Assembly (NCBI GenBank): GCA_010909165.1
Contig: MU008149.1
Span: 186,001-250,000 of the forward strand
Direction of reading: 5' to 3'
Length of the DNA: 64,000 bases
From: Anthoceros angustus
Lineage: Eukaryota > Plantae > Anthocerotophyta
This document shows, piece by piece, positions 1 through 64,000 of this stretch (position 1 is the first letter of the stretch; each line of letters starts with the position of its first letter). Below the pieces are notes generated by a model, which saw only the letters and a list, made by a program, of their open reading frames with translations, was not told where the DNA came from and made no database searches. Position numbers and translations under genes: made by a program.

Positions 1-615
1 ACATGCAGGTAATGGCACGTCCGAATTCCCCTTGCTTCCTTCTGCATGCATTGCTGCGAGCTCGGCTATGGTGGAAGCACGCTCTTGTTTCATTCATTCG
101 CATTTGTTTCACCTCTCACACGCTCCTCTCCGCTCTGCCATGCTATGTACCACCAGATGCACATGTGGGGCCACGGCTCGCAGTACAGGAAGGGCCCGGA
201 ATCTCTCCGCGGGACGCAGCCGACAGCCAGGCTGCGCCTGCCGTGCTACTGCTGCCACCAGGGCTGCCGCAACAACATTGAGCACCCGCGGGCGAAGCCG
301 CTCAAGGACTTCCGCACTCTTCAGACTCACTACAAGCGGAAGCACGGGATGAAGCCGTTCGAGTGCCGGAAGTGCGGGAAGGCGTTCGCGGTGCGGGGAG
401 ACTGGCGCACTCACGAGAAGAATTGCGGGAAGCTGTGGTACTGCATCTGCGGCTCCGACTTCAAGCACAAGCGCAGCCTCAAGGACCACATCCGGGCATT
501 CGGCAAGGGCCACGCCGCGGGCCAGGGCAACGACTCCTGCGGCGAGGACGAGGAGGACGCCGCATCTGACGAAGTGGACGACGTCGACGACAACATGTCT
601 GCCGGATCCCAATAA
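1..615 (+). CDS. WIP: WIP-family C2H2 zinc-finger transcription factor (TT1/NTT-like), 3' part; exon <1-8, intron 9-156, exon 157-615
   Basis: Spliced MQ|[19 protein letters not shown]...[77 protein letters not shown] is the WIP domain; GT at 9, CAG ending 156, TAA 613-615. Confidence 0.96.
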
Positions 616-2408
616 CACTCACCTCGAGCTCGACCTCACCTCAGAGCCGCCACTTCGACTCCGACTCCCCGCCCTGTCTGCCACCAACACACTCTCAGGT
701 CCGTGTTTGTACATGCCAGGGACACGCTTTAGAGTCGGTTTGTAGCACGCAGTCGTCCTCTCCATCTCTAGAGACTTCTGCTGCCCCGACTCTCTGCAGA
801 CTCGTGCTGACTTCACTTCTCCATCTCTTCTCAAGTAGTAGACCACCCTTCTTCGTGCTTTGCTTACTTATATTCATGGGCGATCCTCGCATTGCTTCTT
901 TATTCCTTACCTTGCCTTGCTCTTCCCTGCACCCTCGGCTTCCCTTTGCCGGGGGATGGGAAGCCCTTGTTATATACACCTCACCTGCTAACGCCCGCCC
1001 GCCCGCAGCGTCCTTAGAGTCGCTCCGATTCAGGTTAATTTGACCCCTTGGTTCCAGAGTTCCCCTCTCCTTTTTGCGGTCCGAGCCATGGATGGGTTTT
1101 TGCGCAGCTCCAGCATGTTCCCCGGCCTCCCTCCAACAAAACAAGCAGGCAGGTCGGATGAACGGGCTGGTGCAACTTTTTTTGTCCCGTTCTTTCTCTT
1201 GTTCCAGCCAACAGACAGGGCCGGTCCGGTGGCTGGAGCCCGCGGGTCAGATCTGGTCCTCCGCGTGATCATGTCCATGGATGGACGTGGATGGATGGAG
1301 TCATCAGGAGGCTCAGGATGGCATGCGTAGGATTTAGATGACAGGCTCCAACACGGAACTTGAAGGCTGGCTAGCAGGCTTTGGCCGACAGGAGCAGGCA
1401 GGGCGGGCCAGGGTAGGGACGCAACGTTGATGCGCGTCTCAACTTTCTTGGGTTGCAGCCGGCTGCTGCTGCCATAGCCGGGAGCTAGGACTGCCTCTGC
1501 GGGTCTCTGTGTTGGTAGCATTTGTAATTATATCACTAGAGTTGAAGGAAACGGTTCTCATTCGTACCGTAAGTGACTTCAAAGTTGGTGACTCTTACAA
1601 TTTGCACAGTTCTTTCGTCTTCCATTCTAGACCCTTCCTCCATCCCTCCTTCCTTGATGTGCTTGGACATGGACCTGGACCCCGCCCTAGAAACATCTAA
1701 CCGTATGTATCTACTGCAAAGCCATCTGGACTTCCAAATTTTGTAAGCTTCCGGAAGAAGCAATGTGTTTTGCTCTATCAAGTTGGCTTTAAGTGCTTTC
1801 TTTCTCGTAGTCTCACGTAAGCGCCAGCCTCCGGTACAGCATCCAACTTGGGGTGCTTGCAGCGTCGATCGGTCACGCCTTGTCCCCTGCAGCGACGAGC
1901 AAGGCAGCATCTGCCTGCCGGGTGACGACGTATCCAGGTCACCCAGAAGCGTATGTACGATGTACACCGAGGGTATAAGGCGCACGGTGACGCTGATGAG
2001 GTGGCCGAGTGAAAACAACGTGGCTTGCGATGACCCGCACTGGGATCGGCAAGGCAGCGTAAGTACATCCAGAGTACCGTAAGCCAGGCCCAGGCGCAGG
2101 CCCTGGGCCTCGGCCATGGGGCTCCACCCTCGATCGCCATAGGCGGAGAGATGTATCCGTTTGACCAGTTCCCAGATTCGGATTTGTCGCAACATGGGGC
2201 TTGCGCACTGGGACAGATAGAGGCTTGCCACAAGATGCCCATAAAAACTGCTTCAAAGAATAACAGCAACGCTCGCTAGAGGCCGGTACATGACATTATA
2301 GGTAGCCACTGTAGCCAGCCCACACCCTTATTCTTTCCGACACACCTCGACAGTTGTATTCCAACTGCTGGGGCCTCCCGGGGACGAGTTGCTTGCAGCA
2401 AAGCAAAC

Positions 2409-2520
2409 CCGGGTCCCGGGTCCCGGGTCCCGGCTCCCGGCTCCCCGCTCCCCGCTCCCGGCTTCGTAATCGGAATCGGAATCGGAGGCAGAGGCGGAGG
2501 CGGAGGCGGAACCGGAACCA
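2409..2520. repeat. Compound GC-rich microsatellite (CCCGGGT/CCCGGCT, AATCGG, GGAGGC, GGAACC units)
   Basis: Short tandem units read directly. Confidence 0.85.
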
Positions 2521-2699
2521 CACCCTATTTTCCATATTTCATGCAAAGTGATGCAGGGTGTGGCAGCCACAGACTGGGAAGGAAAAAGAATCGGCGCTGC
2601 TCGGCATCCTGGCGATAAAGGGCTCGCCCCACTGGCTCCTCCCTTCCCGAAATGGATCTGATCCGCGATGTGGGGCCGCCTCTTCTCTTTCCCAGAGGT

Positions 2700-2742
2700 C
2701 CTCTCCCTCTCCCTCTCCCTCGCCCTCGCCCTCGCCCTCGCC
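2700..2742. repeat. (CTCTCC)n/(CTCGCC)n hexamer microsatellite
   Basis: Read directly. Confidence 0.85.
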
Positions 2743-5667
2743 GGCCAGGGGCAGAGCAAACCAAACCCTAATCCGGGATTTGGCATTTATGAATGTGGCA
2801 TTAATAATATTATGGACCTCCAAACAGGAGTCGGCTCCAGACAAGGGGCTGGCGTCAGCAGGACGATGTTAGCTTACGGACAGATTTGGTGATGGCGCGG
2901 GCGGGTTGTTGGAAATCCCAACCTGAAGCTGGAGTCTGGACAGTGGCAAGGGCAAGGCACTGGAGACAGCCTTGGGAGCTGACACACACGCTTAGCCAAT
3001 GATTTGGAGGCGGTGGTCACATAGCGGCAGACTGCATTGGCTCTGCTGCTGCCCAAAGCGTGCTGGCTGGCGGGTTTGCTATTTCAAGAGGTTGGATTAG
3101 AGCAAGGCCAATAGTGTGTGCACAGGGCTTGCAGGAGATGTGAGCGGGACGCGGGAAAGGAAGGTTCTTGCTGTAACCTGCTTCCAAATCGCGCTTTATT
3201 TTGTCTGTGGCGGGAACAGGTTGACTCTCGTGGCTTCACGATCTCCTCGTATCCGCCAAACCCACCGCCGGCAGCATTGACTGGCACTGGCAGCCGTGTG
3301 TTTGTGTGATGGCTCTGTACAGCTGTTGGAGGAGGGTTTTTCTGTTGGTGTGTTGATTTTTGTGTGTTCGGCTGTGTTGTGTGGGGGGAACTGGGACTGG
3401 GAGAGGAAGGAGGAGCCCGATGGTCCCGCCCTGAAATAGCAAAGCATCCTTCCCGGCGGTTGCCAGCCTCTATTCTTGGCCCTGCCGGCCTGCATCCCGA
3501 GCCAGCCCAGACAAGACACACCCACAGTGCCAGATTGGGTTTACGTCGAGTCTGCGAGCTTCACTCTCTGTTCAGTAAGTGAAGGTGCTGTCCTGAGTGA
3601 CCCCCCTAGGCCTGTTTCCTCTTGCCTTGCCTGTCAGGGCCTCCGAGGAAAGGGCACCAAAGGGGTCCATGGTCATCAGGTCAGGACTGAAGGCTAGGAC
3701 TGCACTCTCCTTTTATGACATGGGTTCTGATGAGAATCTCTGGTAGGACAGAGCAGGCCCCATCACAGGCCGAGAAAGAGGAGGAGAAGGAGCAGGAGGA
3801 GGAGGAGGTGGCGTAGGAGGAGGAAGCTCCGGAGGGTAAGGCTCTGGCTCTCCATCGAGTATGTACATTATGTACCATGTACTGCCGGTTGCTGGAAATG
3901 GGGTGGCCTTGTTTAGTAGATAGATCCTTCTCCGGAGAGTAAATGCACCGACTCAAAGTCAGCGGATGGCAATGAATGCTGGGGTCACGCGGGAGACGAG
4001 TGACGGCTTCTGTATCGGGCATGGCCGACCCCGCCTGGTTCTGGTGCTGGTCAAGGGAAGTTCAAACTTCAAATTCATCAGCTCAACTGCTTTAAATCCT
4101 GCTTATGCGCTGTCTGAGGGTTGACTCTCAGGCAAGGGAGCCACGGCTGTGATAAAGCTTGGTGCCCGGGCTTCCGGAGAAAAGAGAGCACGAGATCATG
4201 ACAAGAGATTTGGTACGCGCCATGGCTCACCATCATTGGCACAGCAGAGCCTCTGACAGGAAGCGCTTTGGAGCAGCCTCCTCTCTCTCTCCTTCCTGTA
4301 GGAGCAAGCTGGCAGACGCCGTAATCCACTGTAAATTGTGACCATTGTTCCCTTTGCTACTGCAGGCTGGCTGGAGTTGTATTCTCCTGTTGTAGCAAAC
4401 GGTCTGTGCTTGAATTGCATCCCATCGCATTTATATATGTATGTGTGGTGGGTTGTGGTGGAGATTTTGTAGGGGGGAGAGAGAGATGGAGGTCCGAGGT
4501 GGTGTCTGTCTGCAGCTTGCCTCTCTGCAGTCCCCTTGTGCTCTCTCTCCACTCCATCAGATTCCTGCTTACCAAGAATAATAACCTGGCAGGGGGCAAG
4601 CTGGGCAGGGCAGGGCAGGGCAAGCCAGGATGGTATGCAGGTTATAAACGCTCCTGGAGTGAGCATGCCTTCCATGCTGCAGCAGCAGCAGGTAGCAGGC
4701 TACGGAATGCATAAAATAATCGCAACTTGCCAACTCCCCGCCTTGTCTTATGCAAGTTGCAGGCATGCTTTAGGTCAGCTGCCATTTGGACGTGGCATCC
4801 ATGTCCCATGACATCTTGACATATATCTATGTGCACATGAGTGGCGAGGCCCAGGGTACAGGTAACTGTGCAACTGGAATCCCAGAACATGGTTGGTTGA
4901 TGATATCACCTCGCACAGGCTCCACCCAAGCCACTGCAAACACATCGTACAGTACAACAGCAACTGGACACACGAAAACGAGTGCCCTTCGGGTACAAGA
5001 CACCAGCAGGTCTTACAACAGCAAATGGACACACCTCGGGAAAAAAAAGGTGGCATGAGGTACAAGACACACAAACACAGCGCAGAGCCCGCAGAGCACG
5101 CAGAGCCCACAGAGCCACAGACCTGCAAGCAAGAGCAAAGACAAGGCAAATTCAGGCCACGCCCTGCCACAGCAGTCTGTGCACCCCAGCTTTTGCAGCT
5201 TTGCAAAGGCAAGGGTGCAATCATCCATGTGGGAGCGGCAGCACATTGCCACATACAGCCCAGCCAATGCAACACAAGGTGATTCGTGAAGGACAGACAC
5301 TAGACCGTCACAGCATCACAGCGTCATCAGCACAGCTCCAGCTGCTGCTGCACGCTTCCTGGACTTGTCTGTTAGGTAACGAAAACAGAGGCCACCGTAG
5401 AGCCCACACTCGAGAGCTAGCCTCCCTGCAAAACGGAGAGGGGGAGTTTGCAAGGCCTGGTGAATCATGAGTACGCCGGATGCCAAAGCCTGCCCGGGCC
5501 TACACCCATTAATGTTTGACCTAGGCTGTGCAGGAGCAGCAGCAGCAGCGCCATTTGCTCCGCTTTCCCGGCCAGCCACATTACTGGCCTCCCCTGATGC
5601 CCCGCCTTAAAATAAGGCCCGCTTCAGACACGCCCCTCTTTCCGGCTTCCCTCTGCCTGCCCCTGCC

Positions 5668-5730
5668 TCCGCCTCTGGCTCTGCCTCTGCCTCTGCCTCT
5701 GCCTCTGCCTCTGCCTCTGCCTCCCTCTGC
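5668..5730. repeat. (CTCTGC)n hexamer microsatellite
   Basis: Read directly; source of the PLPLPL / EAEAEA pseudo-ORFs. Confidence 0.9.
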
Positions 5731-6716
5731 CTGGCCCAAGTCAACTCCCCGCCATCCCTTCCTGCCCTCCTTCCATCCAGGCTCAACTGCCCCCACCAAC
5801 ATGAGGGCCAGAATATCAGGCCATGGCCCTCCACCCCCCGATTCTGGCCGCTCCCCCGGATGGATAACCCTAACGCACGGTCAGGCCTGCCCAGGGCAAA
5901 GTGCAATGGCGATGGCATGCGGGAACACGCCATCCCTGCACATCGTGTGTTCACAACTTCACATCCAGAGCCATACTCCACCTTTACTGTTTGCCCACCC
6001 ACAACAGAAAGCGAGCAAAGCAAAACAACGGCATGCGAGACAAGACATTCCCTGTCACCTCCGAGTCCAGTTACAGTGCCAGTCGCCCCCGCCCCCGCCC
6101 CTCCGTGCGCGTGAACGGGGCGGGGCCACCGCCACTGCCAAAATCGAGGAAGAGCCAAGGGCTGGCCAGATTCGTGCAAAAGCTGCCGGGGCCAGGGGCA
6201 GGCGAAGAAAGCCGAAAAGAAATGGCAGTCGGGAGTCCGAAAAGAAGTGTCGGCAACGGGGCCTGTTCCGTCCCGTTGGCCGCGACTGGCAGCTCGTTCC
6301 TCACGAGGCTCTTTCAGCGCCCCCTCGGGCAGCGTGCCGGCCTCGGGCCCCGGGTAGCGCGAGACGCCACCGCCACCGCCGCTAGTGCTCGCTTCTTGTC
6401 GGCCATGCCCATCCTCTTTTCCCTCTCCTCAAACTAGTGATGGTTATGTGCCTGCCACCATGGCCATGATACAGATGTACATAACTCGTACGCCGGGTTA
6501 ATATGCAACCGGTACAGCCCCAATCATGGGCAAACCCCTGCCTGGTAAATGTGAGACTCGTACGGGTTTTGGGTTCTTGCCTCATAATATGTATGGTACT
6601 CTCACTTCTTTATGGAAGCATGAAAGACTTGGGGTGGAGCAACTGGAGCTGACTGCCAAGCAGTGCCTCTTCTCCACCAAGACGTTGCCAGCTTCATATG
6701 AGTTTTGTAGGCCATA

Positions 6717-7618
6717 ATGAGCAATAAACAACAGAAGCATAGATACAGTCCTGACTCTTCGGAATATTTTTCTGAGGATGATGCTCTCCACTCTCCCATA
6801 GGTGTGCATGTTGTGATTTTATCTTAAAATAATGGTCTTGTCGATTATAGTACTGTATTCCTATATTATATACATAGAATACAATATCCAACTACTGTAA
6901 AATATGATTGGTGAGTTCCGTAAATGTTTTACAGGTGAGAACCCTGAGACCGGAGAAACAAACGTGTGGAAGAACTTGAAGGAGATTTTTGAAGATCTTG
7001 ATTCGCACAATGACAAGTACATTACACAATGACAAGTACATTAGTACATTGCGTTCTCGGATTTGATCATTTATGATCTATCTCTGCTTGAGAATAGTAC
7101 ACTAAACAAAAGCATTGTAATGTACAGAGGTGAAAACAAGCTCCTATTGGAGAAGCAAATTCTACAGCTACGCCGTTTACTACAAATTCACAATGAACTT
7201 TGTATCCTCGATATCTATTGTGGTCTTGTCATTTAGATTGTAAAGAATTATTGGGAACATGAATTATTGCTTTTTTATCATAAAAATGATATTCCTGAGA
7301 GAATATAGTGTTGGAAGAAGATGCCATAGAGAAAGCCCATCTTGGTGTGCTTTATGAAAGAGAATGGTATTTGCGAAAGCTGCAAGCTCTGGAGGTGATC
7401 ATTCACTCCTTCAATTTTTTAGTGCAAAAGAGACAATCTTAAATTTTGAAATTAATATCATTGATTTTATGCATTTTGTACAGGTAACCATTGGTCCTCC
7501 TCTTCCTTCTCAACAAAAGCAAATTGGAAGTGGGAAGAATAGGTTAGCCAATTTAGCCTTCAATGAAGCTATAAGGGCAATTTTATATGAGCCTCATGAG
7601 AGCATGAAGTCAGCATGA
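6717..7618 (+). CDS. Small five-exon gene (~150 aa): coiled coil + EB1 C-terminal (EBH)-like motif, no CH domain. Exons 6717-6801, 6935-7016, 7128-7201, 7309-7394, 7484-7618
   Basis: Four GT-AG introns (133, 111, 107, 89 bp) with phases 1,2,1,0 give one open frame: MSNKQQKHRY...LLLEKQILQLRRLLQIHNELLLEEDAIEKAHLGVLYEREWYLRKLQALEVTIG...NEAIRAILYEPHESMKSA*. ERxWYxxKLxxLE...IxxILY resembles EB1 ERDFYFxKLRxIE...IxxILYAT. Upstream exons are possible. Confidence 0.68.
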
Positions 7619-8460
7619 CTACTTTTGTAAAATGTCAACAAAGACAAATCTTAATTATGTGGAACACACTACCTATATGAAAGTTAGGAATAGTTTATTG
7701 CATCACCCTCCATAGCATCTTCCAACTAAATCCCATTGTGAGTAGGATTATTGACTATTTGTGGACAAAATAAAGAGATGTATGAAACTTGAAACATGCT
7801 ACATCTTTTAGGATCATGAAAATCTCACTTGAGGATGTAACAAAATTACGTTTCCACTAATCTATAAATATACATTGCTCCATAATTTCTGAGTGTATAT
7901 CTGTAAACATATGACGATTTATAGTGAACTTTTAAATTCTAATTGCAATTTCATGGAATCATGATGTGACAACATTAAGCTTAAATTTTCTTGACAATAG
8001 GTCTTAAGATGCTACATACAAAGAAGTACCACGTGATGGGAAGGGAGATATGGAATTTCAATGTTGAGAATAATTATCACATCAAAATATTAACTTGATA
8101 AACTAACTTTACTGAAAAAAAGTATGTATGTGTTGTATGTGCAACCCTTCATCACTTATTGGCATCTTAATGTAGATGCAACTGTGAACCTATTGGTTTT
8201 TAAAAATATTTGCTTTAGTGCATGACTTGAATTTTTTAAGCTCAAGCGCCGGTCTTGTGATTTCATATATAGTGTTTAGGAAAAATCACCAAAAGTAATA
8301 GCAATAGATAATTATAGTTTTTATCATGAATAAAACTATGTAATGTATAATAAATCAAAGCTAAAGTAGAATATAATCTTATCTTCCATGACTGGCTGGC
8401 CCGCCTATCAATGGAATTCCTGCTTCAGGTTGTATTACTTGATCAGCTCAGGAGAGTAGA

Positions 8461-8713
8461 GAATGCTTTCCTGGCTCCGGCCCAAACACTGAGCGGGAGA
8501 GCCTTCCCTTTCACAAACATTGTGAATGTGAAGGTGAGGTAGACGAAGACGAAATTTCTCATTATGGGCATGGACATTAACGCTGACATATGCTGTATGA
8601 AGTGCGAGAAAACTCTAGGTTGGAGGTATGAGAAGGCTTACGAGGAATTGTAGAAATACAAGAAGGTCAAGTTTATTATCGCAAAGGCTAACGTTATAAA
8701 GGAGAACTGGTGA
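8461..8713 (+). pseudogene. Intronless Yippee/YPEL-like pseudogene, copy 1
   Basis: LSGRAFPFTNIVNVKVR*...ADICCMKCEKTLGWRYEKAYEEL*KYKKVKFIIAKANVIKENW*; two in-frame stops and first CxxC deleted. Confidence 0.88.
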
Positions 8714-9579
8714 CAACAAAAGCGATTAGCCAATTTAGCCTTCAATGAAGCTATAAGGGCAATTTTATATGAGCCTCATGAGAGCATGAAGTCGATGACT
8801 ACTTTTGTAAAATGTCAACAAAGACAAATCTTAATTATGTGAACACACTACCTATATGAAAGTTAGGAATAGTTTATTGCATCACCCTCCATAGCATCTT
8901 CCAACTAAATCCCATTGTGAGTAGGATTATTGACTATTTTGTGGACAAAATAAAGAGATGTATGAAACTTGAAACATGCTACATCTTTTAGGATCATGAA
9001 AATCTCACTTGAGGATGTAACAAAATTACGTTTCCACTAATCTATAAATATACATTGCTCCATAATTTAAAGTGTATATCAGAAACATATGACGATTTAT
9101 AGTGAACTTTTAAATTCTAATTGCAATTTCATGGAATCATGATGTGACAACATTAAGCTTAAATTTTCTTGACAATAGGTCTTAAGATGCTACATACAAA
9201 GAAGTACCACGTGATGGGAAGGGAGATATGGAATTTCAATGTTGAGAATAATTATCACATCAAAATATTAACTTGATAAACTAACTTTACTGAAAAAAAG
9301 TATGTATGTGTTGTATGTGCAACCCTTCATCACTTATTGGCATCTTAATGTAGATACCCTGAACCTATTGGTTTTAAAAATATTTGCTTTAGTGCATGAC
9401 TTGAATTTTTTAAGCTCAAGCGCCGGTCTTGTGATTTCATATATAGTGTTTAGGAAAAATCACCAAAAGTAATAGCAATAGATAATTATAGTTTTTATCA
9501 TGAATAAAACTATGTAATGTATAATAAATCAAAGCTAAAGTAGAATATAATCTTATCTTCCATGGGCCGCCCCTATCAA

Positions 9580-10650
9580 TGGAATTCTCGCCTTGAGTTG
9601 TATTACTTGATCAGCTCAGGAGAGTAGAGAATGCTTTCCTGGCTCCGGCCCAAACACTGAGCGGGAGAGCCTTCCCTTTCACAAACATTGTGAATGTGAA
9701 GGTGAGGTAGACGAAGACGAAATTTCTCATTATGGGCATGGACATTAACGCTGACATATGCTGTATGAAGTGCGAGAAAACTCTAGGTTGGAGGTATGAG
9801 AAGGCTTACGAGGAATTGTAGAAATACAAGAAGGTCAAGTTTATTATCGCAAAGGCTAACGTTATAAAGGAGAACTGGTGACAACAAACAGTCGGCAGCC
9901 AATGGTGGACTATTTTGTATACATGAGCTCGGACAAAGAACTTGCTTGAGCCGGCCCAAAAATCTCTCTTCCTCAAAGTTAGTGTAGAGCAGGATGTATG
10001 TTTGTCACATATCAATTATTAGAAGTAAAGAGGGTTTCGATTGCAGTTGGCAACTGCATGTTTCCCAACTATGTCGTATTATTCTAAGCATCCCTGTATG
10101 TTGTGATGACATCTCTCATACAATTTTTTTTTTACTAAAGGAGAACAATAGTGTCAAATGCTTTCTTATGTAGCAAATTTGCAAAACATAGTCAAGTATA
10201 AAGCATTGGAACTCGTCTACCTTGGTTGCATGGCTTCCTCCTAATGGAATTAGGGATTTCAAATTCCCAACTTGAAACTTCACAAGGTGAGGTATGGAAG
10301 CTTGGGAAAGCTCCAGCACAAACTGTGCCTAATTCAGAGGCACCTAGGTCCATTTCACCCTAGTTTCGTTGGGTTTCAATTCGTCTAGTTTATGCAAACG
10401 TCGTAAGATAATCAAACAATATCATGTCGCATTGCATGTAGCTGAGTCATCTCTAATCGTTCGTCTAGTTAATCGAACCGCTACAAAATAATCGAATGAT
10501 ACTATGTCACATTGCATGGAGCTGACTCATTTTAAACCATTTTTAAGCTAATCCTAGGTATCATGCCATGTGGCATTGAGATGATTGAATTTCAACTGAC
10601 ATTCTTAACCTCATTCAACGAGTCGTAGATTCGCATCCAGCTCCCTTAAA
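9580..10650 (+). repeat. Dispersed ~1.1 kb repeat (Yippee copy + 3' flank + CTAG-rich array), homologous to 22308-23547
   Basis: Shared blocks such as GTGGACTATTTTGT, GACAAAGAACTTGCTTGAGCC, GCTTGGGAAAGCTCCAGCACAAAC, AACTGACATTCTTAACC in the same order. Confidence 0.88.
9629..9881 (+). pseudogene. Intronless Yippee/YPEL-like pseudogene, copy 2 (in the tandem duplicate)
   Basis: Same sequence and stops as 8461-8713. Confidence 0.88.
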
Positions 10651-11075
10651 TCTATCCTGATATATAGCTGTAGTCAAAGGAAAGTAAAATGCCAGGGCGA
10701 GAGCACACAAACCCAGGAACCCAAGAAGCGGCCATCGAAGGCATGCACACCATGGGTACTGGCCGGCATTGCGGCCTGCTACACAGCAGCAATGCAAAGA
10801 CCATTGGTACATGGGCGCCGACATGCTAGCAACACTAGTACCAGTCCAGGTACCATACGTGGTACAGGCGCGGCGTGCACGAAACACATTTCCATGGGCG
10901 TCGGCATGCCGGCAATACAATATACATGAGCTGCATGCCGACAACACACTAGTACAAGAGCGCGGGCATGCGGCACCACTGGTACCCGGGCGCCACCATG
11001 CCGGCGCCCACACACGAGGGCAAGGTGAGGACTCGGGCGTGCCGGCTCTCACTGCTTCCCACGACCTTGCCACAC

Positions 11076-12120
11076 TTAGAGGTTAATGTGAATAAGACAA
11101 TGGGCTTGGGAAGTCCTACCTTGATCACTGCGAGCGTCTGTGCTCTGTATGTTGAACTTCAATCCTGCGCATAATGAACAAGTCGAAAACCTATTGGACT
11201 TGGGTACCTTCGCACGTTTGAAGTTCTGTTCCCAAAGCCGCAGAAAGTAGGCACATGAAATAAAATGCTGTCCCTTCTGCTCCATTTTCCGTTTGTACCG
11301 TGTCCAAACCTCTAGCTTAGTGATGTGTCTGGTAAGTTATACATCTCCATGTTTGGGCAAACGCTCTACCAAGTGGATGAATGTAGAGTCCATCCACGCA
11401 ATCACACCCAAAGCATGGGAGGATTGAACCCGAGTACTCTGCTTGTTCTCATCCCATGGAGCATTACAAAGTACCCTCCTATTCAATTCTTCATATCGTG
11501 CAAAGCGGATACAGTACACCCGTCAGAAGGCTTTCAGGCAAGATCTCATTGAAGCATCACCCATTAGATGGGTTAAGACTCCATGTCTTGAATTGGCCTC
11601 CAAATCTGATCTAACAAGAGACTGGACAGCCTCTCCACCACTAGCATTTCCATTGAACAGACCTCCGACTGCTTGCACAGTCTGTTCACCATTGTCCTGC
11701 CGTACACTCCCTACCACAGGACTTCTATCCATTGCAGTGTAGAGATTCATATTTCTTGGAGTGGGAGGAAGGAAGTGAGGCACACTAGACGACTGATGAG
11801 TCCTCCTCCACCCTGGACCATGCCCAAATGCCGATGAAGAGAATGTTTTCCAAACACCACCGGCAAGACGAAGTGCAACTACCTATCATCCGAAGCCTAT
11901 GTGCAAGACGCTGCAGCTTAGAAGCGAACAGAGATTTCAAGTTCAGAAGTGCTGGGCTGTCGACGTTTCTTTGAGGAAGACCAAGGGGGACTGTTTACTG
12001 CATAATTTTCAGAAACCATGTTGCAACAAATTGTGCATCCAATTGTTGACCAAAGGAGGCTTTCAAGAGCAGCGGGACATGTTCCCGAGGCTGAGCAGGC
12101 CGGCCCAGGAAACACAGTAA
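11076..12120 (-). mobile_element. Degenerate DNA-transposase remnant (CxxC-containing, DUF7869/CMC-like), internally rearranged
   Basis: Minus frame with stops: CLKAF*RVYCIR...WMDSTF...LP...TKLEVWTRYK...SCAYFLRLWEQNFKRAKVPKSNRFSTCSLC; a CCNKLC...QRDMF..LS segment lies on the opposite strand (11899-12120); family from recalled motif pattern only. Confidence 0.55.
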
Positions 12121-14523
12121 GTGAACATATGTAAGGCAATGCGGCAAAGCAGAGCATCCACACGAGATCATCCTACTCTAAATTTTAACACATGCAACCA
12201 ATGCTCAACTTCAATTGCTTACTTTGCGGAGAAGGTTGAGGCATGCACGCAAGAGGCCTAGTCATCTATGTCGGCGCAATTCTTGCTTGACATTTGCTTC
12301 TTCTTCCCGAATCGAGCTCTCGCTGGTATTGGAAGACATCTTCACAGTTCACATCATTGTCGTCATCACGCACCTTCTGAATTGGCGACCACATAAGCCA
12401 CAATGTCGTAGAGTATAACCACAAATGGCAAATAAAGTTAGCGGCACAGTAGCATCACCTCGGCGTCCTCAACAATGTGCATTGCTAGCAGCATGCTGTG
12501 GGACTAGAACCTTGACGAGCTCGCCCGTGACACCATCATCCGCCAACCTCGCAAATGCTAGCCACTACTATTTTGCTCCTGGTGTCTTCTATCTCTCTCA
12601 CTCTCCGGTACTCTATCCAACGTTGAAGAAGTCGAAGAACTAATTTCACATTTCTTGAAAGGCAAAGCAACAGCGTTGGCACAGCTAATCCCTTGTCGCA
12701 AGAAGTAATGTCAGCACCAAATATTGTTCCCAGAAGGCAGGCATCATTACAGTATCTATTGGATCAGAAAACGGCGGCTCCAATTTATTGTCTGTGACCA
12801 GGGTAAAACGCCGTTTCCATCTTGACCGCTATTGAATTGGGGTTTAATGCCATCCAGACATATGGTGGCACACTATTATAGGCACGGGTCGCTTAGTGTT
12901 ACACCTACCAAGAATGGGCGTAATGACGCCTCCCTCTTCACTGCCCAGTTCGCTCGAAATGCAGCAAGCGCTTGTATAGTTGCAGAACCTAAGTCGCGCT
13001 CCAGCAGTCGATTCGTGCTCCAGCCTCTGAGTCGCCCTCCAACATGTTACCTCAGCAGCTTACCCCAGCAGCATCACTCGCTACGCCAGGAGGATTGGTA
13101 TTTCTATCTTCATCCCTCACCGCTGCTGTATTCGGATAGGCAATTGCGCCCTTGACCCATCTTGTGTGATTTCTGAAAGCACCCATGGCAAGTGGAAGGC
13201 GGAGTAGGAAAGAATTGCCAGACGCCCGCTAGAAGCCTACAGAGGTTGTCGACAAGCCCAAGCGGCATAGAAAACGATGCTCGAAGAAGGAAGAGCAGGG
13301 AGCGCCATTAGCACCTGCCCCTGAGCACGACAGTGGAGGGCGAAGGGTCCCTCAAAGTCTAGTTCTCTCAATTCTGCGAAAGCCAGCACTGCGAAGGGAG
13401 TGCATGGGCCTGGAGAAAAGTTAGGCCTCTCCAAGTCTCAGAAGGTTCCAGCCCTGGATCCCATCCCATCCCCTTATACGTATGAGGAGGCAGTGCAGTT
13501 GCACAGGCACATAAGCCAAGTTGATGAAGTTGTGTTGTTGGAGAAAGACTGGTTGTTCACGCAATATGAGGAACTTGAAGAGGACACAATGGTGTGGACT
13601 GCGTTGTTAAAGCTTTGGATTTTTGGGTTCAATGGTGCTTTGAACAATCAGAGGGCTAGGGTAGGATGGGTTTTGTGGGCTACAATGGATGTGGTTGACG
13701 GTGAACCAGAGTTCCAGGTTTGGTGCACGTGAAGGCCTTACGAAGTGGAAGGGTTGCCACCGACACCGGACAACTGCAATGTCTATGTACTGAGGATGGC
13801 AAACTTTCACGGCAGGAAGTGTGAACCGTATACCCTTTCAAGGAAATTCCTGGATGCCTGGCGAATTCAGAGTGTAAGTGCACTTGGTTCGACTCAAAAC
13901 TCTTGGACAATATCGATTCTTCATTTCATATGCTGATGAAAGTAACACATACCTTGTTCCAAACTTTGTGCAAGCAGGTAGATCATTTTATAGGTGTCTT
14001 TGTTAGGTGATCACAGACTCCATGAAAATTCACCGCCGTGAGATGTCTTTGTGGAGGATGAGGCAGGGCCTTCCACAGTTTGCTTTTACTAATGTCGAAG
14101 AAAAGAAAGCAAAGTTTGGACCTTCAGATGAGGAGGATGGTTCCATTTGGTTAACAGCTAGGACAATCGGACGAGGAAGCCTCCGAAGAACAAGAGGAAG
14201 ATAGGAGAGAAGGTGCTTCTCTGCTTGTTCCAACTATACCATACATTCCTGACGAAGGACCGGAGGAACCCTCCTCTTCACGACAACCAGGAATTGGGAA
14301 GCCCGCAAATCAATTGGTTTGTTTCTGGTTATGATGCGGGGGTAGGGAAGGAGGGGCGCCGGCATTTGTGCCTTCCTAAGGAAGAAGGCACCCTAGCACA
14401 TTGGGTGGTGTACAATCAGAGTCACCACCTCCAACAACTAGTGGTAGTGGGGGGTCCCGGCCACCGAGGGTGAGGAAGCCTCCTGCTGGACCTGGAGAGC
14501 CCTAGACTGACATGTCGGAGGAG

Positions 14524-14685
14524 GAAGGTGTGGATGCGGGGTGATGGCGCCCCCCTTTCCTTCGGGGGTGTGGATGGAGGGCGCCGCCATGTCTCCAATC
14601 CTCCGAAGGTGTGGATGGGGGGCGCCGGCATGCCCCCTCTCCATGGAAGGTGTGGATCTGGGGCGCCAGCATGCTGGCGCCCCTC
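14524..14685. repeat. Four ~40 bp GC-rich tandem units (GGTGTGGAT...GGCGCC...CATG)
   Basis: GTGTGGAT at ~14528, 14568, 14609, 14650. Confidence 0.8.
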
Positions 14686-15159
14686 CTGCAACAGGTGCAG
14701 AGGTAGTGAAGTCCGGGGCCAGGGGGAAGAGGAAGACTTCCTCATCCGACCTAACAGGAGGTGCAAGAAAGGAAAACGTGTCGCACGTCCTTCTGATAGC
14801 AATGACATTCCAACAGTTCATGTGTCCACAGATGGGGAGCGACTGCAGGCGTCTATTTTGGATGAAGATTCCTAATATATAAATGATATATTACTAGTAT
14901 ATTACATATATTTACCTAAAATCTTGGTATTTTATAATTATTTTACATATTATATAAATTAATGTCTTTGTGTTTTATTGAGGGAAAAAACAATGGGGAA
15001 AAACCCATCTAGCATAGGACAATGAAGGTGGATCTCGGGGGTTAAGGTGAAAAAGAGCGACTAAGCCCTTACCTAAAGTTACCTACTGCTCCTAGAACAT
15101 CATATGCAGGAAGAACAAATGGCCTGCAAATGACGGAGGAAGAGGAAGAAGCGTTGCTT

Positions 15160-15560
15160 GCCCCCGCCACCTTGTGAAGGATTGCCGTCGAGATGGCCCT
15201 TTGAAGGGCAATGGAGACTCGCTATCTCAAGTAAACTGTGAAATAAGAAAGGGGCAACCCCACGCCATGCTTGGGGGCGTGGTAGGATTTGGCATAGGAC
15301 TTGAGAAATTGATTGAAGTCCGTAGCCATTGCCCCATACGTTTTGAGTGCGAGCGGAATAAAGAAGTGGCCGGCTTGCATCCCACTATACTTTCTGACCT
15401 TGAGAGCCACAACACGGTGGCAGCTCAACCAAGACAGTTAGTGATAACTTGAGTGAAGATGGTGTCTCGAGCAAGGTCAGTAACCACCACGTCTGCCACC
15501 GAAACTTGGTCATCGTGGACAAAGTACAAGTCAGCCCTGATTGAGGAGCCTGTTCGAAAT
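15160..15560 (-). mobile_element. Non-LTR retrotransposon 3' remnant with restriction-like endonuclease (CRE/R2-group-like)
   Basis: Minus strand, with stop and frameshift: IRADLYF...VADVVVTD..., then KVRKYSG....FIPLALKTYG......QFLK...RVSIALQRA; matches the RLE PD..D...KxxKY...FxPxAxExxG...SIALQR pattern. Confidence 0.72.
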
Positions 15561-17977
15561 GTAAATTACGTAGCCCATGTAATTTTACCAAACTTACAAC
15601 TGTAATAAATTTATAATTTGGTGTAATTTAAGTGTAATAAAAAAAAACCTTACGAACCCCTTACTAAGGGGTATAGGTAATTATACCGTGATAATGTATG
15701 ATTTAAAATAGGTAAATTGTAAAGCTACAAGCCTAGTATGCATATGAAAGCAAAATTGTTTTCAATAATATTATAGTTTTTATTATGAATAAAATTATTT
15801 AATGTATAAATCTGAAAAAAAATTGAAGCACCCCATCCTATCCCCAGGGCTTTTCACAACAAGAGATAGTAACACCCCATCCCCTCTCAATGATGCTTAA
15901 ACGTTCTTATAAATGTGTGTCCATTTGGACCCACGTTTACATGTCACTCGTCGAGGGAGGACGTACCTAGTGTTTTTGACCAAAAGATATTTGGTAACTT
16001 ATCTACTTAAAGGTATTCCAGTTATTAAATATTTTAGGCTATTTGTTTATGTTACCTCCTCAACAGAGAAAGCCAAGAATTTTTCTAGGGTAGAGGAAAA
16101 GGTGGCAAGCTTTATTAATCATTACATAAGGGCCTCGGAAGGAGCGCCAAAGGTTTAGAATGTAAAATAATTTGGCAGGCGGCTCCTTTTGGGCTGTTTG
16201 GATGGCATTGATTGACTGCGTGCGCCGTGGGCCGTGGGCCGTGGGCCGTGGCGCCTCCGAATCGGATGCGCATGGCGCATGCGGCCCAAATGAGGCTGCC
16301 AGTGCGCAGGCCTGCTCCGCAAGGGCAGCGCCTGCTTGAATCATTTTGAATCCTTCCTTCCGACTTTTTCCGCTGACGTCCCATAGACGGCATTGTCACG
16401 GCAACGCCGGGCCGGGCGATGGTCAGCTTCTCCCGTCAGCCTCTCTGACTCTCATTTGCGCGTGCTGCAAGTCACAGCCTCCGATTCCTCACATCCCTGC
16501 CTCCACCTTTATGTCCACCCACATACTCTAATCACCCATTAATCAAGCAAGCAACCAATCCGGCTTACGTCGTCTAGATATCTCGTGGAAACTGGAAAGG
16601 AAGATGCGGTGCTGCTGCTGTGCATTTTTCTATGGGACGATATGCAGGATGGAGCTCTACACGTGGAGCGAGGAGTCTAGGTCTGGAAGGTGGGCTGTTG
16701 CAACAGAACGTGGTGCCTAGAGGGCTGGCGCAGATGCTCTCCCAAGCCGCTCGGTCGACTTTTGCCGTCCAGGCAGTTACGTGCAAAGCTTAAGGGGGTC
16801 CTACATGCCTGCAGGTTTTGCTACACCAGCATGAAGCTGTCCCCGAGAAACAGCAAGCAGCAGGGAGCAGGGAGTCGGGCCATGAATGTAGATATGTATC
16901 TGATACAAAGTGTCATCCAGTTTCCGAGCTTCGCCCATTACTCTTCAAGGTCCGAATCCAGCGTTGACGGGGTGCAGCCATTTCCAGGCCGCACTGCACC
17001 CGTACCGTACAGACCTAGATGGGCTCGCACCTAAGCATAGAGCGCCCACGGACTCCTCTACTCACATGGAATAAAGGCAATCAATTTTGTCTGAGTCAGT
17101 CTCGCTCGCCAGTGCCTTGCAACTGGACTTCTTTCAAAGCAAGTTCTGTCCAGCTTTCCAGCATGGCAGCTTGCACCGGAGTTCCTGAACAAGCAATTAA
17201 TCTTGCTTCCAGCGTTTGCTACACCCTGATGGATAATCATATCGCGAATTGATGTTTAGCAGGCAACGTTCGTCCTCAGAGCAGCGGGGACGAGACTTCC
17301 ATCTTGTTTGAACTGTCTACACACCTTCAATACGTGATAGAATTTCAAGAGGTTGCGTCGAACTGCTGCTGCATCGTCGGATTCCCTCCAGCCTTACACC
17401 ACTAACTGTACATGAAGATCTTCACATTCAGAAGTTCGAAACACACGTCTTCGTAAAATGCTGCTGGACTTCTTGTTGGAAACCGCATTTTTGCCGAGTA
17501 CCATCCATGTACATAAAGTCGCCCTGCTTTCATACGCTGTCTTTGAGCGATCCCTCGGAATGACTTTCGGAAAGTGGGACTAACTAAATAGTTTGTAAGC
17601 ACGAGACAAGTCTGTGATTTAGTTCCTGTACAGATAGACTCTGCATTCTCAGACACATCCTGAGACACGACTTGCAACCGAGTCCAATGCCTTCATATGA
17701 CTCAGGGACTCGGGAGTCACAAGTTAGGACAAATAACACCAGACATTAGCTCCGAAAAAACCCGGAGCAATAGTTCAAAGTTTTCTCACAATTCGTTTAG
17801 AAGGTGCAGACAAATGATTTCTCCACTTCACGGATTGATGGAGCCAGAGCGGCAGGACATGCACCCTTCTACCCCTTGGGAACTGTACTCTAAGGGGGGA
17901 CAGGGAGATGTAATATTCCTCAGCCAAAGGCGTCGAAGACGGTTCCAAGTCATGGTAACTCCGTGAGCCAGACGAGG

Positions 17978-19158
17978 TCATGTGCTTGTCAATAGTGCTG
18001 CCTCCACCTGCCTGATCTTGGAAGCGATGGACAGATCAATGTGTTTGTCCCGGATATCAACCACAAACCCACCGATGATGCTCCTGTCCACCTGTTGCTC
18101 AAGGTGAAGAACTTGACCAGGCTCAAGCCATCCCTTCAACACATCCTTTAACTCTGCAAGCTCTGTATCCGACATTTCCAAGGCAGCTGTGACAGTAGCT
18201 TTGACCTCCCCCTTGTGTGCAATCAGAAGCTCAGAGTAACTGTCCACGGTCTTGTAGATCTCCTTCAGCCGTCCGTATTCTGCTAGAAGATTAAGAAAAT
18301 TCTTGGTGATATCAGAGAACTCTGACTTGCTGAAGCACTCCTGGATTGCCTTCACTCGTCTCTCTGGAGGGACAGAAGGGTCCTTGATGAACTCTGAAAA
18401 CGTTGGGCTGGATTTGGCAGCCTCTACGACCACCTTCAACTCCTTCTCCACGGGCTCCAACATCTGATTTTTGGCAGCGACGACAAACAATGCAGCGGCA
18501 TACTTTCCAGCAACTCCATGTACCTGTATCGGTATCTGCCCTAGTGGAAAACGTCGGCTTCAGAGGATGTCTACCTCATACCACAGGCCACTAAAACAAC
18601 TGCGAAACACAAATGAGAACAAACGAAGGCCAAACCGGAATGTGTTGGTCCGCATCGGAAGCAAATGCTCTTGCCACCTGCATGAATCCAACATGAAAGT
18701 GTTCATTTCCGTGGCAAAGTGCCTGCAAGTCTTCATGACCAACTGCAAAGCTTCAAGACAGCTACAACAGGCCAGCTCCATAAGCCCCGTCGCCAAAACC
18801 AGACCTATGAACAACCGCGCCTGAAGTGCTCAAGGCTATCACTACGCGATCAATCCAACACCCCCTCCTGCTGGGAGCTCAGATCTTCATCTAAGAGACA
18901 TGGCACGACGTTTGGCTGCTCCGCTAGGTTTCCCTGGAGAAATACCGGAAGCGGATGCTGCTTTCCAGGTTCCAGACATCCATGAACCCACTTCATTCTC
19001 CAGAATCCTCCATGCTCTGCTCGTAAGGAGGATCGCAACTTGCAACAAACCAAAGTTAGGTGAACTGAATTACGTGCCTGGAAGGACGACGCGTGCCCCG
19101 CAGTCTGGGCCTGCAAGTGACGCCTCACAGCAGGGAAGGCCCGCCGCAGCGACCACAT
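17978..19158 (-). CDS. ATP5: Mitochondrial ATP synthase OSCP (subunit O/delta); last exons 18677-18636 and 18523-17978, presequence exon from 19158 (intermediate splicing uncertain)
   Basis: VARAFASDADQHIP|VHGVAGKYAAALF...FIKDPSVP...NFLNLLAEYGRL...HKGEVKATVT...VDRSIIGGFVVDIRDKHIDLSI; Arg-rich MWSLRRAF.. presequence. Confidence 0.95.
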
Positions 19159-19351
19159 GGTGCTCCTCCTGAAGCTGGAATGCGCAGTCGGATTCCTTTC
19201 CTCTCCACGCGCACCTCCGTTAATGCTTAGCTCTTTTCACCAAACCCTCCACGGGAGGCACCTCCCCAACTGGAAGGTTGTTCCGAGTTTTTGTTAGCCC
19301 TAACCCCGTTAATAAACGTATGCCGTGGAGCCCATTCGTAGAGACGACGAG
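19159..19351. promoter_or_regulatory. Compact bidirectional promoter/5'UTR region between OSCP and TAD3
   Basis: Divergent ATGs at 19158(-) and 19352(+); telo-box-like AAACCCTC and GCCCTAACCC, site-II-like GAGCCCA. Confidence 0.6.
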
Positions 19352-21671
19352 ATGCAGTGGCGTGTGGTTCACATCCCGGGGCAGCTACGAGATCCGTTGG
19401 CCACAGGTTTGTTGGTTTCTGCGGGTTTTGAGCTGCTGGCAAAGCTAACTCAAGATGATAGCCCTCTGTTCTCTTTGTGGGCAGTTGATGTGCTCGCGGC
19501 TAAGATTGAGCCTAAGGCTGCCAGCATACTTATCAAGTGAGTGTGGGTCTAGCTCCTGTCTCAGTGTAGGATATATTCGATGTCTGTCTGGCAGCTCACC
19601 GACTGTTTGTTTTTCTGTTGTGGCATGTTTTTGATAGGGAACTGAATGCTAAAGCTCCGCTGCTCAGCTTGGGTCACGTAAAGCGAGTAAGAAGAAGATG
19701 CGTGCAAGGTACGCTCTTGAGGTCTGCAAGCCTATTTTAAGTTGTGACTTGTGCACTGTGTTTAGTTCCACTGGACGCTATAGTTTCCTGGTTTTGCAGA
19801 AGTGTGATTAAGGCTGGCTTGCAGGTGGGATCGAGTTGTGCATTATACTCTGTCATGCAGGGGATCAGAATCTAGGCAAGGATTTGCCCGAGGAGGTATT
19901 GGAAGTGGTGAAGGGCCATGGATTGCAACCTTTTTTGGCTGCGGTAAGTAAGCTACTGTAGATTTTCTTAGTGGGTCTGGTTGTAAACGGCTTGTCTGTT
20001 GTCTTCTATGAACAAGTTGAGCCCAACACCTTAGGACCCTGTCCATGAAAAATAGGTTCCAGAGCAGGAAGCAACCACTAAAGAGGAGTGGGGAATGCAA
20101 AATAAAATTTGGCCGACATCATTTCATCCAAACTCGTGGTTGGTGTACTTCAGCTGGCCACATCAAATTCAGTGTTTTTGAACAGTGGTTGGACTTTGTT
20201 ATAGTTGTTGACTAAAAGCTGGCTACTCAGCGCCCGTTTTGGACTAAAGGAAATTGAGGATGGGGAGCTTCAGGAGATTTACAAGTTCATGAGGCTAGCC
20301 ATCCAGCAGGCCCGCCTTGCTCAAAGGTATGGCCAGGTACAGTTTCAGTTTTTGAACTCCACTTTCAGCTGGTAGAAGACGTTCGTCTGCGGACTGGGGT
20401 CCTCAGCCGAATGTTGGGCCTGTCTGATTTGTTGCTTCTGCTGTCATAGCCCCCAAATGGTGTCGTGATTGTGGATCCACAATCTGGTCGGATAATTGCT
20501 GCTGGCCATGATGAGACAAGTCCCTGCCTAGGGCCCATGAGTGAAAGCTTATGCAGAGATGGAAACTCTGCAATCCTAGTGACCAAGGATTCAGGAACCA
20601 CCGGCAGTCAACTTCAAGAGCCTTCAGGCACTCCACAAGGAACAATATCACGTGGCGAGGATGCAGAGGATGTCAAAACTGCTAAACTGGTGCCACTTAT
20701 TCCTCAGTGGCATCCGTTGCGCCATGCGGTCATGGTTGCAATAGAACGAGCCGCCGAAAGGGATTGCACTCTCTTCCCTTCAGGTCAGGTGGCCACAGGC
20801 AATGTCCACGCAATACATCAAGGTTCCAACGAAGAGGATTGTCAGTGTCAGCACTGTACTGATGGGACACTATCAAAGAGACGACGAACTGATCCCTCCA
20901 CTGTAAGCTCACCTTTCTGAAACGTTGTCTATGTTGCTGCTTTGGTATCCTTCTGATCATTTACAACGGTCACAGTGCTCTTTGCAGATAGAGCTGGACT
21001 GCACTTCCGGGAAGGGCCAGGATCCGTTTACTCTTAGGGAGTGCGACATCCCAAAACCTTATCTTTGCACGGGCTATGATGCTTATGTGACTCGTGAACC
21101 TTGTGCAATGTACGCCCTCTTTCTCATTGTTTGCCTTCTCCCACCACCTGCTTGTCTTTGGCGGTCTTGACTTCCCATGGCCTAATCTTTGCACGGGCTA
21201 TGATGCTTATGTGTCTCGTGAACCTTGTGCAATGTACGCCCACTCTCTCATTGTTTTCCTTCTCCCACCACCTGATTGTCTGTGGCGGTCTTGACATCCC
21301 ATGACCTAATTTTTGCACGGGCTATGATGGTTATGTGACTCATTGACTTTTGCAGTGTATGCCCCTCTTTCTCGTCCTTAAACCACGTGGGAGGAGTCGT
21401 GTGGTCTTACTCTCACCTTCTAGTACGATGGCTGCGCGAACTCATGGGAATTTTATGCTGCAGGTGTGCCATGGCTCTTGTGCATCAAAGGGTTCGCAGA
21501 GTTATCTATGGATTTGCAAATGCAAGGTTTGGTGCCTTAGGAAGCAAGTATCGTCTGCACGGGCAGCAAGGCTTGAATCACCGTTACTCTGTCTATCAGG
21601 TTGACATGTCTGCGGAAGATATGCTCAGTGTACATGTGAAACCTGATTTGGTCAGCATGCCACAAACCTAG
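19352..21671 (+). CDS. TAD3: tRNA-specific adenosine-34 deaminase subunit TAD3/ADAT3 (multi-exon)
   Basis: MQWRVVHIP; LGHVKRV; EEW....WPTSFHP; VIVDP; WHPLRHAVM (V in place of catalytic E); YLCTGYD.Y...EPCAM|[16 protein letters not shown]...GALGS.YRLHG..GLNHRY.V. Confidence 0.95.
21057..21375 (+). repeat. 2.5 copies of a 124 bp unit spanning the TAD3 EPCAM exon end and 5' splice site
   Basis: CCT(T/A)AT(C/T)TTTGCACGGGCTATGATG at 21057, 21181, 21305. Confidence 0.93.
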
Positions 21672-22307
21672 GGATGCACCCAAAGTGTGCTCAAAAACAG
21701 AGTTTGTCAAATCCCGAAGGTCCACAATGGTGACTAGATTGTCAATTGATCACGAATATCTTAACTCCTCCGCTTCTGTCCAAACTTGACCGATAGGCGT
21801 TGTCTTCGAAGAAAGTTGTGATGGGAGCAGGGTTTCTCTCTATGTTTGCGTTTTCTTTTTCCTGACATTTTCCTGACGAGTCAGTCCAGGTGCTCTTTCC
21901 AATAAGCCGATGCTTGGTTCCATCCAAGCACTACAGCATCGGCCATGTCCCCGTTCCCCGCAGCACTCATTTCTCAAGGAGCCCCGACGGCTCTCCGTTT
22001 CCATCTCGGTTCTCCCGCACTCGAAAATCCGTAACCGCGCGCTCCGCGTGAGGAATCGCTACAAAGTCTGCCTACAAAGTTCGGCATCAGACACATAACT
22101 ATCGAGTGCTGGCCGGCCACCCAAAGGACGGTTCCCAGCTCAGAGCACAGCGCCAAGAGCATCGCAGGCAAAGAACAGTCGCTGGGTCAACCATGGCCAA
22201 GCTTGGCACATGCATCTCGTCGCTCGCTAAAGTACTCCCAAACTTGGGCATGCGGCTTCGTGCGCTCGTAAACCATTACCAAACTTGGCGCATATAGTCT
22301 CGTCTTT

Positions 22308-23547
22308 ACGGAATTCCTTCTTGAGGCGTTATCCGACGGCTCAGGCGTATGGACGGGCGCCGAGAATGCCTTCCCGGTTCTCGCATCTACAGCTGCTGCA
22401 ACTGCCGGTGCCACATAGCCGACCACGATGACTGCATCTCGAAAGCGCTTCGTGCACTAAGAGGGGGGCCTCCTTTTCGCAAACATTGTCAATGCGAAGG
22501 TGGAGCAGGTGAACATGAAATTGCTCACGACGGGTAGGCACATTGTCGCTGACATCTGCTGTATGAATTGCGAGGAGACTCTGGGAATCGCAGGAATATC
22601 TCAGGAGGGTAAATTTATTGTGGCGAAGGCTGAAGTTATGTGACATCAGCAGCCGGGCAGTGGACTATTTTGTACACATGGTCTCGACAAAGAACTTGCT
22701 TGAGCCAGCCCAGCCATCTCTTTCCCTCCGAATTAGCGTAGAGCAGGATTTATGTTTATCCCAATATCAATTATCAGCCGTTATTGAGGTTTCTGTTGCA
22801 GTTGGGAGCTGCATTTTACCAACTAAAGCAGCATACTTTTCAAAGCATCCCAGCATCCTCACACAATTGTTTACATAAAGAAGAGCAATAGCGTAGTGCT
22901 TTCTTGCGTAGCACATTTGCAGCACACAGTTAAGTATAAAGCGTCTGCCTTGGTACATGGTTTTCTCGACTTCCTCCCACCCCCATTGAGAAACTCCAAA
23001 TTCCCAAATTGAAACTTTTTAGGACAAGGTTTGGGTGCTTGAGAAATCTCCAGCACAAACCCAAGGCATGGCTTCCTCGGCTTCCTCACACCTGAACTGG
23101 GAATTCCAAATTCGTAATTGAAACTTCACAAGACGAGGTTTGGGAGCTTGGGAAAGCTCCAGCACAAACCGCGCCTAGATAAAAAGTGCCTAGTTCCAAT
23201 TCACTCTAGTTCATCTGGTTCCAAATTGTTTCACTTCCGTTAGTTCATGCAGATGCCACAAAATAATCAAATGGTTTTATGCTGCATTATCTAGGTGACT
23301 CATTTCTAGCCGTTCTTAAGCGTTTTAGTTCATCTAGTTTATTGAGACTCCGCAAAATAATCGAATGGCATTATGGCATTGCATTGAGCTAAGACATTTC
23401 TAGCCATTCTTAAGCTAATTCTGAGCATTATGCAACGTTGCATCCAGATGACCGGATTTAAACTGACATTCTTAACCTAATTCAACGAGCCTGCCACGTT
23501 GCATCTAGCTCCCAGCTTAAATCTAGCTGACCTTCTTAACCTAGCTC
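22308..23547 (+). repeat. Second copy of the Yippee-linked dispersed repeat, ending in a CTAG-rich array (..CTTAAATCTAG..CTTAACCTAGCTC)
   Basis: Collinear with 9580-10650; end motif also on minus strand at ~52693-52720. Confidence 0.85.
22349..22643 (+). pseudogene. Intronless Yippee/YPEL-like pseudogene, copy 3
   Basis: RIYSCCNCRCHIADHDDCISKA..(frameshift at G-run ~22462)..LFANIVN...LLTTGRHIVADICCMNCEETLG..(WRYEKAY deleted)..EGKFIVAKA. Confidence 0.88.
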
Positions 23548-23681
23548 GGCGTGAAAGTGTTGGGGAGTTGAAGAAGTTGGCAAATTATGTTGCGTCCAGG
23601 GTTGCCGGTCAGGACTAGGAGGAGGAGGAGGAGGAGAAGAAAAAGAAGAGTTCCGGCTCCTGTAATGGTTCATCTCCAATT

Positions 23682-24203
23682 TCTGTTAGGATTTGGCTGT
23701 CAGATTATCTCTGAGGTTTTGCTATCCTTCCTTTATTAGTAGCTGACCAGAACAGACTCAGCTTATGCTGCTGCAAATGAGAGCTACGCCCCTTAAGGAC
23801 CCAGAACATTTTTTCTTTCTCGCCTGCTGGCAAGTGTGCTATACCTACGCAGAACTGGATGACGTCTCCCTGTGGCTATGCTTCAGTGGAAGGCTATTTA
23901 TTTTACCCACATTTCTGTGTGTCAAATTTGCTTGTTTGGAAATACGTAGCCCCACGTGACCGTGGAGTAATTGCATACAATTTGTTGCCTGGTTTCTGTA
24001 ACTGGGTCAGCTACATGTAAACAAAGCGAAACTGGCAGGCTTGGATGCGGCAAAAATGTCGCACATTTTGGTCAGAGGATGCTTGGGCTCCGTTTCAGCT
24101 ACACAATTTCGTTTCCGAACCGGATCTACAGGAACAAACCTGTGATGTATGTAAATAGCTCTATCTTTGGCTGGAGTGGAGGCTCAACTGCAACAAGTGC
24201 CGC
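23682..24203 (-). pseudogene. Diverged copy of the dynein heavy chain 3' end and 3' flank
   Basis: Collinear with 55753-56360 (CTGTTAGGAT..GGCTGTCAGA, GAGCTACGCCCCTTA, TCGCCTGCTGGCAAG, GGCTATGCTTCAGTGGAAGG, GGCTGGAGTGGAGGCTCAA). Confidence 0.88.
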
Positions 24204-24209
24204 CATGGG

Positions 24210-24960
24210 TAACGGAGCCGGGTACTTCCCGTCGCTCAGAACCTCTGTCAGCTCTCCTACATCGACGATGAGCGCGTTCCGGACGATGGGAATGGTGACT
24301 CACTGCCGGTCCACCCAGAACTGCACTCCCGGCTGGGTGTCCTGCTGCAGGAGAGTGAAGAGGTTGTAGTCGGTGTGCGGGAGCAGGTCGGGCACTGGGG
24401 CCCGGGACTCGTCTCGATCCTGCTTCGGGTAGTTGCACGGCACGCCCAGCATGTGGAGCTCTCCCACGCTCTCCTCCATGAAGGAGGATGGCAGGCCCAG
24501 GCCCTCGGAGAGCAGGTCCATGAAAAAGTGCACGAACGTCTTCACTCCCGCCATGTACGCCGGCATCACATCCCTGGAACCGGATCGGTGGCCGGGAGTG
24601 TGAGAGGGGGAGACTCTATCATCTATCACGCACATAATATTGTCATGCAAGACAGCATGCCATGCTGGCGGTGTGGCGCTTTAGACCTCGCACAAGGCAA
24701 GGCAAGGCAAGGGAGTGTACATGTACACGGCCAGCAACCAGGTGGTAGTGCTAGAGTACCCCATCTCGGCGTCGGGCCAGACCTCGTCGGGAGTTTTGTG
24801 CGAGGCGGGGAAGACCTGGATGCGGAACACCTCTCGGTACGACTTGAGGACCTCGTCGCTGTCGGGGTCGCTGATCTTGTGGATGTAGCCTTCCACGGCG
24901 CCGATTTCGTGGCCCGGGACGCTGTGCAGCCTGTGCTCCAGAGGCTGGGAGACCATTGAA
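24210..24960 (-). pseudogene. 2-oxoglutarate/Fe(II) dioxygenase (DOXC-type) fragment
   Basis: LLSEGLGLP...NYP...LLPHTDYNLFTLLQQD..PGVQFWVDRQ*VTIP...NALIVDVGE..EVLSDGKY; TGA at the conserved Trp; truncated before the distal His/RxS. Confidence 0.85.
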
Positions 24961-25633
24961 GTGTTTTCTGCTAATTCATTTGGTAATGAAGTGCATAGTT
25001 TCATTAACCTGCCAAAACGAGTGCGAAATGGCGAAGGAAATTGCAAAGGGTGCACACCAGCACAAGAGCATACTCAGCCTATAATGATTCTATTTCTTCC
25101 AGCGTAATACGATTACCATCTTGTACCTCAAGATTTTCCCCAGGAAGTTACACGTTTCAGCACCACGGCTTATCAGGAAGGATCTGTCAGTCGTGAAAGA
25201 TAAACGACATGTAGCTGAGGCGGTACAAACAAACTGGCAGATTTGGCAGATTTATCAGAGTCTGATGCCAACGATCTGTGACAACACTTTCTCTGCTTAG
25301 CAGCATAACTTTATAGATAATATCATCAAGCAGCACATGGCTGCTGCTACTTGACAACAACAGCTGATTTGCACTGCAGGACAAGGTTTTCACACGTACA
25401 TGGGATAAAACTATCTGTCCACATAACTTACAAAAGTATTTTTAGTTACCCTATTTCCCATACCTCGCCATGAGAAATCTACGAGATTATATCTCAATAC
25501 CCAATCATGGACCACAATTGCAGTAGGCGCACAAAAATTACTGATTTATGGGCGGGCATAATTAGTATTCCACAAAAATAAATACCAGTACTTAGCATGT
25601 GTTGAGGTAGAGAACCATCTCGCGGACCTGCTT

Positions 25634-28600
25634 TCAGCCAGTGTTGCGCATACCAGCAGCAATACCGTTGATGGTGATGAGTAACGCATCTCTCAACTTC
25701 GGATTGGTCTCATCCTGCCTCAGACGGCGCAAAACCTCCACCTGGAGCATGTTGATGGGATTGAGATAAGGCAGCCTGCTTTCAATCAGGCGACGCAAAG
25801 TCTTGTTATTCTCCGATAGCTTGTGGTGGCCAGTGATATCCCGCACATGCTTCTCCGTGACATGGAACTCATCACGCAACTCTTTCCCAAGCTCTCGCAC
25901 ATTTTGCGAGACAAGCACATCCTCATAATGCTTCGTTATAGGCATATCTGCTTTAGCGAGAACCATCTCAATCAGGTCCACTGTTGACTGGAAGAATGGC
26001 CACTCCTTGTACATGGCCCTTAGCTCGTCCCTGTGCCCCTTCTCCATAGCTGCCTGCAAGCCCTTACCCACACCTAGCCAAGCCGGGAGCACAGACCTAG
26101 TCTGCGTCCAGGCGAAAATCCACGGGATAGCTCGGAGCTGTGTGATGCCTCCACTGCTCTTCCTCCGGGTAGGCCGACTTCCTATGTTCAGGTTCCCCAG
26201 CTCAGCTTCAGGTGTAGCTTCGTGGAAATACTGCAAAAACTCCTTCGTTTCGAACACAACATGGCGGTAGTACTTCCGCCCTGCATCCGAAATTTCGTCC
26301 ATCACAGTTCTCCATGCAGCAGAGCGTGGTGGCACCGGGGGGTGCACAGTTGCCAGAAGAACTGCCGTTGTATATATCTCAAGCTGTCGGATAGCTGTCT
26401 GGTTCAATCCAAATTTAGCTTGGATCATCTCTCCCTGCTCCGTGACTCGCAACGTTCCCTGCATGTTGCAATTTCAACAGTTAAACTCCCACCATTCCCA
26501 TCACACAACTGTTCCAGAGTCGAACGAACAAGAACCAGCTAGACCGCGTACCATGACGGAGCCCGGTGGCTGAGACTGAATAGCAAGGTACATAGGCCCT
26601 CCACCTCGTCCTACACTTCCCCCACGCCCATGGAAGAGGGTGATCTTGATGTTATACTCCTTACAGACAGCCACGACATCTTCTTGCGCTTTGTACAGTT
26701 CCCAGGCAGCCGTGAATCGTCCAGCATCTTTGCCTGAGTCGGAGTATCCGAGCATGACCTGGAGGATTTCACAACTGTCAGCATTATGGCAGAAAGGAAA
26801 CGAGAGTTAGGAAAAGGAAGTCTCTCGAAAAAACGGCATGGTTTGGCACCTCCTGATGGGATTGATGATTGGCAATGAGATGCTCTCTATACCAATCAAG
26901 GGACAGGAGCTTGCGGATAACATTTCCTGCATCTCTCAAGTCGTCCACCGTCTCGAAGAGCGGGACCACACGCAAGCTGTCACAGCACAAAAGGGCTGTG
27001 ATCTTAAGCCACACGATCTTGAACTTCCGCGTACACATCATTGGCACACAATGGGACACAAAACCGAGGTCCAGAAAAGACTTACGTAGTGCCGGGCAAA
27101 CTTTTGCCCAGATCTCCCGAGACTGATAGCCGTGCCTCCTTTTGTAGGAGCTCCACAGCTAGTACGTCACTTGCCTGCAGACGTGAGTTAACATCAACAG
27201 TTAAAATGGGAACTCCTCCAACCATTAACCCAACCTGTCCCAGTTAGTGTACGGAAGGTATCCCACCTCATGCGCCATGGAAATAACGTATGCCCCGAGA
27301 GAGCTGGAACCGAGTTCTGCTGCGACGCGGAAGGTTGCCAAGACTTCTCTGACTTCCGGTGAGACCTGAAAAATCCCAGGCAGCGGCCATCATGGTGGTG
27401 GTTAATGCCAAAAGTATGCGGAGGCGCATGTCAATCAAGAGCATGGTGCGGGTCAGGAAATGTCAAGCAAGATCAAAGACATGTACCTCGATAGTCGGGG
27501 GGATAAGGGGCCTTTTGCCTTTAAGCTCCGTTGTAAGGAAATCAAGCTTCTTGTCCTCATCCCAATCACTGTACTTGCCAATGTCTAAGAATGCTGTGAT
27601 AGCATCCAATGCTTCCGCATGCTTGTCAGACTCCTGGAAAATGGAATCGCCCAAGTTTAACCATCAACACGGGCTCTGGCAAATAACCAGCAGGGCCTAG
27701 TAGGTTACTTAAAGCTTCAATTTTATACCTGTCGTAAATCAAGTTTCATCAAGGTCATGCCGAATGTAGTCACATTCCTGATGAGATCAGCGAGATGCCC
27801 ATCAGCTAACACCTGTGATCCACGTGATTCCTGCAGAATCACAGTAATCCTGTGTAAGAGGATGCTTGTCATCTAGCAAACATACAGAGAGGAGTGATTG
27901 CTGCAGCACATACCAGAGACTTGTGGCACAGAAGTAAAACATCCAAGAGTTTCTCTTCATTTTCGTAGTACTCGTCCGCCTCGAAGTCAGATGGGAGACC
28001 CTCCAGAAGATTCTCTGCTCTGCGTCTTGTATTCACAAGCTGCAAGCCAAATGTACGTGTCAACTACTTTCCTCCAAAGCCAACAGTTGCAATAAAGTCA
28101 CTCACGCAGCTTGCACATACCTTTGACCTTATGTGCCCTAAGACGACCCTGTAGGGAGCAATGTCTGGCCTTCCCCCTGCACTTGGATTTAGGAGCTTGT
28201 CTACACTTGATGGCAGGTTCGCTTCGGAGGCGTTCCTCTTCTTGAACACTGAAGTAGAGAAGGATGTTCCAGATGGGTGTCTGGGTGAAGGTGCCGCTTC
28301 ATTTGATGAATCAGCATTCCCGTTTGCACCGTTCACATGCACTGCACCATTTCCATTAAGCTTCGGAGACAACGATGGGGAATTGACCTCTGGGGTAGGC
28401 GTGCCGTCTGTGTCATTCTGGCCAGACAAAGGGCAGAGATCCATGCAATCATAAGTCGACAAGCTCCCGTAGTGACAAGAAGAATCCACTAAAACTTCCA
28501 CGAGCACAAGACCATTCATGTTTAGAGGATCTACCAAATGCAAGGCTGCAAGGTTCGGTATCGCTATGATAGGAGGAACTGATACACCATCCGATGGACC

Positions 28601-30900
28601 TGGCATTCCACAAGATGAAACAACATGAGGCTCATTGAGCGCACAGTCGCAGTCGGAAAATATTCAGAACTTCCAAACAATTTACCTGAGCATGGAGGCA
28701 TGTCCGCACCGGTGGGAAGGTGGGGTGGGACAGTCTCGTAACCTGACAATTTCCCTTGGTCCCTAAGGGTTCGTTCCTGAAACCAGTTAACATGATGATG
28801 GTCCTCATGGTGCTCATGATCTGAAAAAGTCCAGTCGTTACTCGTAAGGACAAGCAGTGGGATCAGATTAATTTGCAACCAGTGAAGCACGCACACTCAA
28901 CCTGCACTTTCCCTGAGTCAGAAAGCATTTGAAACAAAATATCCAGCAATGAGGTACCAGACTTCCGAACCACGCATCGCATTCACATTATCAGACCAGC
29001 ATATCATTGACAACAAGTTCCTCTCACTAACCGGAGTTAGAGCCAAGGCACTAACCTTTTTTAAGAATGTCATATGCAAATTGCGCTAGTTCGTCACTGC
29101 AGTTTGTGACAGACAACTCAAAACGAAGGCTATCAACCTCCCGTAAGAACAGATCAGCTGCAATCCACCTCGCCAGGTTTGAGACTTCTCTTGTCACCTG
29201 CAAAATGGCAAGACGATAACACAAAAGATTGAATCTAATGGATAGAGCAGAACAAACTCAAGAAACCTCATGTTTCCCACTAGCTAGGGACAAAAGTCCG
29301 AAGAAGAAAACGCTGCAGTCAGACGGTAACGTACCTTTGCAGTGACATTTGGATTTCCATCTCTGTCTCCACCAATCCATGAACCGAATTTTATAGGAGT
29401 ACAAGTTAATGGAAGTGACCTGCCGGTGTGCTGAAAGACACAGCCACAAAGGTAAGTGGACTTTACAACAACTGGAGTATCTGCATTCTTGTAAAATCAA
29501 CACTTTGACCTGACCAGCAACAGATTTCGAGGGCATTCAGGTACGTACTCTCTTGAGCGCACCGCTGACACGTCGCAAGTATTGAGGCACAGCTCTCCAG
29601 AGTGTTTGCTCAACGATATGCAGGCCTGATCAGTCGATATGTTAGGGCAAACTCGAACCCATGAGGCTATGCTAGATAATGGTTAAAGCTGATGGTAGAA
29701 GCTGACCTCCGCGGGCTTCGTCCAGAGGTGTGGGCTTCCTGCGCCTCAATTCATCAGTCTGCCACAAGGAGGTTATTTCCCTGACCTGCAAGAACAGTAC
29801 TCACCAAGATTAGAAGGGTAGACTCAGCGGTAAGAGTTTGCACTAGGAGCGGAAGGTCGAAAAGGTAAAATGCCCAGACTTTACCAAGTCCTCAATCAGC
29901 AATTCCTTCTCCTCCTGAGTCAGATCCGTCCGGTCGTTTCTCTCAAGAAGATGCTGCGCAGCACGCAATAAGAACCGAGGGAAATTGAGACTCCATTCCT
30001 ACCAACAGACAGAAAGCGGCAGCGAAGGGCAAGAGGGGGAGATGTAATTACCGCGACGCGCAGATGCTTGTACTGCAAGGTTCGGCGATTGATCTGAGTT
30101 GGGTGCGCAGTAAGCACAATTTCCACTTCCTGCGGCAAGACGGAGCGAACGCCGTGAGCAAACGGACAGCTAACCAACAAGGTGAACGAAAACATTGAAA
30201 GGCGGAGTTGGGTTACCTGCTTCGCGACAGCGTTGTACAGCTGGTCAGGGGACATCCCCTGCTGTATGAGGTTCTTGAAGACATCGTCACAGGACTTGGA
30301 GACATGACCAGGCATACGCGTACGACGCACCCTGCACGCACATATTCGCGCACGAGAGTGAAACCAACCCCGAATATCCGCACAAACTCCAAGATAGCAA
30401 ACCTACGGCGCAACCCGGCCCTCCGCAATCGGCCAGCCAGAAGCCACGCACCTGTGATGAGTCTCGGCAATTCCCATGAGGTTGAGGTAGTGACTGAAGG
30501 CCCGGGCAAGGGGAACTGCTTCCTCGGTATCGATACTGGACAGTTCCTTCTCAAGCTGGCTCGAAAGCCACTCCGCAGCGTCAGACACTCCCGCCGTGCG
30601 CATATTGACGGCACTCTGCTCACAAACAAAGCGGACTTCAGAAACCCCTCACAACGGGAAGCTCCGGAGCAGCAAAGGTGCGCCATTCCCGCACGAATTC
30701 CACGCCTCATTGCCCCCACAGCCGCACCAAGCCCGAATTCTCACCTGCGCCAGAAGCCGGATTCGATCCACCTTGTCCGTGAACTCCTGCCCGACCTCAT
30801 GAAGCAGCGTGTCGTTGAGCAGGTTCCCGAGCAGATGACAGTCGTCATCGAAGGCCTGGAACGAGATCTCCTCCGCAATGTCATCCACGGTGTCCGTCAT
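25634..30900 (-). CDS. PPC4: Bacterial-type phosphoenolpyruvate carboxylase (BTPC, PPC4-like), many exons
   Basis: N-terminus [21 protein letters not shown] (no plant-type SIDAQ site); VLTAHPTQ; VVPLFET; [13 protein letters not shown]; [15 protein letters not shown]; [14 protein letters not shown]; C-terminus RNTG. Confidence 0.97.
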
Positions 30901-32260
30901 GTTGCCGGCCCCTCACACCTCCAACCAGGCTGAGCTCGCAGACGCCTCCCGACCCAGCGCAGGCAGCGCCAATTCCCCGCGGCCGCAACCGGGAACAACG
31001 ACAACAAATCTCTCCTCTGCTTCGCGCCAAGAAGCAGCCGACGCCACCAGCCTCACCCGCGCGGGTAGGCAAAGCCTCTCCTTTTCCACCTAATCCAAGC
31101 ACTGACTTCCACCTGATTCATGCGCGCTCACAGATCAACAGCGGCCGGCATCGGCTCCGCAGCGGGCATCTCCACACACACGCACGCACAAACACAAGAG
31201 GCTGCGGCCGACTGGGACGCGAGCCGCGTCTCAAACTCGTCTCGCGTCTCAAGACTCGCGTCTCAAAACTCAGGGCTCCTCTCACTCACTCGGCTCCGAG
31301 GTGCACTGCGAGCGTCTGGGGCCAAGGCGGAGGACGGGGAGGCTTTGAAGCCCCCGGCGGCTCGGTGCTCGGTTCTGGTGGCGGGCCCGGGCGGATTGGG
31401 AACCACAGAAAGAGAGTGGACAAGTTCCGGTGCCTTGGTTGGCACAGGAGCGGGGGAAGAAGGTGCGAGGCATATTCGCCTCACATGTCTGAAAGCGTCG
31501 CGAAGCAGGTCGTCTGACGGGCTGCCCATGTGCCTACAGTCACAGCTTGACCATATACGGCGGGCCCGCCGCGTGATCATCACGTACCATGACAGGATAT
31601 TATACCGTGCCGGGATTGGCGACCGCTTGACAGTGGGTGACAGTGGGTGACAGGCAGTCAGAGCGACAGGCCCAACACGAAAGAGCCTCCACCGCTACTT
31701 CACTCTGACGGGCTCATCCAGAACCGCGACCGGAAACCAGAAACAGGAAACAGGAAAAGGGGAAAAAGGAAAAAGGAAAAAGGAATCACGCATTCTGCAA
31801 ATTTCAACCAATTGCCCAATAATTTCAAAGTACGTAGCTACCTACCCTGACAGCCGTGATACCGTATCACGGATTCCGGCCACCAAAATAACGGAAGCTC
31901 TCGCCGCCTGCCGCCTCCGGAAACCAGCACAACCCTCCTGGACCTGGAGTCCTGTACCCTGTACTCCTTCGCTGCGAGTGTACGTAGGGATGGGGACAAG
32001 CGTTACAACAAAACCAAGTCTTGTACAAATGATCTACCACAAGTTAAAATAGCAACTATTAAAGCTTGTTATATTTTGCTGAATACTTCTAAGCATATAT
32101 AGTAGATTTACTTTTAATAAAACATACCGAGTACTGCTTCTAAATAATGAATTGGATATAATATATTCATATATATAGGTACAACTCACCTAAGTTAGAT
32201 AAGAGTATCCAATGATACGTCTCATGAGACCAGAATTATGTGAAAATCTATCTTAATACA

Positions 32261-32600
32261 GATTTAGATATTTGACTCAAAAACTGTCCCCGTATACAAT
32301 GATTTAGATGCTTGACTCATAACGGTCATTGTCCATCATCTTCTTTAAAAATCTATGAAGACGACGAAGAAGAAGGTGTCCCAAAATTTCTTCTTTTTTC
32401 CTATGTCCCAACATGCCATGATTTAGATGCTCGACTCACATATTATTCCTTGGGGATGACAATGTCTAGAAGTTTCACAAAATATCCTTACAACAATGGC
32501 ATAGATGCTTGACCCAATCATCGTCGTGCACGTAAGGATTTAGATGCTCTACTCACATATTGCTCCTCAAGGACAATGATTTAGATGCTCAACTCATATT
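32261..32600 (+). repeat. Degenerate ~40 bp-periodic array with core GATTTAGATGCTYRACTCA
   Basis: Cores at 32261, 32301, 32420, 32499, 32537, 32578. Confidence 0.75.
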
Positions 32601-35600
32601 TTACTCCATGACGTGGAGACAAGAGGGTGAAAGTGCCACACACACATATATATAGGGTATAACATAAACTCTTTGCAGGTAGCACAAATTATGGTGTGCA
32701 CACAACCTAAGTGAACATTAATATATTCCTACTAAGCACATTTAGAAATTCCATAGCTTAGCAACGTGTCACTAGGATTCGATTCACAATATGGTAACTT
32801 ACAATTGTAAAACATTATTGGAAACTTAGTGATCACTCGAGATAGCTACCTCAACTTCAAGTTTCTTATGCTACCATTTTCTACCAGTTGTGGTCGACAC
32901 ATGGGTTGCCTGTGCTCACCAACCCCACTATTTTTGAATCCCATCAGAAAAGTAGGTTGTTCAAGGGCTATTGACCCTGTCTGGGACTTTCTTTATTAAG
33001 GAGCAAACAAGGGGGATCCCGATCTAGTATTGATTTACTCAAATTGATTGGATGAGGGGACCGTATCATGGTGATATGTTTCTAAACTTATCTCTAAGAA
33101 GAGTGTGGAGTTCTTATCTTCCCATGTTGGGTGTGTTGTCCACTCCTTCCAAGAAGTGGTTTTCGAAGGAGTCAGCACTATGCTTTATGGTCATTATGTT
33201 TGTGGTGGTTTATAACTCATTTTGTCTTATGCACTAAAATATCCTTCAACCTCACATGAAAATCCGCACTCTTGAAAATATGTTCTTCTTGTCCAGTCTC
33301 ATGCACTTGCCATGTATGAATTGATATAGTTATAGATTAAATTAGGTACAAAACAGAACCTTTTAGTCTCTTGATTATGGGAATCTATTTATATTATTTA
33401 ATAAATTTTATTTAAAGGATATGCACAAAAGGTTGGTTGAAATTTAGACCGTTGTTATTAATTATATTAAATATAAATAAAAATTATATAAAAACTAGGT
33501 ACTTCTATCTGAATTCTTCTATTTTATGTATCTCACAATAGTATGCACGTGTGATAAGCGAACGAGTTTGTGGAGGACGGTAACATGCTTTCTCAATAGT
33601 TTAGCACACTGTAGCAGCATATGATTGGCGGGTGCAGGGCAAGAAGGAGAAAGTTCCCTTGCGCAGGAAAAAGCAAAGGTGGGCGGCCTCGGCTCACATA
33701 GGACAAGAAGGCAAGAAGGCGAAGTGTCGGGATGACGCTTCAAAGTTGGGCTCTGCACTAGTGGGCCAGTGCGGCCTGCCTCGAGGCCTGTCAAGAGGCG
33801 TCAATCGATGCAGCCCGTCCCCGTGCTGGGAAGCTTCCCGCGTTACGCCGTGACCTAAACTTTAAGACCTAGATAAGCTGTGACCAGCCACCAGCCGGGC
33901 TGCCCTGCCGGAGAAAGTGATATCGTTTTTGTCAAGGATCCTGAGATTCCTCCTCCTTCACCATCGCCTGGGCCATGGACTGGGCCATGCCCAATTGCCC
34001 ATCAACAGTGTGCACACATCTAACCACCGGAACCACCTCATTGCTCATTGCTCCCCGTGAAGCGGACAAGAGGTGGACCCTCGCATTCCACGGTCCACCC
34101 ATAAGGAAGGCAGGTCACCGACGATACAATACCTGGTGGCCGGTGGCAAAGCACCTGGCATGTCCTGGGCTGTGGGCTGCGAGGAGTCCGGCTCTCGCAT
34201 CTGCTGCTCCTAAGCCGTGCCCACTAAGCTGCTTCCAAGTTGCAAACCATTTTGTTTGTGGGGCCTGAGAAAAGAGGTGCACCTGCCCCTCCTACCGCAC
34301 CACCAAGTTGAAGGGATATCCTTCAACCTGGAAGGCCGAACCTGGCCCCTGGGAGTCATCAGCGACCCAGCAAACAGACAGACGGAATCAAGTGTCCCTG
34401 TTCCGGCAGCATCTCGAGAAGAGCGTTTGTTGATAACCCCTGGGCTGCAGGGCTTATCAATCGGCTATTTCCGGCCGAGGTAACCACAAATAGCCCAGTT
34501 AACGCCCCCCGCAGGTGCCTCACTCTCCAAAGGTGTCAGAATCGGAGGTGACTCGCCACAGCGGCACTTTCTGGATTCTATTCAACCTGCGTCCGCATTG
34601 GCCCACCCAAAGGGGGAGGGGCCGCCCGGCAGGGCCTCCACGCTGAATGCGGTTACCACCGCCCTCTTGGTACTGTGCTTGGTGTCACTGTGGTCTCCAG
34701 TTCTGGCTGGACCGGCCGTTGGAATCCGCTACCTTTCTTCAGAATCTTTCCTCTTCAGGGGGCCACAGATGATGTGCTCGAGCTTGGAGTGTTGTGTGAC
34801 ACAACACGGTGCTTACCTGCTTATAGAATGTGGGCAAATCTCACCTTGGAAGCTGCTGCCTGCTACGGACTGTAGCATTATCTTAGTAGACTGTAGAACT
34901 AGTGCGCTGTGATGTCATGCAGCACTTTCGAGATGATCTTCCCTGTGGGTTTCGGACAGGGCCCACGCATCCAGCCCTTATTGACCGCTTTTATAAGCGC
35001 AGAACAAGGGTGAGCTCTCATTTGGTGCATTCCTGTCGTCGTCTGTTGCTTCTTGCCATCGTGCTGTTGACGGTTGTGGAGGGCCGAAGCCTTCATAAAC
35101 ATATCCGTATTCCTGGCGTCACAATTCGTCAAAAATTGTGGCTTATGCACTCCAGCCTCATCCATGTGTCTTGTGACATATCCGTAGCGAGAGCCGGGGC
35201 AGCTTTCCGGTCATCAGTCATGTTGATGAACCGTCAGGACTCTCTCATCATACATATAAAGCTGCCACGAAATGCCACCACCGTACTGCTCGAATTCAAA
35301 AGAAGAGGGCCACTGCATGTATTGGAATTCAGGCCACATTCAGCCGACCATGTGTCCAGAAAGAAAGGATCGGCGAGGGTTGAGGGAAGATATCACCGGG
35401 GATGACGAAACCAGACCCAAAAGTCGTCGAACTGTGTCCATTCCAGCTAGGTAGTTAGGACTTGGAAAATCTTGCAGGAGTTTTGTGTCCACTCTCGGGA
35501 GTTGTGCTGCCCATGACCATGAACCAGGTCCAAAATCTAAAACGGCACATGAAAAGCACAGAAATGACAACGAGTAGGGAACCGTTAGCATGGCGAAGAG

Positions 35601-36279
35601 ACACCATGTGTACCACATGCTCGAGGTGGCACACGACAGTCCTCAGTTTCACGCGCAGTGGCACGTGCTGCAGGTGTGAGAGCAAGACGTCCCTTTGGTT
35701 GGCAGGAGCAGTTTTGTGGGCGTGGCAAGAAGGAAATACAGAAACACCTCCTCTTGGCCAAAGATCACCCTTGTATCCCACTGGATGACATGAAGTCAGC
35801 TAGCTGCTTCAAGCCGACAAATGACAAATGCATTGGGAACAGCATCCTCCTCAGCTGAAAAAGCAGCTTCAGCAGCACATGACCTCAACTCTGCAGGCTT
35901 CCCAAGATTGTGCTCCCATCAGGGAGCATCCCTTTTTACGATAGGGCCATCATCCGAACACACAGGCTAAACTTTTAGGTCTGAGACAACAACGCGAGGG
36001 TCTGCAGTGCGGCCACTAGAATACAACGCTGGAGCCTACAGGCAGATGATCTCACAGATGAGAGGCAACCAAGAACAGTAGCTAGTATGAAACAGTAATG
36101 AATCGACCTAGAGGGAGCAAAACACTTCGAGAACAACTCTTTGGCCATAAGCTGCCATGATCTTACACTGCCTTCTTGAAGGTACTACTTGCAAAACTTT
36201 GATAACTCCTCATACACGGGAAGCCCATCTGGAAACATGTCACAGTCTTCACGACAAGAAACATCCAAGAAGTCTCCGG

Positions 36280-37779
36280 CTACCGGGAAATGTTGGCCAC
36301 GATTTGCAAGATATCGAGAACCGCCTCTGGGTCCTCACCACTGAAGACTAGTCTACGCATTTCATCTGTAAAGGCAACCTCCTTTAAGTTTTTGGCGATA
36401 CACTCGACACAGGCCTTTTTAACCCAGCTTGAATCATACATTCTAGCCTGCTGAAGTGTATCCAGAGCATTGAAGGGTTGAAGCGCGGACGCTACTGCAT
36501 TTTCACAGACCCTTTTCAAACCTGGGATATCATACTTGTGTGCAGCAGCTAGGAGAGCCATTCCGTGCTCTTCCATGATTTGTGGGTCATGTTCACCTGC
36601 AAGCAATAAACAGTGAACTCGAGCATTATCCACCACAACGCTAGAAGCCTTCCAGCTGATTCGCATGAAGAGATTGGGATGATCCAGAAAATACCGGTAT
36701 ATAGGTAAAGGAGGAGAGCACGCATTACAGGTGTGGGAACATCAGCAACCCGAACCACAGCACATGTCTTCTCCTTCAACTCATGCTCAAACATGGCCTT
36801 GAAAACAGGTGACCGGCTCGCCTTTAAGCAACAACACATAGGAAGCTCAGCATCCCAATTAAAACCTAGGAGAGCTCTGGTGGACAGCAAAAAGTTAGCA
36901 TGGATGCATGTGTAACACTCTTAACCTGTTTGCAGATGCATGTCGCCAGCATCATCAGAGCATCCTAAGTCAAGCTCCATAAGCTGAAACAACATGCAAG
37001 TGACGAATGAAATAGTCTCAGACGCTGGCTTGGAATTTTTGGATCTACAACAGGGTCGCTGCAAGATTTTGCTGCCAGCTTATGCACAGGAACACCACAG
37101 GCTCCACTGATTAACTAAGTTTCACCTCGAAGCTGCCAACTCTGACATCCACAAGACGTCACTCCCGGAATGTCGGGTGATCGAGAAGACTGACGTGTTC
37201 CATACTAGAAACAAGCATGTGCAAAGAAAACCTGCCTCGGATTCTAAGCAGCTGGTGATAAGCACCCTGACTGGAACGGGGAGAAAATAAGCAAGACAGA
37301 GACAAGAGCATGAAGCGAGCTGAGCCAGCACGCTGCAAACAATCAGGACACTGGTGCAGTTGAAGAATGACGAACAAACAGTGAAACGCACAAGAACCAT
37401 GCACCATCCCTACCAGCTATAACTACTGCGTCTACCCATTAAAAAAGGGACTTCAGTCTCTCACCAGCACTGCTCGATGAGCAGGGGTTGTTTCCTTCTC
37501 GCCGGTCTCAATGGTGACATCGGCATGGAGTCCTCGCAGCAACATTTCCTTGAAGTCTTGTAACACTTGTTCTAAACGCTGGGTCGTTGACCTCTCCTTC
37601 TGAAGATGGCCTTCCACCAGCTGAAGGTCGCTCTCAGAGTGTCGCCACCGCTGCTCGTTCCGGAAATCGCTCTCCGACCTCAGGTCGAAGCAAGCGTGGC
37701 AGTAGGTGATATTGCCCTCACAAACCTGACCACACTGGTAGCATATGTTAAACTCGTTCAAATCGCTGGAAACCTCCAT
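36280..37779 (-). CDS. BTB/POZ-domain protein with N-terminal CxxC..CxxC segment; exons approx 37779-37466, 36822-36697, 36596-36280
   Basis: HADVTI......PAHRAVL|ASRSPVFKAMF...MRALLLYLYTG|E...LLAAAHKYDIPGLKRVCE; GT-AG boundaries. Confidence 0.92.
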
Positions 37780-38611
37780 TCCCTTTCACCCTGCCAATCG
37801 CTTGCTCCCCAGTAGGGTTTCATGTACAAACAACAGGCCTTTCTGTCCGGACGCATCTGCCACTCAGACGTGCTTCTGTCGTTGGGCCTCCTATCGGACG
37901 CTCGACGCTCGGTCCGGAAACAGGAGATGCCTTTTCAACGGAAATTGTTAAGACGATCGTGTGGAGCCTCAAACCCTAGCAACTTGCTCCCTTGGAAGTC
38001 ATCGATCTCCGACGTCTCAAGGCTTAAACTGGAACTGCACATAGCAACACAAAGCTCTCAACAAGGGGCAGCAAATTTCCATAAGCTATCTGTATATTAT
38101 CTACCGGAACGACAGATTTTATGCTCATGATGGATCGAAGCAAATCTGGAATAGTGAACGCGGCTTACAGCCTTGTTTGCCGTTAGTTCTGCATGCGCGC
38201 TTGTCAGACAGGGAAATTTCGCTTTTCACGTATTACCGGACAGGAATGGAAACCTATATTCGCATCCGCAACACCTTATCGCATCGCCTGGGCTTGGAGG
38301 ATAGGTTGGAAACGACCTCATGCATTGTCTTCCTTTCCCTCGCGACTGACATGCTGAGGTCGGAACTGTGACTGGTGCTTCTCATCAGCCGGTGATGTTG
38401 TTGGTACGGTCTGCTTTCCTCGCAACCCGTCGCTCGCGTTTTATGTGGCACGAATGCAAATCGTGGATGACGAGATTGATTACACCTGTTCAGAAGGATT
38501 CATTTGCCCGAGCAAGGCGGGAATGCGCGTTTTATTTGCGGTTTCGGACGGTTCTGATGATCCTCGTGTGGCTTCAATCAGGTCTGAACAACGGCTGTTA
38601 GGCCCGTCGCA

Positions 38612-40444
38612 ATGGCAGAAGAAGAGGCAACTGGTAGCAGCAGCCAGGAGGAAGGCTTGTATAAGCCATTCCTTTCCAAGCCCTCTATAACAGAGGACGT
38701 TCCTGTCGAAAATGCTTCTCCTGATCATGGCTTCAATTATGGCACAAGGCCGTGGAAGGATATCCCGTTCCTTGTTCTCTTTGTGCTTGTTTGCCTTGCC
38801 AGCATTGGACTTGGCATTTTTGCTATTGTGAACCACAACCCTGATTTCTTCCACGACGCACAGTTTGATAAAAACCAAACTTGTCAGGTTGTTAACAACT
38901 CCCCAGGATTGGAGTCTCGTACCCCGTACAGCAGCATTCTGGCCAAGACTGGATTGAGGGATGGGAATGACGATTTGTTTTTGACAGCTTTGATTTCCTC
39001 TGTGGTTGCGACTCTGATTTTGAGCGTGCCGTTGGTATGGGGACTTTTATGGCTGCTCAGGAATTACACCAAGGAGCTTGTGTATGCAAGCTTGCCTTTC
39101 CTTTTCTTTGCCCCCGTCCTGCTGAATATAAGCTGGTTCATTTATTGTCTGAATGATACGGGGTGCCAGGAGGCCTTCCTTCTTTCTTATAGAATAACTG
39201 CGTTTGTTCTCATTTTTGTTTTCTGCGGGTTTCTGCTGTGGGTGATCTGGGCCGCCCGCAGTAGTATGGAATTAGCCATTAAGGTTATTCGAACCGCATC
39301 TGAGTCTCTCAACAAGAACTTGGATCTTTTATTTGTGTTGCCTGGTCTGTTCTTGTCTTTTGCGGTCTACTTCATTGCTCTCGTCGTCTTTGCCTTTTTT
39401 GCTTATGCGAATGGCAAGGTCGTTGTCAGTTCTCCCGATGTGCACATCTCGGATCCTTGTATCTGGAAAGTGCAAGGCTGGGTGCCTGCCTACCTGGCTT
39501 TAGCTGTGGTGGCCCTGTATTGGGCCACCTCAAATATTGAAGAGACACAAAGCTATGTGATTGCTGGTACCGTTTCTCAGTGGTACTTCGCACCTGCCAA
39601 CTCTCCTGTCAAGGGAGCAACAAGGAGGTCCTTAGGGTAAGTCTGGGTGGACAACAAGGGTTAACCTGTGTCAGGCACATAATGCAGCCCAATTTTCTTA
39701 CACGCACTTATACTCACACACTTGTCGCCTGTTCTGTTGTACAGGCATGCATTTGGTCCTTCTTCTGGGACAATCTGCTTTGCTGGTTTGATTCTTGCCA
39801 TAGTACGGATGCTCCGAGCAGCTTCTCGCAATGCAAGACATGATCGAGGACAAGAAGGGCTTCTGTCAATAATTGTCCGGTGCTGTCTGGAGCTCATATT
39901 GCGCATAGTAGAATTTCTTACCAATTTTACCATCACATTCTCAGCCATCACTGGAGAAGAGTTCTGCAAGTCAGCGCACAGGACCTATGATTTGCTGAAG
40001 AGGAACGCCTTGTCTACACTGTATGTGGACTCCGTGGCAGGAAACCTCTTGGGGTCAATTGTATTTGTGACAACAATTGTTTTCGCTGCTGTGGTAAGAA
40101 TAGCAAGTGATATCTTTCAGAACTTGTTTCACACTGAAGTCGCTGTCCATCAATGTATTGCTGATAAGCTTCCCTCCGTCTTTCAGGTGTTTGGGGTTCT
40201 ATACCTTCTGACGGATCTTCAATCAGGAGCTGCAATATCAGCTGCTTTCATATGCTGGTTGATTCTTGTCTTTGTTCTCACTCTGTTTGCCAGGGTTTTG
40301 ACAAAGACAGTGGATACAGTTTATATATGCTATGCTTTGGATAAAGACTCAGGATATGTGTCAAAGGAGGAGGTTCATTCTGTGTACTTACTGCTCCCAC
40401 CAGCACAAAATGAGCCACCATCTCTTGCAGTGGCCCAACCTTGA
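38612..40444 (+). CDS. Choline transporter-like (CTL/SLC44) membrane protein; exons 38612-39636, 39745-40093, 40187-40444
   Basis: R.WKDIPF, about ten hydrophobic helices, YVIAGTVSQWYF, AFGPSSGTICFAGL, AITGEEFC.SA...Y.LLKRN, DTVYICYALD. Confidence 0.93.
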
Positions 40445-41179
40445 ACACCATACTATCCCCAATATCCAACTATCTCAAGTTGGCGTATAGGAGAGGATTG
40501 CATCTCTTGGTATCTTAAGTCTGTGGGCTGGCCTGGAGCAGGTGCAGGGGTTTGAACCGCCAGGGCTGCAGGGTCCCCGTGGAAGCCTGCAAGAATCTGG
40601 CTACATGTTTAAAGGCAGCTCCAGCAATTTGCCATCTGCCAGAGTATGCGGTATCAGTGTCACTCCACCATCTTTACCGTATTGTTTCCTGTGATCTAAA
40701 TAGAATGGCATTGATAGGGGAAGTGGTAGAATGACTAGGATAGGAAGAGAAGATGATTAGGAAATAAGACCTGGCCTGCCTGCGAATTGTGGTGGGCTGA
40801 CATTATCTTGTGTCCCATTTTTTTCCGAAGAACAGTGGCATGTGTTGATACCTATCGATACCCCAGTCTGTCAGTTCTGGAAGACAGCATTCTCTCAGGT
40901 TTTCTGGCCCAGAAAGCTCAAGGCTACTAAGTTTGAAGGCCTGCCTGCAGTCAGGCAGCAGCAGGAAAGCCAGACGTTGGTCGAGTGAAAAACTAGGGTC
41001 CTCAGGAAGACAAGGCCAACGCGTACAGATAGTGGTGCTTCTCCAGACGAGTATGAACCAATCTTGGAGGCTTTCGAGAGGACGATGCAGGCGAGAATGG
41101 AAGGCACCCGGAGTCTGAGAAGGAGAAACTTGTTTGCTACTTTCGCTCAACTGTGTACCAATTTGAAGGTGGACGGAAT

Positions 41180-41520
41180 GCTTTATATAATCACCGTACT
41201 GATTTCTGACATTTATTACTTTGGAGAGGCGACTAAGGAAAGTGTAGGGACATATCATAGTGCCATCATTGACATTTGTGGATTGCCGACATCTGTGGAC
41301 AACTTCGTTTCAAAATTTTCGAGGTCCAGTGGCCCTGTGCCGTCGACAACGTTGTTCAGCGTGATTGCATTGTCAGGAATTTGTTTACTCTCGAGTCTCG
41401 GAAGCACGTAGACTCGGTATTCGTGTCACAAAAATTTCCCTTGGCGCACAAAGTTTGCCGTCCAACTTAGAAATTTGCAGGCAGCAAGACTGGCCATCGT
41501 CTATGGTGTACCGATTGAAC
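41180..41520 (+). mobile_element. Possible degenerate CACTA/EnSpm transposase-associated (DUF4216-like) remnant
   Basis: Frameshifted TYHSAIIDI/WIADICGQLRFKIFEVQW...RD...FTL...FPLA resembles YYG.I..IW.L......LF.C.W...D..FT; motif recall only. Confidence 0.35.
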
Positions 41521-42162
41521 ACCCTTCGAGGTTCCTGAGAAAACTTTTCCTTCATTCTCTCTCTACGATACGATATTCTATATTAAGATATATTTTTATC
41601 AAGTTGCATTAAATACATACGAATCTTAGCCATACATACGCTTTCGTACGGTATTCATCAGATTCAAAAGTTCTCTTCCTGCGGTTCAAGTGCCGAACAT
41701 GCGCTTCACCGTTCGCGTGCTTCTAGGGTTTTGTTTCCGGATCCAGTCTAAAAAATGCTACTTGACACGATGAGTTCAGAGTTTAGGGTTTGCCCCGACT
41801 GTGTGGCAGGAACAAACAAGTTTGCACTTGGTTAACCTGTTGACACCGTCCAAGCTGGTGTCCGCTAAAGTTGAAGAACGGGCTGGCTTTCTTCCAAGGG
41901 GAAATTGAACATCGACAGTGACCTGTGTCATGCAATATAGAGAAACTGCAGGACTTCGCATCGTCTGAAGAACGTATCAGACTGGGTCCCCTCCTCGCTG
42001 CAGGGCATGGCTTTCCAAATTTCTTTATTGCCAACTTACAGCAGTCGGCATATTTGCATCACCTCACGATGGCAAGACAGGTATGAAATTCAGTGCTGAC
42101 TAGCCAAGCCATGGCCAAGGTCAGACGTGCAGGCAGCCATCGCTGAGAGATTTTTTTTTACT

Positions 42163-42267
42163 ACATAACATATTCCACCGGTTGATGGCACTCTTGAGTT
42201 TTGGTGATAGACACATACATAACATATTCCACCGGTTGATGGCACTCTTGAGTTTGGTGATAGACAC
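42163..42267. repeat. Direct tandem duplication of ~54 bp
   Basis: ACATAACATATTCCACCGGTTGATGGCACTCTTGAGTTT..GGTGATAGACAC twice. Confidence 0.9.
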
Positions 42268-42712
42268 GAACTCTGATGCTTCGCTGTTCCATCAATAAAG
42301 GTTTCCAGCCACGCACCTGCCTGACAGTGTGGATTCCTCCTGTACAGCATGCACACCTGAAGCAATAATCAGACACGATTGTCTCGTTCCGAAACAGCCG
42401 CTCCGAGTCCCATTTCCTGCAGCACGTCGCTGAAAGCCTGACAGGAACTCTCGGGCCAGCCTGCCTGCTGGTCCCCGGGTCCCAGTAGCAGCGATGCAAG
42501 GCATTTTTCAAAAACGCCGATCGGCCCCACCGTCCGGGCAGCCTGCGCCGGGCAGCTCCATCCCATGCCGCCCGTATGCGGTCCGTATACGGTCATTGCC
42601 TCCATGTCCATGCATGTGCGACAAGACTCGCCTCCATGTGAATACATGTGCCGCAAAGACGGGGATTTTAGAACCGAACTGAAACGGTTTTCATTTATTC
42701 AGGAATTTTATA

Positions 42713-44288
42713 AATGCAGAGTACAAAATCGTCGCCAATGACTAGGCAATAGGCTGCAGCGTATCGTTATCGTCTTGTGACTTCAATCACGTTCTCAGTT
42801 AAGTAGAGGCATTCCCTCAGCAAGCACATCAATCATCTACAAATTCGTGGCCCCAGTTTCATAATTTGGATAGAGCTCTAGTGATATGTGACTAATTCAT
42901 TTCCTATTTTGATGTATGATATGATACGAATTCTGAGTGGCCTCCCACAGTCTGTCTACTCTAACTTTCACTCTTTCCCAATTTCCAGCAGTCCATCTCC
43001 TACAATGCAAGGCTCAACTTCCTCAAGACGTTTTTCTGAGTTTTTCTGAGGGGGTCTTCTAGTCTACGAATCCAGTTGCTAACTTGCTTTTGGGGATCGA
43101 GAACAAGAGCTGGCGAGAACTGTTACACACAATGATGGCATTTTCCAGAGAAAGCGTATCTGGCGGTAAGCCTGCATCTACACACGCCTTCATATCCTGA
43201 GGAGTACTGCAAAATGTCACCAACGAAAAGTCGTCGGAGTGCTGCAATCCTATCCGTTGAAAGCTGTGCTGCCATTATTTAAGTATGCTAGCTCGCACAG
43301 AGGCTGGAAAGGCACCAAGATAAGCGACATATCCTGCTGGAAGCAGAGTATCCCCCATCAAGTTTTCTGTACGTTTTTTGAGACTGGAGACCTGCTCTAC
43401 CCAGCGATGGCATTCCCCATCGAGTCTTGTGATGAGACATATGGCTCGCTGCAATTTCAGTCCTGCATCCTCCGCCTTCCTAACAAGGCTACCCTTTGTA
43501 AGACTCGCATTTTCATATCTGCACAGGAATCGACAATGTAGCTCGGTTAGGAAGGATCTAGGAAGACTACTATAGCCTTGGTGCCAGTCCATATGCAAAT
43601 AGAACGACAAGCCACTGATATCCTTCTTAATTTCTCTGGTTTGAAGAGTGGATTCTCCATGTACGGCCGTAGTTTTTCCATGGTAGAACTTTCCATCCCA
43701 TCTTTGTTGTAGTTCAAGAGTAGCTGAACGAAGTTGACCTGCACAAGACTCGAATTCTGTTAGGGTCTGAACAGCACCAATTAACAATCACATAGTATGC
43801 TAATTACAAAGGAAAGACAATACATCTTACCTGAGACAGGAGTTGTCGAGCTCAGGCCAGTAATCATCTGTCACTTCATACTTAAGAATTTCATGCGGGA
43901 CAGAGGGTCGCCTACGTTTGGATTTCTCCCTAAGGATAATGCAGAGCGCTTCTAGCACAACAAGTAGACAGGGAGGCGGCTGAGTAAATGATTTCAATTC
44001 AGACACATCCTTTTTGCTAAGAAGGCTGAGCTGTTTGATAGCAGCTGAAACCTGTGTGGGAGCAAGGGTTTAAGAAACTGGAATGGGGAAAACGAGAAGA
44101 AGTTAAGAGCCTTATGCTGTTAAGAATCAGTGTTATCAAACATATACTACACCTGTGGAGCAACCTCCTCAACTTGCTCTTGAGCAGCTTGTTCCAACTG
44201 CCTACACAATTCAGCCTCCTCTTTAGCACTCTGAACTGGTGTGTTCCTTGCAGCTCAAATTTTACTCGAGATCCTTTTGCATTTGCAC
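42713..44288 (-). pseudogene. Internally deleted dynein heavy chain copy (stalk/AAA5), introns retained
   Basis: Collinear with ~60500-63348 with large deletions; GYVAYLGAFPASVRASILK*, DAGLPPDTLSLENAIIVCNSS; stops and frameshifts. Confidence 0.93.
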
Positions 44289-44896
44289 CTCCTGCAAAGC
44301 ATGCATGTGATCAATTTCAATCTTGCATTTCGTAGCTCGAGGCTGTGAAAAAGGATTCTCTTTCCTCTTTAGTTTTGAGAACAATCCATGCGTGCCCTTG
44401 CCTTTACATGCCGCTTTTAGAATATGTAACTTCCTCAAGAGGGGGGGGGCCAACCTCCACTTGATTAAGAACTAAGTATGATCGCGAAATGGTTTGCATC
44501 TAACCGTGAAGTCAGCTGAGTGCAAGGAAGTGGTTTGCATGTAACCGTCAATGGGACTTACATAGGACTACATACGGGCTCATGGCATGGAGCTGCCCGA
44601 CGGAGGCTGCCCACCTGGTGGGGCCATGTGCGTTTTTGGTGACATTTCCTCTTGCATCGCGGCTACTTTCCTGTTGGTGGCAATGACACTTATGGCTACA
44701 GTGGAGCCGAGCCCGGAGGCCTCAGTACATAAGGGCCTCTGCAGAATAACATCGACACCAGCATCTCGGGAATTACGAGTTGAAGCAAGATAGCGTCTTG
44801 CATATCTCAATCCCCGCTTGTTGTGTTCTTGTCTATCTCAACTCAGCAAGTCCATCTCAACTCAGCAAGTTGTTGTGATTCTCTGACAATCAGAGA

Positions 44897-45946
44897 ATGG
44901 GGCACATATTCTGGAGAATGGGACATACAGCACAATGTGTGTCTGTGATTTTGTTCATTATTGGTGTGGTCCATGTGGTTCAGGAGGTTGGTGCAAGCAG
45001 AGCTCTTCTCTCCAGCTACAGCCATGTTCTTCCAGGTACAAAGACTGAGTTCGATGTAGAGACTCCCAAGCCTTCTGATCTTCTCCCACCTTCCTATTCC
45101 AAGCTTCCTGAGCTTCCTAAAGTTGCACCTCCTCCATCTTCCTATCCCAAGCTTCCTGAGCTTCCCAAAACTGCACCTCTTCCATCTTCTTATCCCAAGC
45201 TGTCTGAGCTTCCCAAAATTGCACCTCCTCCATCTTCCTATCCCAAGGAGCTCCCTGAGCTTCCCAAAACTGCACCTCTTCCATCTTCCTATCCCAAGCA
45301 GCTCCCTAAGCTTCCCAAAATTGCACCTCCTCCATCTTCCTATCCCAAGCTTCCTGCGCTTCCCAAAACTGCACCTCTTCCATCTTCTTATCCCAAGCTT
45401 TCTGAGCTTCCCAACATTGCACCTCCTCCATCTTCCTATCCCAAGCTTCCTGAGCTTCCCAAAATTGCACCTCCTCCATCTTCCTATCCCAAGGAGCTCC
45501 CTGAGCTCCCCAAAACTGCACCTCTTCCATCTTCCTATCCCAAGAAGCTCCCTAAGCTTCCCAAAACTGCACCTCCTCCATCTACCTATCCCAAGCTCCC
45601 TGAGCTTCCCAAAATTGCACCTCTTCCTTCCCACTATTCAAAGCTTCCTAAGCTTCCCACCATTGCACCTGTTCCATCCTCCTACCCCAAGCTTCCTGAG
45701 CTTCCCAAAATTGCACCTCCTCCATCTTCCCAGGCACTTGGTTCTTCCCACTACCCCAAGTTACCCGATCTCCCAAATCTCCCCAACACGCCTCCTCCTT
45801 CTTACTACCCCAAGCTTCCCGAGACACCTTTACCTTCCCACCCAAAGCTTCCTAAGTTGCCCAAGACCCTTCCTCCTCTTTCCTACCCTGGCACGCCTCT
45901 TCCAGAGAATACACAAGCTGCTCCGCCCCCGTCCGACAAGTACTGA
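44897..45946 (+). CDS. PELPK-like secreted proline-rich protein (signal peptide + 16/17-aa PKLPELPK[IT]APPPSSY repeats)
   Basis: 349-aa ORF, hydrophobic VSVILFIIGVV..VGASRALL leader, 48/51 bp tandem units; start may be 44918. Confidence 0.9.
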   Translation: MGHIFWRMGHTAQCVSVILFIIGVVHVVQEVGASRALLSSYSHVLPGTKTEFDVETPKPSDLLPPSYSKLPELPKVAPPPSSYPKLPELPKTAPLPSSYPKLSELPKIAPPPSSYPKELPELPKTAPLPSSYPKQLPKLPKIAPPPSSYPKLPALPKTAPLPSSYPKLSELPNIAPPPSSYPKLPELPKIAPPPSSYPKELPELPKTAPLPSSYPKKLPKLPKTAPPPSTYPKLPELPKIAPLPSHYSKLPKLPTIAPVPSSYPKLPELPKIAPPPSSQALGSSHYPKLPDLPNLPNTPPPSYYPKLPETPLPSHPKLPKLPKTLPPLSYPGTPLPENTQAAPPPSDKY

Positions 45947-46399
45947 TCGACATGCGTGTGCAACAACCATGAAACAGTTCGCACACCTTCAGGTAACCGA
46001 TCGATTAGCGGACCAGACCAACTTCATACCTCATCTTGGTGGTGATTGTGTTTCGACGCTGACATTGCGATGTTGGGTGGTGCAGAATTGAAGCATGGAT
46101 TCTGGAACGAGCATGATCCACTCCAAAGGAGTTACGTCGTGTGCAACGATACGTTAAGAGTAGACAAACAGTTCATTCACCTGGCCTGCTACTTACTGTA
46201 TATAGCAGCCTTCACATTCGAAGAGCGTACATAGCAGCCTTCACATTCGAAGGGCTGTGTGTTGTTGAGCGTACATGGCAGCCTTCACATTCGAAGAGCT
46301 GTGTGTTGTTGAACGCCTTCCTATTTACATAAACTCCTATTTACATAAACCCCTGAACGACTAAGATTCGGGACTTTCGTCTATTCTACGGCGGATTGT

Positions 46400-49300
46400 G
46401 TGTGTGGTGTGCTCGCCGCTCAAAGCGTTCTCTTCCTGTCTTTTTGAAGTACACTAAGCTACAGAAGTGGGAGGAGTACTATGACACGTACTTGTTTTCC
46501 TTCTTTATTAGGTTAGTTGCAATCAATCTAACCTCCTATACCGAGTTAGACTTGAAATCTGAATGAGCAAATTTGATAGAGCAATACATCACAGGTTCAA
46601 GTTAACAGTGACTATGATTACCAAACTTGGAGTGTGACTCTCAAAGAGATGCTGAAGTCGTGCAGCCTTAGGGACATACAAACCGTGCTCCTCCTCAAGA
46701 TGGAAGTTGACATTAATATTCAGAGAAGGATAATCAAGACCTTCGGCAAATAATACACTGTGGAGAGGTTGATGTTGCTTCCTGTTGCTTTGAAACTATC
46801 CCTGCTTGAAACTGTCATGTATTTCATGATCCGGCATGTTCAAATACTGGTCAGGCCTGGAAATTGCTCGGCGATAAGGAGAAATACTTCATCCAACAAG
46901 AGCTCTACAGATTAGAGGATTGTCAGTGCTGCCCACTTTCGAGCTGGAGACTGGCAGTGACCGGGAGAAGTTCTTGACGCTACGTTTCTTGCAGCGACTG
47001 CAAGGAACACGCCAGTTCAGGACATGGATCAGCTTCTGAATTCCATATACGATGAGCAGTTCGCCATGGACAAGGCATTACAAGCTGTCTATGATGAGGA
47101 GAAGCTTGCTGTAGAGGAGGCTGAATTGTGTAGGCAGATGGCACAAGCTGCTCAAGAGATGTGTCTGAATTGAAATCATTTACTCAGCCGCCTCCCTGTC
47201 TACTTGTTGTGCTAGAAGCGCTCTGCATTATCCTTAGGGAGAAATCCAGACGTAGGCGACCCTCTGTCCCGCATGAGATTCTTAAGTATGAAGTGACAGA
47301 TGATTCCTGGCCTGAGCTCGACAACTCCTATCTCAGGTAAGATGTATGGTCTTTCCTTTGTAGTTAGCATACTATGTGATTGTTAATTGGTGCTGTTCAG
47401 ACCCTAACAGAATTCGAGTTTTGTGCAGGTCAACTTCTTTCAGCGATTCTTGAACTACAACAAAGATGGGATGGAAAGTTCTACCATGGAAAAACTACGG
47501 CCTTACATGGAGAATCCACCAACCAAACCAGAGAAATCAAGAAGGATATCAGTGGCTTGTGGTTCTATTTGCGTATGGATAAGAGCCATGTATAAATACC
47601 ATGTTGGCGCGAAGAGCATCAAAATGGAGCCAAGACTGGAGACATTAAAGGTGGGTGATGTCTCTCCCTTTGGCCTAGAGAGATGCTGTCTAGTGGTCCA
47701 CAGTACGATACAAGGTGAATGTAGAGGCTCCGTTTTCTCTGCTGCAATGCGGAAGACTAAGTAGAATCCGTTTCGAGCAGGTCGCTAATGAGAATCTTGA
47801 AAAATGCAAAGAAAAACTTGAAGAAAAGAGATTGAACCTCGCAGCAATAGAGGAGAGTCTTTTCGATCTGAGAGCCAGGTACAAGAGAGTTATCAAAAAT
47901 GGTGCCAAGGCGGATAGCAGTCTTCCTGAATCCTTCCTAACTGAGCTACATTGTCGATTCCCGTGCAGATATCAACATTCAAGTCTTACATAAGGTAGCC
48001 TTGTTAGGGAGGCGGAGGATTCAGAACTGAAATTGCACCGAGCCATACGTCTCATCACAAGACTCGGGGGAATGCCATCGCTGGGCAGAGCAGGTCTCTA
48101 GTCTCCAAAAACGTAGAGAAAGCTTGATGAGTGCTACTCTGCTTACAGCAGGATGTGTCGCCTATCTTGGTGCCTTTCCACCCTCTGTGCCATGTAGCAT
48201 ACTTAAACAATGGCAGCACAACTTCCAACGGATAGGTTTGCAGCACTCCGACTGCTTTTGGTTGGTGACATTTCGCAGAACTCCTCAGGATCTCAAGGCA
48301 TGGGTAGATGCAGGCTTACCTCCAGATATGCATTCTCTGGAAGATGCCATCATTGTGTGCAACAGTTCTCGCCCAACTCCTGTTCTCGATCCCCAAAAGC
48401 AAGTTAGTTGAGCTAGAAACGAGGATAACGTATCTGATACATAAGGTCACCTCTGCGATTTACAAACAAGTCAGCAGTAGCCCCTTGCAGAGGCATCGTC
48501 TCCTATTTGGACTTCTCATTACGTTCAGGTGAATTCAGGATGCATTGTACCTCAAATCAAATCTGGTGTATAGCCTGACACATCACAGAATGCGTATAGG
48601 TTCAATGTTGGACTGTTACCTGCAACCCTGCAGGATAGCACAAACGAGACAAGATGTGTGCCAGGACGAGTGGATGTGAAGGAACTCGGATACAGGTGCT
48701 GCCTTTATGAAACAGCTGCAAGTCAGGTTCGAGGAGTTAAGGCAAAGCATTTTGCAAAGCACTTTTCGCCTTTGGCTCACAACCCAACCGCTGACTGGGT
48801 GCCCATCCAGCCTCCTTACAAATTGGTAGAGCACACTCTTTGGCCGTCCTCTCAGGTCTTGGCTATATGGGCCTCGTAGGTTGCAGGTTGCGTGTGCTGC
48901 TTTGAATGCAGTGTCAGAACAGTGTTGGAGCCCTCAAAGGGAGTGAAATACAAAGTCCTAAAGATTCTACTGTCCCAACGAGCAGAGGAAGACTACACTG
49001 TTAGTTGCCTAAGTATTCTGAATCTGTTTACTACAATCTAATTTTCTATACGGTAACAAATCTTACAGACAAAGAATCACAACATGACAGGGCCAACGGA
49101 GGATGAGGAAGGAGGGCCGAAATGTGCGGCATTCAAGGGCTATTTTTCAGCTCGCTCTTTTCCATTCCTTGGTCCAGGAGCGGGGAAGCTTTGGCTCTCT
49201 GGGGTAAGCATCCACTTTCATCGTCCTGCGACTTCGCCGTTTCTATCTCCCCCTTTGTAAGTGGTTTCCTTAACATCTTCTCACGATGTACAAATGATGC

Positions 49301-50690
49301 TGTGGTTTGGCTTGTTGTTCATGGTTCACTTTACACTCAGTAAGTGCTGGCAGTTTCAATGTGCTCCATGTAGATGGAACAAAGCACTGCCCATTCACTT
49401 GAATGACTTCAATTTTGCAAAAGGGCAACTTGACGAGCTCTCGGACATCAGAAAGGAACTCAAACCCGACGAGAGTCTGCCGATAAATGCACCTGTTGCA
49501 AAGCAGGCTGACGATGTCGGCTGCATAATACAGCCTAGCAATTCGGGTGCTCCAGCATTGGATACCGTCTCTCCTAGAAGCCTTTTGAGAACACAATGAC
49601 AACAGAGATAATCTATGGTGGTCACGCGGTTGACACCTGGGACCAGCTCTGTATGACAAAGTTGTGCGACCGATGTTTTGCTACGAGTAAGTGCTAGAGC
49701 ATATAATTATCTGCGACTAAATGTCCAAGGGCCTAGAAATGCAAATCTTTTGCAAGTAGAATGAATCGTTCATTTCCTGATTCAGAGGATGAGTACAACA
49801 ACTGGGAAGCGGTGATGAGAAGCTATCTGCCCAAAGATACAGGCACTCCAGGAGACTTCATCAACCACACTCAACACTTGGCCGATGCAGACGACCCTGA
49901 GGTTGTTTTCGTGCAACGTGTGCACCGAGGCTTATTATGCAAGTCTTACAGTCATTCTCAGTCTAGAGGGCAAAATATGGCTCAATGAGAAATTGAATAT
50001 TGCCGCAAGCAGGTGATGTGGCTTCCCAAGGATGCAGTGATTGGGCGTGCACAAAGAGAAGCAAACGAGCTGTTAGCATTAGCCTTATCCCTGGAGCGCT
50101 ACCAGAACTCGTTTATCGAACCTTTCACATCCATGTTCGAGTTCGAGGATGTGAGACACTCAGTCTGCAGATATGCTTGAAATTGCAACTTGGAGCGTAA
50201 TCTCCTGATCGAATCATTTCATTCGTCTCATACTGACGCATGGTATGGCAGAAAAAGGGAATGGCGCTGAATTGTCTACAGGAAATTGGGAAGACGGTTC
50301 ACACTGGTCTACGAGAAGCAGAGATGCGTGTAAATCTGAAGAACTCTAATGACCCTTTCTTGATGATCCTGCTCCATTCCTGAAGCTGTCCGCGACAGTC
50401 TCCTTGGTGGACAGGTACGTCTTCTTTGCATCCAGAGTTTGTCGGTCCGCTGTCAAGTTTCAAAGAAACTTACTTTCAGCAAGTTACTTTGCCAGGTTCC
50501 TGATATGTGGCTGCAACACTCCTACCCAAGCCTCAAGTCTCTGGCGAGTTGGATCGACGATCTTTCAAAGCGTCTGGATAGATTTTGGAACTCCCAAAGT
50601 CATCTGAATTTCTGGTCTATTGTTCCCTAGGGTGATTTCTTGCTCTGCAGCTCTCGTGCATGAAGCATATCTGGAAGTCGAAGTGAACGT
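46400..50690 (+). pseudogene. Inverted, multiply deleted dynein heavy chain copy (AAA4 through C-terminal region)
   Basis: Reverse-complement matches 47010-48405 to ~63310-61738, 48405-48680 to ~60193-59925, 48680-50375 to ~58880-57177, 50385-50690 to ~56850-56535; 46600-47000 reads AAA4-like (VQVNSDYDYQTWSVTLKEMLK); 5' boundary approximate. Confidence 0.92.
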
Positions 50691-50702
50691 CATAAGGATG
50701 GG

Positions 50703-50731
50703 ATTAGGGTTTCAGGGTTTTTAGGGTTTAG
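50703..50731 (+). repeat. Short degenerate telomere-like tract
   Basis: ATTAGGG TTTCAGGG TTTTTAGGG TTTAG. Confidence 0.6.
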
Positions 50732-50744
50732 TTGGGGGTCCCGC

Positions 50745-51310
50745 AGATGAAGTACCCGTCGGGCGCCACAGCCTTGTTCCTGAAGCACCGGTGCCTGATG
50801 GGACCGAGAACGAAAATGTCTTGCTGAAACCTCGGCGAGCCAAAGCATCCTCTAACCAAAATGTGCGACACTTGGCTCCGTCCCTCCACTTCCCCCGGCT
50901 GCTGTGCGGAAGCCTGGCAGTCCCGACTTTTGCAGCTGCCACAGATTCGGGAATCAGGCAAGAAGTGGTATTGCATCACTCCATGGCCCCATAGCTTCCT
51001 ACTTTCAAACAAACCAGCAAGTTCAAAACATATAAATGTTAATCCTTCCAGTGAAACATGGCCTGTGATGACACAGGAAGACGACAAGCAGTGGAGAGCT
51101 GCGTGGGTATAGTAGACTTGCCAGCAGGTGAGAAAGAAAAAGAGTTCTGGGTCGTAGGGGGCGTAGCTCTGATTTGCAACATGATAGACTAGTGAGCCCC
51201 TAGGCCGCTTAATCTGTTCTGGTGGCCCACGGGAAAAGGAAGGACCAAGAAATGGCAGAACAGCAAAACCTCATGAATAGTCTGGCAGCCAAAATCCTAA
51301 CAAAACACAG
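50745..51310 (+). pseudogene. More diverged copy of the dynein heavy chain 3' end and flank
   Basis: Reverse complement of ~56305-55750 (..VDLPAGEK..FWV.GGVALIC-like sequence at 51110-51180). Confidence 0.85.
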
Positions 51311-51327
51311 GGATAAACCAAGCCACG

Positions 51328-52578
51328 TCAGGGGGCAAAAACCTCTGAGTGGGGACGTCCAGTCCACGTCATGGGAATGAAAGGAAGCAGGGGCTGGAAG
51401 TTTTCCACGTCGAGGGGACGGGCCAGAAAGTGGTCCCAGGTCTCCTCCTTTACTTGATAACCAATCAAGCAAGAGGTTGGGTAGTAATAGTCGGAGGGAA
51501 GCGGATCAGTATCCAGGGTGTCTGTGAAGGTGATGATGATACAGCCGTAAGCGCCCGTGACAGAGAGAAGCTTGGGTTCGTCCGGCTCGTATATGATGTC
51601 CATCAGGTTTGTCGGACAGTATCCCAGGCAACTCCATGACCAGGTTTGCAAGTCAAGAAACCAGATGGCCAAGCCGTAGCCGTCTTCAGGCGCGCCGACC
51701 ACATACAAGCCACCATCCAGCTCGACCCAATCGATAGGCCAGGGGGAGGGCAGATGAAGGTCTATCACAACCCAGGTGCACTCATGTAAGCAAAAACACA
51801 TGAGCCCCAAGCCGCTCTGGTAATATAATTTTCCTCCTACAAGCACAGGAGGCAGTTGTCCGCCTTCAAAAGCAACATCCGCCACTCTGCATGTGTCCTC
51901 ACGAATGTCGATAACCGCCACCCTACCTGGAATAATGGCAACCAGCTGGTGACCGGACATGAACACAGCCGTCAGCTGGACGTTGTGATCCACTCTGAGA
52001 GGGGTTAAGGTTAACCACTTTGAATCCAGCGGGCTGAGGATGTGGAAAGTCTCCAACCAGCCGGGACCCTGGCCTCCAAGGTTTACAGATCTGATTGGGA
52101 CTTCAAAGTCCTGCTCCCTTTCTCTCAAGCTGAAGAAAAGGGTCCCCTTGAAACAACCATGGCAGACCAAGGGGATGTGAAGTGCCGGGAAGGGCACCCT
52201 AAACTGGCTACGCTGGAGACACCAGTCGTGGCCAAGGAGGGCAATCTCGTTGTTACCCGCCACTGGTGCCTTCAACGACAGGAAGCAGACCCGAGGTTTG
52301 ATGTGCATATTAGGATCCATCAGCATCACTCGCCATGCCTTGCATACAAGCATACACACAACATAATCCTTGGCAGACAATCTCTTCAACACCTCAAAAA
52401 TCAAATTTTCGTCCAGGTTTCTCCATATATTCTCCTCCATCTGATGGACTCTAAATCGATTGTTGTTCCTTGTCCCATTCTCCTCTCTCCGAACTCCATA
52501 TTTGGTGGTGTTTGATCTTGTTCCGTCCGTCCACATAAAAACAGTCTTCCGATCAACCCAATCCTTCGAATGCGACAT
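51328..52578 (-). CDS. Intronless F-box protein with degenerate kelch/beta-propeller-like C-terminus
   Basis: IWRNLDENLIFEVLKRLS......CMLVCKAWR F-box; PPVLVGGKLYY, VELDGGLYVVG, IWFLD...WSW; first ATG at 52578 (ORF track starts at a TTG). Confidence 0.85.
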   Translation of the reverse strand: MSHSKDWVDRKTVFMWTDGTRSNTTKYGVRREENGTRNNNRFRVHQMEENIWRNLDENLIFEVLKRLSAKDYVVCMLVCKAWRVMLMDPNMHIKPRVCFLSLKAPVAGNNEIALLGHDWCLQRSQFRVPFPALHIPLVCHGCFKGTLFFSLREREQDFEVPIRSVNLGGQGPGWLETFHILSPLDSKWLTLTPLRVDHNVQLTAVFMSGHQLVAIIPGRVAVIDIREDTCRVADVAFEGGQLPPVLVGGKLYYQSGLGLMCFCLHECTWVVIDLHLPSPWPIDWVELDGGLYVVGAPEDGYGLAIWFLDLQTWSWSCLGYCPTNLMDIIYEPDEPKLLSVTGAYGCIIITFTDTLDTDPLPSDYYYPTSCLIGYQVKEETWDHFLARPLDVENFQPLLPFIPMTWTGRPHSEVFAP

Positions 52579-52689
52579 GATGATATTTGCTTGTGCCGCC
52601 AACCTGGTCAACTTGAGCTCCCAGCACTTCCTTGTGTACAGTTTCCGCGGCCGCGCTCAATGCTTCCACTTCCAGTTAGGTCAAAATAT

Positions 52690-53260
52690 TTTGAGCTAGG
52701 TTAAGGACGTGACCTAGATTCACAATATCTAGATGAAATGTGGCATGATATCATTCGACCTTTGTTGCCCCCGTGTGGTCCTAGCCATGACAAGCTAGAT
52801 TCACACTAAAAAAATGGTAAGCTAGATTTAACGCATCTAAATGTAATGTTGCATACTACTATTTGACTTCTTTTGTGGGTACGTATCACTATGTAAACAT
52901 AGTAAACTAGATTTAAGGCATCTAGATACAACATATCGTTGTTACTTTGGTTAAGAATGTGGACTAAGTTATATCATCTACATGCATGCAATATGGTAAG
53001 ATACCTAACTATTTTGAGTCTACATTTATACCATCTACATACATGCAATTTGTGTATGTTAGTTAGCTATTATGAATCTACATAGTAAACTAGATTTAAG
53101 GCATCTAGAAACAATATATCATTCACAGTTTGAATTAAGTTAAGCATCTACATGCATGTAATGTGATACAATGCCTAAATATTTTGAGCCTAGATTTATA
53201 CCATTTACATGCATGGAATTTGTGTGTGATACTTAACTATTATGAACCTTCTCAGTTGTG
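52690..53260 (-). repeat. AT-rich CTAGAT array related to 10380-10650 and 23200-23547, with internal ~180 bp duplication
   Basis: Minus-strand CTTAACCTAGCTC, ACATTCTTAACC, GTTGTATCTAG, CTTAAATCTAG; CATAGTAAACTAGATTTAAGGCATCTAGA at ~52898 and 53081. Confidence 0.72.
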
Positions 53261-53513
53261 TAGACACGGTTAGCTAAACTGGGATAAAAGAATCGTATTT
53301 TGCATTTCCTTTTCACTAGTTCCCTCTGCCCCCTTTCACTTTTTGTCTCCATAGTGCCTTATTTGTTGAGGGCGAGCTTCATCCCTTCACCTTGGGCTGA
53401 AGGCCTATTGGAGGGCACATGAAGGTGACTTGAACTGGCTAGGTTGAACTGGCTACATATCAGATTGCAGGCCGCACTCCACATTGTCGCTCGTTTACAC
53501 AAAGTGCGCGCTC

Positions 53514-53668
53514 AACAAGTAGAGTAGTATTGAATGGAACTGCAAAGAGCATGCTCAACAAGTGGAGTAGTACTACTAAACAGAACAATAGCAAGTGGAG
53601 TAGTACTGCTGAACGGAACTGCAGCAAGTAGAGTAGTACTATTGAACGGAACTGCAGGAAGTGGAGAG
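53514..53668. repeat. ~33 bp minisatellite (CAAGTRGAGTAGTACTRYTGAACGGAACTGCAG), 4-5 units
   Basis: Read directly. Confidence 0.85.
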
Positions 53669-54423
53669 TCTCCTCCTGGAGGGATGCCCAGTCACCAGCC
53701 TAAAAGCACCGAAGACGACTAGCAACCTCCCGATGCTCGGAAGCCCCAGCCCTAGTATACCGAAGACACCACTGGGGGAAAAGTAGGAGAAGCACCAAGC
53801 TAACTCGTCCTGAGGATCAAGAGCAAGGCGGTCCAAGGAAAGACGGAATGCCAAACGGGCATCATCATGAAGGTGCCGGGAAGTCAGCGGAAGATGCGCG
53901 AGTATGGAAAGCGGGTTTCAAACATCCCAAGCATGTGATCCAGCTGACTCCGCAACCATTCCCAGGAAGAAAGAGGCACCCCAAGGAGGACGATACTGAA
54001 CACCGGAGTCTGCACAGCGGAACTGGGGGACGTCGCAAGGTGCACTTGGGCAGCCCAAGTAGTCTGGTCGGAATCTTTATGCATGTGCCCGATGTGGGTT
54101 TTCACCCCCTTGACACCCGCAGCAGAGTTGAGCACAGATAGGACAAGGAATGTCCTTGACGGTCACAGAAGGTGTGGGCCGTCCCATTGGGTAGGGTACA
54201 AGAAGAGCCTGCAAATGCTAGCCGGAGGGTGTTAGGGCCAAGGAGGTACCAGGGATCGAGGACAAAACGACCCCAGCCTTTACCAGACATATATACAAAG
54301 TTTGAGCTCCATATGGTGAACCCCAAAAAACCGGCCAAAAGAGCCGTGCCTATAGGGACTACAACCCACAGAAACACTGCCAACCCACCAAACTAGCGCC
54401 CGCACCTGCAATTCATTACCAAA

Positions 54424-55276
54424 AGGTTGGTGCAAGTAGAGCTCTTTTTCTTCAGGTATAGTCAGGCTCGTCATGCTCCGATGGAGCTTGATGAAGAGTC
54501 TCCCGAACTTTTCAAGATACCTTCTTCTTTTTATTACCCTAAGCAAATTCCTTACCTTTCTATCATTGCACCTTTAATTTGCACCTCCTCCTTCTCTCTA
54601 CTCAAATCTTCTAAGCTTCCCACCATTGCACCTCTTCCATCTTCTTATCCCAAGCTCCTTAAGCTTCCCAAAACCGTACCTCTTTCATCTTCCTATCCAA
54701 ATCCAGGCTACCTGAGTTTCCCAAAATTGCACTTCTCCATCTTCTTATCCCAAGGAGCTCCTTGAGCTTCCCAAAACTGCACCTCCTCCACCTTCCTATC
54801 CCAAGCAGCTCCCCGACTTTCCCAAAACTGCACCTCCTCTATTTTTCTATCCCAAGCAGCTCCATGAGATTCCCAAAATTTCACCTCCTCCATTTTTCTA
54901 TCCCAAGCTCCTTCAGCTTCTCAAAACTGCACCTACTCCATTTTCCTATCCCAAGATCCCTAAACTTCCCAAAACTGCACCTCCTCCATCTTTATATCCC
55001 AAGTTCCCTGAGCTTCCCAAAATTGTACGTCCTTTATCTTTCTACCCCGCACCTACTCCCTCCCATTACTTCAAGCTTCCCAATTTTCGAAAGCTCCCCA
55101 AGACACCTCCTCCTCCTTCTTACTACACCAAGGCCCCCAAGTTTCCGGAGACACCTTTACCTTCCCACCCAAAGCTTCCCAAGCAGCCCAAGATACTTCC
55201 TCCTCTTTCCTACCCTGGCACGCCTCTGCCAGAGAATACACAAGTTGCTCCTCCCCCGTACTACAAGAAGCACTGA
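54424..55276 (+). pseudogene. PELPK-like pseudogene (5'-truncated, frameshifted paralogue of 44897-45946); 3' flank also duplicated to ~55680
   Basis: Starts at GGTTGGTGCAAGTAGAGCTCT (= EVGASRAL), signal peptide missing, frameshifts near 54445-54735; flank 55274-55680 matches 45944-46370. Confidence 0.87.
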
Positions 55277-55869
55277 TCGACATGAGTATGCAAAAACCAC
55301 GAAACAGGTAACCAATCGATTAGCGGACCAGACCAACTTCATACCCCATCTTGGTGGTGACTGTGTTTCGACGCTGACACTGCGATGGTGGGTGGTGCAT
55401 CATTGAAGAATGGATTCTGGAACGAGCATGTTCCACTTCAGAGCTTCACACAAAGGAGCTACGTGTGCAACGATACGTTAAGAGTAGACAAACAGTTCAT
55501 TCACCTAGCCTTCTACCTACTGTACATAGCAGCCTTCACATTAGAAGAGCTTATGTACAGCCTTCACATTCGAAGAAATTATGTACAGCCTTCACATTCG
55601 AAGAGCTGTGTGCTGCTGAACGCCCTCCTATGTACATCAACCCCCGCCTTCCTATATACACTGAACGACCAAGATTCGGCCAAGATTCAGACTCTGGTCT
55701 ACGTCAAGACCAGGTGTTTCCGCTCCCTTCGGTTATCCTATCTCTGAGAGTTCTGTTAGGATCTTGGCTGTCAGACTACCTATTCAGTATTTTGACATCT
55801 TTTTTGTCCTTCCTTTTTCAGGAGGTGACCAGAACCAGAACAGACTCTCATCCCCTATTTCGGGGCTCA

Positions 55870-58800
55870 CTAGTCTCTGCTGCTGCAAATCAGAGCTACG
55901 CCCCTTAGAACCCAGAATTTTGATTCTTTCTCGCCTGCTGGCAAGTCCACTGTACCCACGCAGCTCTCCAGTGCTTGACGCCTCCCTGTGTCATCACAGG
56001 CTATGCTTCAGTGGAAGGCTTTTTAATTAACATTTCCATGTTTTGCTGGTTAAGTAGGTTCCGTGGAGTGATTGCATACCATTTCTTGCCTGGTTCCTGT
56101 AAATGGGGCAGCTGTAAACATCGGGACTGCCAGGCTTCGGTGGGCGGGCAATCTGGGAAGAGGAAGGACGGAGCCAAATGTCGCACATCTTGGTTAGAGG
56201 ATCCTTGGGCTCGGTTTCAGTAAGACATTTTCGTTTAGAGTCCCATCGTGCACCCTCTAGGAACAAGCCTGTGATGTAGTAGCCTTCCGACGGATACTCC
56301 ATCTGCGAGAGGTCCAAGTGTTACCTGTGGCTGGAGTGGAGGCTCAAGTGCAACAACTGCCTCATTGGTAACACAAGAGAATCTGGACTCGCTGGTGTAC
56401 CTGAGACTCGTAATCCACCAAGCCGATGTGCAAGGATACAGTATCCAAGGGAACAGCATGAAGACGGGCATGCTGTTGGACTGTAGCTGCAAAGACTGCC
56501 TGTAGTGCCCACATTGTAAGCGGATCATGTGACACTTCGACGTTCAGATATGCTTCATGCACGGTAGCTGTAAAGCAAACAATCACCTGAGGGAAGAATA
56601 GACCAGAAATCCAGATGACTTTGGGAGTTCCAAAATCTATCCAGCCCTTTATGAAATCCAGACGCTTTGAAAGATCGTCGACCCAACTCGCCAGAGACTT
56701 GAGGCTTGGGTAGGAGTATTGCAGCCACATATCAGGAACCTGGCAAAGTAACTTGCTGAAGTAAGTTTCTTACAAACTTGAGAGCGGACCCACAAATTCT
56801 GGATGCAAAGAAGACGTACCTGTCCAGCAAGGATACTGTTGCAGACAGCTTCTATCGAGGCGGTAAGCTCCTCAGGGCGCATGATTGCCTTCAAGGAGCA
56901 GCAGAACATCAATTAGATTCTCCTAGTGTAACTGAACTACTCAACGGAGCGTGAGAGATTTGGTACTTTCAAGAATTTCGCGTACTTTTTCGGTCTGTAT
57001 GATGGATTCTCTCACAAGCTGAATCAGGCGGTTATAATGTTTGACCTCCTGCAATAAATTCAAAGCACCATTCATTGAAGCGAGTTTGTTTCATTTAGAT
57101 GAAAAATGCGGATGAATGGGTTCTGTTTGATGCAACGTATTCCCACACAGAGTGGAAACAAAAGGGAGAGCTACCTGGAGCAGGATCATCAAGAAAGGGT
57201 CATTAGAGTTCTTCAGATTTACACGCAGCTCTGCTTCTCGTAGACCAGTGTGAACCGTCTTCCCAATTTCCTGTAAACAATTCAGCGCCATTCCCTTTTT
57301 CTGCCATACCATGCGTCAGTATGAGACGAATGAAATGATTCGATCAGGAGATTATGCTCAAAGTTGCAATTTCAAGCATATCCGCAGACTGAGTATCTCA
57401 CATCCTCGAACTCGAACATGCATGTGAAAGGTTCGATCAACGAGTTCTGGTAGCACTCCAGGGATAAGGCTAATGCTAACAGCTCGTTTGCTTCTCTTTG
57501 TGCACGCCCAATCACTGCATCCTTGGGAAGCCCCATCACCTGCTTGCGGCAAAATTCAACTTCTCTTTGAGCCATATTTTGCCCTCTAGGCTGAGAATGA
57601 CTGTAAGACTTGCAATAATAAGCCTCCGTGCACACGTTACACGAAAACAACCTCAGGGTCGTCTGCATCGGGCAAGTGTTGAGTGTGGTTGATGAAGTCT
57701 TCTAGAGTGCCTGTATCTTTGGGCAGATAGCTTCTCATCACCGCTTCCCAGTCGTTGTACTCATCCTCTGAATCAGGAAATGAACGATTCATTCTACTTG
57801 CAAAAGATCTGCATTTCTAGGCCCTTGGACATTTAGTCCTGTCACAGATAAGTATATGCTCCAGCACTTACTTGTAGCAAAACATCGGTCGTACAACTTT
57901 GTCATACAGAGCTGGTCCCAGGTGTCAACCACGTGACCACCATAGATTATCTCTGTTGTCATTGTTTTCAGAAGGCTTCTAGGAGAGACGGTATCCAATG
58001 CTGGAGCACCCGAATTGCTAGGCTGTATTATGCAGCCGACTTCGTCAGCCTGCTTTGCATCAGGTGTATTTATCGGCAGACCCTCGTCGGGTTTGAGTTC
58101 CTTTCTGATGTCTGAGAGCTCGTCAAGTTGCGCTTTTGCAAGATTGAAGTCATTCAAGTCAATGGGCAGTGCATTGTTCCATCTACATGGAGCACATTGA
58201 AACTGTCAACACTTACTGAGTGTAAAGTGAACCATGAACAACAAGCCAAACCACAGCATCATTTCTACATCGTGAGAAGACGTTAGGGAAACCACTGACA
58301 AAGGAGGAAATAGAAAAGGCAAAGTCGCAGGACGATGAACGTGGATGCTTACCCCAGAGAGCCAAAGCTTCCCCGCTCCTGGACCAAGGAATGGAACAGA
58401 GCAAGCTGAAAAATAGCCCTTGAATGCCGCACATTTCGGCCCTCCTTCCTCATCCTCCGTTGGCCCTGTCATGTTGTGATCTTTGTCTGTAAGATTGTTA
58501 CCATATAGACAATTAGATTGTAGTCAACAGATTCAGAATACTTAGGCAACCAACAGTGTAGTCTTCCTCTGCTTGTTGGGACAGTAGAATCTTTAGAACT
58601 TTGGATTTGACTCCCTTCGAAGGCTCCAATACTATTCTGACACTGCATTCAAAGCAGCACATGCTATGATATTATAGATCACTGCAACCTACGAGGCCCA
58701 TATAGCCAAGACCTGAGAGGAAGGCCAACGAGTGTGCTCTACCAATTTGTAAGAAGGCTGGATGGGGACCCAGTCAGCGGTTGGGTTGTGAGCCAAAGGC

Positions 58801-61800
58801 GAAAAGTGCTTTGCACAATGCTTTGCCTTAACTCCTCGAACACAACTTCCAGTTTTTTCATAAAGGCACCGTCTGTGTGACAATTTTGGAGAAGCACCCA
58901 CCTGTATCCGATGTCCTTTACATAAATGGCTTACATTGCTACTGTGTTGTGAACAAAAAGAAGTAAATGACAATCATAGTTATTGGGAGCTTCTGCATAC
59001 TCACTTTCCCCATTGGGCTGCTTCTTTGATAGCCTCCACTACCTTATGCCCCTGCGTGCACACGACCCAACATTCATAGGCAAGTGAGCACGGACTTAGC
59101 TTTCCAGCAATTGGGTTTCGACAAACAGCAGAATATGAACCTGGCAGTGGTCCAGAGAGAACACCCACAGCTTCCGGAGCATGCTCTGGCGCTTAGCAAA
59201 ATCTAGAATCTGCATCACACGATTTCAATTAAGTAGCAGGAATCTGTACGTTCGTGAAGCTACAATGACTTGTTACCTCTTCTACTGGGGCAGACACATT
59301 GTCGTGAATACAAGTGATTGGAATATCCATATTTGATTCTTCATACGCATCCTCAACTGTAATAAGCCCTTCATCTTCACTGGCAAGATTTAGAACTTCT
59401 CTCACCAGATTTTGAATAGCCTCAGCCAACTGCTCACATAGTTCAGTACCAACACGTTGTGAGTCCACGCAACTGGACGCTCACTTTATTGATGTAGTTT
59501 CATGTTGAAGCATCGTGAGGCTAAGAAACTGCACACAAGGCTTAGGCAGGCAGAAGAGGAGGAGGACCAGTACCCTATCAGGCCGTAGACAACGTAGTAC
59601 AAGTAGAGACCTGAATGCCCCAATTTTGTTCCTCCAAGCTGCAGGTATTGAGGCAAATGATTTGGACAGATAGAATTCTTTCCAGGGCCTGGCTTTCAGG
59701 TCTTCGATCAGTCCTTTAAAACTGTCAACAGGATCATGCCACGAAATCTCTTAGCTATCAGCAGCCTCCATGCAACAAAGCGGGGCAGGAAGCTGCCACA
59801 ATCACCTGGGAAACTTTGATAGATGGCAAAGCTGTTTCCACTCAGTGGACGTTGACTTTAACCATGAAGGGCATCGCTCATCAGAGCACGTTGGAGGACC
59901 CCCAGTGTCCCCCCGGAGCAAAAACATCCACTCGTCCTGGCACACATCTTGTCTCGTTTGTGCTATCCTGTAGGGTTGCAGGTAACAGTCCAACATTGAA
60001 CCTATACTCGTTCTGTGATGTGTCAGGCTGTACACCAGATTTAATTTGAGGTATAGTGCATCCTGAATTCACCTGAACGTAATGAGAAGTCCAAATAGGA
60101 GACGATGCCTCTGCAAGAGGCTACTGCTGACTTGTTTGTAAATCGCAGAGGTGACCTTATGTATTAGATACGTTATCCTCGTTTCTAGCTCAACTGGATT
60201 CAAGGATGATGTTCGTTGCATGCTTTTGCTGTACGCAGTTTTGAACCAAGGAAGAGTCCACTGGTAAATGGGTTCAAGCTGCAACACACAGGCTAAGGAA
60301 GTCAGAATGGTGGCTATCCCCTACAACCCTTCTTGCCATGAGAAGTTGAAAGAGTCCCAGCAGAACATCATCTTTTGAATCTTACACATATTTGATGCAA
60401 TGACACTTCACAGTCAGCTCTGAGAGTTAAAAGACTGATTTCACGACAAATTGAGCAGAAACAGACGAATAGAAACGAAGTACTTTAGCCACATCGGCAA
60501 TGCAGGAGTACAAAGTCGTCGCCCTTTCTGCAATGGGCTTGTATCGTCGTCGTATGACTTCAATCACCTTCTCAGTTGAAGCTGCCTTTGTCATCCTCGT
60601 CTGGAAAAGTAGAAGCATCCCGTCAGCAAACACATCAATCATCTACAAATTCGTGGCCTCAGTTTCATAATTTGGATAGAACTCTAGTCATATGTGACTA
60701 ATTCATTTCCTCTTTTGATGTATGATACGTATTCTGAGTGGCCTCCCCACAGTCTGTCTCCTTTAACTTTCACTCTCCCAATTTCCCCGCCCCTGCACTC
60801 TTGTGTAAGATAGCTGGAGTACCTGGATATCAGCATATGTAGCTGTTGCCACCGACAGCGCTTGTTCCAGGGCCTCGTTGTCCAGAATAGTTCCCTGTTT
60901 AGCATATTTTGGAGCTTAGTGTACTTAAAGTAGTACTGGACGTCCCTGTAACACAGTTCTCGTGAGCAGGAAGAGATTGTTTGGGAAGCCTAGCCCACCA
61001 TTACTCCCTGAAGGAGTGTTAGAATATGATTCTCCACTTCATGAAGCTTGCAATTTAAGGCTAGCCGTTGATGCAGTAGGCGATTCCTTTCCTCCTCAAG
61101 GTCCTGCCTCTCTCTTTCAGCGGCTGAAAGCATAAACTCTATTGTAAGGGACCGTTGACGTTCACAATTGCAGAATACTTATCTGACCAGCGAAGTCACA
61201 CTCTGAAAGCAAAGCTACCCTGTTGTGCCTTGCCATTTTAAGCAGAGATCAACAGCGATTTGTATGGCTCACCAATGGAGAGAAGCTGACTGCATAATCC
61301 GCGGAATGTGATTGAAAAATCCACGATGTTCAAACTGATGCCCGCCTGCAGGTATGCCAAACTTATGCCCTTGAGGATTCCCACACCATATGTGTTCAGT
61401 TGTTAACAAGCCCCTTCTACTCAACCACTGTGCTCCAGGACTATGTACCTCATCAGAGCACTTAAATCCTGCCTCAGTTGTCAAGAAAATGCACCGGCAG
61501 TCTGATGAAAGCTTGCAGTGCTGTTTTGAAGGTTCCATGTTAGGAGAGTCAGTTGATCGGCCTTTCCGCACAGTTGTGATCCGATGTAGGAGACCGGGGG
61601 GTGTGAAACTCCCTACATTCTCGACCAGCAGCAGTCCATCTTCTACGATACAAGACTCAACCTCCTCAAGAAGTTTTTCTGAGTTTGCATCGACAGTTTG
61701 GACACCATAGGGGTCTTCCAGTCTACGAATCCAGTTGCTAACTTGCTTTTGGGGATCCAGAACAAGAGCTGGACGAGAACTGTTACACACAATGATGGCA

Positions 61801-64000
61801 TTTTCCAGAGAATGCGTATCTGGAGGTAAGCCTGCATCTACCCATGCCTTGATATCCTGAGGAGTACTGCAAAATGTTACCAACGAAAAGTCGTCGGAGT
61901 GCTGCAAACCTATCCGTTGAAAGCTGTGCTGCCATTGTTTAAGTATGCTAGCTCGCACAGAGGCTGGAAAGGCACCAAGATAAGCGACATATCCTGCTGC
62001 AAGCAGAGTATCACCCATCAAGTTTTCTCTACGTTTTTTGAGACTAGAGACCTGCTCTGCCCAGCGATGGCATTCCCCATCGAGTCTTGTGATGAGACGT
62101 ATGGCTCGTTGCAATTTCAGTTCTGAATCCTCCGCCTTTCTAACAAGGCTACCCTTTGTAAGACTTGCATTTTCATATCTGCACAGGAATCGATAATGTA
62201 GCTCAGTTAGGAAGGATCTAGGAAGACTACTATCCGCCTTGGTGCCAACTTTGATAAATCTTTTGTACCTGGCTCTCAGGTGGAAAAGACTCTCCTCTAT
62301 TGCTGCGAGGTTCAATCTTTTTTCTTCAAGTTTTTCTTTACATTTTTCAAGATTCTCATTAGCGACCTGCTCGAAACGGATTCTACTTAGTGTTCCACAT
62401 TACAGCAGGGGCAACGGAGCCACTACATTCACCTTGTATTGTACTGTGGACCACTAGACAGCATCTCTCTAGGCCAAAGGGAAAGACAGCACCCACCTTC
62501 AATTTCTCCAGTCTTGGCTCCATTTTGATGGTCTTCGCAACATGGTATTTATACATGGCTCTTATCCATATGCAAATAGAACGACAAGCAACTGATATCC
62601 TTCTTACTTTCTCTGGCTTGAATAGTGGATTCTCCATGTAAGGCCGTAGTTTTTCCATGGTAGAACTTTCCATCCCATCTTTGTTGAAGTTCAAGAGTAG
62701 CTGAACGAAGTTGACCTGCACAAAACTCGAATTCTGTTAAGGTCTGAACAACGCAAATTGACAATGACATAGTATGCTAACTACAAAGGAAAGACCATAC
62801 ATCTTACTTGAGATAGGAGTTCTCGAGCTACAGGCCAGTAATCATCTGTCACTTCATACTTAAGAATCTCATGTGGGACAGAGGGTCGCCTACGTCTGGG
62901 TTTCTTCCTAAGGATAATGCAGAGAGCTTCTAGCACAATAAGTAGACGGGGAGGCGGCTGAGTAAATGATTTCAATTCAGACACATCCTTTTTGTTAAGA
63001 AGGCTGAGCTGTTTGATAGCAGCTGAAACCTGTGTGGGAGCAAGGGTTTTAGAAACTGGAAGGGGAAAAACGAGAAGAAACTAAGAGCCTTATGCTGTTA
63101 ATAATCAGTGTTATCAACCATGTACTACACCTGCGGAGCAACCTCCTCAACTTGCTCTTGAGCAGCTTGTGCCAACTGCCTACACAATTCAGCCTCCTCT
63201 ACAGCAAGCTTCTCCTCATCATAGACAGCTTGTAATGCTTTGTCCATGGCTAACTGCTCATCATATATGGAATTCAGAAGCTGATCCATATCTGAACTGG
63301 TGTGTTCCTTGCAGCTCAAAATTTCCTGGAGATCCTTTTGCATTTGCACAACTAGATTTCGAGTGGATTTGAGCTTCTTCACCCCTGTCTCGAGCCGGTC
63401 CAGATAAGTAGCCAATTCGCCTCCCTTTTTGTCCAGTATGCTACCAAATACATAAAGCATCTCATGATAGCTAGCCAATCCAATCAGCCTCCAAGACCCT
63501 TTCTGCCACACATATCCTTGACGGATAAAATTGGAAGAACTCTTACCCTGCAACGAATCACAGAATCAACGAGTGTAGTCGTTGGGCTATTGTCAAAGTA
63601 AGATGCACATGTGGAATATAGCAGCAACGAGAATAGCTGCGATTCATAAAAAACACACCATCGATAACTCTGAAGCCAGAGCGTTGCTAAGATTGTGCAC
63701 TGCTGAGCATGACTTGACCAAGCTTTCCATGGCTGGATCAGGCCAGGCTTTCACAAGATCATGCTCAGTGAGCTTGACTTTCGCAACTGCCTCAAGGGCT
63801 CCTGGCGTCCACCTATCATAAAAGTCAATTGAGAAGTGGGTGGCTATCAATGTTGAGTCGTAGAAACTGCTCTGGATTGCTTCACTTCCAGAAGAGTTCC
63901 CTGCACAGATCACCTACACACGTCGCCACACCATTTTATCTGGTGAAGCATGATGCTGTTACAAGCATACCTCACGGAGAGATTTAGAGCGCCGGTGACT
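55870..64000 (-). CDS. Divergent axonemal-type dynein heavy chain, 3' part (end of AAA4, stalk/MTBD, AAA5, AAA6, C-terminal domain); continues beyond window
   Basis: RLETGVKKL; ELKSF..PP; SVACRSICIW; GDTLLAAGYVAYLGAF; W..AGLPPD.HSLENAII......LDPQ; LEPIYQW; YPSLKSLASW..DL; WISGLFFPQ; GLFLEGARWD; YSCPIY; C-terminus FWVLRGVALICSSRD* (TAG 55872-55870). Not every exon checked for integrity. Confidence 0.93.

Follow-up and report, generated by a model that had tools for sequence, protein, structure and literature searches.

Analysis of a 64-kb window of hornwort DNA, the whole stretch considered here, points to a small intron-bearing gene on the + strand at 6717-7618, whose five exons splice into a predicted product of 153 aa. 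The explanation that we prefer, tentatively and at a little under an even chance, is that this is a live, lineage-restricted small nuclear gene of the hornwort that would derive from the C-terminal half of an EB1/MAPRE gene. Two strands of evidence carry this reading. The composition and codon periodicity of the exons and introns, which control chains rarely or never match, bear on the reality of the gene, and the order of the parts encoded by exons 3 to 5, together with weak matches to the EB1 family, bears on its origin. Three other explanations, namely that there is no gene, that the gene is a coiled-coil gene unrelated to EB1 and that it is a decaying relic, are weighed below where the evidence on each of them is given.

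Exon-intron structure and the predicted spliced product

The five phase-compatible exons that had been proposed for this locus were reproduced on the + strand by reading of the sequence and of the exon translations, and both the coordinates and the expected protein of about 150 aa were borne out. The exon lengths sum to 462 nt, giving 153 aa and a stop codon, all four introns run from GT to AG, and the codons split at exon junctions (GGT, AAA and TTG) include no stop. The splice donors of the chain are weak.

Exon 1 (6717..6801, 85 nt) encodes MSNKQQKHRYSPDSSEYFSEDDALHSPI and the opening base of a Gly codon and ends at the donor GTGTGC; an A occupies position -3 relative to its ATG, and a TAG in the same frame is located at 6708-6710, 7 nt 5' of the ATG. 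Intron 1 (6802..6934, 133 nt, GC 0.29, T 0.40) separates it from exon 2 (6935..7016, 82 nt; donor AA/GTACAT), which encodes the acidic part ENPETGETNVWKNLKEIFEDLDSHND; exons 1 and 2 contain 13 D/E residues vs five K/R. Intron 2 (7017..7127, 111 nt, GC 0.33) is followed by exon 3 (7128..7201, 74 nt; donor T/GTATCC), encoding the heptad helix GENKLLLEKQILQLRRLLQIHNEL with a clean run of Leu and Ile (L..I..L...L......L), and intron 3 (7202..7308, 107 nt, GC 0.28, T 0.40) by exon 4 (7309..7394, 86 nt; donor GAG/GTGATC), which encodes LEEDAIEKAHLGVLYEREWYLRKLQALE with the EB1-like first motif and ends in LGVLYEREWYLRKLQALE, including EREWYLRKLQALE. Beyond intron 4 (7395..7483, 89 nt, GC 0.26, T 0.42), exon 5 (7484..7618, 135 nt including TGA) encodes VTIGPPLPSQQKQIGSGKNRLANLAFNEAIRAILYEPHESMKSA and the stop, with a Pro/Gly-rich loop that leads into an I..ILY helix followed by a short tail; AIRAILYE is found 10 residues before the stop, and the C-terminus of the product reads ...EPHESMKSA. 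The acidic N-terminus, the heptad helix, the exon 4 motif and AIRAILYE, all named in the preliminary description, can thus be seen in the exon translations. A possible poly(A) signal, AATAAA, is present on the + strand at 7769..7774, 151 nt 3' of the stop codon.

The end of exon 4 allows for a second gene model, which was raised because the EB1 scores reported below depend on residues read from intron 4. Translated in frame, the first 27 nt of this intron give VIIHSFNFL. With GTGCAA at 7422 as the donor, which is also in frame, these residues would be kept and the intron would be 62 nt long. The segment encoding VIIHSFNFL is T-rich and intron-like, and the exon 4 donor at the boundary given above leaves about 11 helix residues after WYL, about as in EB1.

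Coding signal compared with chance

The simplest explanation of the locus is that it is no gene at all and that the chain was picked from AT-rich non-coding DNA by way of open segments lying between GT and AG. Searches for the longest GT-AG chain running from an ATG to a stop, with at most four introns, an intron length of 60-200 nt and a minimum exon length of 50 nt, lend this explanation some weight, since 30% of Markov-shuffled versions of 6600-7700 yielded a chain no shorter than 153 aa and the real sequence also allows a different, longer chain of 194 aa. The open spliced frame alone is therefore not significant. The contrast in composition, the richness of the introns in T and the codon periodicity, on the other hand, are not reproduced by chains taken from shuffled or from real sequence, and we regard the absence of a gene as unlikely.

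These measures were compared with those of 256 shuffled models and of 205 real-sequence controls, the latter being the best spliced-ORF models at 1100-nt steps through the whole 64-kb window on both strands. The difference between exon GC and intron GC (observed 0.123) was reached by none of the shuffled models and by five of the 205 real-sequence models, the excess of T in introns over exons (observed 0.131) by none of either set (0/256 and 0/205), and the difference between GC1 and GC2 (observed 0.234) by 0/256 and 1/205, respectively. The frequency of G at codon position 1 (0.29) was reached by 0/256 shuffled models but by 23% of the 205 real-sequence models and is therefore a weak measure. 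Not one of the 205 real-sequence models came to 80% of all four measures together.

Within the chain, whose composition depends on both strand and frame, exon GC is 0.38-0.44 vs 0.26-0.33 for the introns, while intron T is 0.32-0.42 vs 0.21-0.27 for the exons. The GC1/2/3 values of 0.54/0.31/0.40 fall within the range of firmly Pfam-matched genes of the window, with 0.55/0.34/0.59 for the gene encoding the mitochondrial ATP synthase subunit OSCP and 0.55/0.44/0.42 for that encoding a dynein heavy chain. Since these composition signals are nearly absent from the control models, the exon-intron structure is taken as real, and that the five-exon stretch represents a real gene structure we consider likely. 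The proposal of a coding-like, intron-bearing small gene has accordingly held up against chains that chance can supply.

Regarding other genes, the window contains the last exon of the OSCP gene (17978-18487, - strand), a phosphoenolpyruvate carboxylase exon (25634-26461, - strand), an exon of a choline-transporter-like protein (38612-40441, + strand), an F-box protein exon (51328-52608, - strand) and a dynein heavy chain exon encoding AAA_9 and the microtubule-binding stalk (61269-62312, - strand).

Resemblance to the C-terminal half of EB1

The suggestion that the product carries an EB1 C-terminal-like module was followed up with Pfam and PDB searches run exon by exon, the curated cut-off of the Pfam family for EB1, PF03271, being 27 bits. 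Neither exon 4 alone (28 aa) nor exon 5 alone (44 aa) had a Pfam match even at E up to 10. Against the PDB, exon 5 alone had no match, and exon 4 alone matched only an unrelated complex I subunit (MWFE, E 1.3) and no EB1. Matches to EB1 arose only when 3-9 residues were read into intron 4 (..ALEVIIHSFNFL..). With this read-through, exon 4 scored 14.0-14.5 bits against PF03271 (E 0.047-0.064), covering positions 4-20 of the 41 positions of the profile, and in the PDB it matched Bim1 (E 0.2-0.5) and Mal3 (E 1.2), both of which were aligned at their ER[ED]FYFNKLR.IE[IL][LV] helix. Bim1 and Mal3 are two of the three best matches of exon 4 with read-through among 177,635 PDB sequences, and PF03271 is the sole Pfam family matched by any piece of the five-exon chain.

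As a yardstick, 5 of 10 junk ORFs in the GC-rich DNA upstream of the gene also have Pfam matches, at E 0.01-0.26. Because junk ORFs score similarly, the figures of the EB1 matches prove nothing alone, and the EB1-like motif taken by itself is at noise level. The joined product would, by estimate, probably still score below 27 bits against PF03271. The module thus fared unevenly: the order of its parts does mirror the C-terminal half of EB1, while membership of the family stays putative, with no Pfam match for single exons and 14.0-14.5 bits, vs the 27 of the cut-off, being attained with intron read-through.

Regarding the order of parts, the coiled coil runs straight into the EBH motif, in that the L/I heptad run of exon 3 is followed by ...LGVLYEREWYLRKLQALE in exon 4. 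This segment aligns with FGLERERDFYFNKLREIE of Mal3, and the motif is identical at 7 of 13 positions to the human EB1 motif. The I..ILY helix follows the first motif at a distance of 32 residues, and the stop comes 10 residues later; the distance between the two motifs in EB1 proteins is 19 residues in human and plants and about 42 in Bim1. Three residues important in the EB1 pocket differ in the product (F to W, F to L and R to Q), and given these changes its choice of partners may differ from that of EB1. This EB1-like order is suggestive only, but several EB1-specific features agree, including the family match, the PDB matches, the heptad, the I..ILY helix and the position of the end, and their agreement lifts the case above noise.

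Relatives in sequence collections

Searches for relatives of the product were blank. A word search with the 84-aa ORF containing exon 5 yielded no candidate, the search being confined to proteins of 46-147 aa, a range outside which products of 153 aa fall. Comparison of exon 5 with 1.84 billion representatives revealed no true relative; the single match, P0001, is an 894-aa protein made up of NLSWN.TLA..LYEP repeats and was rejected as a repeat-boosted chance match. A metagenome scan detected no relative of the five-exon gene, and ESM Atlas feature searches with the exon 4 ORF and with exon 5 returned unrelated clusters with few shared features and no EB1 cluster.

The reach of the collections was calibrated with the OSCP exon of the same window. 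Its closest match in a collection of 5.8 billion sequences has 76% identity and stems from the Logan run SRR33208241. The matching Logan contig measures 4.5 kb and is 72% identical at the nucleotide level; it is followed by liverworts at ~61%. The contig is short, not collinear with the window and has no neighbours in common with it. That OSCP has a best match of only 76% implies that the species and its near kin are missing from the collections; with close kin missing and a fast-evolving piece of 44 residues being undetectable at that distance, the blank searches for relatives of the five-exon gene weigh little.

The matches taken together might also be expected from a real small coiled-coil gene that is unrelated to EB1, the likeness of ER.WY..KL...E and I..ILY to EB1 then being due to chance in a helical protein rich in Leu, Glu and Lys. 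Such a gene would combine strong coding and intron signals with an EB1 signal at noise level, just as found here, and the complex I subunit as the best match of exon 4 alone, the many recurrences of ..ILYEP strings in the unrelated P0001 and the lack of EB1 clusters in the Atlas searches all speak for it. It is less easily reconciled with the order of the motifs, their EB1-like spacing, a heptad directly before them and a stop shortly after, all four of which are specific to EB1, or with the presence of both Bim1 and Mal3 in the top three PDB matches. We assign a low probability to this explanation. Descent of the five-exon gene from EB1 is plausible, though unproven, and, provided that the gene is real, the sequence features lead us to lean towards it.

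CH domain and upstream DNA

The product had been described as an EB1-like protein without a CH domain, and this architecture was upheld as far as the neighbouring DNA was covered. The 153-aa model contains no CH domain, no CH-like piece was recognised by eye among the open segments of 35 aa or longer on the + strand at 600-6716, and a Pfam scan of the 11 nearest upstream segments gave no CH match. The CH-less state is thus supported locally, that is, for the model and for 6.7 kb of upstream DNA on the same strand; a CH exon may be located further upstream than these 6.7 kb. Searches of the literature revealed no natural CH-less EB1-like protein, no EB1 microProtein and no genome-encoded stand-alone plant version, and the literature on EB1 in bryophytes added nothing on CH-less EB1-like proteins.

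The DNA at 600-6400 is GC-rich (56-63%) and of low complexity, with microsatellites of CCCGGCT, CCTCGC, GAG and CTGCCT, the last of these at 5657-5732, and with long spurious ORFs on both strands. At ~6400 GC drops sharply to 36-42%, marking the start of an AT-rich island which extends to ~10200 and in which the five-exon gene is situated. The nearest upstream gene on the same strand is represented by a C2H2 zinc-finger exon of the STOP2/IDD type (46-612, + strand), with GC3 of 0.83 and matches to PF23115 (E 2e-19) and PF22995 (E 8e-13).

Duplications and the neighbouring Yippee-like sequence

Two tandem duplications touch the gene. A perfect 19-nt duplication of CACAATGACAAGTACATTA (two copies, 7006..7043, + strand) spans the exon 2 donor and provides a second, identical GTACAT donor at 7036, which is 19 nt downstream, out of frame and past a TGA at 7030-7032; use of this donor would yield an out-of-frame, prematurely stopped message. 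The other duplication measures 1.18 kb and starts inside exon 5, with unit 1 at 7544..8722 on the + strand and unit 2, which is 98-100% identical to it, from 8726 to ~9880; the last 25 codons of exon 5 are repeated at 8726-8800. The sequence AGCCAAT is present at the start of unit 1 and recurs immediately beyond unit 2, which suggests that microhomology was involved. The 1.18-kb duplication must have arisen very recently, unless it is an artefact of the assembly, and both duplications could be assembly errors.

The 1.18-kb unit includes an intronless Yippee-like sequence (8411-8713, with a copy at ~9580-9880), whose open segment at 8543-8650 matches the Pfam family Yippee-Mis18 (E 9e-4). Its frame is interrupted by TAG stops at 8540 and 8651; at one of these positions Yippee proteins carry Gln (SQKYK). 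Given these two stops the sequence is regarded as a dead copy, and it is probably a dead retrocopy.

The duplications and the dead Yippee neighbour fit relaxed constraint, and such signs of instability may reflect weak constraint on a young gene or else damage done recently to a real one. They also bear on the explanation that the locus is a decaying relic, i.e., a duplicate of the 3' half of an EB1-type gene which is unexpressed and unselected and whose frame is open by chance. Besides the location of the gene in an AT-rich island next to an intronless pseudogene with two in-frame TAG stops, and the two very recent duplications at the exon 2 donor and inside exon 5, this explanation can draw on GC3, which at 0.40 is at the low end for genes of the window, and on the fact that relatives were not found in the collections searched. 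A split from EB1 would, however, be old, given how very remote the similarity is; in spite of this all 153 of the 153 codons are open, including 12 that are a single transition (C-to-T or G-to-A) away from a stop. Likewise, the splice dinucleotides are intact (8/8) and the periodicity by codon position is well preserved, whereas the neighbouring Yippee copy has two stops in 100 codons. We consider a relic distinctly unlikely, and a live gene derived from EB1 remains the preferred explanation. As to capture by a transposon, no inverted repeats flanking the gene were found in 5000-11500, and the window holds no second copy of 6400-7543; capture thus gains no support, though it stays conceivable.

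Proposed mode of action

Throughout the eukaryotes, EB1 proteins are the organisers of the network of proteins at the growing ends of microtubules. If the five-exon gene is derived from EB1, the parts retained from the ancestor would be a linker, the coiled coil, an EBH-like two-helix module and a short tail. Exons 3 and 4 would form a parallel coiled-coil dimer, and the exon 5 helix (..AIRAILYE) would, after a long Pro/Gly loop, fold back on the ..EREWYLRKLQALE.. helix, resulting in an EBH-like four-helix bundle. A protein without a CH domain would be unable to reach microtubule ends alone and would act through its dimer interface, either by pairing with canonical EB1, giving one-headed dimers with poor tip tracking, or by engaging partners elsewhere than at microtubule tips. 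For the 153-aa product, dimerisation and the binding of partners, like any role in biology, are matters that we infer only. That the gene encodes a natural headless EB1 derivative tuning the plus-end network, via poisoning of EB1 dimers or diversion of partners and possibly in cells that build sperm microtubules, is a speculation which we rate as very doubtful; none of the features observed points to sperm development.

Comparison with known systems

The closest point of comparison is the EB1/MAPRE family (human EB1-3, yeast Bim1, S. pombe Mal3 and the plant proteins EB1a/b/c), whose C-terminal coiled coil and EB-homology domain are covered by PF03271. Common to both are the succession of linker, heptad coiled coil, ER[DE]-aromatic-Y-x-x-KL-x-x-[IL]-E helix, loop, I..ILY helix, short tail and stop, and the weak matches of the hornwort product coincide precisely with the EBH motif in Bim1 and Mal3 and with positions 4-20 of PF03271. 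Unlike these proteins, the hornwort product has no CH domain, its score exon by exon is far under the family cut-off, its motif has WYL where EB1 has FYF and Q where EB1 has R, and its N-terminus is acidic, whereas the linker of EB1 is basic and rich in Ser and Pro. The loop between the two helices has 32 residues vs 19 in animal and plant EB1. The product also differs from animal and fungal EB1 in having no acidic EEY/F end; to our knowledge plant EB1 proteins do not have EEY either, and the absence of EEY/F therefore weighs little.

Plant microProteins of the LITTLE ZIPPER, MIF and KIDARI types are small proteins reduced to the module through which a larger, multi-domain family makes its interactions. 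The size of 153 aa fits this class, and the relatedness of the candidate to EB1, its supposed target, is putative; the known plant microProteins act on transcription factors, unlike a protein directed at EB1.

Engineered C-terminal fragments of EB1 and EB3 are used in cell biology as laboratory dominant negatives. The hornwort product would share with them the half responsible for dimerisation and partner binding, without the microtubule-binding head, although these fragments are laboratory constructs and differ in this respect from a gene present in a genome. As a mere lineage-specific coiled-coil gene or a relic, the hornwort locus would be ordinary; if it is expressed and derived from EB1, it would represent a natural regulator akin to the dominant-negative headless EB1 fragments of the laboratory.
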